Source: Candidatus Parcubacteria bacterium | Lineage (GTDB): Bacteria; Patescibacteriota; Patescibacteriia; UBA1558; GWA2-36-10 | Length of the DNA stretch: 64,000 bases | NCBI GenBank assembly: GCA_018669975.1 | Contig: JABHSK010000001.1 | Coordinates: 88,394-152,393, forward strand | Direction: 5' to 3' | Shown: piece after piece, positions 1 to 64,000 of the stretch | Position numbering within the stretch: position 1 is the first letter of the stretch | Layout: the number at the start of each line of letters is the position of its first letter | Translations under genes and position numbers: made by a program | Notes under the pieces: model-generated | What the model saw: only the letters and a program-made list of their open reading frames with translations | Told to the model about the DNA's origin: nothing | The model's database searches: none

Positions 1-458
1 TTTTTTCTGCCAATTTCAGCACCAATACCGTGAAAACTGCCATTTAATTCTTGATTAAACTCCTCCGTAACGACTGGGTCAAAAAAAGAAGAATGCGGAT
101 CACCCAAAGCAGACACCATGCCGGCTACTGCACCATAAAATAAATCCTGATCATTGATCTTGTTTTTATCTAGATAATCTTCATGTAAAATGTCCCAAAC
201 TTGAGTAAATAATTCCACGTCTATTTCATCGTTATCCTTGAAAATATCTATCAATTCATCAGCTGTATATTTGATAACATTATCCTGCTGCACATCCGCA
301 CTTGGTTTATTCCCCGTGGAAAAACCATATACAAAAGCAGCTATAATTAATATTAATAAAGCACAAACCTTGGCTAATATTCTCCACCAAGGCTGTTTTT
401 TAGAACCTAATTTTAGATCCTCTGTTTTTATTGGTATATTTGGTTTAAACTGATCCAT
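1..458 (-). CDS. C-terminal processing peptidase (S41, CtpA/Prc-like), N-terminal part; gene runs off the left edge
   Basis: Minus-strand frame from ATG at 458 reads MDQFKPNIPIKTEDLKLGSKK..., with a TM segment, then ...HGIGAEIG, which matches the PDZ region of S41 peptidases. No stop before position 1. Not in the ORF track because it is open-ended. Confidence 0.55.
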   Translation of the reverse strand, partial: MDQFKPNIPIKTEDLKLGSKKQPWWRILAKVCALLILIIAAFVYGFSTGNKPSADVQQDNVIKYTADELIDIFKDNDEIDVELFTQVWDILHEDYLDKNKINDQDLFYGAVAGMVSALGDPHSSFFDPVVTEEFNQELNGSFHGIGAEIGRK

Positions 459-471
459 GCTTTTTATAAAA

Positions 472-1791
472 TTAATTTTCTGTTCTTTCAATTTTAGCTC
501 CCAGCTTTGACAAACGCACATCTAGTGATTCATATCCTCTATCTACTTGGTATATATTAGAAACCACGCTAGTACCTGAGGCTGCTAAAGCAGCTATAAT
601 TAAGGTAGCACCGGCACGCAAATCAAAACTAGTGATTTCTTTACCAAATAAAGGTGCGGGGCCAATCACAACTATACGATGTGGATCTGAGACTACTATA
701 TTAGAGCCCATTTTCTTCAATTCAGCAACATATTTCAATCGACCGTCATACATCCAGTCATGTATTAACGATGTACCCTCTGCTTGAGTCATTAAAACTG
801 TAAAAGGTTGAATTAAATCTGCTTTGAAGCCAGGATGTGGCATGTCATGCAATTTTTTAATAGCCTTTAGGTCTACTCGACCATTAACTTCTATATTGGC
901 TAGTTTATAATTCTCGCTAGGACTAATGTCTAGGTACTTAATATCTAACTTCAAACCAACCTCTTTGTATTTTTCTAATTCTAAAGCTAAAAACTCTGGC
1001 GCTGTATTTTCTATAGTTATTTTTGATCTAGTAGCACCTGCTAAACAAATAAAAGTACCCGTCTCAATTGGATCGGGCATTACAAAATATTCGCAACCCT
1101 TGAGTGAGCTAGCTCCTTTTATTTTAAGATTATTAGTACCAATACCCTCTATATCCACACCCATTTTTTTCAAAAACCAACACAGGTCTTGAACTGATGG
1201 ATCGGCAGCGGCCACTCGAATCCTAACAGTGCCTTGATTAATAGCTGCAGCTAGAATCATATTCTCTGTACCAGTAACTGACAACTCGCTCATGGTTATT
1301 TCTTCATCGGCTGGTCTAGTTTTTTCTAAATGGTAGAACTTGCCATCAAAATCTATATCTGCTCCTAATTTAGAAAAAGCTTTGAGATGAGTATCAATAG
1401 AACGAGAGCCAATTTGGCAACCACCTGGTTCTTTGGTTTTAATTTTACCAAAACGACCTAACAACGATCCCATAAATAATATGGAAGAACGCATAGCAGA
1501 AACCAAAGACATATCTATCTTAGTTGGATCTAACTCTGAATTATCTATTTTTACGCTATTTTTATCCATCCAATTAACCTTGGCACCCATAGATACCAAA
1601 ATTTGAATCATTTTTTTAACATCCTCAATCAATGGGACATTATGCAACAAGACTTCTTCTTTGGTTAAAATACTAGCAGCAATAATAGGTGTGGCTGCAT
1701 TTTTAAAACCAGCTACCTTGATGTTTCCATGCAAGGGTTTTCCTCCTTGAATTATAAAACTAGACATAGTATAGTGATAGTAAATTATCAT
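472..1791 (-). CDS. murA: UDP-N-acetylglucosamine 1-carboxyvinyltransferase
   Basis: 439-aa ORF with ...IIQGGKPLHGNIKVAGFKNAATPIIAA... and a full-length MurA-like body. A SD-like AAGGT lies upstream of the 1791 ATG. Alternative start MSSF at 1767. Confidence 0.9.
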   Translation of the reverse strand: MIIYYHYTMSSFIIQGGKPLHGNIKVAGFKNAATPIIAASILTKEEVLLHNVPLIEDVKKMIQILVSMGAKVNWMDKNSVKIDNSELDPTKIDMSLVSAMRSSILFMGSLLGRFGKIKTKEPGGCQIGSRSIDTHLKAFSKLGADIDFDGKFYHLEKTRPADEEITMSELSVTGTENMILAAAINQGTVRIRVAAADPSVQDLCWFLKKMGVDIEGIGTNNLKIKGASSLKGCEYFVMPDPIETGTFICLAGATRSKITIENTAPEFLALELEKYKEVGLKLDIKYLDISPSENYKLANIEVNGRVDLKAIKKLHDMPHPGFKADLIQPFTVLMTQAEGTSLIHDWMYDGRLKYVAELKKMGSNIVVSDPHRIVVIGPAPLFGKEITSFDLRAGATLIIAALAASGTSVVSNIYQVDRGYESLDVRLSKLGAKIERTEN

Positions 1792-1825
1792 ATAAATAAT
1801 ACCTTAAATTTGAATTTCTAACAAG

Positions 1826-3115
1826 ATGAGTAAAGCACTAGGCAGAGCCACATATTTATTTTTTTTCCTACTTTTCTTTATTTTAACGCCCATATTTACT
1901 ATGTATGGCTTAGGCTATAGGTACAACTTTGATACTGGCCAAATAGAAAAAAGTGGGGCTTTTTATGTTAAATCTTTTCCCAAGGGTGCAAGTATCTTTG
2001 TGGATGATGAACAAATGGATGATGACACACCAACACAATTGACCAACATCAAGCCTGGTCATCATTTATTGCAAGTCAAAAAAGACAAATATAGAACTTG
2101 GCAGAAAGAATTGGAAATCTATCCTGGTGAAACAACTTTTGCTGAAGACGTGGTCCTATTTTACCAAGACATGGCTAAAACCAAATTAGATTCAGGTAGT
2201 GAAAAATATCTAGTCAGTCATACTTTAGATAAATATGCCTATCTAGATTCTGATAATCAACTACACATAACCGATGTAGAGCAAGCCAAAGACTTCACCG
2301 TATTCACTCTACCTTCAGATATGAATTTATTAGACTGGTCAGCAGATAATCAAAAACTACTTTTACAAAACGTAAATGAATATTATGTATTTGATATTAA
2401 TCAAAAAAACCTAGACCGCCTAGCAATCAATAAAAATAACAAAACAATCTGGGATAATAAAAACGCAGACTTACTGTGGTATTTATATAATGACAAACTT
2501 TTCCAATACGACATAAGCAATTCCTTTGAACCAGATATCCGGGAAATTAAACTAGGTAAAAAAGTGAATGACTTTGCTTTTTATGATGATTATTTAGTAG
2601 TACAATATATTGTCAGTGATAGCAATTATGTTGAGCAACTAAAAAAAAGTGGTCTAGAATCAATCAAGATAATTAACAAGCTCAGTTTGGGTAAACTAGA
2701 TATTTTGCTAGCCGATGAACAAAAAATCATTTTCACGGTTGGCTCAAAACTATACATTAAATATACCTATCGTGATTTAATTACCATTCCAATTATTACA
2801 GCTGAATTACATGATGAACGACTACTAATCACTAATGGTCATGAAATCATGCTCTATAACCACAAAGAAGATTGGCAAGAACTAATAGATCGCTCTTCTC
2901 AAATCATATCTGATATTCTATGGCATCCAAATGGTAGTTATTTTCTTGGTGAAATAAATGGTCAAACTAAAATCACTGAAATTGATGGTCGTGATCAACG
3001 CAATATAATAAATATTCTAGATAATCCTCACAAAAAATTATATCTATTCAATAGCAAGGGTGATAATCTGTTCATCCTAACGCCTGAAGAAAATTATTAT
3101 CTAAACGTACAGTAA
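1826..3115 (+). CDS. Membrane-anchored PEGA-domain protein with C-terminal beta-propeller-like region
   Basis: N-terminal TM helix, then the PEGA-like stretch YYVKSFPKGASIFVDDEQ...GHHLLQVKKDKY. The remainder is a repetitive beta-rich sequence. Confidence 0.7.
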   Translation: MSKALGRATYLFFFLLFFILTPIFTMYGLGYRYNFDTGQIEKSGAFYVKSFPKGASIFVDDEQMDDDTPTQLTNIKPGHHLLQVKKDKYRTWQKELEIYPGETTFAEDVVLFYQDMAKTKLDSGSEKYLVSHTLDKYAYLDSDNQLHITDVEQAKDFTVFTLPSDMNLLDWSADNQKLLLQNVNEYYVFDINQKNLDRLAINKNNKTIWDNKNADLLWYLYNDKLFQYDISNSFEPDIREIKLGKKVNDFAFYDDYLVVQYIVSDSNYVEQLKKSGLESIKIINKLSLGKLDILLADEQKIIFTVGSKLYIKYTYRDLITIPIITAELHDERLLITNGHEIMLYNHKEDWQELIDRSSQIISDILWHPNGSYFLGEINGQTKITEIDGRDQRNIINILDNPHKKLYLFNSKGDNLFILTPEENYYLNVQ

Positions 3116-3159
3116 TTTTATACAAAAAGAAAAAGGAGCTCATTACGAGCTCCTGTTTT

Positions 3160-3738
3160 TTATTCTTCATCTTCTTGATAAATTTCGGGCTTGAGGATGC
3201 CAATCCCAGAAAGATTGCGCAATTGCTGAGCATAGTCCAGACCATAACCGACTACGAAGTCATCACCAATTTCAAAGCCGACATAATCGACTTTAACTTC
3301 TTTTTCACGAGCAGCTGGTTTATCCAGTAAAGTACAGATAGACAATGAGCGCGGCTTACGATCAGACAAAAATTCCTTGAGGTAAGCCAGGGTTAATCCG
3401 GTGTCGACAATGTCTTCAACAATCAGGACGTTGCGACCAGCGATATCGATGTCAATATCTTTCTCAATCTTAACCACACCAGAACTACTAGTAGTGTCAC
3501 CATAGCTAGACACGGCCATAAAGTGAACTTCCAACGGAAGATGCATCGTTCTAATTAAGTCAGCACAAAATACAAAGGCTCCCTTGAGGATGCAAATAAC
3601 CACTAGTGGGTATTCCTCCCCCTCATCTCGATACTCTAGACTAATTTGCTGACCAATCGCTTGGACCCTCCGCTGAATAACAGAATCCGATATAAGACTA
3701 CTTTTGACACTACTAAGCAGATCCAACCCTTTTTTCAT
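3160..3738 (-). CDS. hpt: Hypoxanthine-guanine phosphoribosyltransferase
   Basis: 192 aa with the PRTase motif VLIVEDIVDTGLTL and the HPRT-like C-terminus DYVGFEI..DFVVGYGLDY. Confidence 0.9.
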   Translation of the reverse strand: MKKGLDLLSSVKSSLISDSVIQRRVQAIGQQISLEYRDEGEEYPLVVICILKGAFVFCADLIRTMHLPLEVHFMAVSSYGDTTSSSGVVKIEKDIDIDIAGRNVLIVEDIVDTGLTLAYLKEFLSDRKPRSLSICTLLDKPAAREKEVKVDYVGFEIGDDFVVGYGLDYAQQLRNLSGIGILKPEIYQEDEE

Positions 3739-3816
3739 GATTTAACTCCTTTTGAAGATGATTTAATGTACGACGTGAATTTGAGTTAATTTAGTATATT
3801 TACTTGTTTTTGTCAA

Positions 3817-3843
3817 AATAAAAACCCCAAACCGAAGTTTGGG
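3817..3843 (-). terminator. Intrinsic terminator (minus strand) after the small gene 3854-4087
   Basis: Minus-strand hairpin CCCAAACTTCGGTTTGGG followed by a U-run. Immediately 3' lies a conserved 28-bp TTGACAAAAAYARGTAAATATAMTAA element. Confidence 0.6.
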
Positions 3844-3853
3844 ATGTAAATAC

Positions 3854-4087
3854 TTAATCACCAGCAATGGGTTCAGTGTGTGGAATTTCTACATAACTAC
3901 TGCCGTAGTAAGTATAAATCAGGCGCTCAGAATCGATACACAAACGCAAAGCCTGCTTGCAAATCTTTTTGTCCACACCAAAGTGTCCTTGAATAGCCTT
4001 CTTTAGTTCGGTTGGTTTCCATTTCTTGCTGCCCTGGTCTCTGGTAACCATTTTGACCATTGCATCGGCGACTTGTTCTGCTGTCAT
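3854..4087 (-). CDS. Small hypothetical protein (77 aa)
   Basis: ORF in GC-rich context. A strong SD GGAAGGTGA lies 5 nt before the internal ATG (MTAEQVADAM...). Alternative start at 4102. Confidence 0.5.
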   Translation of the reverse strand: MTAEQVADAMVKMVTRDQGSKKWKPTELKKAIQGHFGVDKKICKQALRLCIDSERLIYTYYGSSYVEIPHTEPIAGD

Positions 4088-4172
4088 AGCATCACCTTCC
4101 ATTCCGGGTTTGAGTAAATATAATGTACCAGACGAATTTAAATAAACTTATTATATTTACCTATTTTTGTCA

Positions 4173-4202
4173 AAATAAAAAAGGTAGCTCCTAGGAGCTA
4201 CC
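4173..4202 (-). terminator. Intrinsic terminator (minus strand) after the radical SAM gene
   Basis: Minus-strand hairpin GGTAGCTCCTAGGAGCTACC followed by a T-run. The same 28-bp TTGACAAAAA... element follows. Confidence 0.6.
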
Positions 4203-4209
4203 CTATTCT

Positions 4210-5037
4210 TTACTGAAGTAAAGAACCGTGTCGAAAAGCAAATCTAAAGCCATAATTTTGCAAATCAGAAATAAAAACTCTAACCTTTTCTTCTGAAGCA
4301 TCAACTAAGCCGTGTTTGGCCAACTGTTGGTTATCATCTAAGAAATTTACCTTGATGAAAACCCTGTCTACGTCAAACAATTTGGCTAATAGAGATACAT
4401 CATAATTCATACTCTCCATGACTACGAAATTAAGTGTAACTCGATTCCCGGGCCAATGATTAGCAACTTCAGCGATTTCCGCTAAAGTCATCATTGGTAC
4501 CTGCGGACTGAGGAAATTCCGTTCTTCGTCAGAAGTGGTATGACAAGAAAATTGCAACCTTAGTTGTATACCTTGCTCGTGCAATTGCCTGAGCCTGACA
4601 AACAGCTTCGGATTTCTAGAACCAGACGTCGACACAACAAAGTGCAGAAAGGGCCAACGAGCATACATTTGCTCAATAGCTTGGCAGGTGTTATCAACAT
4701 TGAGACTGACATCCCCCATTTGCTTGAAGGAAATCTTTACCTCGTCATAACCTGGACTATCCAACGCAAAGTTGGCATGAACCAGTTCTACCTGATTAAC
4801 TATCTCAGCTACTGACAGCTGACGCCAATCTTTAAACTTTCTAGTAAAACAATAGATGCAGCCGATGCCACAGCCAGAGCAAACAGACACGCCAATTTTA
4901 CGAATCAACTTGCCGTCATTTACATCCTGCAGTGTTTTATCAGCTGATAAAACTAAGCTGTCGTCGGCGACGGCTCGGCTTTTATAGCCAGTACCGTCGC
5001 CGATGTCTCTTGTTTGTTTAAGAATCAGCACACTCAT
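4210..5037 (-). CDS. Radical SAM enzyme of unknown specificity
   Basis: 275 aa. CGIGCIYC gives the CxxxCxxC 4Fe-4S/SAM motif near the N-terminus. GC about 48-50%. Only a 14-bp gap to the next gene. Confidence 0.8.
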   Translation of the reverse strand: MSVLILKQTRDIGDGTGYKSRAVADDSLVLSADKTLQDVNDGKLIRKIGVSVCSGCGIGCIYCFTRKFKDWRQLSVAEIVNQVELVHANFALDSPGYDEVKISFKQMGDVSLNVDNTCQAIEQMYARWPFLHFVVSTSGSRNPKLFVRLRQLHEQGIQLRLQFSCHTTSDEERNFLSPQVPMMTLAEIAEVANHWPGNRVTLNFVVMESMNYDVSLLAKLFDVDRVFIKVNFLDDNQQLAKHGLVDASEEKVRVFISDLQNYGFRFAFRHGSLLQ

Positions 5038-5051
5038 GATGCATCCTCCTT

Positions 5052-6086
5052 TTATCCCCGCTCAATAGCAGACAGGATGTCCAGAGCCAACATCAATGTG
5101 TCTTCATCAAAACAAATATCATCACCGACCATTATGTGTCCATAGCCCATCTGCAACAGACATTGAATATCCATAATGTCCGAACAGGTCGGACGCGGAC
5201 TATGGCGCAGTGAAGTCAGAATACGGGAAGCCACAATGGCATCACTGTCCATTTCGGCAATTTTACGCAGTGGCCGTAGTATCTTATCCGGACGACCAAA
5301 CTCCACATACATATCACCACGAGCAGCCATCAAGCCGACACCTGGGAACTTGCGCAGGCACTTACATGCCCAATCAAAACCCTGAGGTGATTCAATCTTG
5401 GCTTTAATAACAGCCTTAGGATCGAGTGCCAACATTTCCTGAATATCACTGTCCTGCTCCACATAGGAAAGCATGAAAGTGTGAATACCCAGTTTAACTG
5501 CTGCTTCAATATAGCGGCGATCCAGTTCGGTGAAATAACCTTCGACCTCAAAACTAGGATGTATGATATTGATAGATTCTCCACCGCCGACGACCTTTTT
5601 TGGGCCTTCAAGCATAATCAGAGTATCACCATCAATCACGTCAACGATGTGAGCTGAGTCATAACCATCCTGGAACCAACACTTGACTGGTCCCTTGGAA
5701 GTATCCAGCTTGATCTTATGGTCAATCTTGAGCGTTGCCCAAGGTGGCGTCCTGAGGATACCATGAGCCTTGGGACGACTAGAATCAAGCACCACAACTT
5801 CATCTCCAAGCTGATAAGCCTTGGGAGGCCTATCAGAACCATTGAAGAAAAAACCGTGTGAAACCCGAACCTGTCGACACTTGAGATCAATCCACATATC
5901 CTTGTCACCGATTTGAGACTTGATAAGTTTGAGCATAGCCGTCAGTGCTTCGACTGAAGGTAAATCATCCTCCTTAACTCCTTGCACCGGCATAACGGTG
6001 TTGAGCCGAACTCCCGAAATAATCGGAAGTTCGGCCACCCTGCCAATGAAGGGAGCATAGGGAGGAATTGTGGTAATCACTTTCAT
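5052..6086 (-). CDS. Pyruvate-kinase-like TIM-barrel protein (truncated PK family, no C-terminal allosteric domain)
   Basis: 344 aa. AKIESPQG, LMAARGDMYVEFG and SPRPTCSDIMDI...GYGHIMVGDD parallel the PK motifs IISKIENQEG, IMVARGDLGIE and KPRPTRAEVSDVANAV..GADAVMLSGE. A PK B-barrel-like insert is also present. Confidence 0.65.
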   Translation of the reverse strand: MKVITTIPPYAPFIGRVAELPIISGVRLNTVMPVQGVKEDDLPSVEALTAMLKLIKSQIGDKDMWIDLKCRQVRVSHGFFFNGSDRPPKAYQLGDEVVVLDSSRPKAHGILRTPPWATLKIDHKIKLDTSKGPVKCWFQDGYDSAHIVDVIDGDTLIMLEGPKKVVGGGESINIIHPSFEVEGYFTELDRRYIEAAVKLGIHTFMLSYVEQDSDIQEMLALDPKAVIKAKIESPQGFDWACKCLRKFPGVGLMAARGDMYVEFGRPDKILRPLRKIAEMDSDAIVASRILTSLRHSPRPTCSDIMDIQCLLQMGYGHIMVGDDICFDEDTLMLALDILSAIERG

Positions 6087-6114
6087 GATCTTTACTCTCC
6101 TCTATGCCTGAAGT

Positions 6115-7146
6115 TTAGGTGAGTTTCCTGCTTTTGAGACTGGTCTTGCCGCCGGACTTCTTACCAACAGCCACTCCATCTGTGCCTCCACCCGCAGATT
6201 TATCCTTGACCGAACGCAGAGACGTCTTGACCCGACTGACACGATCCGGCCGGTCACTATGACGCTTACCAGAACGCAACTCAAAGTCTTCGTACTCGCC
6301 GGCTTCGCCAGCAACGATACCAATGATCATCTCGATGATGTCACGCGGCTTATCCAGGGTAATAACGTTGTCAGTTCCATAGATATCAGTCCAGAAACGA
6401 CGACAACTGGATGTCTTCTTGAACAGCACATAGACCTCAAACTTGTCAGCCAGTCTGCGTAGCACTTCCTTGGAGTTCAGGTTAGCCTGAACATCGTCAC
6501 CAATGTGCTCACGCACATGTGCGGCTTCCAGATTAGTACGTGTCTTGTCGTCCAAAATCCAAACAAAAAGTGGCTTGACGGCATTGGGCATTTCGCAGTG
6601 ATGCGTGAAATAGTAAGCGGCCAAATCATAGCTCTCGGGGCTATCACCGCCACCACCCTCGGGATAGAGCTTCTTAAGCTCACCATCAAGGGGCTTACCC
6701 TTCTTGAAATCCCTGACCTGGAGTGGGAAACTATCATATGCAGAATCCCCAACCAGAGAGAAACATATTTCTCCCTGAGGAATATATCGTTTGGCTTCGT
6801 TGCCCAGCAGGGGCAACTTTTCCAAAATAATACCAACCTCAGTCCTGAAAGATCCGGTGTGATCACAGCAAACCACCAAAGGATGACTACTATTGGTTGA
6901 GACCGCCAGCTTCTTACGCTTGATCGGAGACGGCGTCTTACCGCGAGCTGAAGTGAAGTCATGACTGGCTCGGCTACTACGCGCTGACGAGCGGGCAGTA
7001 GAACGACCAGTGGAACGACCTGAGCTCCGCGTCGGTGTTGTAGACTTCTTATATGCCTTGCGAGCTGAGCGGAAATCTTCTCCGCCACTACGACTGACTC
7101 CTCCAGAAGACGAACTTCCAGAATCATCTTCCCAGCTGTATCCCAT
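6115..7146 (-). CDS. vWA-like (TerY-like) domain protein with Ser/Arg-rich disordered N- and C-terminal tails
   Basis: The MIDAS-like segment LVVCCDHTGSF (DxTGS) and LFVWILDD fit a vWA fold. The N-terminus (SGSSSSGG...RSSGRSTGRSTARSSARSSRAS) is low-complexity. SD GGAGA lies before the internal ATG (MGYSW). The ORF could extend to 7176. Confidence 0.5.
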   Translation of the reverse strand: MGYSWEDDSGSSSSGGVSRSGGEDFRSARKAYKKSTTPTRSSGRSTGRSTARSSARSSRASHDFTSARGKTPSPIKRKKLAVSTNSSHPLVVCCDHTGSFRTEVGIILEKLPLLGNEAKRYIPQGEICFSLVGDSAYDSFPLQVRDFKKGKPLDGELKKLYPEGGGGDSPESYDLAAYYFTHHCEMPNAVKPLFVWILDDKTRTNLEAAHVREHIGDDVQANLNSKEVLRRLADKFEVYVLFKKTSSCRRFWTDIYGTDNVITLDKPRDIIEMIIGIVAGEAGEYEDFELRSGKRHSDRPDRVSRVKTSLRSVKDKSAGGGTDGVAVGKKSGGKTSLKSRKLT

Positions 7147-7230
7147 GTCTTTCTCCCATCGGTTTAACTTGTGCACAATGCACGTGATAGTGAATATAAG
7201 TCTCCGCTATTACCTAAATCTATTAGAAAT

Positions 7231-8019
7231 TTAAGAAACCTTCAGAGTCTCTCCACTGGATCGACCACCAAACAACTCCTGGCGCAAATCCGACAAAGGT
7301 CGAATCAATTCCTGGGCTGTACTGGGACGATCAAGTGGATTACGTTTGATCATCTGACCGATGAATCGCTGCAACTTATCAGGAACAGAGTCCGGAAAAG
7401 TCATACCAATATAGTTACCACCAAGTGCATGAATCATACTTACTCCTAGACCGTAAATATCGGTCTCAGGAATAGGTGGTTTGCCAGCAACCTGTTCTGG
7501 AGCAGCAAAAGCCGGGGTGTAACCCTCAACTTTGGTGCGACTCCGAGGTTTAAGTGTAGCCAAACCATAATCAACCAGAATTGCATTATGTTCATCCGGT
7601 TTGATCATGATATTAGCCGGTTTGACATCACCATGAATAACCCCATAGTAGTGAAGATAATGCAGGGCATTGAGTAGCCGCTGAATCATCCAACACACTT
7701 GTTCGGGATCAATACCTTTCGGATAATCTTCATCAACGATCTTTTGCAGATCTTTACCTTCGATAAAAGTCATAATCATCACAAAACTACCATCATCTAA
7801 CTCGATAAAATCTCGTAGAGTCGGCAATGAGTGATGATGAACATGCCAGAGAAGTTTAGCTTCTTTCTTCAGAAGCTCAACATCTGCAACACTAAGATCT
7901 ATATTCTGTTTAATGCAAGCCATCTCGCCTAGAATTCGATGCCGAGCTAGATAAGTTCTAGCAAAACCACCTTCACCAATCTGCTTAAGCACCTTATAGT
8001 TTCCTATAATAGTAGCCAT
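7231..8019 (-). CDS. Hanks-type Ser/Thr protein kinase
   Basis: Motifs GEGGFARTY (Gly loop), HGDVKPANIMI (catalytic loop), DYG (DFG variant) and APE. A perfect SD AAGGAGGTGA lies before the MATIIGNYK start. Confidence 0.9.
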   Translation of the reverse strand: MATIIGNYKVLKQIGEGGFARTYLARHRILGEMACIKQNIDLSVADVELLKKEAKLLWHVHHHSLPTLRDFIELDDGSFVMIMTFIEGKDLQKIVDEDYPKGIDPEQVCWMIQRLLNALHYLHYYGVIHGDVKPANIMIKPDEHNAILVDYGLATLKPRSRTKVEGYTPAFAAPEQVAGKPPIPETDIYGLGVSMIHALGGNYIGMTFPDSVPDKLQRFIGQMIKRNPLDRPSTAQELIRPLSDLRQELFGGRSSGETLKVS

Positions 8020-8029
8020 TGTCACCTCC

Positions 8030-8761
8030 TTACTCTCCAGAGAAGAGTCTTTCTGCCAACCAACTTGGAAGATCGTGTTTGTAAATAGCATCAGCTGTTT
8101 TCTGAATATCATAAAAAACCCGTCGTAGGTCAAAATAAAATTGACCCTCACGAATTTCTATGACTGCATAGCAGGCTCGACAATCTCCATCACGGGGTTG
8201 TCCAACACTACCAACATTAATCAAAAACTTCTGCTCTCCTGCCAACAACATATCCTCAGTAATGTCCTTAATTAAACCCTCCTCGCTTCCAAAAATAAAT
8301 GGAATGTGAGTGTGTCCAACAAAACAAAGCTTCGTCTGAAAATGTGGAATTTCTTCCCGAGCTCTATCAGCTTCATCGATATAATCCCAGTGATCAGAAA
8401 AAGATCCGTGCGCTAGGGTTATATCAAGCTCTGGCAAAACTAGGTTGTAGGGCAATCTGGCAATAGCTGCTTTTTCCGCAACATTCAATTGCTGATCAGT
8501 AAACTGCACACCAGTCAAAGCGCTACCATTAAAATATTTTGCAGCAAAATCAAGATCAAGAAGACCCTCTTCGTGATTACCACGAATCATATCCGTAGCC
8601 ATTACACAGGCTGTTTCCCAGCAGGCTCGCGGTTGCGGGCCATAGCCGATAATATCACCTAAAAAATAAACTGCATCAATGCGCAGTTCTTTTAGATCAT
8701 ACCAAACAGCCTTGAGAGCTTCCCAATTACTGTGGACGTCTGACAAAACAGCTATCCTCAC
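8030..8761 (-). CDS. Calcineurin-like metallophosphoesterase (PPP-family Ser/Thr phosphatase, PrpA/ApaH-like)
   Basis: Motifs DVHSN, GDIIGYGPQP and RGNHE. GTG start preceded by SD AAGGAGGT. The stop is 10 bp upstream of the kinase start, indicating an operon. Confidence 0.85.
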   Translation of the reverse strand: MRIAVLSDVHSNWEALKAVWYDLKELRIDAVYFLGDIIGYGPQPRACWETACVMATDMIRGNHEEGLLDLDFAAKYFNGSALTGVQFTDQQLNVAEKAAIARLPYNLVLPELDITLAHGSFSDHWDYIDEADRAREEIPHFQTKLCFVGHTHIPFIFGSEEGLIKDITEDMLLAGEQKFLINVGSVGQPRDGDCRACYAVIEIREGQFYFDLRRVFYDIQKTADAIYKHDLPSWLAERLFSGE

Positions 8762-8997
8762 GTCTTACCTCCTTTTTTAAGCTTTTTTGACTTGTTTTCG
8801 ACTTGTCAAAGTACATTAATATCCCCTAAATTAAATACTTAAGAGAATGTAGTTTTTTACCATAAAAGCAGGTTAGCGTCAAGGAAGGTAAGTAAAATGC
8901 ATATCTTTGACTTTTTTTACTTAAACATGCTATTTTTATGCTGGAATATATGAGTAAGTCCCCTCATGTTCAACCCGCACTTTGAAAGGAGAAAGAT

Positions 8998-9639
8998 ATG
9001 AATCAATGGATGGATAAGTTTAAGAAAATGGGTGCTCTCTGGATACACGATGAAAATCCTGAGCGACCACATGCTTTATTGACTTCAGGCAAACACTCCA
9101 ATGGATACTTTAATGGCAGTAAAGTCATAAAAAATCCTCGTGTTCTAGCTGAGGCCTGCCATGATCTCTTGCAGATCAGCCATGCTGCTCAATTTACACC
9201 ACGATCTGTGTTTGGATCAGCTATGGGTGCCGTGACGATTGCTCACGAGCTGGCCAGGCAAATGGGTATCGAACTTGGCTTTACCGAGCCTGTCGAGACC
9301 AGGGAACAACTAGACATTACCCGCAAACACATGGTCCTCAAACGCTTTAGTGTTGTTCAAAACGAAAAAGTGATTGTGGCTGAAGATGTTATGACTACAG
9401 GTGGTACTACCAGAAAGACTATCGAGACACTGACAAAAACGGGAGCTGATGTGCTCGGCTTTATCCTTGTTTTGGTAAACCGTTCTGGTCAAGAATCTCT
9501 TGACGGCCGACGCATCATTGCTTTAATCGACCATCCTATGCCTTTCTGGGAAGCAGAAGAGTGCCCATTGTGTGCTCAAGGCTCCGAAGCTATCCGCCCC
9601 AAAGGCAGAGAAAGCTGGCAGGAATTAACTGCTCAATAG
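8998..9639 (+). CDS. Type I phosphoribosyltransferase (orotate-PRTase-like)
   Basis: 213 aa. The PRPP-binding motif VIVAEDVMTTGGT and the OPRT-like LLTSGKHSNGYF are present. RBS AAAGGAG. GC about 48%. Transcribed divergently from the phosphatase. Confidence 0.7.
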   Translation: MNQWMDKFKKMGALWIHDENPERPHALLTSGKHSNGYFNGSKVIKNPRVLAEACHDLLQISHAAQFTPRSVFGSAMGAVTIAHELARQMGIELGFTEPVETREQLDITRKHMVLKRFSVVQNEKVIVAEDVMTTGGTTRKTIETLTKTGADVLGFILVLVNRSGQESLDGRRIIALIDHPMPFWEAEECPLCAQGSEAIRPKGRESWQELTAQ

Positions 9640-9646
9640 ACAACCG

Positions 9647-9675
9647 CACCCTACATTTTGTAGGGTGTTTTTTTA
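9647..9675 (+). terminator. Intrinsic terminator after the PRTase gene
   Basis: Hairpin CACCCTACATTTTGTAGGGTG followed by TTTTTTT. Confidence 0.65.
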
Positions 9676-9703
9676 TAAAAATAACTTATCCACACCCAAA
9701 GAC

Positions 9704-9733
9704 TTGACGTTCGGTTTTTGTTCGGTATATACT
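9704..9733 (+). promoter_or_regulatory. Candidate lexA promoter with an embedded GTTCGG-N5-GTTCGG direct repeat (possible operator)
   Basis: TTGACG at 9704-9709, a 17-18 nt spacer, then TATACT. The spacer contains GTTCGG at 9709-9714 and again at 9720-9725. Confidence 0.4.
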
Positions 9734-9760
9734 ATAGGTAGACAAATTAACCACAACAAT

Positions 9761-10360
9761 ATGCCAAGCCTAACAAAAAAACAAAAAGAAATTTTAGACT
9801 TCATAACTCAATTTATCCAAACTAATGCCTATGCACCTAGTTATAGAGAAATCGCCGAATACTTTGGCTACTCCTCCACTGCTACCGTACACGAACATAT
9901 AAAATCTCTAGAGGACAAGGGTCTGTTAACTAGTAATCATAATGCAGCTAGATCATTGGAAGTAGTCGAGCATCGTTTTGGCAAAGCCATAGAGCTACCA
10001 TTGGCCGGACTAATCACTGCTGGTGTACCTATCGAAGCCATCGAAACAAATGAGACCATTGCTGTACCACAAAATTTAGTTAAAGATGAAAACAGTTTTG
10101 TTTTAAAAGTTAAGGGTGAATCTATGATTGAAGATGGAATTTTAAATGGAGATTATGTAGTAGTGGAGAGAAATTTTTATCCTAAAAATGGTGATGTAGT
10201 AGTGGCTTTATTAGATAACACCTATGCCACCCTAAAAAAATACTATCGAGAGAAAGATAGGATTAGACTACAACCAGCCAACAAAACCATGAAACCAATC
10301 TATGCCAAGAACCCAGCTATTCAGGGTATAGTCAAAGCTATTTTAAGAACTTTCTTATAA
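9761..10360 (+). CDS. lexA: LexA repressor (S24 peptidase)
   Basis: N-terminal wHTH (KKQKEILDFI...PSYREIAEYFGYSS..VHEHIKSLEDKGLL). C-terminal S24 domain with GESM (catalytic Ser) and ATLKKYY (Lys). Confidence 0.85.
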   Translation: MPSLTKKQKEILDFITQFIQTNAYAPSYREIAEYFGYSSTATVHEHIKSLEDKGLLTSNHNAARSLEVVEHRFGKAIELPLAGLITAGVPIEAIETNETIAVPQNLVKDENSFVLKVKGESMIEDGILNGDYVVVERNFYPKNGDVVVALLDNTYATLKKYYREKDRIRLQPANKTMKPIYAKNPAIQGIVKAILRTFL

Positions 10361-10624
10361 AATTATGTTTAAATTAAAAAACAACAAACTTTGGCAGATC
10401 AAATTCTTTCTAAATAAAGAAGACCGCTTTGTACATAAATGCTATAAAAAACTCAATAAAAACAAGTATCTATACGTAATGCCTAGAAAAACTGAGTTTA
10501 AATTATTTTAAGTATGCAATAGTGATAGTCTACTCCGCCATTTTTGCCTGAAAAATGGTGGTGTAGAGCCCTATACTGGTTTTTTAGTTCAGCTTAAAAT
10601 ATCGGTATAGGGTTCAACCACATC

Positions 10625-10653
10625 TTGACATATTTTAAGTTTTAAGCTATTAT
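10625..10653 (+). promoter_or_regulatory. Sigma70-like promoter for rpmA
   Basis: TTGACA (10625-10630), 17 nt spacer, TATTAT (10648-10653). Confidence 0.5.
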
Positions 10654-10683
10654 TTACCCTGTTAAATAATATTACTAAAAGGT

Positions 10684-10968
10684 ATGGCACATAAGAAAGC
10701 GGGCGGCTCCACTAGTCTGGGTCGAGATTCCCGAAGTCAACGTCTAGGAGTAAAACTATTTGCTGGTCAAGAAGCTAAAGCCGGCGCTATTTTGGTACGC
10801 CAAAGAGGTACTAAGTTCCATCCTGGATTAAATGTTAAAAGAGGTAGCGATGATACTCTGTTTGCAAAGATAGCTGGTATAGTTAAATTCCGTAAACTAA
10901 AAAAGATAAAATTTGACAGCTCACTTAAAGAGACTCGCTTCATTGATGTGCTACCTGAAAAAAAATAA
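10684..10968 (+). CDS. rpmA: 50S ribosomal protein L27
   Basis: [29 protein letters not shown]... is the canonical L27 N-terminus. No rplU lies upstream. Confidence 0.9.
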
Positions 10969-10976
10969 TTTTCAAT

Positions 10977-11015
10977 ATAAAAACACCCTAGATTAAATCA
11001 GATGGGTGTTTTTTT
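10977..11015. terminator. Bidirectional intrinsic terminator between rpmA and ftsX
   Basis: Hairpin ACACCCTAGATTAAATCAGATGGGTGT flanked by A-runs and T-runs on both sides. Confidence 0.55.
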
Positions 11016-11022
11016 ATTTGAA

Positions 11023-11940
11023 CTAAACTTTTAAATACTTTCTCAGAGCTATAGTTGTACTTACTATATTTAAAAATGATAGTACCAAAAATTGTACACC
11101 AAAGATAAATAAGAAGTTATTCCTAAAATATCCTGACAAATCAATAACTTGTGTACCCTGGAAATAAGTGTTTAAAGATGGTTGTAGGAAGCTAATTACA
11201 AAGTAAACAATCGCTATCATTATTAATACAGCCGCCAACGCATAAAATGTACTCTCCAACAAAAATGGCATTCTAACAAACCAATTACCAGCCCCTACTA
11301 ACTTCATAACCATAATTTCATTTTTACGAGTGTAGATGCTAATACGGATAGTATTAAAAATAACAATAATTGATATTAAAGAAAAAACTGCAATCACATA
11401 CCAACTGTACTTGTTAACCATCTTAGCCAAATTATTTATCTTCTCTACAAAAGTTTCATAGTCACGAAAAGTACTGTCCTCTATCCATCCATTATATTTA
11501 TCCTGCTTAGCAAACTCCGAAATAATAACATATTGATCTAAATCATGTGCCTGTATAGCCAGTGAATAGGAAAATGGATTTTCACCTTCTTCAAAAATCT
11601 CCAAGGCTTTTTTAGTGTTATCATCTAAATTTGATTGTTCAAATAAAACCTTATTTTCTTCTGGAGTTATAATTCTAACGCTCTTTACTTCCGATAAACC
11701 GTTCATATCGCTCACCAATGTCTCCACCTTATCCTTGTCTATCTCTGGCTTCATAGATATTAAAATATCTACTTTCTGCTCAACACCATCGATGGTCGCT
11801 TGTCTAATATAATCCATGCCCACCAAAAGCGTGACTGAAAAAATAGCCATCAACATCATAGTAATAGTAACTACTGACAGCCAAAAATTACGGAAAAACC
11901 CCTGCAGGGCAAACTTTATAATCCTAAACAAACTAGTCAT
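11023..11940 (-). CDS. ftsX: Cell-division permease FtsX
   Basis: 305 aa with 4 TM helices, an FtsX-like periplasmic loop, and a position immediately downstream of ftsE. Confidence 0.8.
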   Translation of the reverse strand: MTSLFRIIKFALQGFFRNFWLSVVTITMMLMAIFSVTLLVGMDYIRQATIDGVEQKVDILISMKPEIDKDKVETLVSDMNGLSEVKSVRIITPEENKVLFEQSNLDDNTKKALEIFEEGENPFSYSLAIQAHDLDQYVIISEFAKQDKYNGWIEDSTFRDYETFVEKINNLAKMVNKYSWYVIAVFSLISIIVIFNTIRISIYTRKNEIMVMKLVGAGNWFVRMPFLLESTFYALAAVLIMIAIVYFVISFLQPSLNTYFQGTQVIDLSGYFRNNFLFIFGVQFLVLSFLNIVSTTIALRKYLKV

Positions 11941-11958
11941 AGTATTTATTTTTATTTT

Positions 11959-12639
11959 TTATAATAAATATTTTCCATTCTCCTGATCGCTAATTACATA
12001 ACCCTTTTCTAATGTGATTACCCTACCTCTAAGGCTATTAACTACATCTCGATCGTGTGTTACTAAAACTACAGTTGTACCTAAATTATTTATCTTCTTC
12101 AATAAATCAATGATTTCCCTGGTATTAATAGAATCAAGATTACCAGTAGGTTCATCAGCTACCAATAACTTTGGTTTATGCACTAAACTTCTAGCAATAG
12201 CTACACGCTGTTGTTCACCACCTGACAGTTGATGTGGATACCTATCCCTCTTATCTTTAAGTCCCACTAAAGATAACATTTGATTGACTGTCTTTTTTAT
12301 ATCTGAAGATTTAAAACCACAGGCTTCCATAGCAAAAGATACATTTTCAAAGACTGTTTTTTTAGATAATAATTTATAATCTTGAAAAATAACTCCTAAT
12401 TGACGACGTAAAGTAGGTATTTCATGATTCTTTATATCAGTTATCTCCCAACCACCTATGGTTATCTGCCCACTGTCCATTTTCTCCTCAGCAATAAGCA
12501 GTCTGATTAAAGTTGATTTACCAGAGCCACTTTGCCCAACAATAGACACAAATTCACCTGGCTTAATATGAAGATTCACATCACGTAAAGCATGTACGTC
12601 TTTGCCATAATTTTTTGATAGATTATGAATTTTGATCAT
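11959..12639 (-). CDS. ftsE: Cell-division ABC ATPase FtsE
   Basis: Walker A GQSGSGKST, ABC signature LSGGEQQRVAIARSL, Walker B LLVADEPT. Confidence 0.9.
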   Translation of the reverse strand: MIKIHNLSKNYGKDVHALRDVNLHIKPGEFVSIVGQSGSGKSTLIRLLIAEEKMDSGQITIGGWEITDIKNHEIPTLRRQLGVIFQDYKLLSKKTVFENVSFAMEACGFKSSDIKKTVNQMLSLVGLKDKRDRYPHQLSGGEQQRVAIARSLVHKPKLLVADEPTGNLDSINTREIIDLLKKINNLGTTVVLVTHDRDVVNSLRGRVITLEKGYVISDQENGKYLL

Positions 12640-12671
12640 AAAGTTCTATTTTTAGATATACTAATCTAATT

Positions 12672-13553
12672 CTAATACAATTTATTAATATTTACCTGCT
12701 CCAAATAGTCTATTAAAAATTCATCCACCCCTTTAGCAGCTACAAATATACCTCTTAACTCTTTGCTATCCTTACCCTCTTCTTCCAAAGAAGACTCCAC
12801 AAACCAAATCATATAGCCACCGGGAGCTGTTCCATACGAACCTGGTATATGTACTATTTTACTAAATTCTCCCTCTTTTAAATCTCTAACTGGATCGTAC
12901 ATAATCGATAACTCGTCTTCACTTACCCATAAAGTATTATCCACATAAGTCATATCATCTGAATATTCTTGGGCTACACTCAAAAAGTCACTGCCACCCT
13001 CTAGCTCCCCATAGGCTGCCTGTATCTTATTTACTCCCTCTATATCTCCAAAATTAAATATAAGATGATCGTATACCTTGGTTTCTAGCATCAAGGGTTT
13101 AATCATTAATTCTGAATAATCATCAAAAGAAACTCCCATCTCTGTTTCTACTTCTTGTTTAAAACTATCTAAATCTGGAACTTCTTGTAAATACGCGTCA
13201 AACTCTTCATCGTTAATTGACAAATCGTTCTCCTCAGCTAATTTATTAAGCCATGTATTCTTTATCAACCTGTTCCAAACCATAGAATCGGCATCTGACT
13301 CAGACATAGCGGGATCTCCTGCCTTGATTATATATTCCAAAACAAATTCTCTGTGCTTCAAATATTCACTTAGGGAAATCACAAAAGATTGATCTATCTC
13401 ATCTATGGTACCTGCTTTTAAATTATAGAGTCCAGCTAAAACTACAGCTGGTGTGCCATTTAATTTATGTTTATATACCATCCTAACAGCCAACCATTGT
13501 GAGGCTATTAAAAATATTATGATAACTATCAATAACTTTATTTTATTACTCAT
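12672..13553 (-). CDS. Hypothetical membrane-anchored (N-terminal TM) extracytoplasmic protein
   Basis: 293-aa ORF with one N-terminal TM helix and an acidic body. Sits in the ftsB-ftsEX gene string. Confidence 0.55.
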   Translation of the reverse strand: MSNKIKLLIVIIIFLIASQWLAVRMVYKHKLNGTPAVVLAGLYNLKAGTIDEIDQSFVISLSEYLKHREFVLEYIIKAGDPAMSESDADSMVWNRLIKNTWLNKLAEENDLSINDEEFDAYLQEVPDLDSFKQEVETEMGVSFDDYSELMIKPLMLETKVYDHLIFNFGDIEGVNKIQAAYGELEGGSDFLSVAQEYSDDMTYVDNTLWVSEDELSIMYDPVRDLKEGEFSKIVHIPGSYGTAPGGYMIWFVESSLEEEGKDSKELRGIFVAAKGVDEFLIDYLEQVNINKLY

Positions 13554-13555
13554 GA

Positions 13556-13939
13556 TTATTTAAAAAAATAATTAAACCACTTATTAATATTAGGTAAATT
13601 ACCACCTTGTTCTATGATATTTCTATCTGAATCTGTTGTAAATAAGTTTATTTGCTTTTCACCTGGCTTACTTAAATTAAGTTGGGACCTAGCCTGCTTT
13701 TCTACATATTCATCTGTCTTCAGATAAGTAATCAACTTATCCGTTGTTTCCGTTTTCTCTTTTAACTCAGATAACTGGCCTTCTAGTTCTTTAATCTCTT
13801 GGTGAATATTATATCTCAACACTACTTCCTTGCTAACTTTTACAAAAGATAAAATCAGTAGCAACACTAAAATAAGGGTGAATACATTTGACCCCCAAAT
13901 CTTTCCACGCCAATCTTTTTCTGTCTTTTTACGCTTCAT
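13556..13939 (-). CDS. Septum formation initiator (FtsB/DivIC-like)
   Basis: 127 aa with an N-terminal TM helix, a coiled coil, and the conserved EYVEKQARSQLNLSKPGEKQI C-terminal motif. Confidence 0.6.
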   Translation of the reverse strand: MKRKKTEKDWRGKIWGSNVFTLILVLLLILSFVKVSKEVVLRYNIHQEIKELEGQLSELKEKTETTDKLITYLKTDEYVEKQARSQLNLSKPGEKQINLFTTDSDRNIIEQGGNLPNINKWFNYFFK

Positions 13940-14030
13940 TGAAAAAATATCTGTACGACAATTATATCATAAACAGACCTTTTTTCCAAAATATTTTTGC
14001 TTTTAATGGCAAAAAGTATTATAATATTAA

Positions 14031-14969
14031 ATGAGAAAACGTTACCTTATGAAAATAAATAAAATAAAAACAAAAAAATTAACCTGGATTCATATTAGTA
14101 AGCCGACCCAGGAACATATAGACTACCTCAAAGAAACCTATGACTTCCATCCTTTAGACTTGGAAGACTGCCTCGTAAAAGTACAAAGGCCGCAAATTAG
14201 TGAATACGCTCACTATATATTTTTTATATTGACATTCCCTGTTTATAATAGAAAGGTTAGAGAAATGGAGTCTGGTGAAATAGATTTTTTTGTAGGGTCA
14301 AAATTCTTGATAACTATCAGTGATGGTACTATATCTACTATTGATACTTTTTTTAATGAAGTACAAACCAATGACTTTAGTAGAGAAAAATATATGTCCG
14401 CACATCCCGTTTTCCTATTATACGAAATTTTACACCGTTTACAAAACTATACCTTTCCAATGCTAGATCACATCTCACAAGATATAGAAGGAATAGAAAG
14501 GAGAATATTTAAAGGCGAGGAAAGAAAATTAGTAGTTGAAATATTACACACTAAAAGAAGCATAGTTGATCTACGACGTATCATGCAAGCTCATAAAAAC
14601 ATTATTAAAAAATTGATGAGTACGCACACTAAATTCTTTATGCATGATAAAACAAACGTCTATTTTACAAATATCTTAGATCGCACTAAAGATATTTGGG
14701 ATTTATTAGAAACTTTAAAAGAAAATATAAATACCTTTCAAGAAACAAATGAATCTTTAATTTCCTACAGATTGAACGACATCATGAAAACTTTAACTAT
14801 TATTTCTGTTATCATGATTCCAGCTACTCTGGTCGCCTCTTTATTTGGCATGAATATCAACCAAATGCCACTTATAGACAGCCCAATAGGTTTTTATTAT
14901 GTTTTAACTATCATATTAGCAATAATTTTATTATTTTTTGCCTATTTCCGTAAAAAAGATTGGCTTTAA
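14031..14969 (+). CDS. corA: Magnesium/cobalt transporter CorA
   Basis: 312 aa. The C-terminus has 2 TM helices with LFGMNI (GMN motif). Confidence 0.85.
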   Translation: MRKRYLMKINKIKTKKLTWIHISKPTQEHIDYLKETYDFHPLDLEDCLVKVQRPQISEYAHYIFFILTFPVYNRKVREMESGEIDFFVGSKFLITISDGTISTIDTFFNEVQTNDFSREKYMSAHPVFLLYEILHRLQNYTFPMLDHISQDIEGIERRIFKGEERKLVVEILHTKRSIVDLRRIMQAHKNIIKKLMSTHTKFFMHDKTNVYFTNILDRTKDIWDLLETLKENINTFQETNESLISYRLNDIMKTLTIISVIMIPATLVASLFGMNINQMPLIDSPIGFYYVLTIILAIILLFFAYFRKKDWL

Positions 14970-15038
14970 TTTGTCAAAAACATTATTTTATGATATAAAA
15001 ATCCCACTTACTAACAGTGGGATTTTCTATACCAAGAC

Positions 15039-16022
15039 ATGAAAAATTTTTGGACACAATTAAAAAAGCCTATTATCACCACCACACCAATGGCTGGTAT
15101 TACTGATACTGCCTGGAGACAAATTTGTAAGATGTGGGGCGCTGATGTAGTACATACAGAATTCGTATCAGCTGATGCGCTGTATTATGACAGCAAAAAA
15201 ACTCTCAAGATGTTAGAATACCAAGCTATGGAACAACCTGTAGTTGTTCAAATCTTTGGCAGAAGACCAGAGCTATACACTAAAGCTGCTCAAGTGATAG
15301 CCAAGACTGGCGTAGCTGGTATTGATATTAATTTTGGTTGTCCAGCCAAAAAAGTAGCTGGACATGGAGGAGGTATCTGCCTTTTAAGAAACATAGATAC
15401 TGTTAAAAAAATAATTGAGACAACTATAGAGGCAGTTGATATACCCGTGTCTGTAAAAACTAGAATAGGTTTAAATAAAATTCAAGGACAACCAGAAGAA
15501 GGACGAATAACTGTCCTAGATTTTATTGAGGCAATTAAAGAATATCCTATCGCTGCCATGATAGTACACGGCCGGACATATGAAGTCCCTTTTACTGGAC
15601 CAGTAGACTTAGATGCCCTTAAAGAAGCTCGTGATAAGTTTAAGAAATATTTTAAAGATGGTATATATATTATCAATGGATCCTTCCAGACTGTAGAATC
15701 TGTAATCGATGACATGAAATATACACAAGCAGATGGCATTGCCTTATCTAGAGCTATTTATGGTCGGCCCTGGCTATTTAAACAAATAAAAGATTATTTA
15801 GCTACTGGAACATACCAGGAAATTACTTGGGAACAAACTAAAGACACCGTCATAAAACACGCTCATCTATTATGGGAATCAAAAGGTACTGCCGGATTCA
15901 AAGAAATGCGTAAACATTTACTTTTTTATGTAAAAGGACGCCCAGATGCTGCTAAATTAAGAAAGGAATTAGTGTCTGTAGAGCACCCTAAGGATGTTGA
16001 AAAAATCTTTACTAGACTATAA
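15039..16022 (+). CDS. dusB: tRNA-dihydrouridine synthase
   Basis: Motifs TTTPMAGITD, VVVQIFG and GIDINFGCPAKKV match the Dus family FMN TIM barrel. Confidence 0.9.
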   Translation: MKNFWTQLKKPIITTTPMAGITDTAWRQICKMWGADVVHTEFVSADALYYDSKKTLKMLEYQAMEQPVVVQIFGRRPELYTKAAQVIAKTGVAGIDINFGCPAKKVAGHGGGICLLRNIDTVKKIIETTIEAVDIPVSVKTRIGLNKIQGQPEEGRITVLDFIEAIKEYPIAAMIVHGRTYEVPFTGPVDLDALKEARDKFKKYFKDGIYIINGSFQTVESVIDDMKYTQADGIALSRAIYGRPWLFKQIKDYLATGTYQEITWEQTKDTVIKHAHLLWESKGTAGFKEMRKHLLFYVKGRPDAAKLRKELVSVEHPKDVEKIFTRL

Positions 16023-16081
16023 ATACTAAATATTGTCAAAATGTACTCCAAAAACCCCACAAAAATGGGGTTTTTATACTA

Positions 16082-16110
16082 TTGACAAAATATATAAAGT
16101 ATGCTATAAT
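16082..16110 (+). promoter_or_regulatory. Perfect sigma70 consensus promoter driving the GC-rich secreted-protein gene
   Basis: TTGACA (16082-16087), 17 nt spacer, TATAAT (16105-16110). The predicted 5' leader to the ATG at 16253 is about 140 nt. Confidence 0.55.
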
Positions 16111-16252
16111 ACTATATCAACATCAAAGACCGAACCTTTAAAACCCCGTCTTTCAACAGTCAGTTCAGAGATAGATTCAATCAATTGTAGTGTTAGTGAC
16201 CCCTATGGGTCGAGTTCAAACCCGGGCAAAAGCCCAACAAAAGGAGCTTCAC

Positions 16253-16966
16253 ATGAAGACCAATCTGATTCGTATCGCCATCCTCTTCGCTGTCATCTTC
16301 ACCACCACCTTCGCCTTCGCCGGCAACACCGAGGTCACCTTGACCGACGAGATGCAGGCGCAGCTCGACGAGCTGATCCTGGCGAAGAATTTCGCCGAAG
16401 CCGACACGCTGCAGATGCAGTTCGAAGCGCAGTTGCGCAGCGATCAGCGAAACAGCAAGCGTATCGAGGAAGCTCGAGCCCGCACAGAAAAGCGCTGGCA
16501 CGCCGAAGTGTCCCCCGACTCGATGACCTATGACAAGGTCTGGCAGTGGGCCGACAATGATTCGACCAAAGCCACCTGGCTGGGCAAGCGCTACAACGTC
16601 GAGTTCGACGAGAACCTGGATACCACTGGCATGATCGATGCTCTCAAGAGCACGATCAACCAACGCCAGGCCGACCGGGTCGTCAACGACAAGATCAACT
16701 CCGCCGTGGCTCGTTCCGAAGCCAAGACCAACAAGCGTATCACTGATCTGGAAAACCAGATCGAACCTATCAAACGCGCGGTCAACCAGCTCGGTTACGA
16801 CATGGGTGCCTCCTTCAGCTACGCTGCCTGCATCAAGCATGTGGACGACGAAGTTCGCCAGGAGAACCTGGACAAGATCGCCGAACTGCGGAAGGCTTTC
16901 CGCGAACAGACCGATCCTATCCTGGAAGAATCCACCAAGAACAACGACAAGACGGACAACGAGTAG
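16253..16966 (+). CDS. Secreted coiled-coil protein of unknown function, about 58% GC (compositionally foreign)
   Basis: RBS AAAGGAG, then ATG and the signal peptide MKTNLIRIAILFAVIFTTTFAFAG. GC3 is above 80%, unlike any neighbour. All six frames are open in this block. Confidence 0.7.
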   Translation: MKTNLIRIAILFAVIFTTTFAFAGNTEVTLTDEMQAQLDELILAKNFAEADTLQMQFEAQLRSDQRNSKRIEEARARTEKRWHAEVSPDSMTYDKVWQWADNDSTKATWLGKRYNVEFDENLDTTGMIDALKSTINQRQADRVVNDKINSAVARSEAKTNKRITDLENQIEPIKRAVNQLGYDMGASFSYAACIKHVDDEVRQENLDKIAELRKAFREQTDPILEESTKNNDKTDNE

Positions 16967-17009
16967 TTCCAACCGCTACCTCCCCCCAGCGAGTGGAACT
17001 CAAGACAAG

Positions 17010-17040
17010 AGCCCTTCTTCGGAAGGGCTCACTTTTTTTA
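17010..17040 (+). terminator. Intrinsic terminator after the GC-rich secreted-protein gene
   Basis: Hairpin AGCCCTTCTTCGGAAGGGCT followed by TTTTTTT. Confidence 0.7.
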
Positions 17041-17063
17041 TCTAAAATTTAAAATATTAGAGA

Positions 17064-20000
17064 CTAGACACTTGGACTATCAAAACCTTTTAAACGTATC
17101 GCCACTTCTTTATCTATTATCTCCATACCCTCTCTTAAAGATATGGCTCTAGGATTAGTAGTATCCTTTCCTATAGCTGCTAACTGTGCTTCAGTAAATG
17201 CTTTTACTTTACTAAGATAATCAACATCATAATCATTAATTTTAGCTAGTTCAAAATTCAAACTCTCTTTTCCTGCATTAAGAGTGCCAATCGCATAATC
17301 AATCGGATCCATTGGTTTTTCAACACTAGTCTCTACTCCTGTTGATTGTGTTACTTTAGTATCACTACTAACTCCATCCTCATGTTTAACATCTATTATT
17401 TTATTATCTTTATCAAGCACTAAATTATCTACACCCCCATCTTTATCAGTAACTTCCACATCTAGAAGATCATTATGTGTTGTAATTTTAATTGTGTCTG
17501 TCACACCCTTATCTTCAGGTGATATACCTAGAGTATCAGCTGCTTCTTTGGAAAATACTATAGGACCTGTTCCTGGTACATCTAAACTACCTCCTTTGAA
17601 AGCAATACCCCGCTCTGCCATAACCTTAAAGGCATTATTATCAATATCCACTTTTATATTTGGTGGCAAGTCTGCGGACTTAGTTTCTAACACTGGTATT
17701 GCATCAGTAGTTAGTGGTGTTTCTACAACTTTTGGCATCTCCTTAGTAGATAAGTCTGGCTGAACAGTTTTTGGAACTACATCAGCTGATACTGCCTTCG
17801 GATCAGTAGTAACTGCCGCAACTTCAGGTGATACACCACTTGATTGACTATCAGGAGTAGCTGTGGAAGCCTCTGGTCTCTTCAAACTAAAAGTCTTATC
17901 ATTGTCTAATTCTATCCTTTCGGTTGCTAATGGCACCTTCCCATCAAATACCTCTTTCATAGCATCAGCATCCTTGATTGCATCTGGTACACCATCACCG
18001 TTTATATCTATATAAAATAAATCTTTGCGCATAAAACGGGCATCATGGCGAACTAAGGCATATTTTTCTCCAACTGCCACCGGCACCCATTCTTTATCAC
18101 CGCTAGCTTGATCAAAAGCAAATTCCATTTCTCGATAATTTCTAGTAACGTTAGATTCAAAAGCGCCCATTAGCCTTTTCATACTACCGTCATAATTTCT
18201 GAGCTCATCAGTGCCATACAATTTAGATATCTCATGCAAAAAGACGACTCTCTTATCATCGCCCATATTATTATCCTTAAAATAATCCCCAACGAACTGT
18301 TCTAATTGTTTAGTATTATTATCACTCAACATCTTATGTAAAACATCATCTAATTTTCCATCTGCTTTAGCTACGGCATACATGTCATTACTATACTCTG
18401 TATCACCTACTAGAAAACCATCGATTTGAGTCTTTACGCCCTCCACCCTAGTTAATTCTGCCACACGAGCATCTTCAGTAACCACCTCTTCAGCAGTCAT
18501 GGCAACATTACGCTCTTCCATAAATACCTTGAGCTGTTCAGTGCTCATTTCTTGATGAGAACCATCTGGCATCACTACATTTGGATTACCATCACGATCC
18601 CAATCATAAACTTTAACAACGCCATCTTCTGTTTGTAAACTAACAAACTGATCACCAGTTTGAGCGTCCATCTGCACCTCATGCTCTACACCTCCTTCAA
18701 ACTTGGTATCAGAGAAAAATTTCTCTACATTTGTATCAGATAGATGACTAGCGTTTATTCCTGATGCATCATCAAAACTTAAGACAGGTTTGCCATTAAC
18801 TATGTCTATTTTTACTACATCATTATCATGAACCAAATCAGCTAAATTACCTCCCTGTTCGGCATTTAATCCATTAACTGCGCTAGCTGTTTGTGCTTCA
18901 GCCCACCTTGATAGTTCTGCGGCATCATTAAGGTCACCTTTATAGCCTAGAGCTTCGGCATTGCCCGTAAATATAGCTTTGGCTGATCTCCAAATAGAAT
19001 CTGAACCACTGCTCATCTCTGATGAATCTATAGTGTCCTCGAAATGAGTTGGTTGTTCTTGAGCTACAGTTGTACCTGACTGCATAGATTCGTCTACACC
19101 TTCTGTTGAAACACCTGTTTCACTTGAATCCATAGATGGTGCAACGTCAGATTTCCAAGGATCAGGATCACTCTGACCAGATTTCCAAGGATCAGGCTCA
19201 TTTTTCCAATCTGATGTGCCTTTATATACCTCTGGTGCACCCCCTTCATTACTAGAACTAGAATCTACTTCTGGCTCTCCCACCACCACTTTACCTAAAG
19301 CTTTATCAAGTAATCCTGGACCAAAAAAGGAAGCCGCGCCACCTAATATAGCACCACCTGCCATAAATAATAATTTACGACGTTTAGTATGTTTTTCTAT
19401 ACGAGATACATCTACCTCAACTTGTTCTCCCAATTTTTTAGTATTACTACCGACCTGTTCTAGGAGACCAGTCAAGGTATCCTGATTTTTCATCTCTATT
19501 TTATTTACATTATGTACAAAATTTTCTGCCCTACTCTTGAGCAGTGGATTTGAATCTAAAATACCTAACTCTAATTTACTCTTGACAAAGATACTACCTT
19601 CTCTCAAAAAATCTAAATTTTCAACTGGAAAATTAATATCCTCAATTTTTGCCTCAGCCTCCTTCAGCATCTCACCAATTTCACCAAAAACTTTTTGCTC
19701 TTGCCTTAAATTCCTGTCCTCTGCTAGCATATAACCCATACCTGCACCACCCACAGCGCCTAATGCAACTCTAGTGGTACCCTCTAATCTAATAGCAGCA
19801 GAAACAGCAGCGCCAGTTAAGAAACTATAAGCATCATATTTATGTTTATCCCAGAAACTTTTTTCAGCTTCAGTTGCATCTGCTGGCAAGTCATCTATCT
19901 TGCCAGTGGCACTAAAGAGATTATATTTTTTTATATATCCATAAACAGCCGGATTATGATTCTTGAGTTCATCTAGCCTGGTCTTAGCCTCTGAGTTACC

Positions 20001-23000
20001 TCTTCTATGCTGACCAAGAGTCAATGCTAACTGCACAGCCATATTATGTTTTTCCAGGGCTGTAATATCGCTACGCTCTCCACTTGGATACATAGCTTCT
20101 ATTTGCACTAAAGCTGACTTATAAAGACCTTGTTCAATTTTATCTAAAGTGGAAGCCTCTACCTCTACATGGCCAGTCGCTCTAGCTTCTTCAAAAGCAA
20201 CATCTAATTCCTCCAAGGCTACGCCGCTAGTTTGCTCACGTACAGTATTGCTTATGTGTCCACTTAATTTACGTTTAAATTCTTCCGTGTTCTTAAATAA
20301 TTCTACCAAAAGAGCATCTTTCTTCTTTTCAACCTCTTCTTGTTCTTTAGCTTTGGTCTTTTCAAGATTACCCGTTTCTCTTTTGCCTCTTAATTTTCTA
20401 ACTAGTAAACGAACCCCTGAAACTGCTGAAGATGAAATACCAACTGAGGCAAGTCCTCCAATGCCACCTGTAAAAGCAGTGATAGCAAATGAACCAGCTA
20501 TAACCAGTGCTGCATCTACTGCTGCCCTAGCAGCTAGGCGTTTTACTTTTTTTGCACTTAGCAAAGCCATTTCCTGCTGAGCAGCCATATCTATAGTCTG
20601 CTGAATGACTTCATTGATTCTCTCTGCTACCTTACTTAAATCATCATCTGACAACAATTCTTGATCTCCCTGTTGTTCTAGGATATCCTTTATCTTTGTC
20701 TTATAAAAATTAACAATCTTTTCTTTAGTATTTTGTAATACTCTTTCAGCTGCATATAATTTTTGGCTGGCTTTTTCTGCCTCTTCACTAACCTTCTCTA
20801 TAGCAGCTGTTATTTTTTTAGCATTTTCCTCTCTAATTTTTACTAGACTTTCTTCAGCGCTTTTAGCTTTTACCCTGACTTCTGCTAATTCTTTTCCTAA
20901 CTCTGCAACCTCTTTATCATCACTAGGCACTAACTCTGCGGCAGCTAAATCACTCTCAAGCTCAACAACCTCCTTGGATAAAGATGTCACCACAGCTTCT
21001 GCAGCTCTAATTGGTTCTTCTGCCTCTCGGATAGGCTTGTTGGCTATATCTAATTCTGCTTGAGCAGCAGTCACTGCCTTACCAGCCTGCCTATACTCAT
21101 CCATAAAACCTTTAAGCTCTCCTATCTCTGATTCTTCTAAACTCTCAAAAATCATCCTCGGATGAATATCTAAATAACCAAGTTGTTTTTCCAGTTCTTC
21201 TTGAGAAAAAACAGTTGGTACTTCTGGAACAGCCTCTGCAGTTGTTGTAGCCTCTTCAGATTCCGCATCTGCTGCTTTTTCTTCACCTGACTCCACCTCA
21301 GTAGTCGCTGGTTCTTCAGCAACTGGCTCAACATAATTTTCTACAATTTCTGAATCTGTAATTTTCTCACCATCAGCTTCTCCTTTATGCTCAAATTTAC
21401 CACCTGTCTCTATTTTAATAACGCTACCTGAGACTTCACCATAAACTCTCAAGGTGGCACCATCTCTAACTGTAATATCACAACCAATAAGATCTCCGAC
21501 AGATAAAATTATGTATCGCTTCAAATCTTCCGTTTCACCATTAAGCATTTCATACTCTTTATCCTCTTCGGCAGTCTCTGTAGTTGTAGTTTCTGTGACT
21601 GTCTCAACTAGAGCTTCTTCAGATGTACCTACACCTGCATCTCCCAAATCTATACTCCTTTCGTTTGCGATACGTAATATTGTATCTTGAGCCCGTTCAA
21701 CATCTTTTAACTTTTGTTCAAGAATAGCCTTTTTCCTCACATCTTTTTCTTTACTAGCCTGCCCCTTATATAATTCAAGATCTTTTAAATTCTTTGCAAA
21801 AAAACGTTGAATCATCTCTGGTGGCGTTTTCTCTAAAGCAGCTTCAAGATACTGCTGTGATCGTACACGGAGTGCGTCAATTTGCTTCAACGACTCTTCA
21901 CTTAAATCTTTTTTAAGTGAAATACCAAGTTTTTGAAATATCTTATCTTCAATTGAATTATAATCTCTTCTTAATTTGTCCCATTCTTTTGCATCTATAT
22001 CCCGTTGAAATAGTTTCTCTGCTTTTGCGCGTAAGCCACCCTCCTCTGATATACCTTCACTTGTACCAGTTCCCTGCATATAGTCAGACAAAACATAAAA
22101 AGCATCTTCATTAGGGCCATCACCTACCTTAGTTACTAATTCTTCTAATGATTCTGCATCATATTGTTGTTCAGCGGTGGTTTCTGTAGCTGTATCAGCT
22201 ACACCCGCCTCTTTAATAACTTCTGATTCATGCCCTGCTGGTACTTCAGGTATAATTCCACTACCTTCACTTGTAGCTGGTGTTGGTGACTCTACTGACT
22301 CTGCACTATCTTCATCAGACACTTCAGAACCGTAAGGTTTTAAAATAACACCTGCTTCAACACTTAATTCTAGAATTCCTTGTGTCGTATCATCATATGC
22401 TGCTTGAATTTCTACTTTTATAGCCTCTACGTCATCGCCTGAACTGTCTTCAATAATTATCAAACTTCCTTCTTCGAAGGCTGCTACGAACTCATCCATC
22501 TTAAGATGAATTTTTCTAAGTTTCTCTATGTCCTCAGGTTTAAAACCCTCATGCTCCAAAACTAATCTTGCAAGCTCCACTTGACTCTTCAAGTCTTCGG
22601 TTTTATTAATCAAAAATTCTCTAGCTTCTTCTAATATCTCAGATTTTTTTTCTATATCATGTTCAGCATCACCCACAGGCACTTCATCAGCTGGCGTAGA
22701 CTCTCTATCAAAAGATCTACTATGTTGCTTGATATCAGACATAGTCTCTGCGCGCTTCTCTGCTACCTGTCTTTTGACTTCACCCTCATCTATAGACTCG
22801 ACTGATTTAGATTCAGTCAATTTAGCCAGGGCAAATTCTTTGTATTCATCAAAAAGTTTAGCGATTTTACTAGTTACCGAAACAATTTCTACATGAGCAA
22901 CGGGAGACTCACCTTCTGCCTTAGCTTCACACTGAGCAATAATCTCATCTGCAGCAACTTGAACTTCACTAATTTCAGCAGTAATAAATTCTGAAAAACT

Positions 23001-23063
23001 TAATTGTTCTGGTGATTTTTCACCAGTATCTAATGTGTCTTCTTTGGAATGTTTTCTTGCCAT
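17064..23063 (-). CDS. Giant (1999 aa) acidic coiled-coil membrane protein with C-terminal Ca-binding DxDxDG motifs
   Basis: One uninterrupted ORF. The N-terminal 900 aa are E/K/D-rich coiled coil. Three Gly/Ala-rich TM helices lie mid-protein. The region includes a tandem EPDPWKSGQSDPDPWKS duplication. The C-terminal part contains DINGDGVPD and DWDRDGNPN calcium-binding-like motifs. Confidence 0.85.
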   Translation of the reverse strand: MARKHSKEDTLDTGEKSPEQLSFSEFITAEISEVQVAADEIIAQCEAKAEGESPVAHVEIVSVTSKIAKLFDEYKEFALAKLTESKSVESIDEGEVKRQVAEKRAETMSDIKQHSRSFDRESTPADEVPVGDAEHDIEKKSEILEEAREFLINKTEDLKSQVELARLVLEHEGFKPEDIEKLRKIHLKMDEFVAAFEEGSLIIIEDSSGDDVEAIKVEIQAAYDDTTQGILELSVEAGVILKPYGSEVSDEDSAESVESPTPATSEGSGIIPEVPAGHESEVIKEAGVADTATETTAEQQYDAESLEELVTKVGDGPNEDAFYVLSDYMQGTGTSEGISEEGGLRAKAEKLFQRDIDAKEWDKLRRDYNSIEDKIFQKLGISLKKDLSEESLKQIDALRVRSQQYLEAALEKTPPEMIQRFFAKNLKDLELYKGQASKEKDVRKKAILEQKLKDVERAQDTILRIANERSIDLGDAGVGTSEEALVETVTETTTTETAEEDKEYEMLNGETEDLKRYIILSVGDLIGCDITVRDGATLRVYGEVSGSVIKIETGGKFEHKGEADGEKITDSEIVENYVEPVAEEPATTEVESGEEKAADAESEEATTTAEAVPEVPTVFSQEELEKQLGYLDIHPRMIFESLEESEIGELKGFMDEYRQAGKAVTAAQAELDIANKPIREAEEPIRAAEAVVTSLSKEVVELESDLAAAELVPSDDKEVAELGKELAEVRVKAKSAEESLVKIREENAKKITAAIEKVSEEAEKASQKLYAAERVLQNTKEKIVNFYKTKIKDILEQQGDQELLSDDDLSKVAERINEVIQQTIDMAAQQEMALLSAKKVKRLAARAAVDAALVIAGSFAITAFTGGIGGLASVGISSSAVSGVRLLVRKLRGKRETGNLEKTKAKEQEEVEKKKDALLVELFKNTEEFKRKLSGHISNTVREQTSGVALEELDVAFEEARATGHVEVEASTLDKIEQGLYKSALVQIEAMYPSGERSDITALEKHNMAVQLALTLGQHRRGNSEAKTRLDELKNHNPAVYGYIKKYNLFSATGKIDDLPADATEAEKSFWDKHKYDAYSFLTGAAVSAAIRLEGTTRVALGAVGGAGMGYMLAEDRNLRQEQKVFGEIGEMLKEAEAKIEDINFPVENLDFLREGSIFVKSKLELGILDSNPLLKSRAENFVHNVNKIEMKNQDTLTGLLEQVGSNTKKLGEQVEVDVSRIEKHTKRRKLLFMAGGAILGGAASFFGPGLLDKALGKVVVGEPEVDSSSSNEGGAPEVYKGTSDWKNEPDPWKSGQSDPDPWKSDVAPSMDSSETGVSTEGVDESMQSGTTVAQEQPTHFEDTIDSSEMSSGSDSIWRSAKAIFTGNAEALGYKGDLNDAAELSRWAEAQTASAVNGLNAEQGGNLADLVHDNDVVKIDIVNGKPVLSFDDASGINASHLSDTNVEKFFSDTKFEGGVEHEVQMDAQTGDQFVSLQTEDGVVKVYDWDRDGNPNVVMPDGSHQEMSTEQLKVFMEERNVAMTAEEVVTEDARVAELTRVEGVKTQIDGFLVGDTEYSNDMYAVAKADGKLDDVLHKMLSDNNTKQLEQFVGDYFKDNNMGDDKRVVFLHEISKLYGTDELRNYDGSMKRLMGAFESNVTRNYREMEFAFDQASGDKEWVPVAVGEKYALVRHDARFMRKDLFYIDINGDGVPDAIKDADAMKEVFDGKVPLATERIELDNDKTFSLKRPEASTATPDSQSSGVSPEVAAVTTDPKAVSADVVPKTVQPDLSTKEMPKVVETPLTTDAIPVLETKSADLPPNIKVDIDNNAFKVMAERGIAFKGGSLDVPGTGPIVFSKEAADTLGISPEDKGVTDTIKITTHNDLLDVEVTDKDGGVDNLVLDKDNKIIDVKHEDGVSSDTKVTQSTGVETSVEKPMDPIDYAIGTLNAGKESLNFELAKINDYDVDYLSKVKAFTEAQLAAIGKDTTNPRAISLREGMEIIDKEVAIRLKGFDSPSV

Positions 23064-23068
23064 AATAT

Positions 23069-23242
23069 TTATAATTCGTTTTTAATCTTATCTAAAACAT
23101 CATCAATCTTCTTTTTTTCAGAAGCCTTGAGCTTATTTTCATTATTTTGCAGAAATTCATTCATAATAGACTTCATTTTTTCTAAAGTCTCTTGTTTTTT
23201 CTGGTTTACAATTTTTCTCTTTTCGTCGTCGGAAAGATTCAT
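23069..23242 (-). CDS. Small K/E-rich hypothetical protein (57 aa) immediately upstream of the giant gene
   Basis: Minus-strand ATG at 23242 reads MNLSDDEKRKIVNQKKQETLEKMKSIMNEFLQNNENKLKASEKKKIDDVLDKIKNEL*. Its stop is 5 bp before the giant-gene start. Below the 60-aa ORF-track cutoff. Confidence 0.35.
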   Translation of the reverse strand: MNLSDDEKRKIVNQKKQETLEKMKSIMNEFLQNNENKLKASEKKKIDDVLDKIKNEL

Positions 23243-23267
23243 AGATGTTTTACTTTTTATTTTAATA

Positions 23268-23603
23268 TTAGCCTAATTTTGTGCCTTTTAACTTTTCAGC
23301 ACCACTGATAAATTCTTCTGCAAATTTAGTTAAGGTGTTTTCTACCTTAGTTTGAAAATCAGTAATTTTGCTATTAAAAAACTCCAAAGTCTTTTTCGGC
23401 TCTGGAGATGGGTTTTTGGCTATAAATTCCTCAAAATCTTTGGCACCCTGTTCATCTAGCTCGGCAATAGCCATCATACCTAATCTACGCTGTGCTTCAA
23501 CTGCTAATTTTTCATTATAGGTCTTTTTAAAATCATCTGGCATATTATCTATCCCAGCTTTTTTAACCATGTCTTGAATAAACTTTTGGATAACGTCTTC
23601 CAT
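23268..23603 (-). CDS. Hypothetical small cytoplasmic protein (111 aa)
   Basis: Clean ORF, acidic and helical. No recognizable motif. Confidence 0.55.
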   Translation of the reverse strand: MEDVIQKFIQDMVKKAGIDNMPDDFKKTYNEKLAVEAQRRLGMMAIAELDEQGAKDFEEFIAKNPSPEPKKTLEFFNSKITDFQTKVENTLTKFAEEFISGAEKLKGTKLG

Positions 23604-23658
23604 AATTTTAAAAATTAATTTTTTAGTTTTTGTATATTTATTAAATCATAATCAAGGT

Positions 23659-23702
23659 AAAAAAACAACCCCGCTAAGATGCGCATGCGCACCTTAGCGG
23701 GG
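23659..23702 (-). terminator. Large-hairpin intrinsic terminator (minus strand)
   Basis: Stem CCCCGCTAAG ... CTTAGCGGGG (10 bp) with a palindromic GCGCATGCGC loop, followed on the minus strand by a T-run. Confidence 0.55.
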
Positions 23703-23719
23703 TCAATAGTGTAGAGAAT

Positions 23720-25264
23720 CTACTTCTTAGGGATCAACTTAGACAACAATCCACCAAGCTTGGCACCGCCAAGATAATGGCTAGCAGCCCGACGAGAACG
23801 CTGGTCCTCAATGATCTGATCCCAGACTTCGCCCTCTGTAACCAAAGGCTTATTCATGGCTGCCAGAGACACGTTAAGCACTTCAGTTATGGATGTCAAA
23901 CGAGCCACAAAGGCTTGACCCTTGGCAGTTTGGACATTAATGTCACGCAGAGCGGTCTTTTCTTCAGCCCGCTTGCTGGCATATTCATCCAGCTGTGCCT
24001 TATAAATCTCATCAGGCACACGACGCAACATACCAATTTCCAACAACTCATGGCCAGTTGACTCAAGTACATAGCCCCTGAGATCATTCAGATCCCTCTG
24101 AATATCCCTCAGTTTAACCTGACGTTCTTCATGTGCCAATCTCAGCACAGTATCCTTAGCGGCATCTGTCCTATTTCTGAGACGACGCAAGTTATCGATC
24201 TTGGTTGACGTCATTTCCTTGAGGAAATCTGCGTCCAAGATCATGTCAGGAGTCTGCGTATGCATGTAGTCAGCCAACCAATCATTGATCACACCGATGA
24301 TATACTCATCAATCCTGTTACGCTCATCATCAGCTAGACCCCAGAAAATATCCACGTGGTCCAAGCTAAGCCGATGAGCTTCACGAAAGTTGAGCTTGAA
24401 AGAAGGGCCAGCGGCCACAGCTTCCTCATCACCATTGTCATCCGTTTCCGGAATGGCCATACATTCTAGCCAATCGGTCTCCGTCTTATTTTCCGGCTTT
24501 GCCCAAGCCAAAGGGACAAAATCCAACGGACCGAGCCAATTAGGTATCCAGCGAAGGCGTTTTAAACCAACCGCCAAAACCTTATTGTGATCATCACTAT
24601 TGGCTTCAGGCTTAGGAATCCACCCTGAACCTTTGGTGTCACGACGCTGAAGGTTACTAGCACCTTTAGCAAACACCGGGTAAAGAGGTTTTCCAAACCA
24701 GGTCAACATGAAAACTTGACGAACAGGAATGTTGATGTGAAGACTCAGCCAATATCCAGCAGCTATCAATACGACAGCCGTTAGATATGTCCACCAGAAG
24801 TGGAGCAGTGCTGCAGTCAAGATACCCAACGCAATCATCGAGAAGGATACCCAGCTCGGCCAATATACCTTGGGAGTTATCGCAGGCACACTCTGAGTGA
24901 ACGTAGCAAACCACTTCCGAGGACGAAAGGCCTTGTAACCGATTACCGACAAGGCTACCAGCAATACCAAGCCAATAATGGCCGGGATAAGCTGAAGCTT
25001 CATGTCAGGCGTACCGATATCAGGTGCATTAATGTTCAAGGAAGCTTTGTTCAGAACAAAGATAACCCATCCCAACGCAATCACACCGCTGGCGATCCAC
25101 TTGAACTTTTTGTTCTCATGGTTAGGACTAGTTAGGCCCCTAATCGCAAAACAAGAGAGAATGAACAACAGGATAACAATCCCGTGATCAATCACCACAT
25201 TTTCCCAGAACTTAGTCCAGGCTTCTGAGAGACCCTGATTGTCTGTGTACTTTTCGCTTGGCAT
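23720..25264 (-). CDS. Polytopic membrane protein with C-terminal coiled-coil domain, about 50% GC
   Basis: 514 aa. About 5 N-terminal TM helices, then a 300-aa helical cytoplasmic region. GC clearly above that of its neighbours. Confidence 0.65.
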   Translation of the reverse strand: MPSEKYTDNQGLSEAWTKFWENVVIDHGIVILLFILSCFAIRGLTSPNHENKKFKWIASGVIALGWVIFVLNKASLNINAPDIGTPDMKLQLIPAIIGLVLLVALSVIGYKAFRPRKWFATFTQSVPAITPKVYWPSWVSFSMIALGILTAALLHFWWTYLTAVVLIAAGYWLSLHINIPVRQVFMLTWFGKPLYPVFAKGASNLQRRDTKGSGWIPKPEANSDDHNKVLAVGLKRLRWIPNWLGPLDFVPLAWAKPENKTETDWLECMAIPETDDNGDEEAVAAGPSFKLNFREAHRLSLDHVDIFWGLADDERNRIDEYIIGVINDWLADYMHTQTPDMILDADFLKEMTSTKIDNLRRLRNRTDAAKDTVLRLAHEERQVKLRDIQRDLNDLRGYVLESTGHELLEIGMLRRVPDEIYKAQLDEYASKRAEEKTALRDINVQTAKGQAFVARLTSITEVLNVSLAAMNKPLVTEGEVWDQIIEDQRSRRAASHYLGGAKLGGLLSKLIPKK

Positions 25265-25480
25265 TTTATGCCTCCTTTTTTAAGAGAAACTCTACACTTT
25301 ATTTACTTTTTTCAAAGGTCTAGACATTAAGAGACAATTTATGCCATCTTAATGAATACAATATTATATCATATATTTGAAAAAATGTCAATATATAAGA
25401 AAACAACAAAAATACCCTAATTTTAGGTAAAAAGGGCATTTTATAGATATTATACTTATCCTCTATTTTAATGTTATTGG

Positions 25481-26125
25481 CTATTTTTTAAGCTTTTTAT
25501 AAATAAAATATGAGTAAACTACACTACTTAAAGTAAGTAAAATAACGATGATCAGGCCAACCCCGAACCATTCCTCGGGTAATACTCCTAATAACATAAA
25601 TAACAAGCCACTTAACACAAATGTCTTGCCTCCAAATTCATGGGTTTTCTTCCAAACAGTATCATTAGATAGTGTCCAAGGTGTCCGAATGCCCATAAAC
25701 CAATTAGGCTTAATATCTTTCATCACTACACCCATTACAATAAACAACAGGCCAATCAAAATAGGCATAACAGCTGAGATGGAAATGTCATAACCCAAAT
25801 TCACAAAACCAGTTAGAAAATATATTATTGCTAGATAGCCAACAATAGCCACTCTAAAAATACCATATACGTTAGCAAATTTTTCATAATTCTTTTTCTT
25901 GGGATCAATTTTTGGCAAAAGCTTGAACAGCAGATGTACAAATAAAATTAGTAAGGGCAAAAATATAATCTGCATATTTTTACTACCCCAACCATCAGCT
26001 TCTCCGGCTGCATTCCAATGAGTTACTATTTTGTCTGGTAAATATTGATAAAAATAAAAGGCTGCTAATACAACTGCTACTACCAACAAACAAGAAGCTA
26101 ACTCCCAAATATTTTTCTTTTTCAT
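25481..26125 (-). CDS. SdpI/YhfL-family membrane protein (DUF1648 + SdpI)
   Basis: 214 aa polytopic. IKPNWFMGIRTPWTLSNDTVWKKTH is typical of the SdpI immunity-protein family. Confidence 0.7.
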   Translation of the reverse strand: MKKKNIWELASCLLVVAVVLAAFYFYQYLPDKIVTHWNAAGEADGWGSKNMQIIFLPLLILFVHLLFKLLPKIDPKKKNYEKFANVYGIFRVAIVGYLAIIYFLTGFVNLGYDISISAVMPILIGLLFIVMGVVMKDIKPNWFMGIRTPWTLSNDTVWKKTHEFGGKTFVLSGLLFMLLGVLPEEWFGVGLIIVILLTLSSVVYSYFIYKKLKK

Positions 26126-26139
26126 AGTTCTATTTTAAT

Positions 26140-26994
26140 TTATCTCTGGCAACGAGAACAAAAATGTGTTCCCCTACCTCCTAATTTTACCTTTTTTATA
26201 TTTTCCTGTCGACAACCCATACATTTTTGACCATCGCGACCATATACTTTAAGAAATTTTACAAAATTACCTGGCTGACCACTGGTATCACGATAATCAC
26301 TAAAAGTAGTACCTCTTTTTTCAACTGCCTTCTCAATAATATATTTAGTAGCTGTAAATATCTTTTTCTTTTCTACTACAGTCAAGGTGTTTACCTTCCT
26401 GTCTGGTCTAACTTTAGCACGATAACAAATCTCATCAGCATAAATATTGCCAATACCTGAAACTATTTGTTGATTTAATAATAAAGATTTTATAGTTATT
26501 TTTCTATTAACAAAAATCTTTTGAAAATTTACCCAAGTAAAATTTTTAGTGCCTGGCTCAATACCATATTTTTTAATGATTAGTTCTACATCCTCCACCA
26601 ACTCCATATAACCAAACTGCCGCATGTCATTAAAAAATAATTTAGAATCATCAGCAAAATGAAAAATGATATGTGAATATTTATTGGGTAACTCCCCTTC
26701 TATGGCTTGCTTATGACCACCAGCCACCATTTGATTACCTTTGGTATAAATCAATTGTCCAGTCATTTTCAAGTGCACTAAAAGATAATTCTGTTCATCT
26801 GCTAAAACAAAAATCAATAATTTACCAATTCTATTAATACTTGAAATGCTATTGTTTTTTAGAGTGTTCAAAAAATAAGCTCGCTGATTACGTAGCAACT
26901 TTGGTTTTGTGACTTGCAAATCAACTATCTGTTTGTTAATGACAGCTGATTCAAGTCCACGACGAATTGTCTCTACTTCAGGTAATTCCGGCAT
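26140..26994 (-). CDS. mutM: Formamidopyrimidine-DNA glycosylase
   Basis: Starts MPELPEVE (catalytic N-terminal Pro). C-terminal zinc finger CMGC...CSRC. The H2TH region is present. Confidence 0.9.
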   Translation of the reverse strand: MPELPEVETIRRGLESAVINKQIVDLQVTKPKLLRNQRAYFLNTLKNNSISSINRIGKLLIFVLADEQNYLLVHLKMTGQLIYTKGNQMVAGGHKQAIEGELPNKYSHIIFHFADDSKLFFNDMRQFGYMELVEDVELIIKKYGIEPGTKNFTWVNFQKIFVNRKITIKSLLLNQQIVSGIGNIYADEICYRAKVRPDRKVNTLTVVEKKKIFTATKYIIEKAVEKRGTTFSDYRDTSGQPGNFVKFLKVYGRDGQKCMGCRQENIKKVKLGGRGTHFCSRCQR

Positions 26995-27070
26995 AATGAA
27001 TGTTTTATAACACAATTTTTAACAAAACAAAAGCGCCCGACGAGTGCCGGGCGCTTTCTATATTTAGTAT

Positions 27071-27904
27071 TTAGTATTGAGCTAAAATAGTATCACTTAC
27101 ATCGAAAATATGTTTTCCAGCATACTTTTGTAATTCTTTTAGACTTGGTATATGACGCTTTTGTCCTTTTTCAATGACAAATATTTTACCGTCACCGCCT
27201 CTTAGTAAACTACCATCAGCATATTCTTTGACGCCAGCTACACCTTGAGGTGTCCAATCTGGATAAGAATCAACTACAGATTGTGCTACATTATAAATCC
27301 TAGTATAAAGATAATTCTGCATCAAATGCTCAAGAGTTGGAATATGAAATTTCTTTTGTTCTTTAATTTCATATACCTTCATTTCTGGATCACAACCTCT
27401 GATTAATGCTCCATCAGGGAATGTGAATACACCTACAATATCTTCATCTGGTCCAAGTGAACCACTAGGTCTTAAAAATTTACAAATCTCTTCCTCAATC
27501 TTTTCACCTAAAACTTCTTCCGGAATCTTTGGAGCACAGTCGCTTGGCACTGTAAACTCATGACCAACACTATTAGTTGTACCGTCTTCATTGGTAGCTT
27601 TAATAGTGTAGTAATAAGTTGCGCCAGCTTCTAGGCCTTCTAAGGCAAAAGAATGTTCTGTGGCAGTATTTTCAGATTTGTATTCCTGATCTAAATCATT
27701 TTCATCTGTACCATAGATTACCCATGAAATTGAGTTCAATGAAGTATCCCAGGTAATAACAGTATACTTGTCTTGAACGGTAGTTAGCTCTGGACCAACT
27801 TCTTCAGCAGTAGCCATGTTGATTTGTGTGGGAATTCCTGTACCCCAAATCACCAAGGTAAAAGCTGTGAATTGAATCAAGGCTTTACTAAGTAATTTTT
27901 TCAT
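27071..27904 (-). CDS. Secreted protein with fibronectin-III-like N-terminal domain
   Basis: Signal peptide, then a beta-rich domain (TVITWDTSLNSISWVIYG...YYYTIKATN). Function unknown. Confidence 0.55.
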   Translation of the reverse strand: MKKLLSKALIQFTAFTLVIWGTGIPTQINMATAEEVGPELTTVQDKYTVITWDTSLNSISWVIYGTDENDLDQEYKSENTATEHSFALEGLEAGATYYYTIKATNEDGTTNSVGHEFTVPSDCAPKIPEEVLGEKIEEEICKFLRPSGSLGPDEDIVGVFTFPDGALIRGCDPEMKVYEIKEQKKFHIPTLEHLMQNYLYTRIYNVAQSVVDSYPDWTPQGVAGVKEYADGSLLRGGDGKIFVIEKGQKRHIPSLKELQKYAGKHIFDVSDTILAQY

Positions 27905-28033
27905 ATGCTTTAAGATAAATTAATTTCTTAATTCTATATATTAAATTTTTTTATACTTTACAATACAATAATTTACTATGTAGAGTCAATAGCTTTTTTT
28001 GACAAAAAACTTACATCTCCAACTTACTCCAAT

Positions 28034-29842
28034 CTAGAATATTGTCAAGAATACTAAGAGCACTATAACTCCAATAGTAGAAGCAATAGTATGTGGGTGT
28101 TGTTTGCGAACCTCTATAAAGATACTTAACAGTAAAGCAATGATAGCCAAAGTAAGTATCACTTGATAATAAATAGAACTTAAGTCAAATAAAGGCTTTA
28201 TAAATTCTGATTGATTATTCTTTAAAAATACATACTGATTGACAGTTGAATTCTTTACTGGTGTAATATTATCCCAATTTACATCTTTTATAGTAGTATT
28301 TCCAGCCACATCTACAGCTGTTAAACTAGCTAAAACAAGTGGATTAAATAACTTCTCATAATCTATATCCGAAACTATCTTATTTCCGGTCCATTTTCCT
28401 TCTTCACTAAAATCTCTAGTTAAAGCAAGGGTGTAATCATCAAACTTAATATGGGCTGATTCTGTATCATCACTTAAATAGGCAGTGGCTTTAAAAACAA
28501 TATCTTCTTGACCCAGAGGTCTGTTTACTAATACTTTAGTTGCATTTTCATCAACTTCTGGGGCAGTATTATCAATATTTAAAGTATAATTACCAGATAA
28601 CATCACTTCTATACCACGATAGGATTTCAAGCTAATTATATGCTCACCTTCTTCAAGATTTAACTCGGTTATAACTGAATCATTTAGTACATCAAAAGCA
28701 GCTATTTCTTGACCATGATCTAAAATAGCTAAACTCTCAGCGTTTGGTGCTGATATTTCTAAATTAATATTATTACCTGAATTTATAGAATTTGTACTTG
28801 GATTAAGTAATTTTGGTATTACCAACGGTATTACAATTTCTTGAATATTTTCCTCTTTTTCAGCTAAAACATCTTCTTCGGGTTCAGTAATAACTACTAT
28901 TTCTTCTTCATTAGTTCTAGAGTTATCTAGAACTTCTTTTTCTTTTTCTACGATTTCTATGTTATCCACAAGCTCCCCTACTGTTTCTAATACAGCCACT
29001 TCTTCGGGCTCGATCTCCACTACAGGGACTACTTTTGGATCACCAAAGTACTGTGCAGCCAATGAGGTATCGTAACCTTGATAATTACCACTAACCATAG
29101 CTACACCAATCTCTGTAAAATCAGTATCAACCATATTAGCGTAATGAGTTGGACTCTTAACCCAGGCATTCACCACATCCTCGGGATTACTAAAACCTAA
29201 GGCTAAATTTTCACCAGCTACCCTAAAGGAATAATCAGCATCAAATAGCCAGTTCTTTAAGCTTCTGTTGTCAGGACTAGTATGAGCAAAATATTCATTA
29301 ATCATCATATCTTGAGCCTTGGCTAGAGCAGCCGTCTGTAAAACAGGACTTTCTTGTAAGGTATGAATATTTAAATTAGTTCTAATATTATTGGTTAATG
29401 CTACAATCTTTTTACTTTGAGTGTATAAAACATCTGGGGAAAGCCAAGCATGTACAGGAAAAGACATCAAAAAACCAACCATAATGACTTTTATGGCTAC
29501 AGCTGAAATAGCATGAAATGCTAATCTTTTTGGATGTAGAGCTTTTGGTCGATAATTATTATGACGAGTTGGAATAAACAAGTCAGATAATTTACCAGCA
29601 CCTTTAGGATTTCTTCCCAACATAACCTCAACACCATCTTCTACTCCGTCACGATCAGTGTCCGGATCCAATGGGTCTGTTTCATAAACATTTACTTCTT
29701 GGTAGTCACCTAAAGCATCATGATCACTATCTGGATCACGTGGATCAGTGCCTATTTTTTGCTCTTCCTTATCTAGCAAACCATCAGCATCTGAGTCTAT
29801 AGAGTCTTTACCAAGATTTTTATTGTTTTTTTTATTGGGCAT
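28034..29842 (-). CDS. CAP/SCP/PR1-domain membrane protein with N-terminal thrombospondin-type-3 (DxDxDG) repeats
   Basis: Repeated DSDADGLLD / DPDSDHD / DPDTDRDGVEDG motifs, a TM helix, the CAP-domain motifs (HYANMVD, GENLA) and a C-terminal TM anchor. Confidence 0.7.
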   Translation of the reverse strand: MPNKKNNKNLGKDSIDSDADGLLDKEEQKIGTDPRDPDSDHDALGDYQEVNVYETDPLDPDTDRDGVEDGVEVMLGRNPKGAGKLSDLFIPTRHNNYRPKALHPKRLAFHAISAVAIKVIMVGFLMSFPVHAWLSPDVLYTQSKKIVALTNNIRTNLNIHTLQESPVLQTAALAKAQDMMINEYFAHTSPDNRSLKNWLFDADYSFRVAGENLALGFSNPEDVVNAWVKSPTHYANMVDTDFTEIGVAMVSGNYQGYDTSLAAQYFGDPKVVPVVEIEPEEVAVLETVGELVDNIEIVEKEKEVLDNSRTNEEEIVVITEPEEDVLAEKEENIQEIVIPLVIPKLLNPSTNSINSGNNINLEISAPNAESLAILDHGQEIAAFDVLNDSVITELNLEEGEHIISLKSYRGIEVMLSGNYTLNIDNTAPEVDENATKVLVNRPLGQEDIVFKATAYLSDDTESAHIKFDDYTLALTRDFSEEGKWTGNKIVSDIDYEKLFNPLVLASLTAVDVAGNTTIKDVNWDNITPVKNSTVNQYVFLKNNQSEFIKPLFDLSSIYYQVILTLAIIALLLSIFIEVRKQHPHTIASTIGVIVLLVFLTIF

Positions 29843-29953
29843 GGTCCTAAAATTAATATACTATTAAAGCATAGATTTTTATTTCTGTCAATAGCTAGCT
29901 AAAAAATCTATTTTCGTATGTTTAATTATACCATAAAAATCAGCAAAAATGTA

Positions 29954-30000
29954 TAAAAAAAGAGGAGGAAAACACCCAGCCGTTGCTGTTTGTTCTCCTC
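29954..30000 (-). terminator. Intrinsic terminator after the GC-rich gene pair
   Basis: Minus-strand hairpin GAGGAGAACAAACAGCAACGGCTGGGTGTTTTCCTCCTC followed by TTTTTTT. Confidence 0.5.
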
Positions 30001-30028
30001 CCCTGTGCTAGGGAAACAAGCTTAAATC

Positions 30029-31057
30029 TTAGGGGTTATTACCCACATTAAGATCCTGCATGAATCCTTCGCCACCGGCGGTCATATCGAGCTTTCCAGC
30101 CTCGATGATGGTTGTGGCGGTCTCCACATCACAATAGTTGATGTAGATAGTGCCTGCCGGCTTAGGTTGCCAGAAGGTCAATTCTTCCGAATCAGGATGG
30201 ATACGCTGGTTGACACGAGCTCCAGCAGCTACTTCGATTTGGGGTGCAGATTCAAGACTACGGGTCGAGGCTCCGATCAACGGACCTCTACTACTAAACC
30301 TCTTGACTCCGAGATTACCCCTACGATAGCGGCCACCGTAACTGTGTCCACCACCGGCAAAACCGACATCACCTAAGAGATCTCGGTAGACAGACGGCGG
30401 CGGAGCCGGTCGTTCTTCCCGACTGAGGTAGAAAGCAATGCCAATGGCAAAGACTCGCTCAGCTCCGATGACCTGAGCAGCCACACCACGCATCATTTCC
30501 TCAGTAAAGTAGAACTGACGGACTACACCGTCCTTAGCTCGGAAGCCATCCAACCAGAAACTCCCACGGGGAGTAACATTGCTGGCCAGATAATTCTGGG
30601 AATCCCACTTGAAGCCGCAGTCTGCGCAAAAACGCTCGTGACCGAGCTTGGTGCCGTGTACCGGACAATTGTCATGGTACTGCTCCAAGGAGTGGTCATC
30701 TACCTTGCGACCTGTAATGGCGTTGATACCCTGAACTGAAACCAGAGCTGCCACATGGTGAGTGTGTCCGGCATTGCCGTTGAAATCCAACCAGAGTCCG
30801 TGTTCCGACATAACCGGGACAAAGAAACTGGCAGCATCGGCATTGCCACGCATCCAGGAATCTGGACATGCCAGATACTCGTCAACTGCAAAGGCAGGAC
30901 GTCGGTTGTAGGGCGGTAGGCCTTGAGCTACCTCATTGCCTGAGCCATCATCCCGACGCTTGAGCGCCTTAGGCATGTTGAGAGTACAGGTAAGTCCGTT
31001 GATGGACATTTCGGTGCTACCACCACGTCCGCTGGCAAAAGGGTCGTTGGTACTCAT
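30029..31057 (-). CDS. Hypothetical protein, about 55% GC, with CxxH...CxxC zinc-ribbon-like motif
   Basis: 342 aa. RBS GAGGAG before MSTNDPF. Contains CPVHGTKLGHERFCADCGFKW and a Gly/Arg-rich segment GGGHSYGGRYRRGN. No family recognized. Confidence 0.6.
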   Translation of the reverse strand: MSTNDPFASGRGGSTEMSINGLTCTLNMPKALKRRDDGSGNEVAQGLPPYNRRPAFAVDEYLACPDSWMRGNADAASFFVPVMSEHGLWLDFNGNAGHTHHVAALVSVQGINAITGRKVDDHSLEQYHDNCPVHGTKLGHERFCADCGFKWDSQNYLASNVTPRGSFWLDGFRAKDGVVRQFYFTEEMMRGVAAQVIGAERVFAIGIAFYLSREERPAPPPSVYRDLLGDVGFAGGGHSYGGRYRRGNLGVKRFSSRGPLIGASTRSLESAPQIEVAAGARVNQRIHPDSEELTFWQPKPAGTIYINYCDVETATTIIEAGKLDMTAGGEGFMQDLNVGNNP

Positions 31058-31152
31058 TATCGATCTCCTCGTTTAGTAAACCAAAGATTGGTGCGGCGGG
31101 ACGGTCAGACCGTCCCGCCGCGAAATCACCCGATATTTACTAGACACTAGGT

Positions 31153-32031
31153 CTAGAACCTACGGTGTTTACCTCCAAAGGGATTATTGAGACCATTACC
31201 ATTCTGTCCGGTCCGCATAAGCTTAAGCGAAGGCAAGCCTCCGCCCTGCTTAAGTGCATCGAACATGACAGAAGCCTGCGAATAACGCTGACGAATCTTG
31301 CTCTCGGCATCATCGCCGAAAACCATGTCCATCACCGTATGGGCATCGTTGAGCTGGTTGACGACCACCTCTCGGGTCTCCTTGACGGTCAAATGGACCA
31401 GAACACGTACATCGAAAGGCACTCCGGCCCAACTACGATTAGTCTGATCACAGGTACCGTCGGGACGAAGCATGCGTCCCGGATAGAGCGGATTTTCATC
31501 CGCCGTCATATCCGGCCGTTCACCGATGCGGAAGGTCTGACGGGGACGTTCGTCCACCACCATGGTCTCGCGCTCGGGGAACTTGTCCCTGAGCTCATCA
31601 ACCAAAGTCGTGGAAGGCTCCACGTTGACCGTACCGTTATCGTTGAAAACGATACAGCGACCACCATTTGACAGCGTACTGAGACGCTTGCCAACAGGAT
31701 TGTCCGGGTCACGCGGATCGTAGTGCTCGAGGAGCTCTGCGACTGCCATACCCTGGGCACGCCTTTCGGTAATCACTGTCGGACGCTTCTTGTCCTGCTC
31801 GCGCTCGCGAAAAATTTTGGCCACTCGCTTGGCCACAAACTTTGGCAGACCACACTCCTGCAAATCCTCCCAGGAACATTCCTGCAAGGCCTCCAGGGTG
31901 GTGCCGCCTGCCAGGCGGAGTTTTTGGAAGAAGTCCGAGGTGGAAATACCCGTTCCGCCACCGGAATGAGCACTTTCGTTGTTAGCTGCGATGGCCTCAC
32001 GGGCCTGTTCGATCTTCTGTTCGTAAGACAT
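31153..32031 (-). CDS. Hypothetical protein, about 57% GC
   Basis: 293 aa from an internal ATG preceded by SD AAAGGAGAGA (MSYEQKIEQ...). An opposite-strand ORF is also open, as expected for a GC-rich block. No family recognized. Confidence 0.55.
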   Translation of the reverse strand: MSYEQKIEQAREAIAANNESAHSGGGTGISTSDFFQKLRLAGGTTLEALQECSWEDLQECGLPKFVAKRVAKIFREREQDKKRPTVITERRAQGMAVAELLEHYDPRDPDNPVGKRLSTLSNGGRCIVFNDNGTVNVEPSTTLVDELRDKFPERETMVVDERPRQTFRIGERPDMTADENPLYPGRMLRPDGTCDQTNRSWAGVPFDVRVLVHLTVKETREVVVNQLNDAHTVMDMVFGDDAESKIRQRYSQASVMFDALKQGGGLPSLKLMRTGQNGNGLNNPFGGKHRRF

Positions 32032-32461
32032 GTGTCTCTCCTTTGCTCTCAAGCTCTCTCTCGCTCTTAGCAAATCTTTTTCACCTGATAAACCTCAGGT
32101 AAAGCCGACGAGATATCAATGTATCCTCCCTCCTTTCCTGTCGAAAATTGACCCCAAGGGTCAGAAAAAGACCCTCGGAATTTCCGGTAAAACTAGATTC
32201 TACCGGCCGAGGAGTTAAACCCCTATTTTAATACAAATAAGAAACTAACTCCTGACCAATAAAACCTATATTTATTAAGGTACAAACGTTAGACATTATA
32301 ATAAAATCAGTGCTTTGTCAATTCTTATTTATTATAATAAAAAATGTTTAAAGTGGCTATATTGACAAAAACATCAAATATTATTAAAGTACTCTATTGT
32401 TATATTCAGCAAAGAAAAATCCTGAAAAACTCGTACCTTTAAAAAGGAGAAAAAACTAGGC

Positions 32462-32995
32462 ATGAAAAACCTAAAAGAGCTTGGCTTAAAACTACTCGAG
32501 CCTTTTCGCATCTTTTTTGTCGACTTGGTCTGGAGAGAAATGACACACCCTTCATGGGGTAATCGCCTGACGGCCTATAGCGCACTTGCCATCTTTGGTT
32601 TTGTCTTTGGCTTTGTGCTTATTGTACTGTCTGAAGATCTACCGACCTACGACGAACTGGCAGCCAAAGACCCCAATGCGCCATTTACCGAGTGGCAAGC
32701 TGTGGTCGAGGGTGTCCGATATCCTTCGTGGGATGATCTTACTTTAGGATTAATCTTGGACCGACTCAAGCAAAAAGCTCGAAGATATGAAGAATGGATG
32801 GTGGTATACAACACCTCAGTGGGCCGAGGCGCTCACCGACGAGTAGAACGACTATCTCTAGAAAAACTTCTGGAAACTGCCCAAAGCTACGAGCAAGCTG
32901 AATTCGTCTATAAACACCACAACTACCATCGCCATCTCAAGGGTCAAGCCTTGGGTAAAATGGCCAACCTGACCCAAAATACAGGGAGAAAGTAA
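32462..32995 (+). CDS. Membrane-anchored protein of a novel 31-32 aa tandem helical-repeat family
   Basis: N-terminal TM helix, then repeats of type A-x-x-KMA-x-LA-x-x-x-x-W-x-x-VY (for example LEKLLETAQSYEQAEFVYKHHNY..GQALGKMANLT). GC about 50%. Confidence 0.6.
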   Translation: MKNLKELGLKLLEPFRIFFVDLVWREMTHPSWGNRLTAYSALAIFGFVFGFVLIVLSEDLPTYDELAAKDPNAPFTEWQAVVEGVRYPSWDDLTLGLILDRLKQKARRYEEWMVVYNTSVGRGAHRRVERLSLEKLLETAQSYEQAEFVYKHHNYHRHLKGQALGKMANLTQNTGRK

Positions 32996-33577
32996 TGCTC
33001 ACAATCAAACACCTTCTCGGATGGCCCCTACGATATCTCAATAGCGAATGGAAGAACGCCCCTTTCTCAGTCCGCCTGATGATGATCGTAGTAGGAATAT
33101 TCTTTTCGCTACTGATCTTCCTGAGTACTGCATCCTGGATCGAGCAAACGCCCTCATTTGAAACCTTGGCCGCCAAGGATGATGACACCTCGTTCCAAGA
33201 ATGGAGAGATATAGAGGCGCAGGCCAAATATTCAAAGTGGAATGAAGCCAGCTTCACGCTAATCATCACCAATATGCAGCAAAAGGCTGAAAGCTACGAT
33301 GACTGTCTTCAAAACCGTCAAGGGTAATAATCATTATAGACACATCGAAAGAGCTGCTCTGACTCAATCGCTAAACAAGGCTGAGGCCTATGAGCAAGCC
33401 AAGTGGCTCTACAAAAATGACGACTACAACAGCGATCTCAAAAGCGCGGCCTTAGAAAAAATGGCTGCTCTAGCCAGTACCTACGATGAGTGGGAATATG
33501 TCTTCGAGAAAACCTATCCAGCTCATCCACTGCATGCTCGTGCTTTACGTAAAATGCAAGAACTAACCTCATCCTAA
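32995..33577 (+). pseudogene. Frameshifted paralog of the 32462-32995 repeat protein (ORFs 32995-33327 and 33299-33577)
   Basis: The two overlapping frames together align colinearly with the upstream paralog. KQKARRYEE|WMVVYNTSVGRGAHRRVER aligns with QQKAESYDD in frame 1 and MTVFKTVKGNNHYRHIER in frame 2. The shift lies near 33295-33305. Confidence 0.45.
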
Positions 33578-33591
33578 CAAGGAGTCAGAAC

Positions 33592-34656
33592 ATGCCAAAA
33601 CGTTGGGTAGTACCTATTATATTAACTTCTGTATTGGCAAGCATAGTCATAACTATTCTTTTGAACAAATCACCCTCTTTTGAGGAGCTGGTTGCCCAGA
33701 ACCTAACTTTTGGCGAATGGGTCGAGGCCTATGACGATGCCAAGTATGGCTCTGACGAGCGCAAGCTGATCATCCAGAAGATGGCTGAAGGAGCCACGGA
33801 ATTTGCTCAATGGGATATTGTCCGAGAAAAAGCTGGCTATGACAGCGATTTTGATGATCTGGCCGTGCAAAACATGGCCCTCACAGCCCAGACCGCCAAA
33901 CAATGGCATCGACTAATGACTGTCACCTACGACCATGAGCTACGCCAAACTGCTGTGGCGAAAATCCAAGAGCTGTGCGCTAGCTTTGAAGATTGGCAAG
34001 CTGTCTACAAAATATCTTCTTGGTCCAGTGGCAGCAGCGAATATATGGCTGAGATGTCCATAACTAAGATGCTGGAAACTGCCCAGACCTTTGAGCAGGC
34101 CCAGTTTACTTTTAGTAGACTAAGCAACAGAAGCGAACAATACCAAGCTGCCGTAACAACTATGGCTAAGCTGGCTGGCAACTACCAGCAATGGAATATT
34201 GTCTACGAGGCTGCTCACTGGCAAGACAGAGACACCAGAAATCAAGCCTTGGCCGCTATGCGTAATCGTGCCGACAATTTTGAGCAGTGGAAGATTATTT
34301 ACCGCCACTCTGAGCGTGATAGCCCGAAACGGGTGGAAGCCGTAGAACGTATGGCTGATTATGCTGGCGTTTTTCTGGAGTGGGCTGATGTCTACACTGC
34401 CATACCCGATGAGCACGAGCTCAAGCAAATTGCCTTTGTACTCATGGATCAATCTCCACTACCGTTTGATATGTGGTATGATGTCTGGACTACTCACGGT
34501 TCCAAAAAGGTCAAATCACTAGCTTTTAGCAAGCTGAGCAAGCAAGCTCACACCTTTGACCAGTGGCACAAGATCTGGCAGAATTCACCCTCGGGTAGTG
34601 ATACCGAATCCATGGCCCTAGCCAAAATGCAAGAGTTTAGCACTGCTTCTCCTTAA
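33592..34656 (+). CDS. Membrane-anchored protein with about 10 tandem 31-32 aa helical repeats (same novel family)
   Basis: N-terminal TM helix, then KMAEGATEFAQWDIV..., TMAKLAGNYQQWNIVYEAA..., AMRNRADNFEQWKIIYRHS..., RMADYAGVFLEWADVYTAI..., KLSKQAHTFDQWHKIWQNS... Confidence 0.65.
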   Translation: MPKRWVVPIILTSVLASIVITILLNKSPSFEELVAQNLTFGEWVEAYDDAKYGSDERKLIIQKMAEGATEFAQWDIVREKAGYDSDFDDLAVQNMALTAQTAKQWHRLMTVTYDHELRQTAVAKIQELCASFEDWQAVYKISSWSSGSSEYMAEMSITKMLETAQTFEQAQFTFSRLSNRSEQYQAAVTTMAKLAGNYQQWNIVYEAAHWQDRDTRNQALAAMRNRADNFEQWKIIYRHSERDSPKRVEAVERMADYAGVFLEWADVYTAIPDEHELKQIAFVLMDQSPLPFDMWYDVWTTHGSKKVKSLAFSKLSKQAHTFDQWHKIWQNSPSGSDTESMALAKMQEFSTASP

Positions 34657-34666
34657 CAAAAATGTA

Positions 34667-34700
34667 CCCCGTACTTAAATGTGCGGGGTTTTTATTTTAT
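34667..34700 (+). terminator. Intrinsic terminator; a near-identical copy recurs at 35752
   Basis: Hairpin CCCCGTACTTAAATGTGCGGGG followed by a T-run. Confidence 0.6.
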
Positions 34701-34820
34701 CTCTTTACAAATAGACCAAATAATGGCAAGATACGGTCAGCGTTCATTGTCCTTTATAGCTCCGACAGAATCCTTAGAACGCGGGAATGGCTGTCTTTGC
34801 ACTTTCACCGATGGGATTTA

Positions 34821-35726
34821 ATGGCCCGTCGAGAAATGAGAGGTCCTCCAATGGCACGAGATGTAAAACCCCGAGATCTCCAAGAACCAATGTCTAGAAA
34901 GGCCATCGTCATAATGATTGGCTGGCTAGCACTATTCTGCCTGCTAGGTTTCCTAACCCTCAAGAGAATATCTAACCCTGAAATGATTTTCGTTTTTTTA
35001 CTGGAAATGTTTATTGTGTCTTACTGCTTCTACTATATTGGCTCGGAGTGGTTTCCTAGAAACTTCAAGACTCGATATCTCTGGTACTGGCTGGAAAGAC
35101 CACAAAATGAAGACAGAAGGCTTCGTTGCCAGACTGGTTTTAATCCATCACGAGCTCCTGTAGCTTTTCGACTCAAAATCTCCGGCTGGTCCGGTAATAA
35201 TCAGATCTTTGTTGATGGAAAGCCTAGTGATGACTGGCGAGTGGAAGTCTTTAAAGACTTGGACTTTTTTAGCTATCACGACTTGATTATCTATGACAAG
35301 GAAGGTAGACCACTATACATTGAAGGTCATGGTTTCCATAGTGTCGAATACCTACTCTGGGTCGTCGAGAGTGCACCTGATCTTTCCAAACATTGGAACT
35401 ATGAATATACCATCGCCAAAGAACACCGTGATATGATCAATGCGCTACTAGTCCTGGAGGAAGCCTCTGCTCCTGATGGAACCATGGGTAATAAATGGCA
35501 AGCCAAATTTATCCGAGATTTCGTCGGCGCAGAACTTGACCAAGTAATCGGTAGGTGGCTCAATGGTGAGTCCACGGATGATCTCCTTCCTGGAACTGAT
35601 CTGAAGCTGTCGTGCAAACGATATGATCTAGAAAATGTTCTTCGAAATTGCACTGGCAGAATGAGACTGCTACCGGCCGAACCTGTGTTCAGGTGTAGTG
35701 AGAAGAAAATGATAACTACATCCTGA
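34821..35726 (+). CDS. Hypothetical membrane protein (2 TM helices) with C-terminal soluble domain
   Basis: The ORF-track start at 34662 overlaps the upstream terminator. More plausible starts are MARREMRG (34821) or MSRKAIV (34890). No motif recognized. Confidence 0.45.
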   Translation: MARREMRGPPMARDVKPRDLQEPMSRKAIVIMIGWLALFCLLGFLTLKRISNPEMIFVFLLEMFIVSYCFYYIGSEWFPRNFKTRYLWYWLERPQNEDRRLRCQTGFNPSRAPVAFRLKISGWSGNNQIFVDGKPSDDWRVEVFKDLDFFSYHDLIIYDKEGRPLYIEGHGFHSVEYLLWVVESAPDLSKHWNYEYTIAKEHRDMINALLVLEEASAPDGTMGNKWQAKFIRDFVGAELDQVIGRWLNGESTDDLLPGTDLKLSCKRYDLENVLRNCTGRMRLLPAEPVFRCSEKKMITTS

Positions 35727-35751
35727 AACTAATCGGAGCAAAATAAAAACA

Positions 35752-35785
35752 CCCCGTACTCAAAGTGCGGGGTCTTCTTTTTATT
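35752..35785. terminator. Bidirectional intrinsic terminator (shared with rlmN on the minus strand)
   Basis: Hairpin CCCCGTACTCAAAGTGCGGGG with T-runs on both strands. Confidence 0.6.
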
Positions 35786-35797
35786 TAAATTTATTTT

Positions 35798-36796
35798 TTA
35801 CTTACAGTTTTTCTTGTTGGCCAATTGACCACAGGCAGCATCTATGTCCTGACCAAAACTATAACGCTGGGTAACACCTACGCCCTCTTGCTCTAATACT
35901 TTTCTAAAATCTTCAATAGCATTTTTATCTGAAGCCTTGTAAACATCCGTAGGATTATAAGCTATAAGGTTGACCATATATAATGGTTTCTTCATCAACT
36001 CCGCCAATTCTTTGGCCTGCTCTGGACTGTCATTGATACCCTTAATCATTAAATATTCAAACATTACCCTACGACCCGTTTTAATAATATATTTATCGAC
36101 AGCCTTAAATAAGTCCTTCATTGGAAAACGCTTATTGATAGGCATCAACTCGTTACGCAGTCTATCATTAGGGGCGTGTAAAGAAATCGCTAAATTAACT
36201 TGCATTTTTTCATTAGCTAGCTTATCTATACCATTTAGCACTCCACTGGTAGATATAGAAATATGACGAGCACCAATACCCAAATCCTCATTAAGATATT
36301 TAATAGCCTTGATAGTGTTATCATAATTTAAAAATGGCTCCCCCATTCCCATAACAACTACATTAGAAACTCGCTTGTCTTCTTCTTTGAGTATTCTAGA
36401 AAAAAATAACACCTGCTGCAACATTTCTTCTACTTCTAGGTTTCTTTTTAGACCCATCTTGCCAGTGGCACAAAATGTACAGGCTAAAGAACAACCTACT
36501 TGAGTAGATACACAAACAGTGTGCCGCCCGTCTTTGTGAGACAACATTACTGTTTCAATCTGCAAACCGTCAGCTAAAGTAATTAAAGCCTTGGTGGTTT
36601 TAGCATCTCGGGAAGCAAAAATCTGCCCATCTATTTCCAAAGGGCACTCTTTATTTAATTTTTCCTTGAAGTCCTTAGAAATATTTGAAGCTTCAGACCA
36701 ATTACTAGCTAATTTCTTGAAGATAGCATCTTTAGCCTGTTGGATACGATATTTAGGCTGACCTTCTAATACTTTGTATAGTTTATTTAAATTCAT
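35798..36796 (-). CDS. rlmN: 23S rRNA (adenine2503-C2)-methyltransferase, radical SAM
   Basis: CSLACTFC (CxxxCxxC), MGMGEP and the C-terminal ACGQL match the RlmN/Cfr family. Confidence 0.9.
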   Translation of the reverse strand: MNLNKLYKVLEGQPKYRIQQAKDAIFKKLASNWSEASNISKDFKEKLNKECPLEIDGQIFASRDAKTTKALITLADGLQIETVMLSHKDGRHTVCVSTQVGCSLACTFCATGKMGLKRNLEVEEMLQQVLFFSRILKEEDKRVSNVVVMGMGEPFLNYDNTIKAIKYLNEDLGIGARHISISTSGVLNGIDKLANEKMQVNLAISLHAPNDRLRNELMPINKRFPMKDLFKAVDKYIIKTGRRVMFEYLMIKGINDSPEQAKELAELMKKPLYMVNLIAYNPTDVYKASDKNAIEDFRKVLEQEGVGVTQRYSFGQDIDAACGQLANKKNCK

Positions 36797-36805
36797 CCTG
36801 TTTAT

Positions 36806-37237
36806 TTAGTTTGATTGTTTATACTTTAAAAAATTTTCTATTGTTTTGTCATAGTCCTCTCCCAAATCCAGCTTTAAAGCTTCTTCTGGTTTTATCCAAA
36901 CATATTCTGTCAATTCATCTTTTTCTAAGACTACTTCTCCACCGTCAGACTGACAATAGATATCAAAATAAACAAAATGGGCTGGTCTTTCAAAATCTTT
37001 TGAATTAATCAATTCACCATAAGCAAAGGTAGCTATATACTTTACATCTAGACCAGTTTCTTCTTTTGCTTCACGAACCAGGGCATCTTTGATAGTTTCT
37101 CCTATTTCAACATGTCCACCTGGTAAAACCCATTTATCACTCCATTTTGGTGATTTAGCTAAAAGTATTTCACTCTTATTATTTTCAATAACAGATGAAC
37201 CTACTACTTCTATACCTTTGGGAAAAATTTTATTCAT
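36806..37237 (-). CDS. NUDIX hydrolase
   Basis: Nudix box GGHVEIGETIKDALVREAKEETGL. Confidence 0.85.
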   Translation of the reverse strand: MNKIFPKGIEVVGSSVIENNKSEILLAKSPKWSDKWVLPGGHVEIGETIKDALVREAKEETGLDVKYIATFAYGELINSKDFERPAHFVYFDIYCQSDGGEVVLEKDELTEYVWIKPEEALKLDLGEDYDKTIENFLKYKQSN

Positions 37238-37357
37238 AGTGTTTTTTAGTTTTTATGTATTCATTATATCAAAAAGCCCAGCAAATGCTAGGACTTAATG
37301 GTGGAGAGTACTGGATTGGTATGTTTTTGTCAAGAAAAAATAAACTTAACATTGACA

Positions 37358-37381
37358 AAACAAAAAACACCCAAAAGGGTG
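37358..37381 (-). terminator. Intrinsic terminator downstream of the tRNA fragment (minus strand)
   Basis: Minus-strand hairpin CACCCTTTTGGGTG followed by TTTTTTGTTTTG. Confidence 0.45.
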
Positions 37382-37385
37382 AAAT

Positions 37386-37428
37386 GGAGCCGTCACGCAG
37401 ACTTGAACTGCGGACCCCTTCCTTACCA
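37386..37428 (-). tRNA. tRNA 3' fragment (T-arm, acceptor 3' strand and encoded CCA). No matching 5' half, so likely an att-site remnant
   Basis: Minus strand reads ...GGTCCGCAGTTCAAGTCTGCGTGACGGCTCCA. T-stem CGCAG/CTGCG with loop TTCAAGT, acceptor 3' strand TGACGGC, discriminator T, then CCA. The required 5' acceptor strand GCCGTCA is absent within 100 nt upstream. Confidence 0.5.
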
Positions 37429-37571
37429 TAAATACACCTGGGGTATATTTATGATATTTGGTCTAATGTTAGCGCTAAATAGTAAGTTTATCGTATTTAA
37501 TTTATACCAGCCGGTGGACCTGTTTACCAACCAGGAGCTCCGAAAAATACTGCTCTATTATTGTATCAAAT

Positions 37572-38516
37572 CTAGAGCATATCGTCCATGTTCAAATCCT
37601 CTATATCACCTCTCATAGCATTACTAGGAATACAGCGTAAATAAGCCGCCGTCATACGTATATCTTTGTGTCCTAGAAGTTGTTTTATCTTCATAATATC
37701 TGAACCATTGTTAATCAAATTTATAGCAAAAGAATGCCTAAATCTATGAACATGAAATTTAACACCTGATTCCTCTACTATTTTAGTCACAGTATTTTTT
37801 AACCCATGCTCAGTAAACTTATTATCACTATTGTTTGATACAAAAAAATATTCTGTTTTATACCCTAGACTTTTACGCTCCTTTAAATAATCTTTTAAAA
37901 TGCTAATAAGCCTTCTGTTTAGAGGTATTACTCTGTTTATTTTTGATTTTGAAATCTCAGCCCTAACTGTCAATTCTTCTATATCAAAGTTAAAATCTAT
38001 TAACTTTAAGCCTAATAACTCACTTTTCCTTATTCCTGTGTATAAAAATAGATTAAAAATAGCCGTATTTCTCTTTCTTACCAAATTATTAATCCAATCT
38101 ATATTTATAACAATTGCTGAAAATATTTTATCCAGATCTTTTTTTTGGATAAATTTTTTGTCAGCATACTCTACATTTGGACACTTGATTTCTTTAAAAG
38201 GATTTTCCTTTATTTTCTTGTGTTTTTCCAGCCATACCATAAAAACATTTAACTTTGACCAATACGTAGCTGTTGTACTTCTTTTTATTCCAGTTTTAAT
38301 CTCTCCTCTACCAACTTCTCTTTCTCTTTGTTCTAGTCTTTTAAAAAATTTAACCATGGTTTCAGCTGATAAATCAGCCACTGTTACGCCAGGATTTAGT
38401 TTTAGAAATAAATTAAATGCGCCAACATAGCCTCTGATAGTAGTATCAGATAATTTACCGACATATTTACATTCTTCAATAAAATCTTGGTGTAAAAGTT
38501 TTAAATTTTTCTTCAT
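37572..38516 (-). CDS. int: Tyrosine recombinase / phage integrase
   Basis: C-terminal catalytic motifs HVHRFRHSFA and LLGHKDIRMTAAYL (R..HxxR..Y) with an N-terminal SAM-like domain. Confidence 0.9.
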   Translation of the reverse strand: MKKNLKLLHQDFIEECKYVGKLSDTTIRGYVGAFNLFLKLNPGVTVADLSAETMVKFFKRLEQREREVGRGEIKTGIKRSTTATYWSKLNVFMVWLEKHKKIKENPFKEIKCPNVEYADKKFIQKKDLDKIFSAIVINIDWINNLVRKRNTAIFNLFLYTGIRKSELLGLKLIDFNFDIEELTVRAEISKSKINRVIPLNRRLISILKDYLKERKSLGYKTEYFFVSNNSDNKFTEHGLKNTVTKIVEESGVKFHVHRFRHSFAINLINNGSDIMKIKQLLGHKDIRMTAAYLRCIPSNAMRGDIEDLNMDDML

Positions 38517-38530
38517 ATAAGCTAATTTAA

Positions 38531-38956
38531 TTACTCACTAGTGTTAGATGTTTTTGTCTGCTTACTATTCTCTATCATTCCCTTGTATTTTCTACACCTA
38601 TACTCAAGATTTAAACACGTTCTACAGCCCAAAATATGGCTTATAGGGTGTTTATATAGCTTACCTACCCTTTTATTACACATAGGACATTTAAACCAAT
38701 ATCTCAGCCCCTTATAGTTAGTCTTACTAGTATCTAAATCAATATTTAAACCTTCTAATTCAAGCTGAGAATTGATAATTAGCTCTTTCATCCCCGCTCT
38801 AACTTGTTTTAAATAATTAGAAATATTTATCTGAACACACTGATCAACTATATATTTTTTTCCTAAATTATTTGGGTTCAATGTTCTCATTTTCTTGTGT
38901 TTGATGATTATTAAATTGTTGATTCTGAGCAATAAAAGCATTTTTAGTTTTAACAT
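38531..38956 (-). CDS. Small zinc-ribbon protein (phage-like)
   Basis: CPMCNKRVGKL...GCRTCLNLEYRC Cys cluster. Overlaps the upstream ORF in the ORF track; the true start is probably internal. Confidence 0.45.
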   Translation of the reverse strand: MLKLKMLLLLRINNLIIIKHKKMRTLNPNNLGKKYIVDQCVQINISNYLKQVRAGMKELIINSQLELEGLNIDLDTSKTNYKGLRYWFKCPMCNKRVGKLYKHPISHILGCRTCLNLEYRCRKYKGMIENSKQTKTSNTSE

Positions 38957-39539
38957 TAACTTTTAGCTCTGGTTGTTTCATCTGCCTTAATGTTTCTAGA
39001 GCGGTAATAAAATGTCTATTAGCCCTATCAACTTCTTTGCCCATAACAGATATATAGTTATTAAGGAGGGCTGTTGTGTAATCCTTACCCGATGAATTAA
39101 TCAATAGCTTTGTTAAAGATAAATTTCTAGCATAAGCGCCAATAACCATATCTACCAATGCTTTTTCACTATAAGTCTTACAATTATATTCTTTGATTAA
39201 CTCCCTTCTTAAATTGATTATCAACCCTCTATATCTTACCTCTACTGATTCAACCATTGATAAATTATTCTCTATTCCGTAATCAATATTAAATTGAGAT
39301 ATTAAGCTTATCTCTTCCTCAGTTAAATCTTTAATCTTTTTGCCCTCTATATTAAGTTTTGGCATTACACGCTTACTTAATTGATCTAGAGTATTTTTGG
39401 GGTCACAATCAGTGTACCCATATTTTAATAAAAAATCTTTGGTTTCTTTACATACTTCTTCATCGCCTATCTTTCTATCCCATTCTTCTAGTTCTTTCTT
39501 TTTACTAACAGATGATTGTTTAGTTTTGTTTTTTGACAT
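38868..39539 (-). CDS. Hypothetical phage-like protein
   Basis: 223-aa ORF in a tightly packed minus-strand gene string. Confidence 0.5.
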   Translation of the reverse strand: MSKNKTKQSSVSKKKELEEWDRKIGDEEVCKETKDFLLKYGYTDCDPKNTLDQLSKRVMPKLNIEGKKIKDLTEEEISLISQFNIDYGIENNLSMVESVEVRYRGLIINLRRELIKEYNCKTYSEKALVDMVIGAYARNLSLTKLLINSSGKDYTTALLNNYISVMGKEVDRANRHFITALETLRQMKQPELKVNVKTKNAFIAQNQQFNNHQTQENENIEPK

Positions 39540-39786
39540 ATCTTTGTCTTTCTAATCTTTTATTTATATATTTCAGCATATCACCTGACTTCTCATTTTC
39601 TTTTATAAAATAATCAAATAGAGCTTCCGTAACTCTCAAAGCCATAATATTTTCTTTTATATCAGATACTCCTAATCCAACTTCACTGTTTTCCCAATTT
39701 TTTATTACTTCTCTATGGCCCGCCATTATAAGGTCAGAGCTATCCTGTTTAATTTGCTCTATTGTTTCTTTTGATACATCTTTCAT
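39520..39786 (-). CDS. Hypothetical protein (88 aa)
   Basis: ORF in the packed gene string. Confidence 0.45.
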   Translation of the reverse strand: MKDVSKETIEQIKQDSSDLIMAGHREVIKNWENSEVGLGVSDIKENIMALRVTEALFDYFIKENEKSGDMLKYINKRLERQRYVKKQN

Positions 39787-39801
39787 AGTTTTATTATTTA
39801 A

Positions 39802-40182
39802 TTATAATTCTTTTTCTAATTGCTCTAAGGACATAATATCAATTCCTTTCATCTTGTCTTCATGTTGCTGGTCTTTAAATTCCCTTATCGCCTTAGACCA
39901 TTTATCATATTGTATAGGGCAAGCAGAGACTTCAAGATATATTCCCCTACTTAAATCTGCTTTTGCTTCTTGAAATTGGGCATTTATTTCTTCTCTGCTC
40001 CCATAGAAGCGAACATCTAGCAAAATATCATTTCCTTTATTTGGTTTATAAAGAAATCCGATCAATTTTGTTTTGATATATTGAATATCATCTTTAATAC
40101 AAATGGCGTCTTTCGCTACAAGTAATTTTTCTTCCCAGCCTATTGAATATTTTTCTTTAAATTTAAGTATTTCGTCTTCCAT
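39802..40182 (-). CDS. Hypothetical protein (126 aa)
   Basis: ORF in the packed gene string. Confidence 0.45.
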   Translation of the reverse strand: MEDEILKFKEKYSIGWEEKLLVAKDAICIKDDIQYIKTKLIGFLYKPNKGNDILLDVRFYGSREEINAQFQEAKADLSRGIYLEVSACPIQYDKWSKAIREFKDQQHEDKMKGIDIMSLEQLEKEL

Positions 40183-40891
40183 ATTTCTGTATTAATCTAT
40201 TATTTAAATCTTCTATTTCTTCTTGTTCTGATTTAGGTTTATTCTTTAGCCGAGCAGTTATTTTATCTATTTTCCTATAAAGAGCGCTGGGGCTTTCAAT
40301 TATATACGGATATTCTTCAAAACTATTAGCTTGTTTGGCAAACTCAAGAAGCTTGGTCTTATCCCCAAACCTTTTAAGGAGTTTCTCAATATCTTTGTAG
40401 AGTGATTTATTATAGGAAACCCTATAATCAAATACTAAAGAAAGTTGTAATAGAATGTTGTTATATAATATATTATTGTCATTATTATCATTCTTGTTTA
40501 TCGGAGTGCTTCTCTGATGCTTCTCTGGTGCTTCTCTGGTGACATCTGTAGTGCTTTTGATGTCATAATAGTAGTTATTAAGTGTCTGAAAATAGTCATA
40601 TTTGAGGACTTTAATGGTAACGCCTCTAGTGCTTCTTACAGTGCTTACCATTCCCATATCCTTTAACCAACGTATACATTTCTTTATTTGGTCTGGTGTA
40701 GCCTTTGTAGATTCTTGAATCCAACTGTACTTCATAAAGCCATAACCTCTTTTAAACTGTTTAACATCCTTGTGGTTTACCCGATTCACTATATAAAACC
40801 AAATCTTAAACCATTTATCAGGTTTGTTATAAAAAATATCACTTTCACTTGTTTTTCTTGCCCAGATCGTGGCCCCACCTTTAATTTTCAT
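40163..40891 (-). CDS. Putative replication initiator / winged-helix DNA-binding protein (weak call)
   Basis: 242 aa. A basic N-terminal region resembles phage and plasmid replisome organizers. No strict motif. Positioned like a rep gene downstream of the integrase module. Confidence 0.35.
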   Translation of the reverse strand: MKIKGGATIWARKTSESDIFYNKPDKWFKIWFYIVNRVNHKDVKQFKRGYGFMKYSWIQESTKATPDQIKKCIRWLKDMGMVSTVRSTRGVTIKVLKYDYFQTLNNYYYDIKSTTDVTREAPEKHQRSTPINKNDNNDNNILYNNILLQLSLVFDYRVSYNKSLYKDIEKLLKRFGDKTKLLEFAKQANSFEEYPYIIESPSALYRKIDKITARLKNKPKSEQEEIEDLNNRLIQKYGRRNT

Positions 40892-40902
40892 ATAAATTTA
40901 AT

Positions 40903-41145
40903 TTACTTTTTATTAGAAAAGAGCATCTGCCGCAAAGTCTTTAAAGCTTCATCATAATCCTTGATATTCCCCTTAAGATCACCATTGATGAAAGCTGTTA
41001 ATGTTTCTTGAGCTGCCCCATTATCGCTAAAAATGAACCACCCTACGCCATCCTCCCAAATAACATCTATTAGCTTATAATTTTGTGATTTAAGTAATGC
41101 TGAGTAACTAAGGTCTTTAAGTCTCAGATCTTTTTTCTTCTTCAT
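40903..41145 (-). CDS. Hypothetical protein (80 aa)
   Basis: ORF. Confidence 0.4.
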   Translation of the reverse strand: MKKKKDLRLKDLSYSALLKSQNYKLIDVIWEDGVGWFIFSDNGAAQETLTAFINGDLKGNIKDYDEALKTLRQMLFSNKK

Positions 41146-41394
41146 TTTTTTCTATATTACTATTTAAATCTTCGACGCGAAGCAACTGGGACAAAGCTAA
41201 AAATATAAGCCTCTCTCTATCTTCAGGCTTTTTATTAGATTCTATATATTGTGTTTGAAATTCGTTCATAAAAAATTAAGCTTCTTTATATTATGAACTT
41301 TACAGCACCTAAAAGAATATGTTGAATAAAGAAAAATACAAAAAAAGCGGCTAATATAAGCCACTTAAAATTCGCTATCCACTCTACCTATTTT

Positions 41395-42195
41395 TTATTC
41401 TATTAATTCTAAATTTAAACTAAATGCTTTACCTTTTTGTTCTGGTATAATCAATTGATTATAGCCTGTTCTATCATTAATATCTTTTTTTAATTCCGAC
41501 AATTTGCCTTTCCAAGAAGGACAATGTTGTTGTACATATTTATTTGCTTTATGGTTATAATAAATATTATCTTCATTATAATTTTTGAATATATATTCTG
41601 CTAACCTACATTTAGCAGCACCTCTCTTAAAAGACATCTTTTTGTTAGCTTTAGTTATAACTGTGTAATAATCTTCAGTCTCTTTAATTTTAAAAGGTAA
41701 TGATTCATCTTTATCCATTTTTTCAAGGCTATCCATTATGAGATTGTGAAGCTTTTGTATATTATAGAGGTCATCTTTCAACTCCTTCTCCGAAAAACTG
41801 GAAAAACTTTGGGTAGAAAGAGCAGACTCAAATTCTTTCTTTGTTTCCTCTACTTCATCAATAACCACTTCTTTAAGTGTCTTAAAGTATGCCTTATATA
41901 ACCCTAGCTCCTTTTCTAAACTTTTTGACATAAATGAAGGGGGTTGTGGCTTGCTCTTTCTATCGATAGCCCTAGCTAACTCGCCACCCATATAGAACCT
42001 TAATAATAATTCTAGGGTGGCTTTATATATTTGACCATCAAAAAAAAGTTTTTGAATTATATCACCAGTAATTTTGTTCCTACAAATATAGTCTATATAA
42101 TCACTTTCAATAAAAACGAAATAATAAGTATCATCTTTATATTCTTTTAGTGCTTGAAAACGTCTTTCTAGACTTTCTTTTGTTAAATTATTCAT
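41395..42195 (-). CDS. Hypothetical protein (266 aa)
   Basis: ORF. Helical, with no recognized motif. Confidence 0.5.
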   Translation of the reverse strand: MNNLTKESLERRFQALKEYKDDTYYFVFIESDYIDYICRNKITGDIIQKLFFDGQIYKATLELLLRFYMGGELARAIDRKSKPQPPSFMSKSLEKELGLYKAYFKTLKEVVIDEVEETKKEFESALSTQSFSSFSEKELKDDLYNIQKLHNLIMDSLEKMDKDESLPFKIKETEDYYTVITKANKKMSFKRGAAKCRLAEYIFKNYNEDNIYYNHKANKYVQQHCPSWKGKLSELKKDINDRTGYNQLIIPEQKGKAFSLNLELIE

Positions 42196-42287
42196 ATCAT
42201 TTACATATAATTTACCTTAATCCTATATTTTATTCACAAATTGGTCAAACTAAAAAACCACCCTATTAAGGGTGGCTTTTATGGTAT

Positions 42288-43745
42288 TTAATATTTATAC
42301 TCAATATTTTGAATATTCTGTATAATACCCTGATTAGCATAAACACCTTGTTGTACCCACGTTGGCTGACCTAAAACACAAAGAGTATCATTGATTTCTG
42401 CTAAAGCGAGTCCACCAGAATTTCCAGCATCTATTGAGGTAGTGGTGAAATATTCAGTATAAGGAAGGCTGGCGTGTACATTTAGATAGCCACTTATAAT
42501 ACCTGTTGTAATAATTTTAGAGACCTGTGGTATTGGGATTGGTATACCCTCTTTTATCTTACTAGTCATACCAGAGGCAGGATAACCAATAACGAATACA
42601 TTAGTAACCATTGGTGTAGATTCTTGGCAATAAGAAGTAGAAGAGAGACTAACTATGTAATTAAGTTCAGAAATTTCAGCAAATTGTGCGTGTATGCTTT
42701 CTAAGATTTCAGGGGTGTCGGTTATATAGTGTCGTTTTTCCATAAGTTCTAATAAGGCAAAATCGGTATAGTCATTGAACTTAGAATATGAGGGTCCATC
42801 GGTACGGTACCATCCAATAATCTTGTTGTCTGCTGTATAGACACCAGCATTACAGTGAGAAAAATCAGGATCATCTATTACGTGGTGATTTGTTGCGACG
42901 AAATATTTAATAGGTCCAGTTGTTTCTATCTTAGTCTTATAAAGATACCCACTGCCATTACCAAACTCTTCTTCGCCAGTAGTAGTATCACGGTAGCATT
43001 CAAGGCGAACAACAGCTGACAGAAAATCATTAACTGTTAATTTTTGATTAGTATTAACGGTGGTTTGTGGTTGAGATGATTTATAGTTAACAGTCGTTAA
43101 TGTATTTATTTTACCTGAAAGAGCAGGGCCTAAAGGGTAAGTAGATATAGTATCTAACTCTAAAATATTGTCAGCTGTGAGATTATTGTAACTGAGAGAG
43201 TTAACATCAAAAGCACGTCGTTTACCCTCTTCAATATAGTAATAAGTATTTCCAGTTTTTACGACAGTTCCCGTAGGTAGTGTATTACTTAATTCTGGAC
43301 CAATAGTGTAGCTAACACTAAAAAACCCCGGTAAAACATCTTGGACTAGGGTGTACCAAGTAGGGCCATAGAGATTTTCAGCTGTCTGTGCATCCTTTAA
43401 CCAACGAATGATACCACCAGGCTCCACACCGTAAATTTTAGCTGTATCTGAATGAGTGATAAGTCTTACTCCTCCACGATAGGGAACTGTTCCACCATCT
43501 GGGTATTCATCTAATACACTTAAACTTACTTTTTTCACATTGTCAAAGTTTTCATACCAAGTAAAATAGGTTTTACTGTCTGGAAAAATATACTTTTTTC
43601 CGTCAGAGCCTATATAATAGACAGTAGCTGCTTCCACTCCCTCTCTAGCAATAAGAGCTCCCGCTGAATAAGTTGCTGCTTCTACTTTATAGAAATTAGG
43701 AAGTACTAATAGTAGAAACAGACTAATAATAAACAATTTTTTCAT
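42288..43745 (-). CDS. Secreted trypsin-like (S1 family) serine protease with N-terminal beta-rich domain
   Basis: Signal peptide. The C-terminal half has the catalytic-triad context TNHHVIDD (His), ...D..., and GNSGGLAL (Ser, GDSGG-like). Confidence 0.65.
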   Translation of the reverse strand: MKKLFIISLFLLLVLPNFYKVEAATYSAGALIAREGVEAATVYYIGSDGKKYIFPDSKTYFTWYENFDNVKKVSLSVLDEYPDGGTVPYRGGVRLITHSDTAKIYGVEPGGIIRWLKDAQTAENLYGPTWYTLVQDVLPGFFSVSYTIGPELSNTLPTGTVVKTGNTYYYIEEGKRRAFDVNSLSYNNLTADNILELDTISTYPLGPALSGKINTLTTVNYKSSQPQTTVNTNQKLTVNDFLSAVVRLECYRDTTTGEEEFGNGSGYLYKTKIETTGPIKYFVATNHHVIDDPDFSHCNAGVYTADNKIIGWYRTDGPSYSKFNDYTDFALLELMEKRHYITDTPEILESIHAQFAEISELNYIVSLSSTSYCQESTPMVTNVFVIGYPASGMTSKIKEGIPIPIPQVSKIITTGIISGYLNVHASLPYTEYFTTTSIDAGNSGGLALAEINDTLCVLGQPTWVQQGVYANQGIIQNIQNIEYKY

Positions 43746-43945
43746 AGATTTAATTTAAATTTTAATATCTTTAGTATAACAAAAAACTGCTTGTTTATAA
43801 AGCAGTTTTTTATCAGGGGCAATATATAAATGAACTATAATAATAATTCTATTTCATGCCTTAAAAGTGTGGGTTGGTGTCCCTAATACCAATTAATTAG
43901 AGTACACAAAAACCACCCGTTAAGAGTGGTCTTTGTTAAAATAAA

Positions 43946-44221
43946 TTAAAGTCTAATTAACCAAATATCATTATATCCAAAACCATATGACTCTGTGTTT
44001 GCAACTACAACATACCCACCATCTGTGGTTTGTAGTATAGCCTCTCCTTTATCACGTGGCGCCTCACCATAAGCTTGATTCCATTCCTCTATACCATTAG
44101 AGTCTGTTTTTATAACTAGCACATCATAAGTGTTCCCAAGTTCTGAAAAAATTCCACCGGTCATAACATAACCACCGTCCGTAGTTTGTTGTACAAATTC
44201 ACACTCTGCGTGTTCGCCCAT
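43946..44221 (-). pseudogene. Fragment of a beta-propeller repeat protein (TTDGGYV repeats), truncated at both ends
   Basis: 91-aa ORF with two QTTDGGYV(M/V) repeats. No signal peptide or start context. Flanked by non-coding AT-rich DNA. Confidence 0.35.
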
Positions 44222-44524
44222 ACCAAATATTTGATGCCCTACATCAACTCCAGACGAGAGCTAAATTGATTTGTTTTGATATGAATAGACCCCCATACCC
44301 CGATTTTGTTTTAAAAAAATATTTGCCCACCCCTTCAAAAATTTATACTATTTTTTAAAATGAGTTTAAAAACATACTTAATATATATTAAATCTACTAA
44401 TCTTTTATTTTAAAATCATAACTCTTACCAACTCCCTTTCCTTTACCAAATTTTCTTAAAACAAAACTTTTTTACCTATTATTATTCTGATATATCCGAA
44501 TCCTTACAACCATTGACACAATGA

Positions 44525-44686
44525 TTAAAAGTAATAATATTCCTCGTCCTCTTCTTCTTTCTCTGGTTCTACCTCATATCCCATAGCTATTGCAATTTCT
44601 CTACATTCCTGTTTACATTGATCGCAAAAGTCTTCGTGGCTATGATTATTTAGGCTCCACCTCTTACATTCTTTACACTGTTTCAT
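44525..44686 (-). CDS. Small zinc-ribbon protein (53 aa; CxxC...CxxC, acidic tail)
   Basis: Minus-strand MKQCKECKRWSLNNHSHEDFCDQCKQECREIAIAMGYEVEPEKEEEDEEYYYF*. Below the ORF-track cutoff. Confidence 0.35.
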   Translation of the reverse strand: MKQCKECKRWSLNNHSHEDFCDQCKQECREIAIAMGYEVEPEKEEEDEEYYYF

Positions 44687-44740
44687 ACTAATTTATTACT
44701 AACCCCTCACTTCTTTCCAATACTTCAATTTATTTTAATA

Positions 44741-45274
44741 TTATCTCCAACTAATTTCTTTTATCTCATCTCCTACTATTATAAATACAAAAGATGAATT
44801 GTCACTAACAACATCAATATTTATATTATCTGGTAACTTATCTAATATATACTCTGAAAAAAAATCTTTATAGTTTAAATCTTTTGGATATGATCGTAGA
44901 TACCACTCTGCACATGGTCCATTATCATAACACCGTGGACTAACTTCAATTATAGAACTGGGAAATTCATAATAATAGTGAATCCATGTTTTATCCTCCT
45001 CATCTTTTTCTGTTGGTTCGCCAAAAATATCTTCTACTGGTCCTATTTCTGTTATAGGCTCAAAATAATGGAACATATCCTCTTTTATTTTCCGCATCAA
45101 CTGTGAATTGTTATTAACTCTAATTATAGCTGTGTTCTTGTGTATTAAAATATCTTCAATGCCATCTTTATTTATTTTAATAACTTTTGTTCTTTGAGTG
45201 TAAAAGAAAAACACACCACCAAAAATAATTATAATGACTAATATCAAAAATTCTATTTTATATATATTTTTCAT
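44741..45274 (-). CDS. Membrane-anchored protein, paralog A of a duplicated family
   Basis: 177 aa with an N-terminal TM helix. Shares MK(N/R)IYKIEF.IL.III..GG.FFFYTQRT.VIKINKDGIE.ILIH.NTAII... with 46464-46928. Confidence 0.55.
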   Translation of the reverse strand: MKNIYKIEFLILVIIIIFGGVFFFYTQRTKVIKINKDGIEDILIHKNTAIIRVNNNSQLMRKIKEDMFHYFEPITEIGPVEDIFGEPTEKDEEDKTWIHYYYEFPSSIIEVSPRCYDNGPCAEWYLRSYPKDLNYKDFFSEYILDKLPDNINIDVVSDNSSFVFIIVGDEIKEISWR

Positions 45275-45578
45275 ATATTTGTTTGATACTTATTTTTTTT
45301 CTTTGGTTTTAGTTGCACCTATTACAATTAACCATAATATGCCGAGTGGTATTAGGCCTAATTCAATATTTTTGCTAGATAAAAGCCATGCATAAACAAG
45401 AATATAAATTATAGTCACTAGTATTAAATACAAAATTCTTTTAAAACTTGGTTTTTTCATATAATTGATTTAATTATTTTTCTTTAACTCTTTATACCAT
45501 TGATTAGATGTTGTTAATCCTTATATTTAGTGGGCTTATATATAAATATAGCTGTGTATACACACCTGGATCTTATAA

Positions 45579-46259
45579 TCATTTAAACTCATCATCAATT
45601 CTATATTTCAAACTGCCATATTTAACTTTTGTTTCTAAAATAATATGAGGCCCACCCTTTTTTTTAAATTCTTCTTCATCAGATTCTTCTTTATCAGATT
45701 CAATAAATAATCCTTCGTATATGTGTGCTTGAATTATATCTCCTTTTTTTAAATTTTGTTTTATTTCAAGAGCACCCCCATAACTGCTTGTGCACAAAAA
45801 AACATCTTTTTTTTGAAATGGACTAATCTTATTATATAAAATTTTATTATTAATTTTAATAAGAACCTCACCTTGTTGTTGCATTCTTATTTTTTCATTC
45901 GAAGTATCAAAAAAATTGGGAATACTGGTAGCTTTAACAATGATACAGCTCCCTTTTTTTGGTACACATTTTACATTTAAGCTCCACCCTGCCTTATAAT
46001 TTTTTTTATATAGTTCTTTTATCTTACTTGTTAATCTTACTAGCTTTATACAATCATCAGAAAATAGAAGTATCAAAGAGCCTATACCTATAAAAAAAAT
46101 ATATGTAATAGCTAAACCTACTGGAAGGCCAATAAATATTGCAAACATTGCATCTTTGTCAATTGTATAAAATACTAAAGTAATTATAGCAATCAAGGAT
46201 AAATACCTAAAATATTGATTAAAGGCCTTTGATAAAGAATTTTTACTATTATCAGACAT
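45579..46259 (-). CDS. Hypothetical membrane protein (2 TM helices)
   Basis: 226-aa ORF. Confidence 0.5.
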   Translation of the reverse strand: MSDNSKNSLSKAFNQYFRYLSLIAIITLVFYTIDKDAMFAIFIGLPVGLAITYIFFIGIGSLILLFSDDCIKLVRLTSKIKELYKKNYKAGWSLNVKCVPKKGSCIIVKATSIPNFFDTSNEKIRMQQQGEVLIKINNKILYNKISPFQKKDVFLCTSSYGGALEIKQNLKKGDIIQAHIYEGLFIESDKEESDEEEFKKKGGPHIILETKVKYGSLKYRIDDEFK

Positions 46260-46463
46260 TAATTTATATTAAATTATTTTTCTATCTTTATAACCTCTAG
46301 GGTTGGTATATATACTTTACTTACTTTGTTTAGGGTAGTTTAGTGGCAATTTCACTAGTATCCTTGCAAGTACGAACTATATCACCTATTGCGGGCAATA
46401 ATGGTGTAGGAGGACTTAAAGCATGAGTTTTAGTATCTATATCAGCATCAGCAAGTAAATTCA

Positions 46464-46928
46464 TCAATAAAACAAAAACGTCGCCTGTGTAGATAGTTTT
46501 AATAGGTATTCTAAGTAAAGGAAGACCAGAAAGTAGCTTAAATCTTTGGGATAAGAATACAAATGCCACTCAGCACATGGTTCATTGTCATAGCATAAAG
46601 AATAAACACCTACTGTAGAGTTAGGAAAATCATAATAAAACTCTGGGAACGTCTCATCAACCTCATCTGCAGTGCCGAAGATGTCCTCTATTAATTCCCT
46701 CTTTGTAATTGGTTCAAAAGAATGAAATAAATCTTCTTTTATTTTTCTTATCAACTCGGAATTATCATCAGCTTTAATAATAGCTGTGTTGCCATGTATT
46801 AAAATACTCTCGATGCCATCTTTATTTATTTTAATAACATCTGTTCTTTGAGTATAAAAGAAAAACATGCCACCTAATATTATTATAATAGCTAATATGA
46901 AAAATTCTATTTTGTATACCCTCTTCAT
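46464..46928 (-). CDS. Paralog B of the 44741-45274 family, C-terminally diverged or frameshifted
   Basis: About 60% identical to paralog A over the first 140 aa. After YPKDL it continues in a different frame relative to copy A (a 46330-46569 ORF lies in another frame), which suggests a decayed copy. Confidence 0.45.
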   Translation of the reverse strand: MKRVYKIEFFILAIIIILGGMFFFYTQRTDVIKINKDGIESILIHGNTAIIKADDNSELIRKIKEDLFHSFEPITKRELIEDIFGTADEVDETFPEFYYDFPNSTVGVYSLCYDNEPCAEWHLYSYPKDLSYFLVFLYLEYLLKLSTQATFLFY

Positions 46929-46938
46929 TGTGTTGTAT

Positions 46939-47904
46939 TTAATAAATATTTTCTGGAAAAATTCCTCTGTATGTATTTCCAAAATCATCTACACAAGTAA
47001 CTTTGAAATCATAAAAATCATACAAGAATTTATTAAAAACAGTATGTTTCTCAGTTGCAGTTTCAGCTTTAGTTATTTCGGAATATGGGACACCCGCATT
47101 ACCTCCTGCGTAAGTCCATATGCAAGTAGAGCGATTGCCAGTAGAAATTGATAGCGAGTAACCTTGTTCTCCATCATAAAACTTAGATACAGTTATGTTT
47201 CCAGGGGATTCCTCAGCGTTTGACTTTTGATATTCCCCAATTGACCCATTGTAAACCGTATTAAGGCTTAAACATCGCATATATATAGGGACCCTGGGTG
47301 GTAGAAAATTATTTACACCTACCCTTCCCTCAGCACTATTATTGTCAATGAAAGCCGTGTCTGTTGTAAAAGATATATCTAAACCGTGATCGCCCCATAT
47401 TTCCCATGAACAAATTATTTCATTTTCAACAGATGGCGCATGCAATTCCCCGGTGCTTTTATTATAATAAAGCTCAACTTCTTTTATTTCTTCTATAATT
47501 TTTAAATTTTCAGGATCAATTATGCCATTGTGTTTAATTTGATTTTCATTATTTAAAATATTTTGGTCTGTTCCACCTTTGGGTAAAAATAAACCAAAAG
47601 ATGATATAAAGGATAAAAAAATAGACAAAATGAAAAGAGTTATGCCAATTATAAGCCAGCTCCATTTGTCCTTATACCAGGACCTATATACACCCAGGTT
47701 ACGTTTATTATCTGTTATTAAGCTAGCAACAAAAAATACGGAAAGATAGAGAAATGGTGATTTTTCTAAGGCCACTACTACGCCCATATTTATATAAACA
47801 GCAATTGCCATCCAGAAAATCATAGTAGCTAATATAGCATATAACCATATAGCTATCTTTCGTTTTTTTCTTGTTGAACTAACTCTATTTTTTTCTTTTG
47901 ACAT
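46939..47904 (-). CDS. Hypothetical membrane-anchored extracytoplasmic protein
   Basis: 321 aa with basic N-terminal TM helices, then a soluble domain. Confidence 0.5.
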   Translation of the reverse strand: MSKEKNRVSSTRKKRKIAIWLYAILATMIFWMAIAVYINMGVVVALEKSPFLYLSVFFVASLITDNKRNLGVYRSWYKDKWSWLIIGITLFILSIFLSFISSFGLFLPKGGTDQNILNNENQIKHNGIIDPENLKIIEEIKEVELYYNKSTGELHAPSVENEIICSWEIWGDHGLDISFTTDTAFIDNNSAEGRVGVNNFLPPRVPIYMRCLSLNTVYNGSIGEYQKSNAEESPGNITVSKFYDGEQGYSLSISTGNRSTCIWTYAGGNAGVPYSEITKAETATEKHTVFNKFLYDFYDFKVTCVDDFGNTYRGIFPENIY

Positions 47905-47962
47905 AATTTTTATATTAATTCTTTATAGATTTCTTCATTCGAATCATCAAAAACAACAAATA

Positions 47963-48481
47963 CTATCTATTATTTTTCTTTAATAAAAGAAAAACACTAC
48001 CAAAAATATAAGAACCAAATATTACAATCTTCTTGAATGCCCTATCATATACAGAGTCCACTGTAAATAACTCATTGTATTGGGGCTCAGTTCCAGTTGG
48101 AGTATTTAACCACAACCAATTAGCCATATGAGCTGAAGAATACCAAATGTAAAAAGAGATTAATCCTACTAATATAATAGCCGAATAAATAATAATCTTT
48201 TCTCTGTTTTTAATAAAAAAATTAAAAAGCCAATATTTTTCTCTATCATGACTGGACATTTTTACATACATTCTAATTAATACAAGAATAAATAAAATAG
48301 TTATCATAAGGCACCATTTTGCAGAAGAAATACTATACACTAACGCTGGACCACTGCCCTCAAGATTCCATCTGTACCAAAGTTTGTATAAAACACGAAT
48401 TATAAAAACAGTAGAAGAAACTATGGCTAGGGTTGATATTATATCCAATTTTGATTTAAGGCTTGTTTTTCTTTTAAACAT
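47963..48481 (-). CDS. Hypothetical polytopic membrane protein
   Basis: 172 aa with 4 predicted TM helices. Confidence 0.5.
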   Translation of the reverse strand: MFKRKTSLKSKLDIISTLAIVSSTVFIIRVLYKLWYRWNLEGSGPALVYSISSAKWCLMITILFILVLIRMYVKMSSHDREKYWLFNFFIKNREKIIIYSAIILVGLISFYIWYSSAHMANWLWLNTPTGTEPQYNELFTVDSVYDRAFKKIVIFGSYIFGSVFLLLKKNNR

Positions 48482-48497
48482 ATTTTTAAATTATTTA

Positions 48498-49313
48498 TTA
48501 ATACCAACAAAGATCTTCATACTCTATAGCACCTTGATTTATAAAATACTGCATTGCATCTGTTCTGCTGCCTAGTTTATCAATCAAGCCATTGTCTAGT
48601 GCCATCTGACCCATCACAGTAGAACCATCGGCCAATTCTTTAACTTTGTCAATTTCTAAACCTCTATTGGCAGCTACTTGCTCTACAAAATATTGATGCA
48701 TAATATCTAAATCTCTTTGCCATAAAGCCCTCTCTTCAAGTGTTAATGGTTTGTCTGGATTACCAGTATCTTTAAATTTTCCAGAATTTAATTCTATAAA
48801 AGTAAGACCATCATTTTGATTTTGTTTAGTGTAGTCTAAATAAGATCCTGTAACACCTATACTACCAACATCAGATATAGGAGAAGCTATTATATAATCA
48901 GCTCCAGTAGCTGCCCAATAAGCAGCAGATGCCGCTCCATCTCTAATTAATGCTACTGTTGGCTTTTCTGCTACTTTCAAAGCAGTAGCTATTTCATCAC
49001 CAGCTACACCGCTGCCACCATATGAATCAACTTCTAATAATATAGCTGAAACATTAGGATCTAAATCAGCGTCTTCAATAGCCCAGACAACATCATCAGC
49101 TGAAGTACTTAAAATCTCTCCTCCATTTTCGTCTAAATTAGTACCATAAGTGGTCACATCTCCATAAAGCTCTATCCCCATAACAGGACAATATACCATT
49201 TCTTCATAGTCAGAGGTAGATTCTATATAAGACTCAACGATAAGCTGAACACCAAATAGTGCGACTACTAACATTAACATCTTGAAGCTCATTTTTAAAA
49301 TTGTTTTTTTCAT
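48498..49313 (-). CDS. Secreted S49-family (SppA/ClpP-fold) peptidase
   Basis: Signal peptide. VALIRDGAASAAYWAATGADYIIASPISDVGSIGV matches the S49 signal-peptide-peptidase core. Confidence 0.65.
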   Translation of the reverse strand: MKKTILKMSFKMLMLVVALFGVQLIVESYIESTSDYEEMVYCPVMGIELYGDVTTYGTNLDENGGEILSTSADDVVWAIEDADLDPNVSAILLEVDSYGGSGVAGDEIATALKVAEKPTVALIRDGAASAAYWAATGADYIIASPISDVGSIGVTGSYLDYTKQNQNDGLTFIELNSGKFKDTGNPDKPLTLEERALWQRDLDIMHQYFVEQVAANRGLEIDKVKELADGSTVMGQMALDNGLIDKLGSRTDAMQYFINQGAIEYEDLCWY

Positions 49314-49329
49314 AAGTTTAATTTATTAA

Positions 49330-50247
49330 TTATTTTTTATAATCATCAAAATTTTCTATTTTAATATATTTCCTCATCTCATCTGTAATAACCTCTTTTG
49401 ATTCTCCACGAGATGTTGTTGCTATCAAGTATATACCTAGATCTTTACCTTCTTTAGCTATTTTTATAAAAGCCTTCTCTGTTTTTTCTGGACAGATACG
49501 CATTGCTGCTGCATATTGTGAAATTAAAATAACAGCCTTTTTATCTTTATAACTCTTTTTCTTCTTTTTTGTTTTTATTAATATACCTAGCCAATTCTCA
49601 AATAATTTAGAATCTGTTGTATGGAAATCAACTATCGGACCAGTAACAAAAGAAAAACCCCTATAAAAAGAAAAATGTAACCTATCACCATCAATTAAAA
49701 CAAATTTACAGGTTTTGGAATATTTATGTATAAAATGTTGTAGATAGGCATACTTACCAGTGTTAACATGACCCATGATTATTTTTGTCTCTAGTTTTGG
49801 TTCTACGGGTGATTTAGTGGTTCTTTTCATTTCATCTAATATTTCTTGCTCTGTACCCACATGAACTCCTAGATGCTCTACAAAATTTTCTAGATTGTTA
49901 GATATTATTTTTACTTTATGTTCTGCTCTGTGCTCGCATAATACTTTTTTTTCTTGTGGAAATAGATAATCATCAATCCAATTAAAATCTTTAGTAAAAT
50001 CTATAGCTTCCGTTTTCCAAGTATTCCAAATGGTTGGTTTTATTTTTTTTAAATATTTAATAGACTCTTTAGGAAATTCTTTACTTAAAATCTCCAAAGC
50101 CTTATCAGCATTACCATCTTTACACCAGGTAGTTAGCCAATACACATCATACTCTTCTGTAAGTTTTTTAACTAGCTCTGGAGCACCAATATTAAGATTG
50201 CCTCTCTTGTCTAGTAAAACACCATCAATGTCTAAATATATATTCAT
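49330..50247 (-). CDS. HAD-like hydrolase fused to a degenerate P-loop domain (Pnkp-like architecture, speculative)
   Basis: The N-terminus YLDIDGVLLD is HAD motif I (DxDG). The C-terminal half has GHVNTGKY (P-loop-like GxxxxGK) and LIDGD (Walker-B-like). Confidence 0.45.
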   Translation of the reverse strand: MNIYLDIDGVLLDKRGNLNIGAPELVKKLTEEYDVYWLTTWCKDGNADKALEILSKEFPKESIKYLKKIKPTIWNTWKTEAIDFTKDFNWIDDYLFPQEKKVLCEHRAEHKVKIISNNLENFVEHLGVHVGTEQEILDEMKRTTKSPVEPKLETKIIMGHVNTGKYAYLQHFIHKYSKTCKFVLIDGDRLHFSFYRGFSFVTGPIVDFHTTDSKLFENWLGILIKTKKKKKSYKDKKAVILISQYAAAMRICPEKTEKAFIKIAKEGKDLGIYLIATTSRGESKEVITDEMRKYIKIENFDDYKK

Positions 50248-50251
50248 AAAT

Positions 50252-50488
50252 TTATTTATTCCTTTGTTTCTTGCGTAAATAAGTTGGCGTATCAAGATCT
50301 TCTTGTTTAGCTATTTTATTCAGAATCTTTTTTAGCTTTCCATGTTCCTTGTTATCATCTTTAACAAAAAAATCTTTAACCACAACCATAAAATCATTAT
50401 GACAAGATTTACATAAATCATAACCAAGCTCTTCTATTATCTTTTTAGAAAATTCTTCTTTACATTTATCACAAATATATTTTTTCAT
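50252..50488 (-). CDS. Small zinc-ribbon protein
   Basis: CDKC...CKSCH four-Cys motif. Confidence 0.45.
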   Translation of the reverse strand: MKKYICDKCKEEFSKKIIEELGYDLCKSCHNDFMVVVKDFFVKDDNKEHGKLKKILNKIAKQEDLDTPTYLRKKQRNK

Positions 50489-50497
50489 ATTTTTATT

Positions 50498-50752
50498 TTA
50501 TTTATCAGCTTCTGGCTTCCAAACTTTTTTCTCGTATGGATGTGAGTCAATAATATAAACTGGGCCAATCGGTTTAGTTTTTTCATCTTGATTGTGATTA
50601 TCACAATAAGTCCAAAGTGGTTTTGGAATTTTAAACTTTCTAATTACACAATATGCATCTCCCTCTTTTTCTATTTCTGGGTAGCCCTTTTTTCCATCAT
50701 TTTTACTATTAAACTTACAGGTTCCGCAATGGCCTGGTCCTCCATTTGGCAT
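50498..50752 (-). CDS. Small Cys/His-rich protein
   Basis: CGTC...C..C..H motifs. 84 aa. Confidence 0.45.
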   Translation of the reverse strand: MPNGGPGHCGTCKFNSKNDGKKGYPEIEKEGDAYCVIRKFKIPKPLWTYCDNHNQDEKTKPIGPVYIIDSHPYEKKVWKPEADK

Positions 50753-50767
50753 AGTTTTATTTATTAA

Positions 50768-51181
50768 TTATTTTTTATTTAATTTTCTAGCATACTCTAT
50801 AGTTTCTTCTTTCTTTGCTATCTCAGTATATAATAGATTTGGATCTGGTTTACTATTTATTCTCCATAAATCTAATCTATCTGCATCCCAACATGTTTGA
50901 ATAGTAATATCATTACTTTGAGCATTTGATTCACTATGATTAGCACAGGCAAAAATAAGTTGTTCAAATTGTTTATCTGTCACATCCAATAAATTTTTAT
51001 TGTACAAAAGTTTTAAATACTGAGCAGATCGTTTACCATGTTGGCCATCAAATCCGTCATCTCTCCTTCTTATATCATGAAAATATGCAAATAAACTCAA
51101 AACTTTTTTATCGGCATTATTGTAATCAGCTAAATAGTGGCCGATTTTCTCTACATTTTCAAAATGATCTTCTTGATGCAT
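50768..51181 (-). CDS. HD-domain phosphohydrolase
   Basis: H...FHDIRR...H...CWDADRLD, with the HD and D motifs of the HD superfamily. Confidence 0.65.
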   Translation of the reverse strand: MHQEDHFENVEKIGHYLADYNNADKKVLSLFAYFHDIRRRDDGFDGQHGKRSAQYLKLLYNKNLLDVTDKQFEQLIFACANHSESNAQSNDITIQTCWDADRLDLWRINSKPDPNLLYTEIAKKEETIEYARKLNKK

Positions 51182-51183
51182 AT

Positions 51184-52017
51184 TTAATTTATAACTTCAC
51201 AATAGTAGAAATATGGAGGCCCATAAGTATTTTTTATGCCTAATATTCTTACTTTTTTTACACCTGTACATGCATCATATTCCATATGACCCTTATATCC
51301 GCTTTGATAGGTGCCCTCTACATATCTTTCTCTGCAATTAAATTTTGTAGTGGGAGGAAAATAACAATTCATATCTTTAACATGTCCACTTTGTCCATCT
51401 ATGTATACTTGTAATTGTGCATAAGAATTATCAACTTCTCTGGGGGCATATTCAGTTATTGCATAAACATAATATTCTTGAGTCTTGTCTCTATATACTT
51501 GCCAATAAATTATGCTAATAATTAATACTACTATCAATATTCCAAAAATTAGCTTTTTCATAATATTTTTATTACTTGCTTCTTGTCTTTGTTTATTGTG
51601 CGTATTATTAATATTTGTTTTCATAGCTATGTTTTCTTTATTATCAAAAAATTCCTTACATGTTTCAATAACTTCTGACGGCACTACAGTTGCTTTAACC
51701 AAGTATTTGACGGCACCTAGTTTATTAGCTCTATTTATATCTTCCTTCTGCGAATGATTAGTAAGAAAAATAATTGGAATATCTTTTGTTTTTTTATCTT
51801 TTTTTAAAATTTCTGTAGCTGCAAGACCACTCATTACTGGCATTGTTATACTCATTAATATAAGATTGGGCTTTTCTTTTAAAACCTGCTCTACAAGCTC
51901 TTTGGCTTCAGCAGGTGGATTTAAATAATATTTATAATTAAATCCTGCATTTCTAAACTTAATAGCATACATATTAGCTAGCATCTCCTCATCTTCAAAA
52001 TGTACAATTTTCTTCAT
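51184..52017 (-). CDS. Membrane-anchored pseudo-receiver (REC-like) domain protein lacking the phospho-acceptor Asp
   Basis: The N-terminal 120 aa match the CheY-like fold (FEDEE acidic pocket, KYLVKA). The canonical LILMDIxMP is replaced by ILMSITMPVMSG (Asp replaced by Ser). A TM helix and a Cys/Tyr-rich extracytoplasmic domain follow. Confidence 0.55.
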   Translation of the reverse strand: MKKIVHFEDEEMLANMYAIKFRNAGFNYKYYLNPPAEAKELVEQVLKEKPNLILMSITMPVMSGLAATEILKKDKKTKDIPIIFLTNHSQKEDINRANKLGAVKYLVKATVVPSEVIETCKEFFDNKENIAMKTNINNTHNKQRQEASNKNIMKKLIFGILIVVLIISIIYWQVYRDKTQEYYVYAITEYAPREVDNSYAQLQVYIDGQSGHVKDMNCYFPPTTKFNCRERYVEGTYQSGYKGHMEYDACTGVKKVRILGIKNTYGPPYFYYCEVIN

Positions 52018-52078
52018 ATTTTTTGTTAGTTATCTATTAATACATCGTATACCAAATAGCTGACATTTACAAGAATCA

Positions 52079-52474
52079 CTATTGTCTGCCGGATTGACCG
52101 CCAAATTGTATATAAGCGCCTTCTTCGGTGTCTAGCTTATTTTCAATTGAATGTTGAACACTAGAAATATCAGATATACGATGGTTATCACTATCAATTT
52201 CTCGAGTGTCTTTTGCATTACTCTTGTTCCAAATTTTTTCATTGTTTCTGTCATTTTTTCTCCTTTCTTTAGGCTGGATAAGTCCAGCTTTTATTAAACT
52301 TTTTGCTACTTGGCCAAAAATACTTTCTAAATACCAAGCTAAGTCGGTATCTACTAAATATTGCCAAGCATCGTGCTCTTCATCTTTGTTTGCTTCGACT
52401 CCTTCGCAGAATCCCTGAGCTATTACTGTAGCTAAGTAGGGTGTCATTTTTGTATTACTATAATATCTTTTCAT
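52079..52474 (-). CDS. Hypothetical protein (131 aa)
   Basis: ORF. Confidence 0.45.
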   Translation of the reverse strand: MKRYYSNTKMTPYLATVIAQGFCEGVEANKDEEHDAWQYLVDTDLAWYLESIFGQVAKSLIKAGLIQPKERRKNDRNNEKIWNKSNAKDTREIDSDNHRISDISSVQHSIENKLDTEEGAYIQFGGQSGRQ

Positions 52475-52498
52475 ATTTTTATTGATTAATAATTAAAT

Positions 52499-52846
52499 TT
52501 AGTCATTGTTTTCACAGAGAATTGTATTAATACCTGGGTCATTTAACCTCTCCTTACCCTTAGGAAGCTTCTCATGTGCCTTATAAACACAACTAGCTTC
52601 CTTATCATATATTCTGACATCCCAACCTTTGTCCATATAGTGCCACTGCGCCCTAGTACGGTCATTTGGGTTTAAAGCCAAAAAAAGCCTATCAGCAAGC
52701 GCTATACAATGCTCAATAGAGCTAAAGTCGCTAGCTAGTATCTTATAGCGATAGTCATCAAAAATATCAGCATAGTGATAGGCGTCCATCAAGTCTATAA
52801 TAGCGATTGTATAAGGTAGTTTAGATTGTTTTTCTTTTGTTTTCAT
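52499..52846 (-). CDS. Hypothetical protein (115 aa)
   Basis: ORF. Confidence 0.45.
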   Translation of the reverse strand: MKTKEKQSKLPYTIAIIDLMDAYHYADIFDDYRYKILASDFSSIEHCIALADRLFLALNPNDRTRAQWHYMDKGWDVRIYDKEASCVYKAHEKLPKGKERLNDPGINTILCENND

Positions 52847-52905
52847 ATTTTTATTGGTTAATTGTTAGCTTGCAGCTATTGTTTTTGGCTTCATGCCTCG
52901 ACCTT

Positions 52906-53100
52906 TATAAAAACAAAAAACGGCTGAGAGATTTGATCAACGTATAAAACGTCAATGAAATCTCCCAACCGTCATAGGCTAGTCGAAATATACCATCTGG
53001 CTCACCGCAGATTTCCCAGTTTGCCTCCCATCTCAAGGATGGAGATATATTCGGCGCGAATTAGCTGCACGCGCTACAGACTCTTCTATCAAAGTACATA
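52906..53100 (-). ncRNA. Candidate structured RNA (GC-rich, multiple hairpins) ending in a strong intrinsic terminator
   Basis: A 280-bp ORF-free, GC-enriched block. Minus-strand hairpins GGCGCGAATTAGCTGCACGCGC and CTCCATCCTTGAGATGGGAG. A 14-bp terminator stem CGGTTGGGAGATTT/AAATCTCTCAGCCG (2 G-U pairs) is followed by UUUUUUGUUUUU. Confidence 0.3.
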
Positions 53101-53140
53101 GTAATTATAGCAAAAATAGGGGTTTTGTCAAGGTTTTTGC

Positions 53141-53626
53141 TTATTTTTTTTCTAGTTTTTTAAGATTAAGAGTTATGTCTTTTATAGAAGCATCTTGTAA
53201 TACTTTTCTTAAAGTTAAAATATGGCCTTTCTGATGCTCGCTATACCTAGCATATTTATTTATAATATTATGAGGGATTCTATAAGCTTCTTTCACTGAA
53301 TAATCTTCATTAAAAATAACTGCGTCTAAAAAATCAAATCCTTGCTTATCTAAATTTCTTATAACACCAAGCTGATTAGATTTATTATCTTTTTTTAATC
53401 TTCTAGATTTAACTTGGTATCTTTTTTTTGATCTTCTATCAATAGCGTCATAACTAGAAAAAGAATTTGCCATTAAATCATATCCAAAAGCTTCTGCTAC
53501 TAACCACTCTGCATAATCAGCCACTGGATTGTTTGCTGTCCTTATAAGGCCTTTTTTCTTTAGCTCCAATAATGTATCACTATTAAGCCTTAATAATTCT
53601 ATAGATGATAATTTAGATAAATTCAT
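53141..53626 (-). CDS. Hypothetical protein (161 aa)
   Basis: ORF. Basic. No motif recognized. Confidence 0.5.
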   Translation of the reverse strand: MNLSKLSSIELLRLNSDTLLELKKKGLIRTANNPVADYAEWLVAEAFGYDLMANSFSSYDAIDRRSKKRYQVKSRRLKKDNKSNQLGVIRNLDKQGFDFLDAVIFNEDYSVKEAYRIPHNIINKYARYSEHQKGHILTLRKVLQDASIKDITLNLKKLEKK

Positions 53627-53632
53627 AAAAAA

Positions 53633-53905
53633 TTATTTCTTACTGTGATAAACTTTTCCGCCCTTTTTTTCTTGATATATTATATCCTCATCGTCTTCAT
53701 ACATCTTTTTTATAATTTTTTTCTTACCTTTTTTACTATCTTTTTCATAGGGAACATAATAATACTGCTCTGGAGGTTGTTCAAAATGAGGAAGGCCTTC
53801 TTGAATCCAGTTGATTTCTTCTTTAATAATATTAATATCTTGTCTATTTCTTTGTAAATACCATATTATTAATAAAGCTAGGGTTATAAGAATGTAGTCT
53901 GTCAT
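53633..53905 (-). CDS. Small membrane protein (90 aa)
   Basis: N-terminal TM helix with a K-rich tail. Confidence 0.4.
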   Translation of the reverse strand: MTDYILITLALLIIWYLQRNRQDINIIKEEINWIQEGLPHFEQPPEQYYYVPYEKDSKKGKKKIIKKMYEDDEDIIYQEKKGGKVYHSKK

Positions 53906-53909
53906 AATT

Positions 53910-54140
53910 TTATATTTTAGCTCTATTTAAAATATTACCCATTATCCAATACTTATAATCACCCTCATAGTAATATCTATAAATATCCATCTTACCATGC
54001 AAAGTAAACTCTTCTTCTTTGCCTGACTTAGATATTTTTATTTTATATTCATCAAACAGCTCCAGCTCATTCTCTTTTACTATATATTCATGAGGAGCTA
54101 TTTTGGCGTAAGTTTTTGCAAATATCCAAGGCATTTCCAT
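53910..54140 (-). CDS. Hypothetical protein (76 aa)
   Basis: ORF. Confidence 0.4.
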   Translation of the reverse strand: MEMPWIFAKTYAKIAPHEYIVKENELELFDEYKIKISKSGKEEEFTLHGKMDIYRYYYEGDYKYWIMGNILNRAKI

Positions 54141-54161
54141 ATTATTAATTTTATTAAAAAA

Positions 54162-55019
54162 TTATAATTTTTTCCAATTCTTATTAACCAATTTATAATT
54201 ACTCAAGTTTAAGGTAGAAAAACCTTTACTATTATCCAATATTGATGCAAATGATCTAATGGTGTGATCCTCAACTCTTTCTAATAAATTACTAAATTCC
54301 GGCTTAACTATATCGTATCTAAATTTATCCCAATCACCAGACATTCCTTGGTGAGTCCTTCCATGCTTCACTCTATTTCCAAAAATTTCTGCTTTTCCGA
54401 TATACAGTAATTTCTTTTTTGTATTAGCTAAATAATATATTACATTTACTTGTCCTGCATGTCTTGATAATTCCTTATGAGAATACCACCCTGTACTTCT
54501 AGAAATTAAATGTTTTTTATCTTTTAAAAATAACCACCCAAATACATTAGCGTCAGCCAACCTTTCAAATAAAGAATTCCATTCTGTTTTTATTTGAATG
54601 AATGGCTCAATGTAAATTTCTTTTAAAGAAGCCCCTCTAAGAGTTATTACTTCTTGTTGCCCCGCTAACATATGACTACGAAATTTTTTTAACTCACCTG
54701 CATTTTCATGTAATTCTTTTTGTGATTTTAATATCACATAACTATTTATAAATTCACGACGCAATACCATTAGAAAGTCTTTGCCAATGTCCCACCTTAA
54801 CTGGTAAACATTTGTGTTGTTTCTTCTATTAATATGGCGAATCTTTGCCTTATAAGACTTTTTTTTATATTTAATCTTAACCTCTCTTGAATGACCGGGC
54901 GTAATCGGTACTCCGTGTAGAAAATCTTTTTCGTACTCCTTGGGAATAATAGTACCCCATTCAAAAGTAGACCTGTCTATTTTTTTATAATAAGGATGTT
55001 TGGTGTATTTTTTTTTCAT
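54162..55019 (-). CDS. GIY-YIG nuclease domain protein with N-terminal unknown domain
   Basis: The C-terminal NVIYYLANTKKKLLYIGKAEIFGNRVKHGRTH fits GIY...YIG...R...H. Confidence 0.55.
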   Translation of the reverse strand: MKKKYTKHPYYKKIDRSTFEWGTIIPKEYEKDFLHGVPITPGHSREVKIKYKKKSYKAKIRHINRRNNTNVYQLRWDIGKDFLMVLRREFINSYVILKSQKELHENAGELKKFRSHMLAGQQEVITLRGASLKEIYIEPFIQIKTEWNSLFERLADANVFGWLFLKDKKHLISRSTGWYSHKELSRHAGQVNVIYYLANTKKKLLYIGKAEIFGNRVKHGRTHQGMSGDWDKFRYDIVKPEFSNLLERVEDHTIRSFASILDNSKGFSTLNLSNYKLVNKNWKKL

Positions 55020-55079
55020 ATAATTATTTTTTACAGTAGCAATCTTTATTACCTGCTTCTCTAAAGATGTTTTTAATAA

Positions 55080-57737
55080 TTAATATTTGATATTAAAAAA
55101 CTTTTTTACATTCACTGGAAGCTGACACTCACCATATTCTTTATCAATCTTAATATTTGTATCGATTATTTTTTCTGCATTTATTTTTTCTTCTTCGAGT
55201 CGATCCACTGACTGCTCGCTTATTATTAAATCCAATATACTTCCACCGCTATTATCTTCAATTTTATTATCAAATAACTCCTGATTTAATTTTGCGCTTG
55301 CCTCCTCTATCTTGAGCAGTTCGTTCTTCATTTTTAATTGAATACTTCTCTTGTGTTTTAAGGCCATAAAATGCAACGACTCTCTTAACTTCTCTTTACT
55401 GACTGGCTCTTGTAATAATTCTTCCCAGGACAAATCAGGAAGTTTAAAATCATTGTTAATGAAAAACAATTGGTCATATATTTTTTTTATTATTTCCGTA
55501 CTAATTACATTTACTAATAATTTTTCTGGAACTTTTTTGATAAAATCTTTTATACCATAAAATATATCAGCCAGCTCTTTATACTTTTCTTCAATGATCT
55601 CAAAGCTATCATCATCATTCTCTATTATGTGTAGAGAATATAACACAAAGCAAAGCGGTAAAGCAATTATGTTTACTAGCGAAATTAACTTATATTCATC
55701 CTCCTTAAGTTCATTAAACAAAAAATCACCTTCTTTAATGTCAGACCACATCCTATATAGCAAGTTAATAGAGCTGTCAATATAATCCTTTTTTGACATT
55801 AATACATTAGTTTGCTCATCCCCAAACTCTATCTTAATACCATTCTGAAACCAAGTTAAAGATGCAATCAACTGATTTATTGCCATTGCAGCGGATAAAT
55901 CTAACTTAAAATCTTTTTTATTTATTTGAGTTACAGTGCGATCTACAGTTCTATTCACCAAAGAATTTAATTTTTGTTTCACGTCTTCTATTCCTGGTGA
56001 TTCATCTTTGTCTTTTTTATTTTCTTCTTTGTCCAAGCTAACGTCCTCTTTAACAACATATTTCTTGTAGTGGTCTTGCACCTGTCTAGCTACACCACCA
56101 AACAACTGTCCAAAAATATCATATTTATCATTAGCAACTGCTCTTGTTAATATAGTAGATGCATCTTGATATTCTGATTTTTCTTCCACAAAATATCTTT
56201 GCTCCGGCAATTCTACTTGTTCCTCTAGTTCCTCTTGCTCACCTAGTTTACTGCCTTTGAATATGTTATTTTCATACCCCTGCTTAACCTCAAAGGGAGT
56301 AGTAAGTTCTATTATAGACTTTGCTATTTCAATATTATCAATATAACTACCAATAGAATTAAGATGTCCTGTAATTTTATTTTCTGCACCTGGTTTATAA
56401 ATAGTATAATTATGTAACCAAACCTTGTTACTTGTATCACCTCTCATTTTTAAACAAATAATATTTGTGTTTTTGCTGAGATGTTCTTTTATAGTTAAAT
56501 CTAATAAACATTCAATTCTACCTTCTCCACTGTTAATATTTTCTTTTATAACTTCAACATCATTTATAATTACACCAACCTTACCCTTAGCTTCTGAATA
56601 GTAGTCGATATAAAGAATAGACTCCTTAATAAAGGCTCCCTTAACTTGTATTTTGTTTTTAGATATTGATGGTATATAATCTTTCGATATATCCGAAACT
56701 CTAATGTCAGTTATTTTCTCAATCTTCTCTTTAGTTATATGATTATTCCAAATATTGGAGATACCTGAGCCTATAGTTTTCTCTGCGTTTATAAACATAC
56801 CGCATTCAACATTCCCGTTATTAGCATATTTAATTAATGCGGGTGATGAAATATTAGCGCTTCCGGAAAATAAATATTCATGAGAAGCATTACAAAAATA
56901 AAGCATTTTAGCATGCAATCTTCGTGAAGTATCGTCAGCTTTAAATTTGTGAAGTGAAACAAAAGGTAAGCTAGTTTTATTCTCTATAAAATATTTAATA
57001 GGAAAATTAGTAGTGTGGTCTTGAATAATTATTTTTATCTTAGTATTGCTATATATTTTTTTTAGTTTATCAATAACCGCTAGCTTACTATCAAAGTATG
57101 GTGCCATTAATACGATCTCATCAATGTCTTGGGGTAGTTGTTTTGTAATTTGATCGAGCAACGGTGTATCTAGATTATGTAAAAATAAATTATTACTTGA
57201 CTCAGCATCTTTTGGTATCCAACCAGTATCATTTAAAATATTATTAATCCTTTTCTCTGTTGCGGGGTTCAGATAATTACGCTTTGTTAAGTCTATAATA
57301 AAGTCTTTTACATTTTTAAATACGGGTAAATGTTCTTTATTATCTTCGGAATATTCATACTTATTAAACATTTCAAAACTACTACCATACCCCGGAACAG
57401 TTAAATTGCCACTACCAATTAATACTTTACCTTTTGTTTTACTTGTTAACAAAATTATCTTTGGATGAAATACTCCTTTAACTCTAATTGGATCAAGCGA
57501 ATAGTACTTACTACCACAAAACTGAATATCTCCTACCTCTTCATTTATAACGTCTTCGTACTGAGAACCATCCATTATAATCGCATTACAATAACAACCA
57601 GAGTTCACTAAATTTTTTAAAATAATTTTTTCGTAAAACGCAAGGCTACTATTGTAAGTTAAAATTAAGCAGTGTTCGTAATCATTACTGCTAATAATTT
57701 CATCTATAATGCTAATTGTTTTATTTTGTATGCTCAT
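55080..57737 (-). CDS. Phospholipase-D-family (tandem HKD) nuclease with 550-aa C-terminal unknown region
   Basis: HKD motif 1 is HPKIILLTSKTKGKVLIGSGNLT. HKD motif 2 is HAKMLYFCNASHEYLFSGSANIS. 885 aa in total. Confidence 0.75.
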   Translation of the reverse strand: MSIQNKTISIIDEIISSNDYEHCLILTYNSSLAFYEKIILKNLVNSGCYCNAIIMDGSQYEDVINEEVGDIQFCGSKYYSLDPIRVKGVFHPKIILLTSKTKGKVLIGSGNLTVPGYGSSFEMFNKYEYSEDNKEHLPVFKNVKDFIIDLTKRNYLNPATEKRINNILNDTGWIPKDAESSNNLFLHNLDTPLLDQITKQLPQDIDEIVLMAPYFDSKLAVIDKLKKIYSNTKIKIIIQDHTTNFPIKYFIENKTSLPFVSLHKFKADDTSRRLHAKMLYFCNASHEYLFSGSANISSPALIKYANNGNVECGMFINAEKTIGSGISNIWNNHITKEKIEKITDIRVSDISKDYIPSISKNKIQVKGAFIKESILYIDYYSEAKGKVGVIINDVEVIKENINSGEGRIECLLDLTIKEHLSKNTNIICLKMRGDTSNKVWLHNYTIYKPGAENKITGHLNSIGSYIDNIEIAKSIIELTTPFEVKQGYENNIFKGSKLGEQEELEEQVELPEQRYFVEEKSEYQDASTILTRAVANDKYDIFGQLFGGVARQVQDHYKKYVVKEDVSLDKEENKKDKDESPGIEDVKQKLNSLVNRTVDRTVTQINKKDFKLDLSAAMAINQLIASLTWFQNGIKIEFGDEQTNVLMSKKDYIDSSINLLYRMWSDIKEGDFLFNELKEDEYKLISLVNIIALPLCFVLYSLHIIENDDDSFEIIEEKYKELADIFYGIKDFIKKVPEKLLVNVISTEIIKKIYDQLFFINNDFKLPDLSWEELLQEPVSKEKLRESLHFMALKHKRSIQLKMKNELLKIEEASAKLNQELFDNKIEDNSGGSILDLIISEQSVDRLEEEKINAEKIIDTNIKIDKEYGECQLPVNVKKFFNIKY

Positions 57738-59385
57738 TTAATATTTTCTTACCTTTGATGGTTATAGACACCTTCTTCTCGTTTCTTCTTTCGACAAGGT
57801 TTAAATCTTCTAAAAAATTAATAACATTTTCAAATTTTGGTGCATTTATGTTCGGTCTTGCTTCCTTAATTCCCTTTATTCTACCGGCGCTATATTCAAA
57901 ATGAAAAGTATTGTTCTTGTACCAAGATAGCTTGGCTAGAGCTACTCGACAGTGTTGTTTGATTACAAGTTCCTTCGCTATCCATTCAACCATATCTTTA
58001 ATTTTTAAATCCTTATCAGTTAATTTTTCAAAACCTAAAAAGAAATCATCAATTGACAAGCTGACTGTCTCTCCGATACGCCCAAAATCCCAATATGGCG
58101 AATTGTTAACTCTGTAATAATTAAATCTTAAATATAAAACTGACAACAAATATACTAAATGTGCTAAACAGTCTTTATTATTATTACTTTTTATATTCTT
58201 TTGAACATTTTTATAAACATCCCACTCATTAATCTTTGATTCCAGGTTACAACTTTTATCAAAGTCGCTTCCAGTTTTTCCTGCAGATATAATTTTCACT
58301 AAATCTTTTAGCTTAGTATCTATACTTAATTCTTGCTCGTAGTTATCATTTACCGACTGAAAGCCATCTTCAGTTAAATTATTTAATTCTCTAATGAACG
58401 CCGACAAATCAATATTTCGATTATAAACTACCTCTGTCATAACTGAAAAATAACTTTCTATTGCGTATATCAGCAATTGTCTAGCTTGGAATATTCTCCA
58501 GTACTCTAAACAATTAACTAATTTCTTGTTAGATTTATATCCTAAATTTTGAACATTTGAATAAAGCACAATCTTTTGAAAATCTTCATAGTCAAAGCTT
58601 TGGTCCCCTTTCTGTTCTACCATATCCAACATCAACAATAATGACTCTCTTCTTGCCCTAGCCCCATTAGGAGGGTTATCCGAATAATAAACACTAAAAT
58701 CATTAAGCTCTTTGCTAATTTTCTCAGGTCTAAAAATTATATCCTGTAATAATTGCTGTTCTTTAATAGAAATATGTAAGTTAGTCACACTACATTTCTC
58801 CGCATACTCTTTTAATACATCTGCTGGGATATTATTATCTTTTTTATCGCAATATTTTTTGAAATATTTTGTGTCTTTGATGTTGTCTTCATAGGCCTCA
58901 GCTAAGCTCTTGCCATAAGTTTTTGTTAATCCAATAAAATCAGCCCCCTCAATATCAGCAGTAATGCCAACCTGTTTCATTTTTTGCGAATATATCCAGT
59001 AGTTATCTTTATACTTACTTACAAATGCGTCATCCCATTCGTATGTTTCTTTCTCTCCGTTGTTTTTAATGTCTGTTCGGAATATTTCAATACCATTTAA
59101 ACCAACCTTCGATGAATCCTGATGTAAAAAACCATTAGCATACAAAAAAGCTAATGATTTTATTTTTAAATACTTTTTATAATTTTTATTATTTTTAGGA
59201 TGGTCAGACTTAATAAACCTATATAAGACCCAGGAGAAAAAAGAATAATATCTTAACCTGTCAGTGATATTTGATATCCCAGGCAACAATCTTTCTAGCA
59301 TAATAACACCAACATTCATGTAACCTAAAAAATCTCTACCACCCTGAGCTGTGTTATATTTTTCTGTCCACTGAGGTAATATCAT
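57721..59385 (-). CDS. Large hypothetical protein (554 aa), translationally coupled to the PLD gene
   Basis: Overlaps the PLD gene start by 17 bp. No domain recognized. Confidence 0.55.
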   Translation of the reverse strand: MILPQWTEKYNTAQGGRDFLGYMNVGVIMLERLLPGISNITDRLRYYSFFSWVLYRFIKSDHPKNNKNYKKYLKIKSLAFLYANGFLHQDSSKVGLNGIEIFRTDIKNNGEKETYEWDDAFVSKYKDNYWIYSQKMKQVGITADIEGADFIGLTKTYGKSLAEAYEDNIKDTKYFKKYCDKKDNNIPADVLKEYAEKCSVTNLHISIKEQQLLQDIIFRPEKISKELNDFSVYYSDNPPNGARARRESLLLMLDMVEQKGDQSFDYEDFQKIVLYSNVQNLGYKSNKKLVNCLEYWRIFQARQLLIYAIESYFSVMTEVVYNRNIDLSAFIRELNNLTEDGFQSVNDNYEQELSIDTKLKDLVKIISAGKTGSDFDKSCNLESKINEWDVYKNVQKNIKSNNNKDCLAHLVYLLSVLYLRFNYYRVNNSPYWDFGRIGETVSLSIDDFFLGFEKLTDKDLKIKDMVEWIAKELVIKQHCRVALAKLSWYKNNTFHFEYSAGRIKGIKEARPNINAPKFENVINFLEDLNLVERRNEKKVSITIKGKKILNEHTK

Positions 59386-59398
59386 TTAATTTTTTACA

Positions 59399-60895
59399 CT
59401 ATTTAACTTTATTTAATACCTTATATATCTCCACCATTGCTAAAGTATCCAACTTACAATATTTTAACAAATCAGATAAAATTTTATCCTTGTCCTCTTG
59501 ATTTTTACCACCTATAATTGTTTCCATCCAAATACGTTGAGCAGCGGCTCCCCCGCCAATATCTAATTCTTTATAGCTAAGACTTGGAATAAGCACTGGC
59601 AATACTTTTTTTATAGAGGCACTACCAAAAAAATCTTTATCCGCATACCAGCCCTCTGCAAAAGGTATCATTAAATCTACAATTCTATCATTTACATCAA
59701 GTAAAAAATCACTATGCTCTGGTAAAATATCTGCCATTGTAATATTACACCTTTTTTCAAAGCCCTCGCACCAGACAATAACTGATCCTTTCTCTCCAAT
59801 ATCTTTTTTTAATTGCTTCAAAAGACCCTCTACTGGTAGAGTATTATCTACGTGTAAATACTCCTTATGTTTCAGCTCACCATCAGGAGATTCTAATACA
59901 TGTAGAGAATATTGAAATGGTATCTGTTGATATGGCTTTATACCGTTATAAGCTGGTATAACACCAGATAAAGTCTCATAATCTAAAAAATAAAGTGGGT
60001 ATTGAAAAGTCTTTAAAAAATCTTTAATTTCTTCTTTACTAATTATCCTTTCTCCGCTCTTAGTTGCCTGAACTTGATAATGTTGTTTTACGGTGAGATT
60101 AGTATCATCGGGAACATCATGTATAGATATAACTCCATCGTCTTCAAAATTACCTATCTTTCTAACTCCAGGGCTACATAAATTATATATACTATATTTA
60201 TCTAAGTCTGGATTAAGAATTTTATAAATATCCAACCAATTACTAAACGCTCCCGACTTAGCGTGCCGAGGTGATGGGTCTGGCATCTCTGTTGCTACTA
60301 ATACTGCCTTGGCCTTATCTATATTAACAAGTGTTTCATCTATCATACTTCTGACTGCTGTTGTAACTTCTGTAGTAGTGGTAATTTCATTATAATCAAT
60401 ATCTCCATCTCTAACATATTCATTGTTTACATGAATAACAAAAACATCTTTAATGTTTAAGCCAGATTTTTCTAAAACAATAGTTTGAAATGCTAAATCA
60501 TACTCGTGTTCTTTTTTAGCTTTGGTGCTTGATTTAATTTCATAGAGATTATATGTACCATCTTCATTCCGTTCCAAAGCATCAAATATACACGTTATAC
60601 CATCAACTTCTAAACGCCCTTGGAATAATATCTTTGTATTATCTACAAGAGCTTTCTTGGTAACAGCTGGTAAAGCCATATATTTTTTAAAATCAAATTC
60701 TCCTTTAGTTTTATATCCTAGAGTTATTCCATCTGGAAAAAGTTTTTCTGCGTATGATTCAAATAAATTACCAGCATCAAAAACTGCTTGAGTATCAGCA
60801 TCAACCTCTGGTAATATTTTTTTATTATGTTTTTCTAGCCATAGCCAAACAGGATGCCTGAGGTATAACATGTAATTTGATTTTGACAGGATCAT
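59399..60895 (-). CDS. DUF2779-like protein: N-terminal PD-(D/E)xK nuclease plus C-terminal DnaQ-like exonuclease fold
   Basis: IFDALERNEDGTYNLYEIKSS gives the D...ExK motif. The C-terminal YFLDYETLSGVIPAYNGIKPYQQIPFQYS is typical of DUF2779. Confidence 0.6.
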   Translation of the reverse strand: MILSKSNYMLYLRHPVWLWLEKHNKKILPEVDADTQAVFDAGNLFESYAEKLFPDGITLGYKTKGEFDFKKYMALPAVTKKALVDNTKILFQGRLEVDGITCIFDALERNEDGTYNLYEIKSSTKAKKEHEYDLAFQTIVLEKSGLNIKDVFVIHVNNEYVRDGDIDYNEITTTTEVTTAVRSMIDETLVNIDKAKAVLVATEMPDPSPRHAKSGAFSNWLDIYKILNPDLDKYSIYNLCSPGVRKIGNFEDDGVISIHDVPDDTNLTVKQHYQVQATKSGERIISKEEIKDFLKTFQYPLYFLDYETLSGVIPAYNGIKPYQQIPFQYSLHVLESPDGELKHKEYLHVDNTLPVEGLLKQLKKDIGEKGSVIVWCEGFEKRCNITMADILPEHSDFLLDVNDRIVDLMIPFAEGWYADKDFFGSASIKKVLPVLIPSLSYKELDIGGGAAAQRIWMETIIGGKNQEDKDKILSDLLKYCKLDTLAMVEIYKVLNKVK

Positions 60896-61090
60896 ATTTT
60901 TTCTATTATACCAGTTTTTGTCTTGGTATTTTGTAATATTCGGACATAAAATTATTCACGTTAGAGCTTTAAGTATAAATGTTAAATACTTTTAATAAAA
61001 TTTCATTTAACATATTATAATTTAATAATAAATACTCTAAAAAATTAAAAAACAAAAAAATTACCTAACTACATTAATAAACCTACTTAA

Positions 61091-61621
61091 TTATTTTTTT
61101 CTTTTTTTATATACCATATCATTTTCAATGTCTTTATTCATTATATCCCTCAACCAATCTGCTATGCTCATATCTGACTTTTTAGCTTTCCACTGCAGAT
61201 AATCTTTTAACTTTTGTGACACACGAAAGGTATATTTTATAGATTTTTTATTTTTTTTCAATATTTCTATAAATTCAAATAACTTCAAAGATAAATTGCT
61301 TACATTATAAAATCTTGTAAACAAAAATTTATGATGCTTGCTATCTTTTTGCAAGTCATTTAAATATTTATTGTTATCTTCATTTTCTGGAAGTAAAAGT
61401 AAGACCTTTTTTCTTTGAGACAAAGCTTTGTTCAAAAAATATATACTTTTAACATTTAATGAATTTAAACAGATAATATAAGCATCTACTTCTTTAAATA
61501 TTTCATTTTTTAAAAATTCCTGATTAGCATCCTTATAGAAACTAATATTATTACTCTCTAGTAAATTCTCTACATGATTTGCTTTTTTAAAGTCCTGACT
61601 TAAATATAGATAAGATATCAT
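61091..61621 (-). CDS. Small protein with C-terminal ribbon-helix-helix (CopG/ParD-like) segment
   Basis: KYTFRVSQKLKDYLQWKAKKSDMSIADWLRDIMNKDIEND resembles an RHH motif. The N-terminal 110 aa are unassigned. Confidence 0.45.
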   Translation of the reverse strand: MISYLYLSQDFKKANHVENLLESNNISFYKDANQEFLKNEIFKEVDAYIICLNSLNVKSIYFLNKALSQRKKVLLLLPENEDNNKYLNDLQKDSKHHKFLFTRFYNVSNLSLKLFEFIEILKKNKKSIKYTFRVSQKLKDYLQWKAKKSDMSIADWLRDIMNKDIENDMVYKKRKK

Positions 61622-61635
61622 ATTATTTCTATTAC

Positions 61636-62697
61636 TTAATTATTTATGGAAGCAATAACTCCTCTGCCGAAAATATATTCCTTATGATAGTTAATCGAAA
61701 CTAATGAGGGGTAAAATTCCGTATCTTTAGGTAAAAAATTTATTTTTTGAATTTTCGGCAAATAATCATGTTCTTTAACTCTTGGATCAATTAAAATATT
61801 GTAATTTTCATCAAAAGTAATTGCTCCAGAATCTAATGCTTTATGCAAATCTGAAGTAATTAAAATACCATTATTTACATCGTATGAACCGCCATGAGAA
61901 ACAGGAATAATATGGGCAGCTTCTAATAGATTACTCTCTTTAAATACAAAATACTTGCCCGTTATTGCACAGATTCCTTCATAAACATCCAATAATTCAT
62001 TTCTAAAATTAACCTGATCTAAACCCCTTCCTATTATCCTATATTTATTACGTTCTGTATCTTTTTTGTGTCTAGGTATATTTTCAATTTCTGCAAAAAA
62101 TATTTCTAAAAAATCTTTAACATTGCTATTCAATTTTTCTCCATTTTCATCTTGAATAGCTAACCCAGCATTTTTTAAATAATTAAGCCAATAAGAATAG
62201 GGGCGCATAGCTTCTTCCATATTACTCTTTACTAGGCTATTGAAGTCTGGCTCCCTTTCATTATTTGTATAATAAATAATCTCATTTATGGGTAACGAAA
62301 GAAAATTTTTAATTTCATCCCTATCCCAATATTTGTCTACCCCATATTTTAAAAACAAAAATTTACATAAAACAGCATATGGCCTAAATCCATTAAAACT
62401 ATATGTCCCTAATATACTAGCTATCATTTTTTGATATTGATCTTTGTTTTTGCTTCCATAAATATTTAATAGTTCATTACCAATATCTGTGATTTCCCAC
62501 TTACTTGTTTTTTTAAGAATGTTTAATTTTTTTAAATCTGGGTACTTAGATTTTAAAATAACTGGTTTAGATTTCGCATAAAACTCAAGATTATTTTGAT
62601 TTTCGTATAATTCTTTAATAAGGGTATCAATATTATTTTTGATATCACTTAAAATCTGATAAAAATATTTTATTTCATTCTTCCTTTTTCTATTCAT
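61636..62697 (-). CDS. HNH-motif restriction endonuclease (putative R subunit)
   Basis: The C-terminal LEAAHIIPVSHGGSYDVNNGILITSDLHKALD matches the HNH His/Asn pattern. Overlaps the methyltransferase gene by 8 bp. Confidence 0.6.
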   Translation of the reverse strand: MNRKRKNEIKYFYQILSDIKNNIDTLIKELYENQNNLEFYAKSKPVILKSKYPDLKKLNILKKTSKWEITDIGNELLNIYGSKNKDQYQKMIASILGTYSFNGFRPYAVLCKFLFLKYGVDKYWDRDEIKNFLSLPINEIIYYTNNEREPDFNSLVKSNMEEAMRPYSYWLNYLKNAGLAIQDENGEKLNSNVKDFLEIFFAEIENIPRHKKDTERNKYRIIGRGLDQVNFRNELLDVYEGICAITGKYFVFKESNLLEAAHIIPVSHGGSYDVNNGILITSDLHKALDSGAITFDENYNILIDPRVKEHDYLPKIQKINFLPKDTEFYPSLVSINYHKEYIFGRGVIASINN

Positions 62698-63382
62698 ATA
62701 ATCTTTTACGTGCTAAATTACAATATTTCTTATTATTTTCAAAGCCAATAAACTTTTTTTTCATTCTTTTAGCCACTAACATAGTCGTGCCACTTCCAAC
62801 GAATGGATCTAAAACAATTTTAGATTTAGGAAAACAGCTCAATATATCTTCAACCATTTTTTCTGGAAATGCGCGAGTATGGCTGCCTTTAATACCAACT
62901 GGCCTCCACTCTTTCCAATCAAAAACATCATGATGATTTATATTATTTTCAAGTACTGTCTTTCTGTCCTTAACTAACCAATATATTCTTTCTGTCCAGG
63001 GATAAAATCTGATTTTGTGAAAATTTTGACTTCTGTTTATCCACACAAGCTCCTGCTTTATAAGAAAATTAGTTTTAAATAACCACTCATATGGAGAAAT
63101 CTGCGAACCATTCTTTATTCTGTTTTTATGATTATAAAAAATTGAACCATTATTTTTTAAAACACGGAAACACTCATTTAATACTTGTAACTGAAAATCT
63201 TGATAGTCAGATTCTTTCATATTATCCTCATAAGGTTTATGCTTTTTGAAACCTGTATGATGATCATTGCCTAAATTATATGGGGGCGAAGTAATTATTA
63301 AATCAATAGAATTGCTATCTATCTTACCTAGACCTTTTAAACAATCAATGCATTTTATTTTATTTAAAAAAATTTTATTCAT
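62690..63382 (-). CDS. DNA amino-methyltransferase (N6-adenine or N4-cytosine, beta class)
   Basis: Motif IV IITSPPYNLG precedes motif I LDPFVGSGTT. Confidence 0.85.
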   Translation of the reverse strand: MNKIFLNKIKCIDCLKGLGKIDSNSIDLIITSPPYNLGNDHHTGFKKHKPYEDNMKESDYQDFQLQVLNECFRVLKNNGSIFYNHKNRIKNGSQISPYEWLFKTNFLIKQELVWINRSQNFHKIRFYPWTERIYWLVKDRKTVLENNINHHDVFDWKEWRPVGIKGSHTRAFPEKMVEDILSCFPKSKIVLDPFVGSGTTMLVAKRMKKKFIGFENNKKYCNLARKRLYE

Positions 63383-63384
63383 AT

Positions 63385-64000
63385 TTATTTTGTCATTATT
63401 ATAACACTCTCCCTTAATGCTTCCCCATTTTTAAATAATTTTGCCTGCTGAGAGCTAGCGCGTAATTTTCTTGCTATATTAATTTCCACTTTACTAAAAC
63501 CTAAGCGTAATCCAATTTTAGACAAAATCACATCAGTTTTTATTATATGACCTCCATATGCTGAGTTACCAACTATAATAACACAATGCCCGCCCTTCTT
63601 TAGTATATTAAATGCATTTTTCAATACCTCCTCCATATCAAAGAAATAACCGTTTAACATACTTGGAATTTTTTTACTCCACAATTTTTTTTGCTTCAAC
63701 TTTTCTATATCATTAATTAAGAGATCATAATCATTATAATCTTTTAAGTGCTTGTTAAGATGTGACGATAACGATTGTTTTCTGACCACAGACAAATCTT
63801 TATACTCTTTTATATAGTCACTCAACCATAATTCTAATTTATATACTTCTGAATAATCAAAACAATTAGCATATGGAGGAGAAAAAATTATTAAAGATGT
63901 TTCGTTTTTAATTTCATTAATATATCTCTTTGGTATATTTCTACTATCAGCTAATATAACCCTTGATTTTTTTATATTTTTTTTATTATTTTTAATTATG
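63385..64000 (-). CDS. Second DNA amino-methyltransferase; N-terminus lies beyond the window edge
   Basis: The reading frame stays open upstream of the ORF-track TTG start through position 64000 (...VILADSRNIPKRYINEIKNETSLIIFSPPYANCFDYSE...). SPPY motif IV. Confidence 0.7.
   Translation of the reverse strand, partial: IIKNNKKNIKKSRVILADSRNIPKRYINEIKNETSLIIFSPPYANCFDYSEVYKLELWLSDYIKEYKDLSVVRKQSLSSHLNKHLKDYNDYDLLINDIEKLKQKKLWSKKIPSMLNGYFFDMEEVLKNAFNILKKGGHCVIIVGNSAYGGHIIKTDVILSKIGLRLGFSKVEINIARKLRASSQQAKLFKNGEALRESVIIMTK

Follow-up and report, generated by a model that had tools for sequence, protein, structure and literature searches.

A conserved kinase, vWA adaptor, and pyruvate-kinase-like gene cassette in a Parcubacteria genome, and its candidate role in the control of purine-nucleotide enzymes

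Introduction

Several described systems encode a vWA protein together with a kinase and phosphatase or with a remodelling partner. According to the summary in PMC11090510, which draws on Anantharaman et al. (2012) and Gao et al. (2020), the TerY-P system consists of a TerY-like vWA protein, a PP2C phosphatase, and a Ser/Thr kinase bearing a C-terminal zinc-ribbon or OB-fold fusion. The vWA-STPK-FHA-PP2C signalling operons of Actinobacteria and Deinococcus, for example DRA0331-0334, encode a vWA protein and a Ser/Thr kinase with a cognate phosphatase, as outlined in bioRxiv 10.64898/2026.01.23.701218. In the MoxR AAA+/vWA pairs of chaperone and co-chaperone, such as CbbQ/O and NorQ/D, and in the ternary systems of Kaur et al. 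(2020; PMC7159879), a vWA/MIDAS protein bridges a target enzyme and a partner with a remodelling or regulatory role.

Here we analysed a locus within a 64,000-nt stretch (the window) of contig JABHSK010000001.1 from a Candidatus Parcubacteria genome. The locus resembles TerY-P in that the genes for a MIDAS-bearing vWA protein, a Hanks-type kinase, and a phosphatase are adjacent and co-directional, and a phospho-switch is plausible in both. However, the window vWA protein comes from an unrelated sequence family matching no TerY, vWA, or PADLOC model; the phosphatase is an optional metallophosphoesterase, whereas TerY-P has PP2C; the kinase is a bare 264-aa domain with no zinc-ribbon or OB fusion; and the cassette has no ter genes, its constant third partner being a pyruvate-kinase-like (PK-like) enzyme. 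The original prediction had likened the locus to TerY-P, but it has neither the TerY-type vWA, nor the PP2C, nor the kinase fusion of that family, and the resemblance holds only as an analogy.

The vWA-STPK-FHA-PP2C operons, as the preprint outlines them, differ from the window-type module in having FHA and PP2C components and another vWA family, whereas the latter is linked with a nucleotide enzyme and has a J domain in most lineages. The bridging role of the vWA protein in the MoxR systems is what we propose below for our module, and the NorD vWA domain is among its structural neighbours; in contrast, the cassette has no AAA+ ATPase, and the partner is a kinase or pseudokinase, often J-bearing, which would imply Hsp70 rather than MoxR. 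In PHROGs, the window vWA, kinase, and PK-like proteins fall into three separate families (phrog_2971, phrog_2361, and phrog_25828), the first and last with no functional description, in a family library that carries no gene-order information. In the literature searched, we found no description of the kinase, vWA, and PK-like trio and no paper on the vWA family.

Results

Operon structure and base composition

The minus strand from 8761 to 4210 forms a single operon of five genes (Table 1), ordered metallophosphoesterase, Hanks kinase, vWA/MIDAS protein, PK-like enzyme, and radical SAM protein, with intergenic gaps of 4, 84, 28, and 14 nt. An AAGGAGG ribosome-binding site was read from the sequence ahead of the GTG start of the metallophosphoesterase gene at 8761 (a pattern match only), and a terminator-like hairpin, beginning 6 nt past the stop codon of the radical SAM gene, closes the operon. 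The original prediction of three near-abutting, co-directional genes for a vWA-like protein, a kinase, and a phosphatase was thus correct for the genes themselves, whereas the unit that it described was one gene short.

Table 1. Features of the cassette in the window
Feature	Coordinates	Strand	Evidence
Promoter-like site, 5' of the operon	8945..8973	-	Consensus scan and sequence reading; pattern match only
Gene 1, calcineurin-like metallophosphoesterase, 243 aa, Metallophos_2 / 3rqz type	8030..8761	-	Pfam, PDB matches
Gene 2, Hanks-type Ser/Thr kinase, 264 aa	7231..8025	-	Pkinase profile
Gene 3, adaptor protein, 343 aa	6115..7146	-	AlphaFold2 model, Foldseek, homologue alignment
Adaptor N-terminal motif MGYSWEDD...EDFRSARKAY	7048..7146	-	Conserved in alignment A1; translation checked
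DHTGS, MIDAS-type DxTGS motif at the end of strand beta1	6850..6864	-	Translation checked
Adaptor C-terminal tail LKSRKLT (consensus [ST][KR]xL + hydrophobic residue)	6118..6138	-	Translation checked
Gene 4, pyruvate-kinase-like enzyme, 344 aa, A (TIM barrel) + B domains	5052..6086	-	PF00224, AlphaFold2, Foldseek
Gene 5, radical SAM protein, 275 aa, RlmN/Cfr-like core, truncated	4210..5037	-	Radical_SAM 1e-7
Terminator-like hairpin, 10-bp stem, then T-run	4181..4204	-	6 nt past the radical SAM stop codon

Against 35.5% GC for the window, the vWA gene has 51% and the PK-like gene 47%. The kinase and phosphatase genes have 42.6% and 42.2%, and the value of about 50% originally given for the whole triad is therefore confined to the vWA and PK-like part. 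Further GC-rich patches are present elsewhere in the window. The neighbours within about 5 kb of the triad encode the PK-like and radical SAM proteins, HPRT, an OPRT-like protein, and LexA; as predicted, no ter genes (terD/terC/terB) were found among the neighbours tested over this distance, nor were restriction-type loci.

Conserved core and its distribution

The order kinase, vWA, PK-like was kept in about 30 loci that were fetched and compared by tblastn and ORF clustering (L001-L021, L026-L031, L041-42, and the window; near-duplicates among all loci counted in this work are L002-4, L005/6, L007/19, L010/11, L039/40, and L041/42). The constant partners of the vWA gene are thus the kinase and the downstream PK-like gene, and ORF clustering identified no further gene family common to all core loci. 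The sole locus without a PK-like gene, L022, has a broken vWA gene and retains only kinase and vWA in this order. For roughly two dozen further vWA matches, the longest contig had the same length as that of a PK-like match. Hosts of the core trio are CPR bacteria, Vulcanimicrobiota, Woesearchaeota chromosomes, and huge phages of up to 623 kb.

Two branches were distinguished. In the phage and archaeal branch, the kinase (clade B) has an N-terminal J domain; in the bacterial branch that includes the window, the kinase has no J domain and a phosphatase gene is usually added upstream. The full five-gene form occurs in three genomic contexts (the window, L027, and L028); a close relative, P0002, has the flanks of the window. 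Compared with the Vulcanimicrobiota locus L001, identity is 61% for the kinase, 45% for the vWA protein, and 57% for the PK-like protein. The raised GC content, and the fact that the kinase and PK-like proteins share 57-61% identity (vWA 45%) with those of a bacterium of another phylum, point to horizontal transfer.

Hanks-type kinase

The window kinase matched Pkinase over residues 10-207 (2.2e-35; 122.8 bits, cutoff 31.7), as expected for the predicted Hanks kinase. Its start was placed at the ATG at 8025 and not at the GTG at 8151, because the homologues measure 260-264 aa. The ~55 residues past the profile match gave no separate domain match and align with the kinase fold plus a short conserved FGRxxS tail; neither a J domain nor another fused domain was found by Pfam in the 264 residues. 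Family members from 28 loci retain the C-x-K lysine, an alphaC Glu, and the HGD-KP-N, D[YF]G, GYTP, and PE motifs, and the window kinase, with these catalytic residues intact, is probably of the active type. Cassette kinases from phages, archaea, and Vulcanimicrobiota share 41-61% identity with it, and it matches phrog_2361 (serine-threonine kinase) at 5.6e-36.

The kinase also bears on a reading as anti-phage defence of the TerY-P or another type, in which the vWA protein, kinase, and phosphatase would sense infection and trigger an abortive response. Besides the triad layout shared with TerY-P, its domain scored well on the PADLOC models mad6 (5.7e-43) and PD-T4-6 (2e-37), the cassette is GC-atypical, and a sister cassette on an Acetobacter plasmid lies near an AbiEii toxin gene. 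However, the kinase matches reflect generic kinase-domain similarity (NCBIfam MADS6 gave 102 bits against a cutoff of 460), and PADLOC gave no match for any of the other four operon proteins, for the vWA protein not even at E<=10. The operon has no PP2C, zinc-ribbon/OB fusion, nuclease, or membrane effector. In addition, the cassette is commonest in the genomes of phages themselves (18 IMG/VR contigs, LR745208, and L031), and cellular copies sit among housekeeping genes such as those for ribosomal proteins, LexA, and HPRT. We therefore regard defence as very unlikely.

The vWA adaptor protein

The gene 3 product had no Pfam or NCBIfam match even at E<=10, four diverse homologues likewise had no Pfam or PADLOC match at this threshold, and the profile of the family alignment (A1) had no match among PDB sequences. 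The family was sampled as 70 homologues and comprises 1867 cluster representatives (50% identity) at E<=1e-3; the window member matches phrog_2971 at 3.3e-24. Its AlphaFold2 model had a pLDDT of 83, exceeding 90 for core residues ~70-320, and the Foldseek neighbours were the vWA domains of integrin beta-I, TFIIH p44, and NorD (E from 1.5e-7 for the best to 4e-6, probability 1.0), with VWFA proteins of BFVD matching at 5e-12. The product is thus predicted to fold as a three-layer alpha/beta/alpha vWA domain, in line with the original prediction. The 57 homologues of alignment A1 all have D95, T97, S99, and D199, and nearly all have E171. In the model, strand 90-95 is followed by helix 98-110, and strand 193-198 by D199, so that the protein appears to carry a MIDAS-type residue set at the ends of beta1 and beta4. 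In mycobacteriophage Nappy gp261, an intein lies directly ahead of the MIDAS-Asp strand; inteins tend to occupy functionally important sites.

The layout of the adaptor is a conserved N-terminal peptide, a Ser/Arg-rich linker, the vWA/MIDAS core (~85-320), and a C-terminal [ST][KR]xL tail. The predicted disorder of the Ser/Arg-rich tails was also borne out: the N-terminal 94 residues are 37% Ser+Arg, and residues 1-60 and 321-343 are of low confidence in the model (block-mean pLDDT 42-57). Ser/Arg-rich linkers go with the presence of the phosphatase in a comparison of only four loci with two. The Ser of the N-terminal 'SAR' motif is variable in alignment A1. The C-terminal tail was present in most adaptors listed for kinase-type loci and in a DUF4350-type variant, and absent from all six vWA proteins of PurA-type cassettes whose ends were read.

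Pyruvate-kinase-like enzyme

The PK-like protein matched PF00224 (9.7e-13; 48.3 bits, cutoff 30) and phrog_25828 (1.4e-6). Its AlphaFold2 model (pLDDT 90.3) retrieved only pyruvate kinases among the best 50 Foldseek matches (E 3e-19, TM up to 0.72). The residues R27, N29, D67, K69, R74, K230, E232, D258, and S287 are invariant, and the enzyme appears to retain the PK fold and the PEP/Mg catalytic residue set, as judged from the model and from an alignment to PykF. The A + B fold and these residues are common to canonical pyruvate kinases (PykF, PykA, and PKM). The PK-like enzyme differs from them in being ~130 residues shorter, without the C-terminal allosteric/tetramerisation domain, in changed K+-site residues and MLSGE motif, and in that its gene always adjoins the kinase and adaptor pair. 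In the model, the chain stops after the last barrel helix; no other Pfam family was found at E<=0.01, and the PK C-terminal domain is therefore missing. The score against TIGR01064 was 50 bits for a cutoff of 306, far under the NCBIfam pyruvate kinase cutoffs. Some sources give this protein the name 'pyruvate kinase'. It could be a mere housekeeping pyruvate kinase of reduced genomes.

Accessory phosphoesterase and radical SAM genes

The predicted calcineurin-superfamily phosphatase was recovered (Metallophos_2 2.2e-18, Metallophos 3.2e-13; motifs DVH, GDIIGYG, and GNHE), and these matches agree with the claim that it is not a PP2C. The assignment to the PPP type was overstated, since the best models are Metallophos_2/YfcE, the best PDB match is the metallophosphoesterase 3rqz (full length, 4.6e-37), and the PrpA/B protein-phosphatase model NF008516 gave 17.8 bits against a cutoff of 326. 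The entry 3rqz gives no function. Weaker matches were the phage NinI-like phosphatase family phrog_246 (1.4e-9) and 3qfm (1.4e-8), which we take to be SapH, an Ap4A hydrolase/phosphodiesterase. By comparison with the nearest solved relatives 3rqz and 3qfm, the substrate could be a nucleotide instead of a phosphoprotein. The gene lies 5' of the kinase gene in the P0002 context, L027, L028, and L030, four bacterial loci with differing flanks where the homologues of all three predicted genes are co-localized in the same order, and is absent from L001, L029, and every phage and archaeal locus. The phosphatase is an accessory gene limited to part of the bacterial clade.

The radical SAM protein has a CxxxCxxC motif and matched TIGR00048 at 1.2e-19 (70 bits, cutoff 290). 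It is distinct from the housekeeping RlmN of the window (35798-36796), and neither of the RlmN mechanistic cysteines (E. coli C118 and C355) is present: in the alignment to that RlmN, the first position is Gly and the region of the C-terminal Cys is missing. The gene recurs only in the P0002 context, L027, and L028, is found in no phage or archaeal locus, and is an accessory of the CPR clade.

These two genes bear on a reading as small-molecule or modified-nucleotide biosynthesis, comparable to the nucleoside-like pathway proposed at ter loci, in which the phosphatase, PK-like, and radical SAM proteins and flanking PRTases would make a product under the regulation of the kinase and vWA protein. 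Genes for a radical SAM protein distinct from RlmN, the PK-like enzyme, and a phosphoesterase lie side by side with two flanking PRTase genes (8998-9639 and 3160-3738), and the OPRT-like gene is also GC-elevated (46%). However, the radical SAM gene is limited to a CPR subclade, only the window and its close relative have the PRTases, the operon terminator separates the cassette from HPRT and orf82, and the core has no biosynthetic logic apart from the PK-like enzyme. Such a pathway seems improbable, if slightly less so than defence.

Sister cassettes and adaptor variants

In 14 loci, the vWA gene is followed by a PurA-like gene instead. This sister cassette, in the order J-pseudokinase, vWA, PurA-like, was found on plasmids of Rhodococcus, Tsukamurella, and Acetobacter, with a NUDIX gene following only on the actinobacterial ones, and without NUDIX in Bixzunavirus mycobacteriophages (gp260, gp261, and gp263 in Nappy). 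The kinase homologue of the PurA-type cassettes has lost both the catalytic Asp and the DFG motif and is catalytically dead, so that phosphorylation is neither the original role of this partner nor one shared by all its forms. The HPD motif of its J domain is retained all the same.

In a DPANN variant, read at the single locus L043, the J-kinase gene is followed by PK-like and then by the adaptor gene, and this adaptor combines a non-vWA, DUF4350-like central domain with the same N- and C-terminal motifs as the vWA adaptor. The A1 HMM matched the first 57 residues of this protein (E 6e-8), and nine non-vWA adaptors of this type share a contig with a PK-like match. The terminal motifs are thus portable between central domains, the core usually being the new vWA/MIDAS family and, in some DPANN archaea, DUF4350-like. 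Eukaryotic members of the vWA family are fused to a U-box or NUDIX domain and have no cassette.

The cassette could also be read as a phage-derived host-takeover or counter-defence module that would restore the adenine-nucleotide pool through a mini-PK or PurA-like + NUDIX output, with the J-(pseudo)kinase and vWA protein recruiting host Hsp70 as a regulator and the cellular copies being domesticated. Many huge phages carry the cassette, as do 201 Mycobacterium phage records (Bixzunavirus where checked), its output enzymes all act on purine nucleotides, HPD-bearing J domains outlast kinase activity, and NAD/nucleotide salvage genes lie near the cassettes of L031, L041, and Rhizobium phage TM39. 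However, no link of the cassette to any defence system was found; the window version has no J domain, is chromosomal beside LexA/HPRT, and is kept in synteny in a relative, with cassette proteins of 81-88% identity; and the archaeal chromosomal copies lie beside ribosomal protein genes. This reading is possible but doubtful, and it overlaps with the regulatory module proposed below rather than excluding it.

Discussion

We propose that the cassette is a mobile regulatory module through which a purine-nucleotide enzyme, here the PK-like enzyme, comes under the control of a kinase and a vWA adaptor, and we assign this reading a probability of about 0.5. Its mechanistic steps are all drawn from gene order and conserved motifs. 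The vWA protein would be an adaptor or regulatory subunit that docks the kinase through its constant terminal peptides; in versions with a J domain, these peptides may also present the vWA protein to Hsp70. The MIDAS face of the protein would bind the downstream nucleotide enzyme or a ligand. In the window, the kinase and phosphatase may add and remove phosphate on the Ser/Arg-rich adaptor tails or on the PK-like enzyme, and this phosphorylation would switch a PEP-dependent NTP-regenerating enzyme devoid of the usual allosteric C domain. The cassette would then act like a vWA-kinase-phosphatase phospho-switch such as TerY-P, outside that family, and the module would be mobile and possibly phage-derived.

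More tentatively, the known forms together may represent an unrecognised bacterial, archaeal, and phage module in which a (J-)kinase or pseudokinase and an adaptor with constant termini couple Hsp70 and/or phospho-signalling to purine-nucleotide enzymes, so that huge phages and ultra-small symbionts could control or restore the adenylate pool. If true, the known systems of metabolic takeover or counter-defence would gain a new class.

Despite the size of the vWA family, none of Pfam, NCBIfam, and PADLOC has a model for it. The constant pairing of its gene with those for a kinase and a pyruvate kinase without the C domain suggests a novel mode of control over the last step of glycolysis. ATP in CPR bacteria and DPANN archaea is thought to come largely from fermentation, and this step matters in both; huge phages appear to have taken up the same kinase-vWA-PK-like module. 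Since the sister cassette occurs in Bixzunavirus and on plasmids of Rhodococcus, Tsukamurella, and Acetobacter, the family is open to study in culturable systems. Taken with the U-box fusions of eukaryotes, the portability of the terminal peptides points to a general adaptor principle, in which a binding domain is tied to protein-modifying or chaperone machinery.

Gene organization of the cassette operon

The minus-strand phosphatase, kinase and vWA-like genes of the original prediction, which had grouped them as a triad resembling TerY-P, were all present in the window (see table), and HMM searches recovered a Metallophos_2 and a Pkinase domain in the first two, respectively, with no Pfam, NCBIfam or PADLOC match to the vWA protein. 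The vWA gene is followed after 28 nt by a pyruvate-kinase-like (PK-like) gene and, after a further gap of 14 nt, by a radical SAM gene. By sequence pattern, the phosphatase gene has a promoter-like site upstream of it as well as a ribosome-binding site, and a hairpin with a 10-bp stem and a T-run begins 6 nt past the radical SAM stop codon. The small gaps together with these putative initiation and termination signals indicate a five-gene operon (8761-4210). A longer kinase ORF starting at GTG and overlapping the phosphatase gene was rejected, as kinase homologues run 260-264 aa. The divergently transcribed OPRT-like phosphoribosyltransferase gene, also elevated in GC (46%), adjoins the cassette in a close relative (the cassette proteins compared are 81-88% identical), but not in other cassette-bearing genomes; the flanking phosphoribosyltransferase genes, present solely in the window and this relative, were rejected as cassette members.

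Coordinates of the operon genes, other window features and cassette-related loci in other genomes
Feature	Length (aa)	Position	Strand	Observation
Calcineurin-like metallophosphoesterase	243	window 8761-8030	-	Metallophos_2 2.2e-18; 3rqz full-length 4.6e-37; 3qfm weaker, 1.4e-8
Hanks kinase	264	window 8025-7231	-	Pkinase 2.2e-35
vWA protein	343	window 7146-6115	-	phrog_2971 (function-unknown phage family) 3.3e-24
PK-like gene	344	window 6086-5052	-	
Radical SAM gene	275	window 5037-4210	-	
OPRT-like gene		window 8998-9639	+	
Canonical RlmN		window 35798-36796	-	both mechanistic cysteine motifs present
GC-rich patch		window 30029-32073	-	
GC-rich patch		window 33592-34656	+	
GC-rich patch		window 16190-16966		
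ORF	1999	window 17064-23063	-	acidic, repeat-rich
Woesearchaeota cassette protein	367	L043 6068-7171		
Sister cassette, Rhodococcus plasmid		L044 3744-7828		
Sister cassette, Acetobacter plasmid		L045 3824-7012		
Sister cassette, Tsukamurella plasmid		L046 3702-7847		
Bixzunavirus Nappy gp260-gp263		L023 3610-8217		
Nappy gp261 insertion	~240	L023 ~5345-6100		intein-like
Eukaryotic vWA-family member		L032 8001-9233		
NAD synthase, NUDIX-NMNAT fusion, NAD kinase		L041 145-6956		near cassette
NAD synthase		L031 11731-13464		near cassette
PRTase-like and NMNAT/NUDIX genes		L025 540-2143		near cassette
NADAR-domain gene, Vibrio phage Va1		L024 3050-3700		1.1 kb upstream of vWA gene

Fold and conserved motifs of the vWA protein

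Searches with the vWA protein found 70 homologues, of which 57 were aligned. The residues D95, T97 and S99 of the DxTGS motif were invariant in this alignment, as were Q143, F147, E163, G166, A189, D199, W252 and R295. An AlphaFold2 model built from the alignment had a pLDDT of 83, exceeding 90 over residues ~70-320, and its Foldseek matches in the PDB were integrin beta-I domains, TFIIH p44 and NorD (E 1e-7 to 4e-6, probability 1.0); the viral structure library returned VWFA proteins and one mycobacteriophage homologue. In the predicted structure, strand beta1 is followed by DxTGS and strand beta4 by D199, as expected for a MIDAS, and the nearly invariant E171 may be the counterpart of the integrin-beta MIDAS glutamate. 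Ser and Arg make up 37% of the N-terminal 94 residues, and both tails are modeled at low confidence. Taken together, the homologues, alignment, model and fold matches show that the predicted vWA-like protein with a MIDAS-like motif and Ser/Arg-rich tails had been described correctly in every structural particular.

The protein had no match in Pfam, NCBIfam or PADLOC, nor in a profile search of PDB sequences, and a search at E<=10 with the protein and four diverse relatives still gave no Pfam or PADLOC match. Single-sequence PDB matches to designed 'Cake' proteins and nucleoproteins were discounted, being confined to the low-complexity tail. The Ser of the 'SAR' motif was not adopted as a phospho-acceptor because S, D, E, K, A and G all occur at this position.

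Conservation of the kinase, vWA and PK-like genes

Cassette loci were retrieved by exact-protein look-up and pattern scans and compared in tblastn searches and by clustering their ORFs. The gene order kinase, vWA, PK-like was kept in the window, on a Vulcanimicrobiota chromosome (L001), in L029 and in three CPR loci (L027, L028 and L030), as well as on the Woesearchaeota chromosomes L002-4 and L041-42, where it lies beside ribosomal protein genes. The same order was observed in 17 of 18 IMG/VR viral contigs, including contigs of 318-442 kb, the exception being L022, where the vWA gene is disrupted and the PK-like gene missing, and in the 485-kb uncultured phage LR745208 (L026) and the 623-kb contig L031. 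For about two dozen further vWA matches, the longest contig was of the same size as that of a PK-like match. ORF clustering found no other gene family common to these loci. A conserved fourth gene downstream of the PK-like gene was sought in L001, L029, L030 and L002 and none was found, since the genes there differ: a TPR lipoprotein in L001 and L029, a 403-aa unrelated protein in L030 and a PhoU/AbrB-like gene in L002. The kinase, the vWA adaptor and the PK-like enzyme thus form a conserved cassette and are its invariant triad; we regard this conserved gene order as very likely.

Among the loci compared, the phosphatase gene was confined to the window, its close relative, L027, L028 and L030, and the radical SAM gene to the first four of these. 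The phosphatase-kinase-vWA grouping is therefore real and recurring, but in one bacterial subclade; the unit in the window is the five-gene operon, and the triad that is invariant includes the PK-like enzyme rather than the phosphatase. A modified-nucleotide biosynthetic cluster, which the radical SAM and phosphoribosyltransferase genes would bring to mind, is very unlikely, as neither gene is conserved with the cassette.

The catalytic motifs were conserved in all 28 kinases compared. Kinases of the phage and archaeal branch are ~330-350 aa long and carry an N-terminal J domain with its HPD motif; the J domain is absent from the bacterial branch that includes the window. Genes of NAD metabolism often adjoin the cassette (see table).

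By analogy, the cassette might work like TerY-P and other vWA-kinase-phosphatase switches. However, it fails every defining TerY-P sequence feature (PMC11090510). A TerY-P-type defence system is highly improbable: the PADLOC support amounts to generic kinase similarity, the cassette has no effector, and its commonest carriers are phages themselves. A literature search covering the kinase-vWA-PK cassette, phage J-domain kinases and vWA proteins with PurA turned up no account of the cassette among the papers that could be searched.

We infer that the cassette is horizontally mobile, because its GC content is 42-51% compared to 35.5% in the window and because its kinase, vWA and PK-like proteins are 61%, 45% and 57% identical to those of a different phylum (L001). 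No tRNA gene (ARAGORN) or Rfam family (gathering threshold) was detected in the whole 64 kb window, and thus no integration-site signature was found. Further GC-rich patches, reaching 55% GC where the background is 35.5%, contain ORFs of 258-354 aa without a Pfam match and may represent additional horizontally acquired islands.

PK-like enzyme and radical SAM protein

The AlphaFold2 model of the PK-like protein (pLDDT 90) had pyruvate kinases as all of its top 50 PDB fold matches (E 3e-19, TM up to 0.72). The PEP/Mg residues R27, N29, D67, K69, R74, K230, E232, D258 and S287 were invariant across 50 homologues and 27 loci. The protein terminates after the barrel, lacks the C-terminal allosteric domain and scores far under the NCBIfam pyruvate kinase cutoffs. 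The radical SAM protein combines an RlmN/Cfr-like core with a CxxxCxxC motif, and both RlmN mechanistic cysteines are missing from it in an alignment to the canonical RlmN encoded elsewhere in the window, whose presence identifies the cassette protein as a separate, truncated paralogue.

Portable terminal peptides

The Woesearchaeota locus L043 encodes, in this order, a J-domain kinase, a PK-like protein and a 367-aa protein whose central domain is not vWA. The ends of this protein match the vWA family (N-terminus MSYSWGSDT...GGFDYGSAK..Y, C-terminus SKRLI), and the vWA alignment HMM matched its first 57 residues with an E-value of 6e-8. About twenty close relatives (P0341-P0360) have the N-terminal motif and most also have a basic [KR]xL-type C-terminal tail; nine are on the same contig as a PK-like match, and in two of these cases the locus tags are adjacent. 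Neither terminal peptide is present in more distant homologues of the central domain, among them proteins of Asgard archaea and Planctomycetes, one annotated as DUF4350 (PF14258). Being common to vWA and non-vWA cassette proteins and missing from distant homologues, the termini appear to be the cassette's constant handles, with the central domain as an exchangeable binding module. Among the vWA proteins paired with PurA-like (adenylosuccinate-synthetase-like) proteins, those whose ends were read have no [ST][KR]xL tail.

Distant vWA family members and a sister cassette

When 1.84 billion cluster representatives were searched with a profile, 1867 matched the vWA family at E<=1e-3, of which 523 reached E<=1e-30, and homologues occur in 201 Mycobacterium phage records. 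In Bixzunavirus Nappy the gene order is gp260 kinase-like, gp261 vWA, gp262 and gp263 PurA-like; a vWA gene followed by a PurA-like gene was also found in Vibrio phage Va1, Rhizobium phage TM39 and eight IMG/VR contigs. The order J-pseudokinase, vWA, adenylosuccinate synthetase was found on Rhodococcus, Tsukamurella and Acetobacter plasmids, with a NUDIX gene after the synthetase solely in the first two among the sister-cassette loci. The kinase homologue of this sister cassette keeps the HPD motif but no longer has the catalytic Asp or the DFG motif. The Nappy gp261 insertion, which starts with Cys and ends with SSN then Cys, splits the vWA domain directly before the beta4 strand 'CIFIGDE' bearing the MIDAS Asp; other Bixzunavirus phages have a vWA protein without it.

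Some of the longer family members are fusions, with a C-terminal U-box in P0164, P0175, P0182, P0191 and P0207 and a NUDIX domain in the MMETSP transcript P0181. Only for P0181 and L032 is a eukaryotic origin apparent, the latter contig also carrying Mito_carr, La and ribosomal L35Ae genes.

Proposed function

We consider the combined reading, a cassette in which adaptor and kinase control a nucleotide enzyme, to have a probability of roughly 0.5. The adaptor would dock the kinase via its terminal peptides, and its MIDAS face would engage the nucleotide enzyme or a ligand. In the CPR version, the kinase, together with the phosphatase added there, would reversibly phosphorylate the Ser/Arg-rich tails of the adaptor, or the enzyme itself, and phosphorylation would control a PK-like NTP-regenerating enzyme deprived of its allosteric domain; this specific phospho-switch is proposed tentatively, at odds clearly below even. 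A phage takeover or counter-defence module restoring adenine nucleotides would be compatible with the combined reading, but has no tie to any defence system and appears rather unlikely. Under adaptor- and kinase-based control of a nucleotide enzyme, the J-domain versions may add or substitute Hsp70 recruitment, in line with the U-box fusions and with the J domain being kept even next to a catalytically dead kinase. The sister cassette is present in culturable hosts and phages.

Follow-up and report, generated by a model that had tools for sequence, protein, structure and literature searches.

The genome of an uncultured, ultra-small Patescibacteria bacterium appears to carry a horizontally acquired operon of three genes (g1, g2 and g3), whose products would be membrane-tethered scaffolds, each a series of 31-residue helical repeats; the middle gene is broken, and the gene that follows, g4, is independent of the operon. 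We hold this reading as a whole with somewhat better than even confidence. It comes from a stretch of 64,000 nt, hereafter the window, and from comparison with related genomes.

A sigma-70-like promoter (TTGACA-17-TAAAGT) is predicted within AT-rich DNA at 32362..32390 on the forward strand, the strand of all features of the operon, and sequence comparison shows that it is kept in the sister lineages L001 and L217. The first gene, g1 (32462..32995), encodes 177 aa with a conserved N-terminal tail of 37 aa, a transmembrane (TM) helix at residues 38–56 and three repeats, two of them strong and one degenerate, and its stop codon overlaps the start codon of g2 in the sequence TAATG. The second gene is broken into g2a (32995..33327, 110 aa), the N-terminal part with a TM helix at residues 28–46 and the first repeat, whose 3′ end consists of out-of-frame codons past a deletion, and g2b (33299..33577, 92 aa), the C-terminal part with the tail of the cut unit and two full repeats; g2b has no TM helix, and no convincing ribosome-binding site could be seen upstream of its ATG. 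The third gene, g3 (33592..34656), encodes 354 aa with an N-terminal signal-anchor at residues 6–24 and ten repeats, and is 60% identical to its orthologue P0001. A terminator, T1 (34666..34689), formed by ACCCCGTACTTAAATGTGCGGGGT and a T-run, then closes the operon. As a single promoter precedes them, a single terminator follows, and the genes overlap or lie close together, g1, g2 and g3 would be transcribed as one operon. Pairwise identities (43% over 116 aa for g1 and g2, 32% over 74 aa for g3 and g1) together with the ORFs bear out the original prediction of three consecutive repeat genes with an N-terminal TM anchor, and at the level of sequence g1, g2 and g3 are membrane-anchored paralogues with one N-terminal TM helix each.

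The repeat unit is predicted to be a 31-residue helix-turn-helix with the consensus TFEEWLEVYNKAPSDSELKKLALEKMAELA, with which the consensus first proposed agrees in a shifted register. Repeat detection, one of the checks that the original prediction had suggested, gave a peak at lag 31 in the self-comparison of g3 (z = 6.5 against shuffles), and a repeat HMM recognised 10 units in g3 and two each in g1, where both are strong, and g2b; when degenerate first units are counted by eye, there are 3 copies in g1, 4 in g2 and 10 in g3. Throughout the family the modal unit spacing is also 31, being found in 108 of ∼205 adjacent unit pairs (spacings 26–40), while a spacing of 34 occurs in only 7. The conserved positions F2, W5, V/I8, Y9, L18, A22, L23, M26, L29 and A30 are mostly hydrophobic and lie in predicted helices; they would form the structural core, leaving the variable surface as the likely binding part. 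A second suggested check, structure prediction, gave a confident AlphaFold model of g3 (pLDDT 88.4, pTM 0.79), a continuous alpha-solenoid of 22 helices, whose helix pairs correspond to the 10 units.

The repeat had been taken for lineage-specific, a view that the metagenome search does not sustain, for at least 181 clusters (50% identity) contain it at E ≤ 1e-3, and 36 at E ≤ 1e-10. The TM-anchored g1–g3 operon is restricted to one small clade, and most family members have no membrane anchor. No domain fusions were found in the longest family members, and no gene neighbourhood is conserved among the operon and 5 other contexts. The g3 protein has no homologue in phage and plasmid collections or IMG/VR, the repeat matched nothing in Pfam, NCBIfam, PHROGs, PADLOC or PDB sequences, and we found neither an experimentally characterised homologue nor a description of this repeat in the literature. 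The repeat defines a family that lacks annotation, is thinly scattered and, outside the operon, has mostly soluble members.

For the proteins of the operon, charge counts suggest an outward topology. In 8/8 sequences the N-terminal side of the TM helix has 2–3 K+R, and the C-terminal side has 1 K+R plus 2–5 D+E; the three paralogues would hence be single-pass proteins with a short N-terminal tail in the cytoplasm, one TM helix and a C-terminal solenoid facing outward. Most likely, they would be scaffolds or adaptors on the cell envelope that are tethered to the membrane and whose probable function is to bind proteins. An unlikely alternative is that the repeats lie on the cytoplasmic side or work inside the cell, for example as tethered adaptors, regulators or toxin-neutralising proteins of the immunity type rather than as surface scaffolds. 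Because ∼90% of the family have no export signal, the repeat domain may indeed normally act in the cytoplasm, and 40 of 156 members carry a soluble N-terminal cap motif; against this, besides the TM-helix charges, which favour N-in/C-out, 11 other members have N-terminal TM, signal-peptide or lipobox sequences. The surface or envelope location first suggested would fit these charges and the members with lipobox or signal-peptide sequences. As to immunity, genes of this kind are typically found in tandem paralogue arrays, as here, and weak sub-threshold matches to Imm27 (PF15590) were seen in two members and the consensus. However, the matches of P0007 and P0014 reach only 19–19.5 bits against a cut-off of 27.3 bits, and no toxin gene adjoins the operon or lies in the 5 other family contexts. 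Thus, outward-facing scaffolds are the reading that we prefer.

The frameshift noted earlier at about 33300 is real, and it is caused by an 8-nt deletion (33303..33304, forward strand) relative to g1 and to the intact orthologue, which has a TGGATGGA-type sequence that includes a conserved Trp codon lost here. At least 8 independent assemblies from different samples, at least 99.96% identical, show an identical split, and this excludes an error of sequencing or assembly. A programmed +1 ribosomal frameshift might be suspected, as the second ORF shares 29 nt with the first and carries on the repeat pattern in its own frame; but the orthologues in L001 and L217 are intact single ORFs of 196 aa, so a programmed shift is very unlikely, and no slippery site accompanies the deletion of the Trp codon. 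Taken together, a programmed shift or an error is extremely improbable. Because at least 8 assemblies share the split and the orthologues of the sister lineages are intact, the frameshift is, by sequence comparison, a fixed inactivating mutation, and g2 has been inactivated in the present genome by a deletion fixed in the population.

The operon may be dispensable, given that no lineage has kept every gene of the locus and that g2 is broken in this one. One could go further and regard the cluster as decaying, functionless acquired DNA heading for loss, since besides the broken g2 several genes are missing: L001 has no p342/p306 and no g4, L217 no g3 and no g4, and the outgroup L009 no g1–g3, so that gene content is different in each of the four lineages and related genomes compared. 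We consider such decay improbable, because dN/dS is 0.10–0.20 across all parts of the retained genes (0.19 and 0.10 for g1 against the two sister lineages, 0.20 for g3) at near-saturated synonymous sites, and because the promoter and the ribosome-binding sites are conserved. These values indicate constraint by purifying selection and go against the idea that the family is rapidly evolving.

The operon lies in a GC-rich island (29960..35790) of 44–57% GC and GC3 0.42–0.61, in a genome of ∼31% GC and GC3 0.18–0.33. The GC content of about 50% given previously was thus right for values of 44–50%, but the contrast of the island with its surroundings of ∼31% GC had been overlooked. On the reverse strand the island is bordered by a CAP-domain gene (28034–29842) and by rlmN (35798–36796). 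A neighbouring module outside the repeat operon, also on the reverse strand, consists of p342 (30029..31057) and its upstream partner p306 (31153..32031). The p342 family is large and conserved in Patescibacteria (308 matches at 45–61% identity) and has no Pfam domain; a p306-like gene precedes p342 in both other genomes checked (L219 and L220). The true start of p306 is probably at MSYEQK, giving 292 aa, and is preceded by a long leader (∼32032–32300, reverse strand) whose conservation extends to a Buchananbacteria genome.

When rlmN was used as a synteny anchor to compare related GTDB loci, the repeat family was beside rlmN in 0 of 80, including loci whose rlmN is 78–85% identical. A composition unlike that of the host and a patchy presence in close relatives both characterise a horizontally acquired island, and we infer that a small clade of Komeilibacteria-like Patescibacteria acquired the g1–g3 operon horizontally and was thus the recipient of the transfer. 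No donor lineage was found, the closest non-orthologous match being 29% identical. In 3/3 operon-carrying lineages GC3 is 0.47–0.57 against 0.18–0.33 in host genes, and family members in three other genomes have the GC content of their own genome. Because GC3 is still ∼0.5 although between-lineage synonymous sites are near saturation (dS 0.3–1.7), a simple scenario of recent transfer followed by amelioration is an inadequate account. Neither an integrase nor a transposase is present within 29960–35790, and the module borders have short direct repeats only; the integrase at 37572–38516 and a tRNA fragment (∼37390–37433) are parts of another element, on the far side of rlmN and a Nudix gene.

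Downstream of T1, g4 (34851..35726, forward strand) encodes ∼291 aa with two N-terminal TM helices, as originally predicted, and an alpha/beta C-terminal domain. Translation most likely starts at the ATG at 34851 rather than at 34662, for the longer ORF crosses T1 and a conserved non-coding leader. An AlphaFold model of g4 built from two sequences was unusable (pLDDT 39.7). The leader (34737..34840, forward strand) has ∼87% nucleotide identity to its copy in L009, while the g4 proteins of these two lineages are just 43% identical, and the comparison of the two also gives a predicted structure with compensatory changes. It has no match in Rfam, a covariance model run on 1.5 Mb of Patescibacteria DNA picked up nothing beyond the two sequences it was trained on, and among the metagenome matches listed for the 15-nt leader core there were chance matches only. 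On the 3′ side, a near-identical copy of T1, terminator T2 (35751..35773), lies between g4 and the convergent rlmN. Both are predicted to be rho-independent terminators, each with a GC-rich hairpin and a T-run 3′ of a stop codon: the hairpin of T1 has 9 pairs (6 GC) followed by TTTTTATTTT, and that of T2 has 10 pairs (6 GC) with T-runs on both strands. The motif occurs in exactly two copies in the 64-kb window and in none of the shuffles, and a hairpin with a T-run is also found at the T2 position in L001, where its sequence has diverged, and in L009.

The two hairpins therefore flank exactly g4, as had been seen, but the notion of a four-gene cluster has to be given up: g4 does not contain the repeat, has its own leader and terminator, adjoins rlmN without g1–g3 in the outgroup L009 and is absent from L001 and L217. 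Thus g4 is an independent transcription unit, unrelated to g1–g3. Insertion of g4 into the window was rejected, because L009 has the gene adjoining rlmN; for the same reason g4 is ancestral beside rlmN, and the sister lineages have lost it.

Patescibacteria may account for a substantial part of bacterial diversity. To our knowledge, all cultivated Patescibacteria live attached to other microbes and their surface proteins are little known, and it is reasonable to consider a confidently modelled, putatively membrane-tethered scaffold of a so far nameless repeat family for contacts with other microbes. A more ambitious interpretation, which we regard as speculative and improbable, is that the repeat is a new helical-repeat class displayed on the membrane as a modular receptor or adhesin for the partner cells of episymbiotic Patescibacteria, that the interval between the CAP-domain gene and rlmN is a recombination hot spot where direct repeats resembling terminators allow cassettes to be exchanged, and that the g4 and p306–p342 cassettes are under structured leader RNAs outside Rfam. 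Metagenomes contain many helical-repeat proteins that lack a name, and at present the value of the locus is in annotation rather than mechanism: the repeat family, with its at least 181 clusters, could enter domain databases; two possible unannotated leader RNAs are pointed to; and the locus offers a clean natural case of how a streamlined genome gains and loses genes that lie between direct repeats.

Among known systems, the g3 model has the tandem antiparallel helix pairs in a continuous superhelix that characterise the TPR-like alpha-solenoid class. TPR and HAT proteins, typically protein-binding scaffolds, likewise consist of such pairs in a right-handed alpha-solenoid, with conservation limited to core hydrophobic positions. 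It is conceivable that the repeat belongs to the TPR-like (TPR/Sel1/HAT) superfamily as a highly diverged branch whose unit has shrunk to 31 residues, for unit topology and superhelical stacking are identical, and HAT, TPR and Sel1 proteins are among the low-scoring Foldseek matches; still, we judge this distinctly unlikely. The unit has 31 residues, not the 34 of TPR (clan CL0020; PF00515, PF07719, PF13181) or the 36–44 of Sel1-like repeats, and the signature here (TFxxWxxVY ... S.L...ALxKM..LA) is unlike that of TPR. Foldseek returned helical-repeat proteins throughout, all of them solenoids of a generic kind; the best matches (designed helical repeats, 14-3-3, HAT and TPR) all had low TM-scores, the best in PDB remaining below 0.4 on superposition. 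No match to TPR, HAT, Sel1, HEAT, ARM or PPR was found by Pfam in 60 family members, where TTC7_N (0.0092) was the lone TPR-clan match at E ≤ 0.01, and hhalign gave probabilities of 0.1% against TPR (4× consensus CTPR3) and 0.02% against a Sel1 consensus. The view that the repeat matches none of TPR, Sel1 and HEAT/PBS is therefore upheld. Matches of an 8× consensus to PI3K_P85_iSH2, LTD and Sigma70_ner are an artefact in which eight identical copies sum weak local matches, and none of these is a repeat family.

Sel1-like repeat proteins, frequent in symbionts, pathogens and giant viruses, share the helical hairpins and often have signal peptides or anchors, but their units have a G/A-rich signature, and no family member matched PF08238. 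HEAT, armadillo and PBS-lyase HEAT-like repeats are also alpha-solenoids, with PBS-type units of ∼30 residues, but HEAT repeats are without the conserved Trp/Tyr pattern seen here. Pentapeptide repeats, also discounted originally, form a beta-helix of 5-residue units, unlike the all-alpha model with its period of 31. Designed helical repeats gave the best PDB Foldseek E-values (6vfk_B and 5k7v_A) and likewise consist of two-helix units, idealised and comparable in length; as they are artificial, this likeness shows only that the model is a regular helical-hairpin solenoid.

The locus can also be compared with the general mechanism by which genes are gained and lost at flanking direct repeats. 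Neither a recombinase nor an integron integrase nor an attC-type structure is associated with it, and the mechanism proposed here comes from genome comparison, in which one presence/absence pattern suggests recombination between T1 and T2: g4, the segment absent from both operon-carrying sister lineages, is bounded by these direct repeats, whose likeness spans ∼45 nt. The diverged terminator sequence of L001 speaks against such recombination. In the same way, p342–p306 lies within a 13–14-nt repeat (AAAAATGT[A/T]TAAA), of which L001 has a single copy.

The ORF calls placed g1 at 32462-32995 (177 aa), g2 in two fragments, g2a and g2b, at 32995-33327 and 33299-33577 (110 + 92 aa), and g3 at 33592-34656 (354 aa), so that the layout in the original prediction (177 aa, a split copy, 354 aa and a further gene, whose ORF ends at 35726) held as described; g1-g3 are paralogues, with 43% identity between g1 and g2 over 116 residues. 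The g1/g2 junction is an overlap in TAATG, and g3 starts 14 nt after g2, preceded by an AGGAG ribosome-binding site. Upstream, in AT-rich DNA, lies the promoter TTGACA-17-TAAAGT, which is conserved in two sister lineages, and a strong hairpin with a T-run directly follows g3. The overlap and close spacing, the shared promoter and the terminator after g3 are evidence that g1-g2-g3 would form one operon. The genome has ∼31% GC and encodes MurA, FtsE/X, LexA, Fpg and RlmN among others, and its closest public genomes by RlmN probe were Patescibacteria MAGs labelled Komeilibacteria or Parcubacteria (78–85% identity). Against this background 29960-35790 is an island of 44–57% GC, with a GC3 of 0.42–0.61 compared with 0.18–0.33 in flanking core genes. 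A GC3 near 0.5 is kept in all three lineages that carry the operon although synonymous sites are near saturation; this is not what simple decay to host composition would give.

Foreign composition was also seen elsewhere in the genome, in radical-SAM, 344-aa, 353-aa and kinase genes at 4210-8151 (GC3 0.38–0.51), in a 258-aa ORF at 16190-16966 (GC3 0.77, in a region, 16033-16972, with long ORFs on both strands) and in a 514-aa membrane protein at 23720-25264 (GC3 0.51). An acidic 1999-aa protein with internal membrane helices is encoded at 17064-23063 (minus strand), and a related contig, L001, has a 1657-aa protein between Fpg and the CAP-domain gene. A sequence like a tRNA 3′-half (GGTCCGCAGTTCAAGTCTGCG...GGCTCC, ∼37390-37433, minus strand), not called by ARAGORN or Rfam, adjoins a tyrosine integrase (37572-38516, minus strand), after which small genes without Pfam match run on. 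The arrangement suggests an integrated element whose att site derives from a tRNA and which is distinct from the 29960-35790 island.

In an alignment with the L001 orthologue and with g1, g2 shows an 8-nt deletion at 33303/33304 that takes out the conserved Trp codon, and in two sister lineages the g2 orthologue is one unbroken ORF of 196 aa. An exact look-up of the g1 protein returned 20 contigs; eight listed places, from several studies, all share the 110 + 92 aa split, and the eight contigs fetched match the window, wherever they overlap it, with an identity of 99.96% or more. A sequencing or assembly error is ruled out by this recurrence. Hence, because the same split recurs in eight contigs and the sister orthologues are intact, the lesion is real and fixed in this population. 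The original prediction had left a choice between error, programmed frameshift and pseudogene for its frameshifted middle paralogue; error is excluded, and a programmed ribosomal shift as the cause is very unlikely.

The fourth gene, g4, had been counted in a four-gene cluster, and this did not hold: g4 lies outside the repeat cluster, since it adjoins rlmN in the outgroup L009 without g1-g3 and is absent from L001 and L217. Among 5.8 billion sequences only two protein clusters were found, one for g4 and one for the protein of L009. Translation of g4 most likely begins at the ATG at 34851, given the GAGAGG before it and the alignment with the L009 start. The prediction of two near-identical terminators bracketing g4 was correct: T1 (34666-34689) and T2 (35751-35773) differ only by a T/C change and a 1-nt loop indel, their similarity spans ∼45 nt, and the motif has no other copy in the window. 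T1 ends the g1-g3 operon, and T2, which has T-runs on both strands, separates g4 from the convergent rlmN. The T2 position is occupied by a T-run hairpin in L009 and in L001 as well, with a stem sequence that differs from genome to genome. In L001, g3 leads straight into the T2-like hairpin, the product that would be expected if T1-g4-T2 had collapsed by recombination between the repeats. Upstream of g4, a non-coding block of ∼100 nt (34737-34840, plus strand) is ∼87% identical to L009 11921-12018 (minus strand), compared with 43% for the g4 proteins of the same two lineages. It is preceded by a weak promoter-like TTTACA-17-CAAGAT (34704-34732), had no Rfam match, and gave RNAalifold stems with four compensatory pairs from the two sequences that exist, making it a candidate cis-regulatory leader RNA.

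Between the CAP-domain gene and rlmN, each of four related genomes has its own set of genes. The window carries p342, p306, g1, the broken g2, g3 and g4; L001 (rlmN 96% identical over the last 107 residues) has g1, g2 and g3; L217/L218 (95%) have p343, p292, g1 and g2; and L009 (84%) has g4 and two unrelated genes. Among 80 related GTDB loci no repeat-family gene was found near rlmN. In the simplest history, g4 would already have adjoined rlmN, the GC-rich genes would have entered the ancestor of the window, L001 and L217 lineages, and different pieces would later have been lost in each. Much as T1 and T2 flank g4, copies of a 13–14-nt direct repeat (AAAAATGT[A/T]TAAA) border the p342-p306 module of the window, and L001 has a single copy. 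This module (30029-32031, minus strand) is a conserved gene pair of Patescibacteria; p342 has 308 homologues (45–61% identical, no Pfam domain), and there was also one match in Omnitrophota and one on a 461-kb IMG/VR contig. The window pair exceeds its genome in GC, and so does the pair of a Buchananbacteria MAG (there with a GC3 of 0.62–0.67 vs ∼0.45–0.52). Its operon has a long 5′ leader (∼32032-32300, minus strand; 2594-2900 in L217 and 4640-5006 in another genome, L219), which is conserved as far as a Buchananbacteria genome, shows apparent compensatory changes in its hairpins (CCGGTA...TACCGG vs CCGGTG...CATCGG) and had no Rfam match; over 300 homologous operons are available for comparison.

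Comparison of g1 with its orthologues gave a dN/dS of 0.19 against L001 and 0.10 against L217; g2a and g2b each gave 0.19 in both comparisons, and g3, absent in L217, gave 0.20 against L001. The CAP-domain gene gave 0.14 against L001, and rlmN gave 0.02 against L217 and was not computable against L001, where dS was saturated. With values of 0.10–0.20 the suggestion of rapid evolution was not borne out: constraint acts on g1-g3, less tightly than on genes with housekeeping roles, and they are not changing fast through positive selection. Within g3, divergence was greatest in the middle units and least in the last three. The dS against L001 was 0.30–0.47 over g1 and g2a (32462-33294), much lower than the 0.9–1.5 in the CAP-domain gene (28034-29842) and in g2b and g3 (33299-34653), and this unevenness hints that lineages later exchanged the 5′ part of the operon by recombination.

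The predicted tandem helical repeat was confirmed with a period of 31 residues, at which self-comparison of g3 peaked (z = 6.5 against shuffles). A repeat HMM, built from the ten units of g3 and then refined in rounds of homologue search, converged on TFEEWLEVYNKAPSDSELKKLALEKMAELA and found 10 units in g3, two strong ones in g1, two in g2b and none elsewhere in the window. By eye, one extra degenerate unit follows the membrane helix directly in g1 (PFTEWQAVV...) and g2 (SFQEWRDIE...), and the g2 deletion also cuts a unit starting SYDD, so that the counts become 3, 4 and 10 in g1, g2 and g3. AlphaFold2, given 60 homologues, modelled g3 as 22 helices stacked without a break (pLDDT 88.4, pTM 0.79), with low confidence in the N-terminal hydrophobic helix that precedes them. 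The Foldseek hits in the PDB and among viral models were all helical-repeat proteins of a generic sort (designed repeats, 14-3-3, HAT, TPR, Sel1), with TM-scores below ∼0.4 throughout. The repeat proteins had no match in NCBIfam, PHROGs or PADLOC, nor did they or the 60 family members in Pfam; PDB sequences were unmatched by protein or repeat profile, and hhalign against consensus TPR and Sel1 gave a probability of at most 0.1%, in keeping with the prediction of no TPR, Sel1 or HEAT pattern. The solenoid model and the absent sequence matches together place the repeat among the alpha-solenoids of the well-known helix-hairpin type, outside every named sequence family searched.

Contrary to what had been proposed, the family is not lineage-specific: exhaustive HMMER searches gave 181 clusters (50% identity) at E ≤ 1e-3 and 36 at E ≤ 1e-10, nearly all metagenomic singletons. 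The longest members have no recognisable additional domain; five other genomic contexts had no neighbouring gene in common, and in three of them the GC of the family gene equalled that of its surroundings. One JGI contig (3300033143, 45 kb) encodes a TM-anchored member of 940 aa; in the 17-kb stretch examined all genes are on one strand, nearly all without Pfam match. This marks a mobile ‘dark’ element, phage-like or of another sort, so that the family may also spread on such elements. Nearly all conserved positions of the repeat are hydrophobic; the second helix also has a conserved Ser close to its start. Since no catalytic-type motif was found, the variable surface is plausibly the functional part.

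In all eight g1, g2 and g3 sequences the membrane helix has 2–3 Lys + Arg on its N-terminal side and one on its C-terminal side, which is acidic. The Lys/Arg-rich flank of a TM helix stays inside (the positive-inside rule), and this charge bias thus predicts an N-in, C-out topology that would place the solenoids on the outer face of the membrane. Eleven members outside the g1-g3 clade carry a membrane helix, a signal peptide or a lipobox at the N-terminus, and these lipoprotein and signal-peptide relatives fit the prediction. Most family members are soluble, with an N-terminal cap motif in 40 of 156, and lack an export signal; this, with recurring sub-threshold matches to the immunity family Imm27, favours the main rival, a cytoplasm-facing or immunity-type role. 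Our best reading is that g1-g3 are a membrane-tethered protein-binding scaffold, with moderate-to-low confidence for the function and high confidence for the anatomy. On the whole the original observation held, and its interpretation held in part. The repeat is novel in sequence and of a well-known structural type, and the variable locus in which it sits is unusually well resolved.

Follow-up and report, generated by a model that had tools for sequence, protein, structure and literature searches.

A widespread ZacA-like/ZacB-like gene pair in a Candidatus Parcubacteria bacterium looks like a helicase-less, two-gene relative of Azaca

Azaca, reportedly first described by Millman et al. 2022, carries a DUF6361-type gene followed by a PLD nuclease gene, together with the SF2 helicase ZacC. 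Phage T4 DNA is cleaved by ZacABC, and the PLD active site is needed for this activity (bioRxiv 10.1101/2025.07.10.664194). Cleavage also requires all three proteins, including the Walker A motif of ZacC (bioRxiv 10.1101/2025.07.10.664194). An HKD PLD domain is likewise present in DrmC of DISARM, PDC-M27B, DpdK, and PbeA. In PLD-type restriction enzymes, i.e., the NgoAVII R-protein and the nuclease domain of SauUSI, a PLD-fold nuclease is joined to a separate DNA-recognition module. BfiI is another PLD-type restriction enzyme and was unmatched in the present searches. Searches of the literature on DUF6361, Azaca, PDC-M27, and type I-embedded PLD systems turned up no account of a helicase-less form.

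The window analyzed here comprises 64,000 nt of Candidatus Parcubacteria bacterium (contig JABHSK010000001.1), in which an initial annotation had proposed a nuclease-rich, four-gene defence system at positions 54162-60895. The layout that it described was recovered from the ORF list: four co-directional ORFs are present at these positions, all on the minus strand (Table 1), with 13 nt between the 498-aa and 554-aa genes, 60 nt between the 885-aa and 285-aa genes, and a 17-nt overlap (57721-57737) between the 554-aa and 885-aa genes. The surroundings are nuclease-rich and defence-island-like, as had been noted, and the R-M module reported beside the cassette corresponds to an N6_N4 methyltransferase gene overlapping an HNH_2 gene; according to their Pfam domain matches, these genes form an R-M-like pair. 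Domain profile searches found no helicase or P-loop domain in the four cassette proteins. Promoter and terminator signals in the cassette were no better than in shuffled sequence, and the scan therefore does not inform the limits of the operon. The window contains no matches to Rfam families or tRNAs, and no match was obtained when the cassette DNA was compared with plasmids (blastn, distant mode).

Table 1. Coordinates of the cassette genes, domains of the 885-aa protein, and neighboring genes within the window
Feature	Coordinates	Strand	Remarks
498-aa Cas4-like/DUF2779 protein	60895..59399	minus	First in transcription order
554-aa partner protein (core gene 1)	59385..57721	minus	Second in transcription order
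885-aa PLD protein (core gene 2)	57737..55080	minus	Third in transcription order
PLD catalytic region, aa 1-345	56703..57737	minus	Two complete HKD half-sites in a single chain
Small all-beta domain, aa 363-443	56409..56651	minus	After the PLD region; seven strands in the AF2 model, pLDDT ~90 or above
Helical C-terminal extension, aa 450-885	55083..56390	minus	AF2 pLDDT 26-76
285-aa GIY-YIG-like protein	55019..54162	minus	Fourth in transcription order
N6/N4 DNA methyltransferase	62690-63382	minus	Pfam N6_N4_Mtase, 1.2e-36
HNH_2 endonuclease-like protein	61636-62697	minus	Pfam HNH_2, 3.5e-11; overlaps the methyltransferase gene
DUF6998 protein, 161 aa	53141..53626	minus	Pfam DUF6998, 1.7e-5, below gathering score

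The tandem HxK...GSxN motifs attributed to the 885-aa protein are genuine, and both half-sites are invariant among 34 homologues (H91, K93, G108, S109, N111, and E122 in the first; H275, K277, G292, S293, N295, and E311 in the second). Residues 87-342 match the PADLOC ZacB profile (1.2e-12; profile positions 107-357 of 586), which is also matched by all 34 PLD family members, with a best value of 5e-20. Other families were matched less uniformly: Pfam PLDc_2 is present in 29 of the 34 homologues, RE_NgoFVII is matched by a single family member, and the protein itself matches PADLOC DrmC at 8e-10, while NCBIfam DrmC gives 15.8 bits for a cut-off of 133. The AF2 model of the catalytic region reaches a pLDDT of >90 over most of residues 20-320, and a Foldseek search of the PDB with this region returned Tdp1 as the best match (8.4e-10), followed by SauUSI, the NgoAVII R-protein, NucT, and Zucchini. 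The region is thus predicted with confidence to adopt the bilobed alpha/beta fold of the PLD (HKD) superfamily, in which the two half-sites would make up one active site; it is a putative nuclease, with ZacB as its closest known family. No Pfam match was found for the small beta domain that follows it. The 430-residue helical C-terminal extension, which is poorly modelled and includes a low-confidence linker at residues 480-579, matched no Pfam, NCBIfam, or PADLOC profile in any of the 34 homologues, and it contains no ATPase motif.

The 554-aa partner had been described as lacking any recognizable domain, which does not hold, since its C terminus contains a winged helix (HTH_45, 3.8e-5) and its N terminus weakly matches ZacA/DUF6361. 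At the N terminus, residues 15-73 match PADLOC ZacA (1.7e-3) and Pfam DUF6361 (11.8 bits, with a gathering score of 25). The signal strengthens across the family, with ZacA being matched by 10 of 10 close relatives and by 65 of 85 diverse relatives (best, 2.4e-12), and DUF6361 by 7 of the 10 close relatives (best, 8e-4). The conserved N-terminal motif comprises W6, G16-R17-D18, L33-x-G36-I37, T41, R43, R45-Y46, F49, and W52. Judging from these matches, the partner appears to be a remote ZacA/DUF6361 homologue, mostly helical and with winged-helix modules. The claim that nothing known matches the cassette was therefore wrong for its core, the PLD protein matching ZacB and the partner family matching ZacA in PADLOC, although it is correct that none of the named systems is complete at this locus.

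The two families occur together, in the same order, in 10 of 10 metagenomic contexts examined, and the partner gene is immediately followed by a PLD-family gene in ~83 of 89 loci, which include 80 GTDB species loci spanning Chloroflexota, Bacteroidota, Pseudomonadota, Myxococcota, Planctomycetota, Acidobacteriota, and others. The translational coupling suggested earlier from the overlap of the PLD and 554-aa genes gains support from these relatives, as the two genes overlap or are separated by ≤7 nt at 74 of 76 junctions, most of which overlap by 1 to 17 nt. The family is large: of 1.84 billion clusters at 50% identity, 2176 representatives match it at E≤1e-3 and 1224 still do so at ≤1e-10, and at least 194 GTDB species carry the pair according to a single peptide pattern; database annotation of the proteins is hypothetical only. 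A metagenome scan with the close-clade alignment returned only two loci, both already among those examined. The pair is not typically phage-borne, given that only 4 relatives were found among 2.9 million viral contigs and none in phage GenBank records.

Co-conservation of the cassette had been proposed as a check of the four-gene system, with scattering of the genes in related elements named as evidence against it. In the ~90 related loci, which span many phyla, the 554-aa and 885-aa genes are the only ones that travel together, whereas the DUF2779 and GIY-YIG-like genes, i.e., two of the four, are scattered. That all four genes form one integrated four-component defence system is consistent with their tight, co-directional packing, the lack of a terminator-like site between them, and the fact that all four products are nuclease-related or partner proteins. 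However, close packing is usual for small Parcubacteria-type genomes, the closest relative of the locus (L001, 77% identity) has the pair and neither extra gene, the GIY-YIG-like gene never adjoins the pair in the 89 other loci, and the DUF2779 gene does so in a single other lineage. We regard this arrangement as extremely unlikely; the idea of three different nuclease folds working as a single machine is not borne out by the comparative data. The functional unit is probably a two-gene operon (59385..55080, minus strand), the other two cassette genes being separate residents.

The 285-aa protein encoded downstream of the pair has no Pfam, PADLOC, or PDB family match, including in a PDB profile search with its homologue family. 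This family shows an invariant IYY..LYIGKA..R..H..E..N pattern, and Y195, Y196, Y206, G208, R216, H223, E250, and N263 are invariant among 31 homologues. An hhalign comparison of the family with the N terminus of E. coli UvrC gave a weak alignment, with an E value of 8.7e-4 but a probability of 23%, and the match of the protein to TIGR00194 uvrC was weak (0.023). The identical NCBI entry bears a GIY-YIG name, and NCBI gives some homologues the name "GIY-YIG nuclease family protein." The motif and these comparisons suggest that the protein is probably a GIY-YIG-type nuclease with an N-terminal domain of no known family. Homologues fall into 231 protein clusters, the 120 matches listed being 52 to 81% identical, aside from the identical NCBI entry. 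They are found in contexts unrelated to the pair (in one contig, a homologue immediately follows hsdR, and in a Bacteroidales genome, another stands by itself), a further argument against a four-gene system. A relationship to the DUF4357 protein encoded beside the pair in one locus (L009) was considered and dropped, since the similarity is at the motif level only.

The identification of the 498-aa protein as DUF2779-like and Cas4-like is borne out by Pfam, with matches to DUF2779 (PF11074; 2.6e-37, 128.3 bits, cut-off 23.3, residues 302-427) and to Cas_Cas4 (PF01930; 1.2e-5, 25.9 bits, cut-off 22.7, residues 103-188). From these domains, it is predicted to be a fusion of a Cas4-like PD-(D/E)xK nuclease and DUF2779, which belongs to a DEDD-type 3′-5′ exonuclease clade, and it is possibly a lineage-specific accessory. 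A solo Cas4-DUF2779 fusion family has been reported previously (PMC3985635, PMC13621843), and members such as MMSYN1_0389 of JCVI-syn3.0 have the two-domain layout of the 498-aa protein; this likeness concerns the upstream neighbor and not the conserved pair. Outside the window, just one lineage among the ~90 loci (L002/L003/L094) has a DUF2779 gene beside the pair; in this lineage, the gene is found 10 nt downstream, rather than 13 nt upstream as in the window, and is followed by a UvrD-type helicase gene. The pair could accordingly exist as a clade-specific three-gene variant in which the DUF2779 exonuclease would, for example, degrade DNA ends left by the PLD nuclease. Its occurrence in 2 of ~8 independent close-clade loci (≥44% identity), at differing positions, favors such a role, as a housekeeping gene placed there at random would hardly be expected to recur in this way. 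On the other hand, the gene is not found by the pair in the close relatives L001, L004, L006, L091, and L092, nor in any of the 80 GTDB loci, and DUF2779 proteins are widespread as stand-alone genes, one of them being quasi-essential in JCVI-syn3.0 (PMC13621843). In addition, the DUF2779 proteins of the window and L002 are 34% identical, compared to 45% for the partner proteins of the same loci. A three-gene variant is therefore unlikely in our view, and the two-gene operon is retained as the preferred functional unit.

The neighbors of the pair are overwhelmingly restriction and defence genes, a setting that it shares with Azaca. Although these neighborhood counts rest on a crude ORF caller, 16 of 43 dereplicated loci had type I R-M genes within ≤10 kb of the pair. 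It sits between hsdS and hsdR in L029, L040, and L083 and directly after hsdRMS in L002, L016, and L070; other neighbors include Gabija-like OLD+UvrD genes, Mrr, NERD, a BglII-like protein, and PDDEXK_4+CHAT. Among the 89 loci, no conserved helicase family adjoins the pair; UvrD-like and HsdR neighbors are sporadic and are parts of Gabija-like or type I R-M systems located next to it. A UvrD-like neighbor was considered as a stand-in for ZacC and rejected, as it is present in few loci and some examples represent the GajB of a GajA-like, OLD-family gene next to them. As for the DUF6998 gene of the window, a DUF6998 gene overlaps the PLD gene stop in one distant context and none occurs in the 89 pair loci; a link to the pair is uncertain.

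Given this context, the pair might be a non-autonomous add-on to type I R-M systems or another motor, with translocation by HsdR substituting for ZacC. Nesting within hsd operons fits such a role, and a motor could make up for the missing NTPase that Azaca needs. However, most loci have no type I R-M genes nearby, and the pair is entirely alone in a third of all loci, with no closely spaced co-directional neighbor in 14 of 43 well-flanked loci after removal of near-duplicates. No hsd gene was found in the window, which covers just 3.1 kb upstream of the cassette (to 64000), and a type I R-M system or a helicase gene may lie beyond this point. Type I operons are also known to receive unrelated defence genes, as illustrated by the GIY-YIG-like homologue mentioned above. 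Dependence on such a motor thus seems quite improbable to us.

A role outside defence was also weighed, the pair acting either as a Tdp1-like repair phosphodiesterase with a DNA-binding partner or as a mobile-element module for maintenance or exclusion. Tdp1, the top fold match in the PDB, is a repair phosphodiesterase and not a nuclease, and copies of the pair are carried on plasmids and, within Bacteroidota, on a common mobile stretch. Nevertheless, the Tdp1 match mainly mirrors the common layout of two HKD motifs in a single chain, and the nearest sequence families are the defence PLD nucleases ZacB, DrmC, and PDC-M27B. The patchy, horizontally transferred spread of the pair is typical of defence genes, and its neighbors, as noted above, are overwhelmingly restriction and defence genes. 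We therefore consider a non-defence role very unlikely and return to the two-gene operon as a candidate immune system.

Among described systems, Azaca offers the closest comparison, since the pair matches its gene order and the ZacA and ZacB PADLOC profiles detect both of its families. The PLD gene immediately follows the ZacA-like gene, just as ZacB is encoded next to ZacA. In contrast to Azaca, the pair has no ZacC here or in ~90 related loci. The Azaca profiles are also shorter (396 positions for ZacA and 586 for ZacB, compared to 554 and 885 aa), their matches are confined to residues 15-73 of the partner and 87-342 of the PLD protein, and the beta domain and helical C-terminal half of the latter have no detectable counterpart in Azaca. 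As for DISARM, no DrmA or DrmB match was obtained in the cassette proteins, in which only DrmC-like PLD matches were seen, and the DrmA, DrmB, DrmD, and methylase partners are missing around the pair; moreover, DrmC carries one HKD motif per short chain, whereas the 885-aa protein carries two in one long chain. Assignment of the pair to PDC-M27 was rejected: although PDC-M27B is matched by 14 of 34 PLD family members (best, 1.9e-15), these matches are partial and not above those to ZacB, the PLD protein of the window itself has no match, and PDC-M27A is matched by none of 85 partner proteins. Compared to PLD-type restriction enzymes, recognition by the pair would reside in a separate protein; the pair has no conserved cognate methyltransferase, and it lacks an ATPase such as that of SauUSI or the NgoAVII N-protein. 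Within the best explanation as a whole, the pair looks like a helicase-less, two-gene relative of Azaca. Its ZacA/ZacB-type core belongs to what is known, and the new part is the two-gene form without a helicase, for which we infer a function in defence.

Based on these similarities, a mechanism in three steps can be envisioned. Coupled translation would deliver both proteins to a complex, in which the ZacA-like subunit would bind DNA and provide target recognition or licensing, and the PLD subunit would then cleave foreign DNA via a covalent phosphohistidine intermediate. As an NTPase is absent, the PLD subunit would need no ATP. Operating in this manner, the system would be a helicase-less sibling of Azaca that acts against phages and distinguishes self from non-self; it would do so by itself or together with the type I R-M systems that frequently accompany it. 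Since the Walker A motif of ZacC is needed in Azaca, a version lacking an NTPase may operate by another mechanism or depend on a partner gene located elsewhere. It is conceivable, though somewhat less likely than not, that the pair is an autonomous, ATP-independent two-component system of DNA-targeting immunity, spread widely over bacterial phyla including CPR/Parcubacteria, in which the helicase would be replaced by the added domains of the pair itself or, in type I operons, by a borrowed HsdR motor.

If the pair defends alone, it would represent one more widespread defence system, with thousands of sequence clusters, that remains a "hypothetical protein" in RefSeq annotation and under the present PADLOC profiles. 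The pair would likewise provide a natural comparison for Azaca, as a ZacA/ZacB-type core working without the strictly required NTPase, and would bear on the actual roles of the helicase and of the enigmatic DUF6361 protein in that system. Its frequent nesting in type I R-M operons makes it possible to test whether a restriction motor cooperates with a separate nuclease. Finally, few candidate immune modules have been documented in Parcubacteria (CPR) genomes, and the pair would be one of them.

We confirmed in the ORF list, at exactly the positions proposed, the four co-directional minus-strand genes that the initial annotation had read as one nuclease-rich defense system. In transcription order they encode a DUF2779/Cas4-like protein (g1), a ZacA-like partner (g2), a PLD protein (g3), and a GIY-YIG-like protein (g4). 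Intergenic gaps measure 13 nt (g1-g2) and 60 nt (g3-g4), and the ends of g2 and g3 overlap by 17 nt. No terminator-like site was found between g1 and g4, but the promoter/terminator scan performed at the level of shuffled sequence and is hence uninformative. NCBI lists an identical g2 protein from a Candidatus Parcubacteria bacterium; the host therefore belongs to the CPR, and its genome is small and densely packed. An N6/N4 methyltransferase-HNH gene pair lies beside g2-g3, and the cassette is within a stretch of ~30% GC starting near a tyrosine recombinase gene; at this gene, GC content changes from 44-54% over 30-36 kb to about 30% over 36-64 kb. The boundary may represent one end of an island carrying the cassette. 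The earlier proposal of an integrated element is thus compatible with the local composition, although not proven by it. No rRNA or tRNA gene was found in the patch of 54% GC at 30-32 kb. Receiver and HD-like genes lie downstream of the cassette in the same low-GC stretch. The 76-aa ORF has no relative in any related locus compared. P0013, a distant context, has a DUF6998 gene overlapping the PLD stop; no DUF6998 gene was found in the 89 related loci examined as DNA.

Cassette genes (from the ORF list) and other features of the window
Feature	Coordinates	Strand	Size, match, or placement
g1	60895..59399	minus	498 aa
g2	59385..57721	minus	554 aa
g3	57737..55080	minus	885 aa
g4	55019..54162	minus	285 aa
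76-aa ORF (MEMPWIFAKTYAKIAPHEY...)	53910-54140	minus	directly 3' of g4
DUF6998 protein	53141-53626	minus	three genes downstream of g3
Response-regulator receiver protein, then HD-domain match	50768-52017	minus	receiver 3.9e-15; HD 8.3e-4 (weak, sub-threshold)
Tyrosine recombinase gene	37572-38516	minus	Phage_integrase 4.1e-33
1999-aa ORF	17064-23063	minus	no Pfam family at E<=1e-4

Three sets of loci served for comparison: 10 metagenomic contexts with relatives of g2 or g3, 80 loci drawn from distinct GTDB species (a single peptide pattern matched 194 species), and one plasmid. An ORF profile search placed a g3-type gene directly after a g2-type gene in about 83 of 89 loci; the exceptions are contigs cut short, degraded copies, and high-GC DNA in which ORF calling failed. 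The junction gap is at most 7 nt in 74/76 cases, with a majority overlapping by 1 to 17 nt. The two genes therefore form a conserved, translationally coupled pair, and clustering of every neighboring ORF revealed no other family traveling with it. A g1-type gene occurs near the pair only in L002, L003, and L094, a single element found in three samples, where the order is pair, DUF2779 gene, UvrD-type helicase gene. A g4-type gene was never found next to the pair among related loci, and the closest relative (L001, g2 77% identical) has neither. Co-conservation of four genes, which the initial annotation had itself made decisive, therefore fails, and the reading of g1 to g4 as one system is essentially refuted; of the undescribed four-gene, three-fold nuclease machine, a two-gene unit survives, smaller but real. 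A lineage-specific three-gene form, consisting of the pair plus DUF2779, is possible, given that a DUF2779 gene accompanies the pair twice independently among about eight close loci, albeit on opposite sides. In L002 (14288-18414) and L094 (11288-15414), the DUF2779/Cas4-like gene, tightly followed by that of an 876-aa UvrD-type helicase, closes an hsdR-hsdM-hsdS-pair operon; these two genes may constitute a nuclease-helicase module of their own.

The g1 protein matches Pfam DUF2779 (2.6e-37, residues 302-427) and Cas_Cas4 (1.2e-5, residues 103-188) and is a known solo Cas4-plus-exonuclease fusion, as had rightly been recognized. DUF2779 has been assigned to a 3'-5' exonuclease clade of the RNase H-like superfamily, and its co-occurrence with DUF83/Cas4 was noted (PMC3985635); one DUF2779 fusion member is quasi-essential in JCVI-syn3.0 (PMC13621843). 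The g4 protein matched no Pfam, PADLOC, or PDB family. Nonetheless, it is probably a GIY-YIG nuclease: its invariant residues Y195, Y196, Y206, G208, R216, H223, E250, and N263 fit the catalytic pattern, a segment gives a weak alignment to the N-terminus of UvrC, and an identical protein is named GIY-YIG nuclease family protein by NCBI. This separate, large, and well-conserved family comprises 231 clusters, with 52-81% identity to g4 among the 120 matches listed, apart from the identical NCBI entry. One contig has a homolog directly 3' of hsdR, and in a Bacteroidales genome the gene stands alone.

The PLD active site of g3 is complete, both HKD half-sites (H91, K93, G108, S109, N111, E122 and H275, K277, G292, S293, N295, E311) being invariant among homologs (n=34). 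The AlphaFold2 model (mean pLDDT 71.7) very confidently predicts a bilobed PLD fold at residues ~20-345 and a small all-beta domain at residues 363-443, followed by a helical, poorly modeled C-terminal half (450-885) in which no domain was detected across 34 homologs. The top Foldseek match in the PDB is Tdp1 (8.4e-10), which likewise carries two half-sites in a single chain; next come SauUSI and NgoAVII, through their PLD nuclease domains, and after them NucT and Zucchini. The g2 protein, previously thought to lack any recognizable domain, carries a winged helix at its C-terminus (HTH_45, 3.8e-5), and a motif at its N-terminus is highly conserved. Its model, built on a 98-sequence alignment (pLDDT 95.5, pTM 0.93), reads as a multi-winged-helix DNA-binding protein; Foldseek returned no significant match to a solved structure, and a similarity to type IIS enzymes is no more than a hint. 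At E<=1e-3, the g2 family has 2176 representatives in a set of 1.84 billion clusters built at 50% identity.

The initial annotation, which found no match to named systems, had overlooked a link to Azaca, an anti-phage system comprising ZacA (DUF6361), ZacB (PLD), and ZacC (SF2 helicase), all three of which are required for phage T4 DNA cleavage in vitro, along with the PLD active site and the ZacC Walker A motif (bioRxiv 10.1101/2025.07.10.664194). With PADLOC profiles, g3 matched ZacB (1.2e-12) and g2 weakly matched ZacA (1.7e-3), over the same N-terminal stretch as Pfam DUF6361 (0.12). The weak match is borne out at the family level: ZacA was matched by 10/10 close g2 relatives (DUF6361 by 7/10) and by 65/85 diverse ones (best 2.4e-12), and ZacB by 34/34 g3 relatives (best 5e-20). 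Since both families match, g2-g3 is a ZacA-ZacB-like pair in the Azaca gene order, with remote but consistent homology. Both proteins far exceed the ZacA/ZacB profiles in length (396/586 positions), and membership in Azaca fails on ZacC, which is missing. PADLOC profiles call the pair as no system; some g3 relatives match PDC-M27B partially, but PDC-M27A matches are absent. No description of a helicase-less Azaca-like pair was found in the literature.

Neighborhoods were counted in 43 well-flanked loci after removal of near-duplicates. No close co-directional neighbor was present in 14/43, and 16/43 have type I R-M genes no more than 10 kb away. The pair sits between hsdS and hsdR in L029, L040, and L083 and directly after hsdR-hsdM-hsdS in L002, L016, and L070. 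The pair may be an accessory that relies on type I R-M motors, which would account for both this nesting and the missing helicase, yet hsd genes are absent nearby in most loci. Further neighbors include Gabija-like OLD+UvrD genes, Mrr, NERD, a BglII-like protein, PDDEXK_4 with CHAT, integrases, and Macro. In four Burkholderiales loci (L052, L053, L058, L075; about 1100-9900), a 1740-aa DEAD/Helicase_C + UvrD protein is encoded upstream on the same strand. Common copies at 81-91% nucleotide identity suggest that a mobile element spreads the pair among Bacteroidota genera. The shared stretch spans 12-20 kb in Paenimyroides, Empedobacter, Halpernia, Chryseobacterium, Terrimonas, Pedobacter, and Sphingobacterium (L060, L062, L063, L066, L068, L069, L077, L082, L086). 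PLD proteins of L019, L020, and L021, from MAGs labeled Ignavibacteriae, Lachnospiraceae, and Prolixibacteraceae, are 97-99.8% identical, reflecting either very recent inter-phylum transfer or a binning error. Plasmids also carry the pair, for instance the 175-kb pUYM01 of Undibacterium sp. YM2 (L093, 5359-9544), where RefSeq names both products "hypothetical protein"; viral collections nearly lack it. The pair is widespread, unannotated, and, by the profile of its contexts, a mobile, defense-island-resident module. A repair or mobile-element maintenance function is less likely because of its nearest sequence families and neighbor genes.

In PLD nucleases such as Nuc and BfiI, the established chemistry proceeds via a phosphohistidine intermediate and needs neither metal ions nor ATP. 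The two proteins of the pair would form a complex: the winged-helix-rich g2 partner would bind DNA and either license or target the nuclease, and the g3 PLD domain would cut DNA by this chemistry. The 430-residue helical extension of g3 may hold the partner or substitute for the contribution of ZacC. The outcome would be restriction of phage or plasmid DNA. Self might be spared if the pair recognizes modified DNA, which has been suggested for Azaca and T4 (bioRxiv 10.1101/2025.07.10.664194), or if it depends on neighboring R-M systems.
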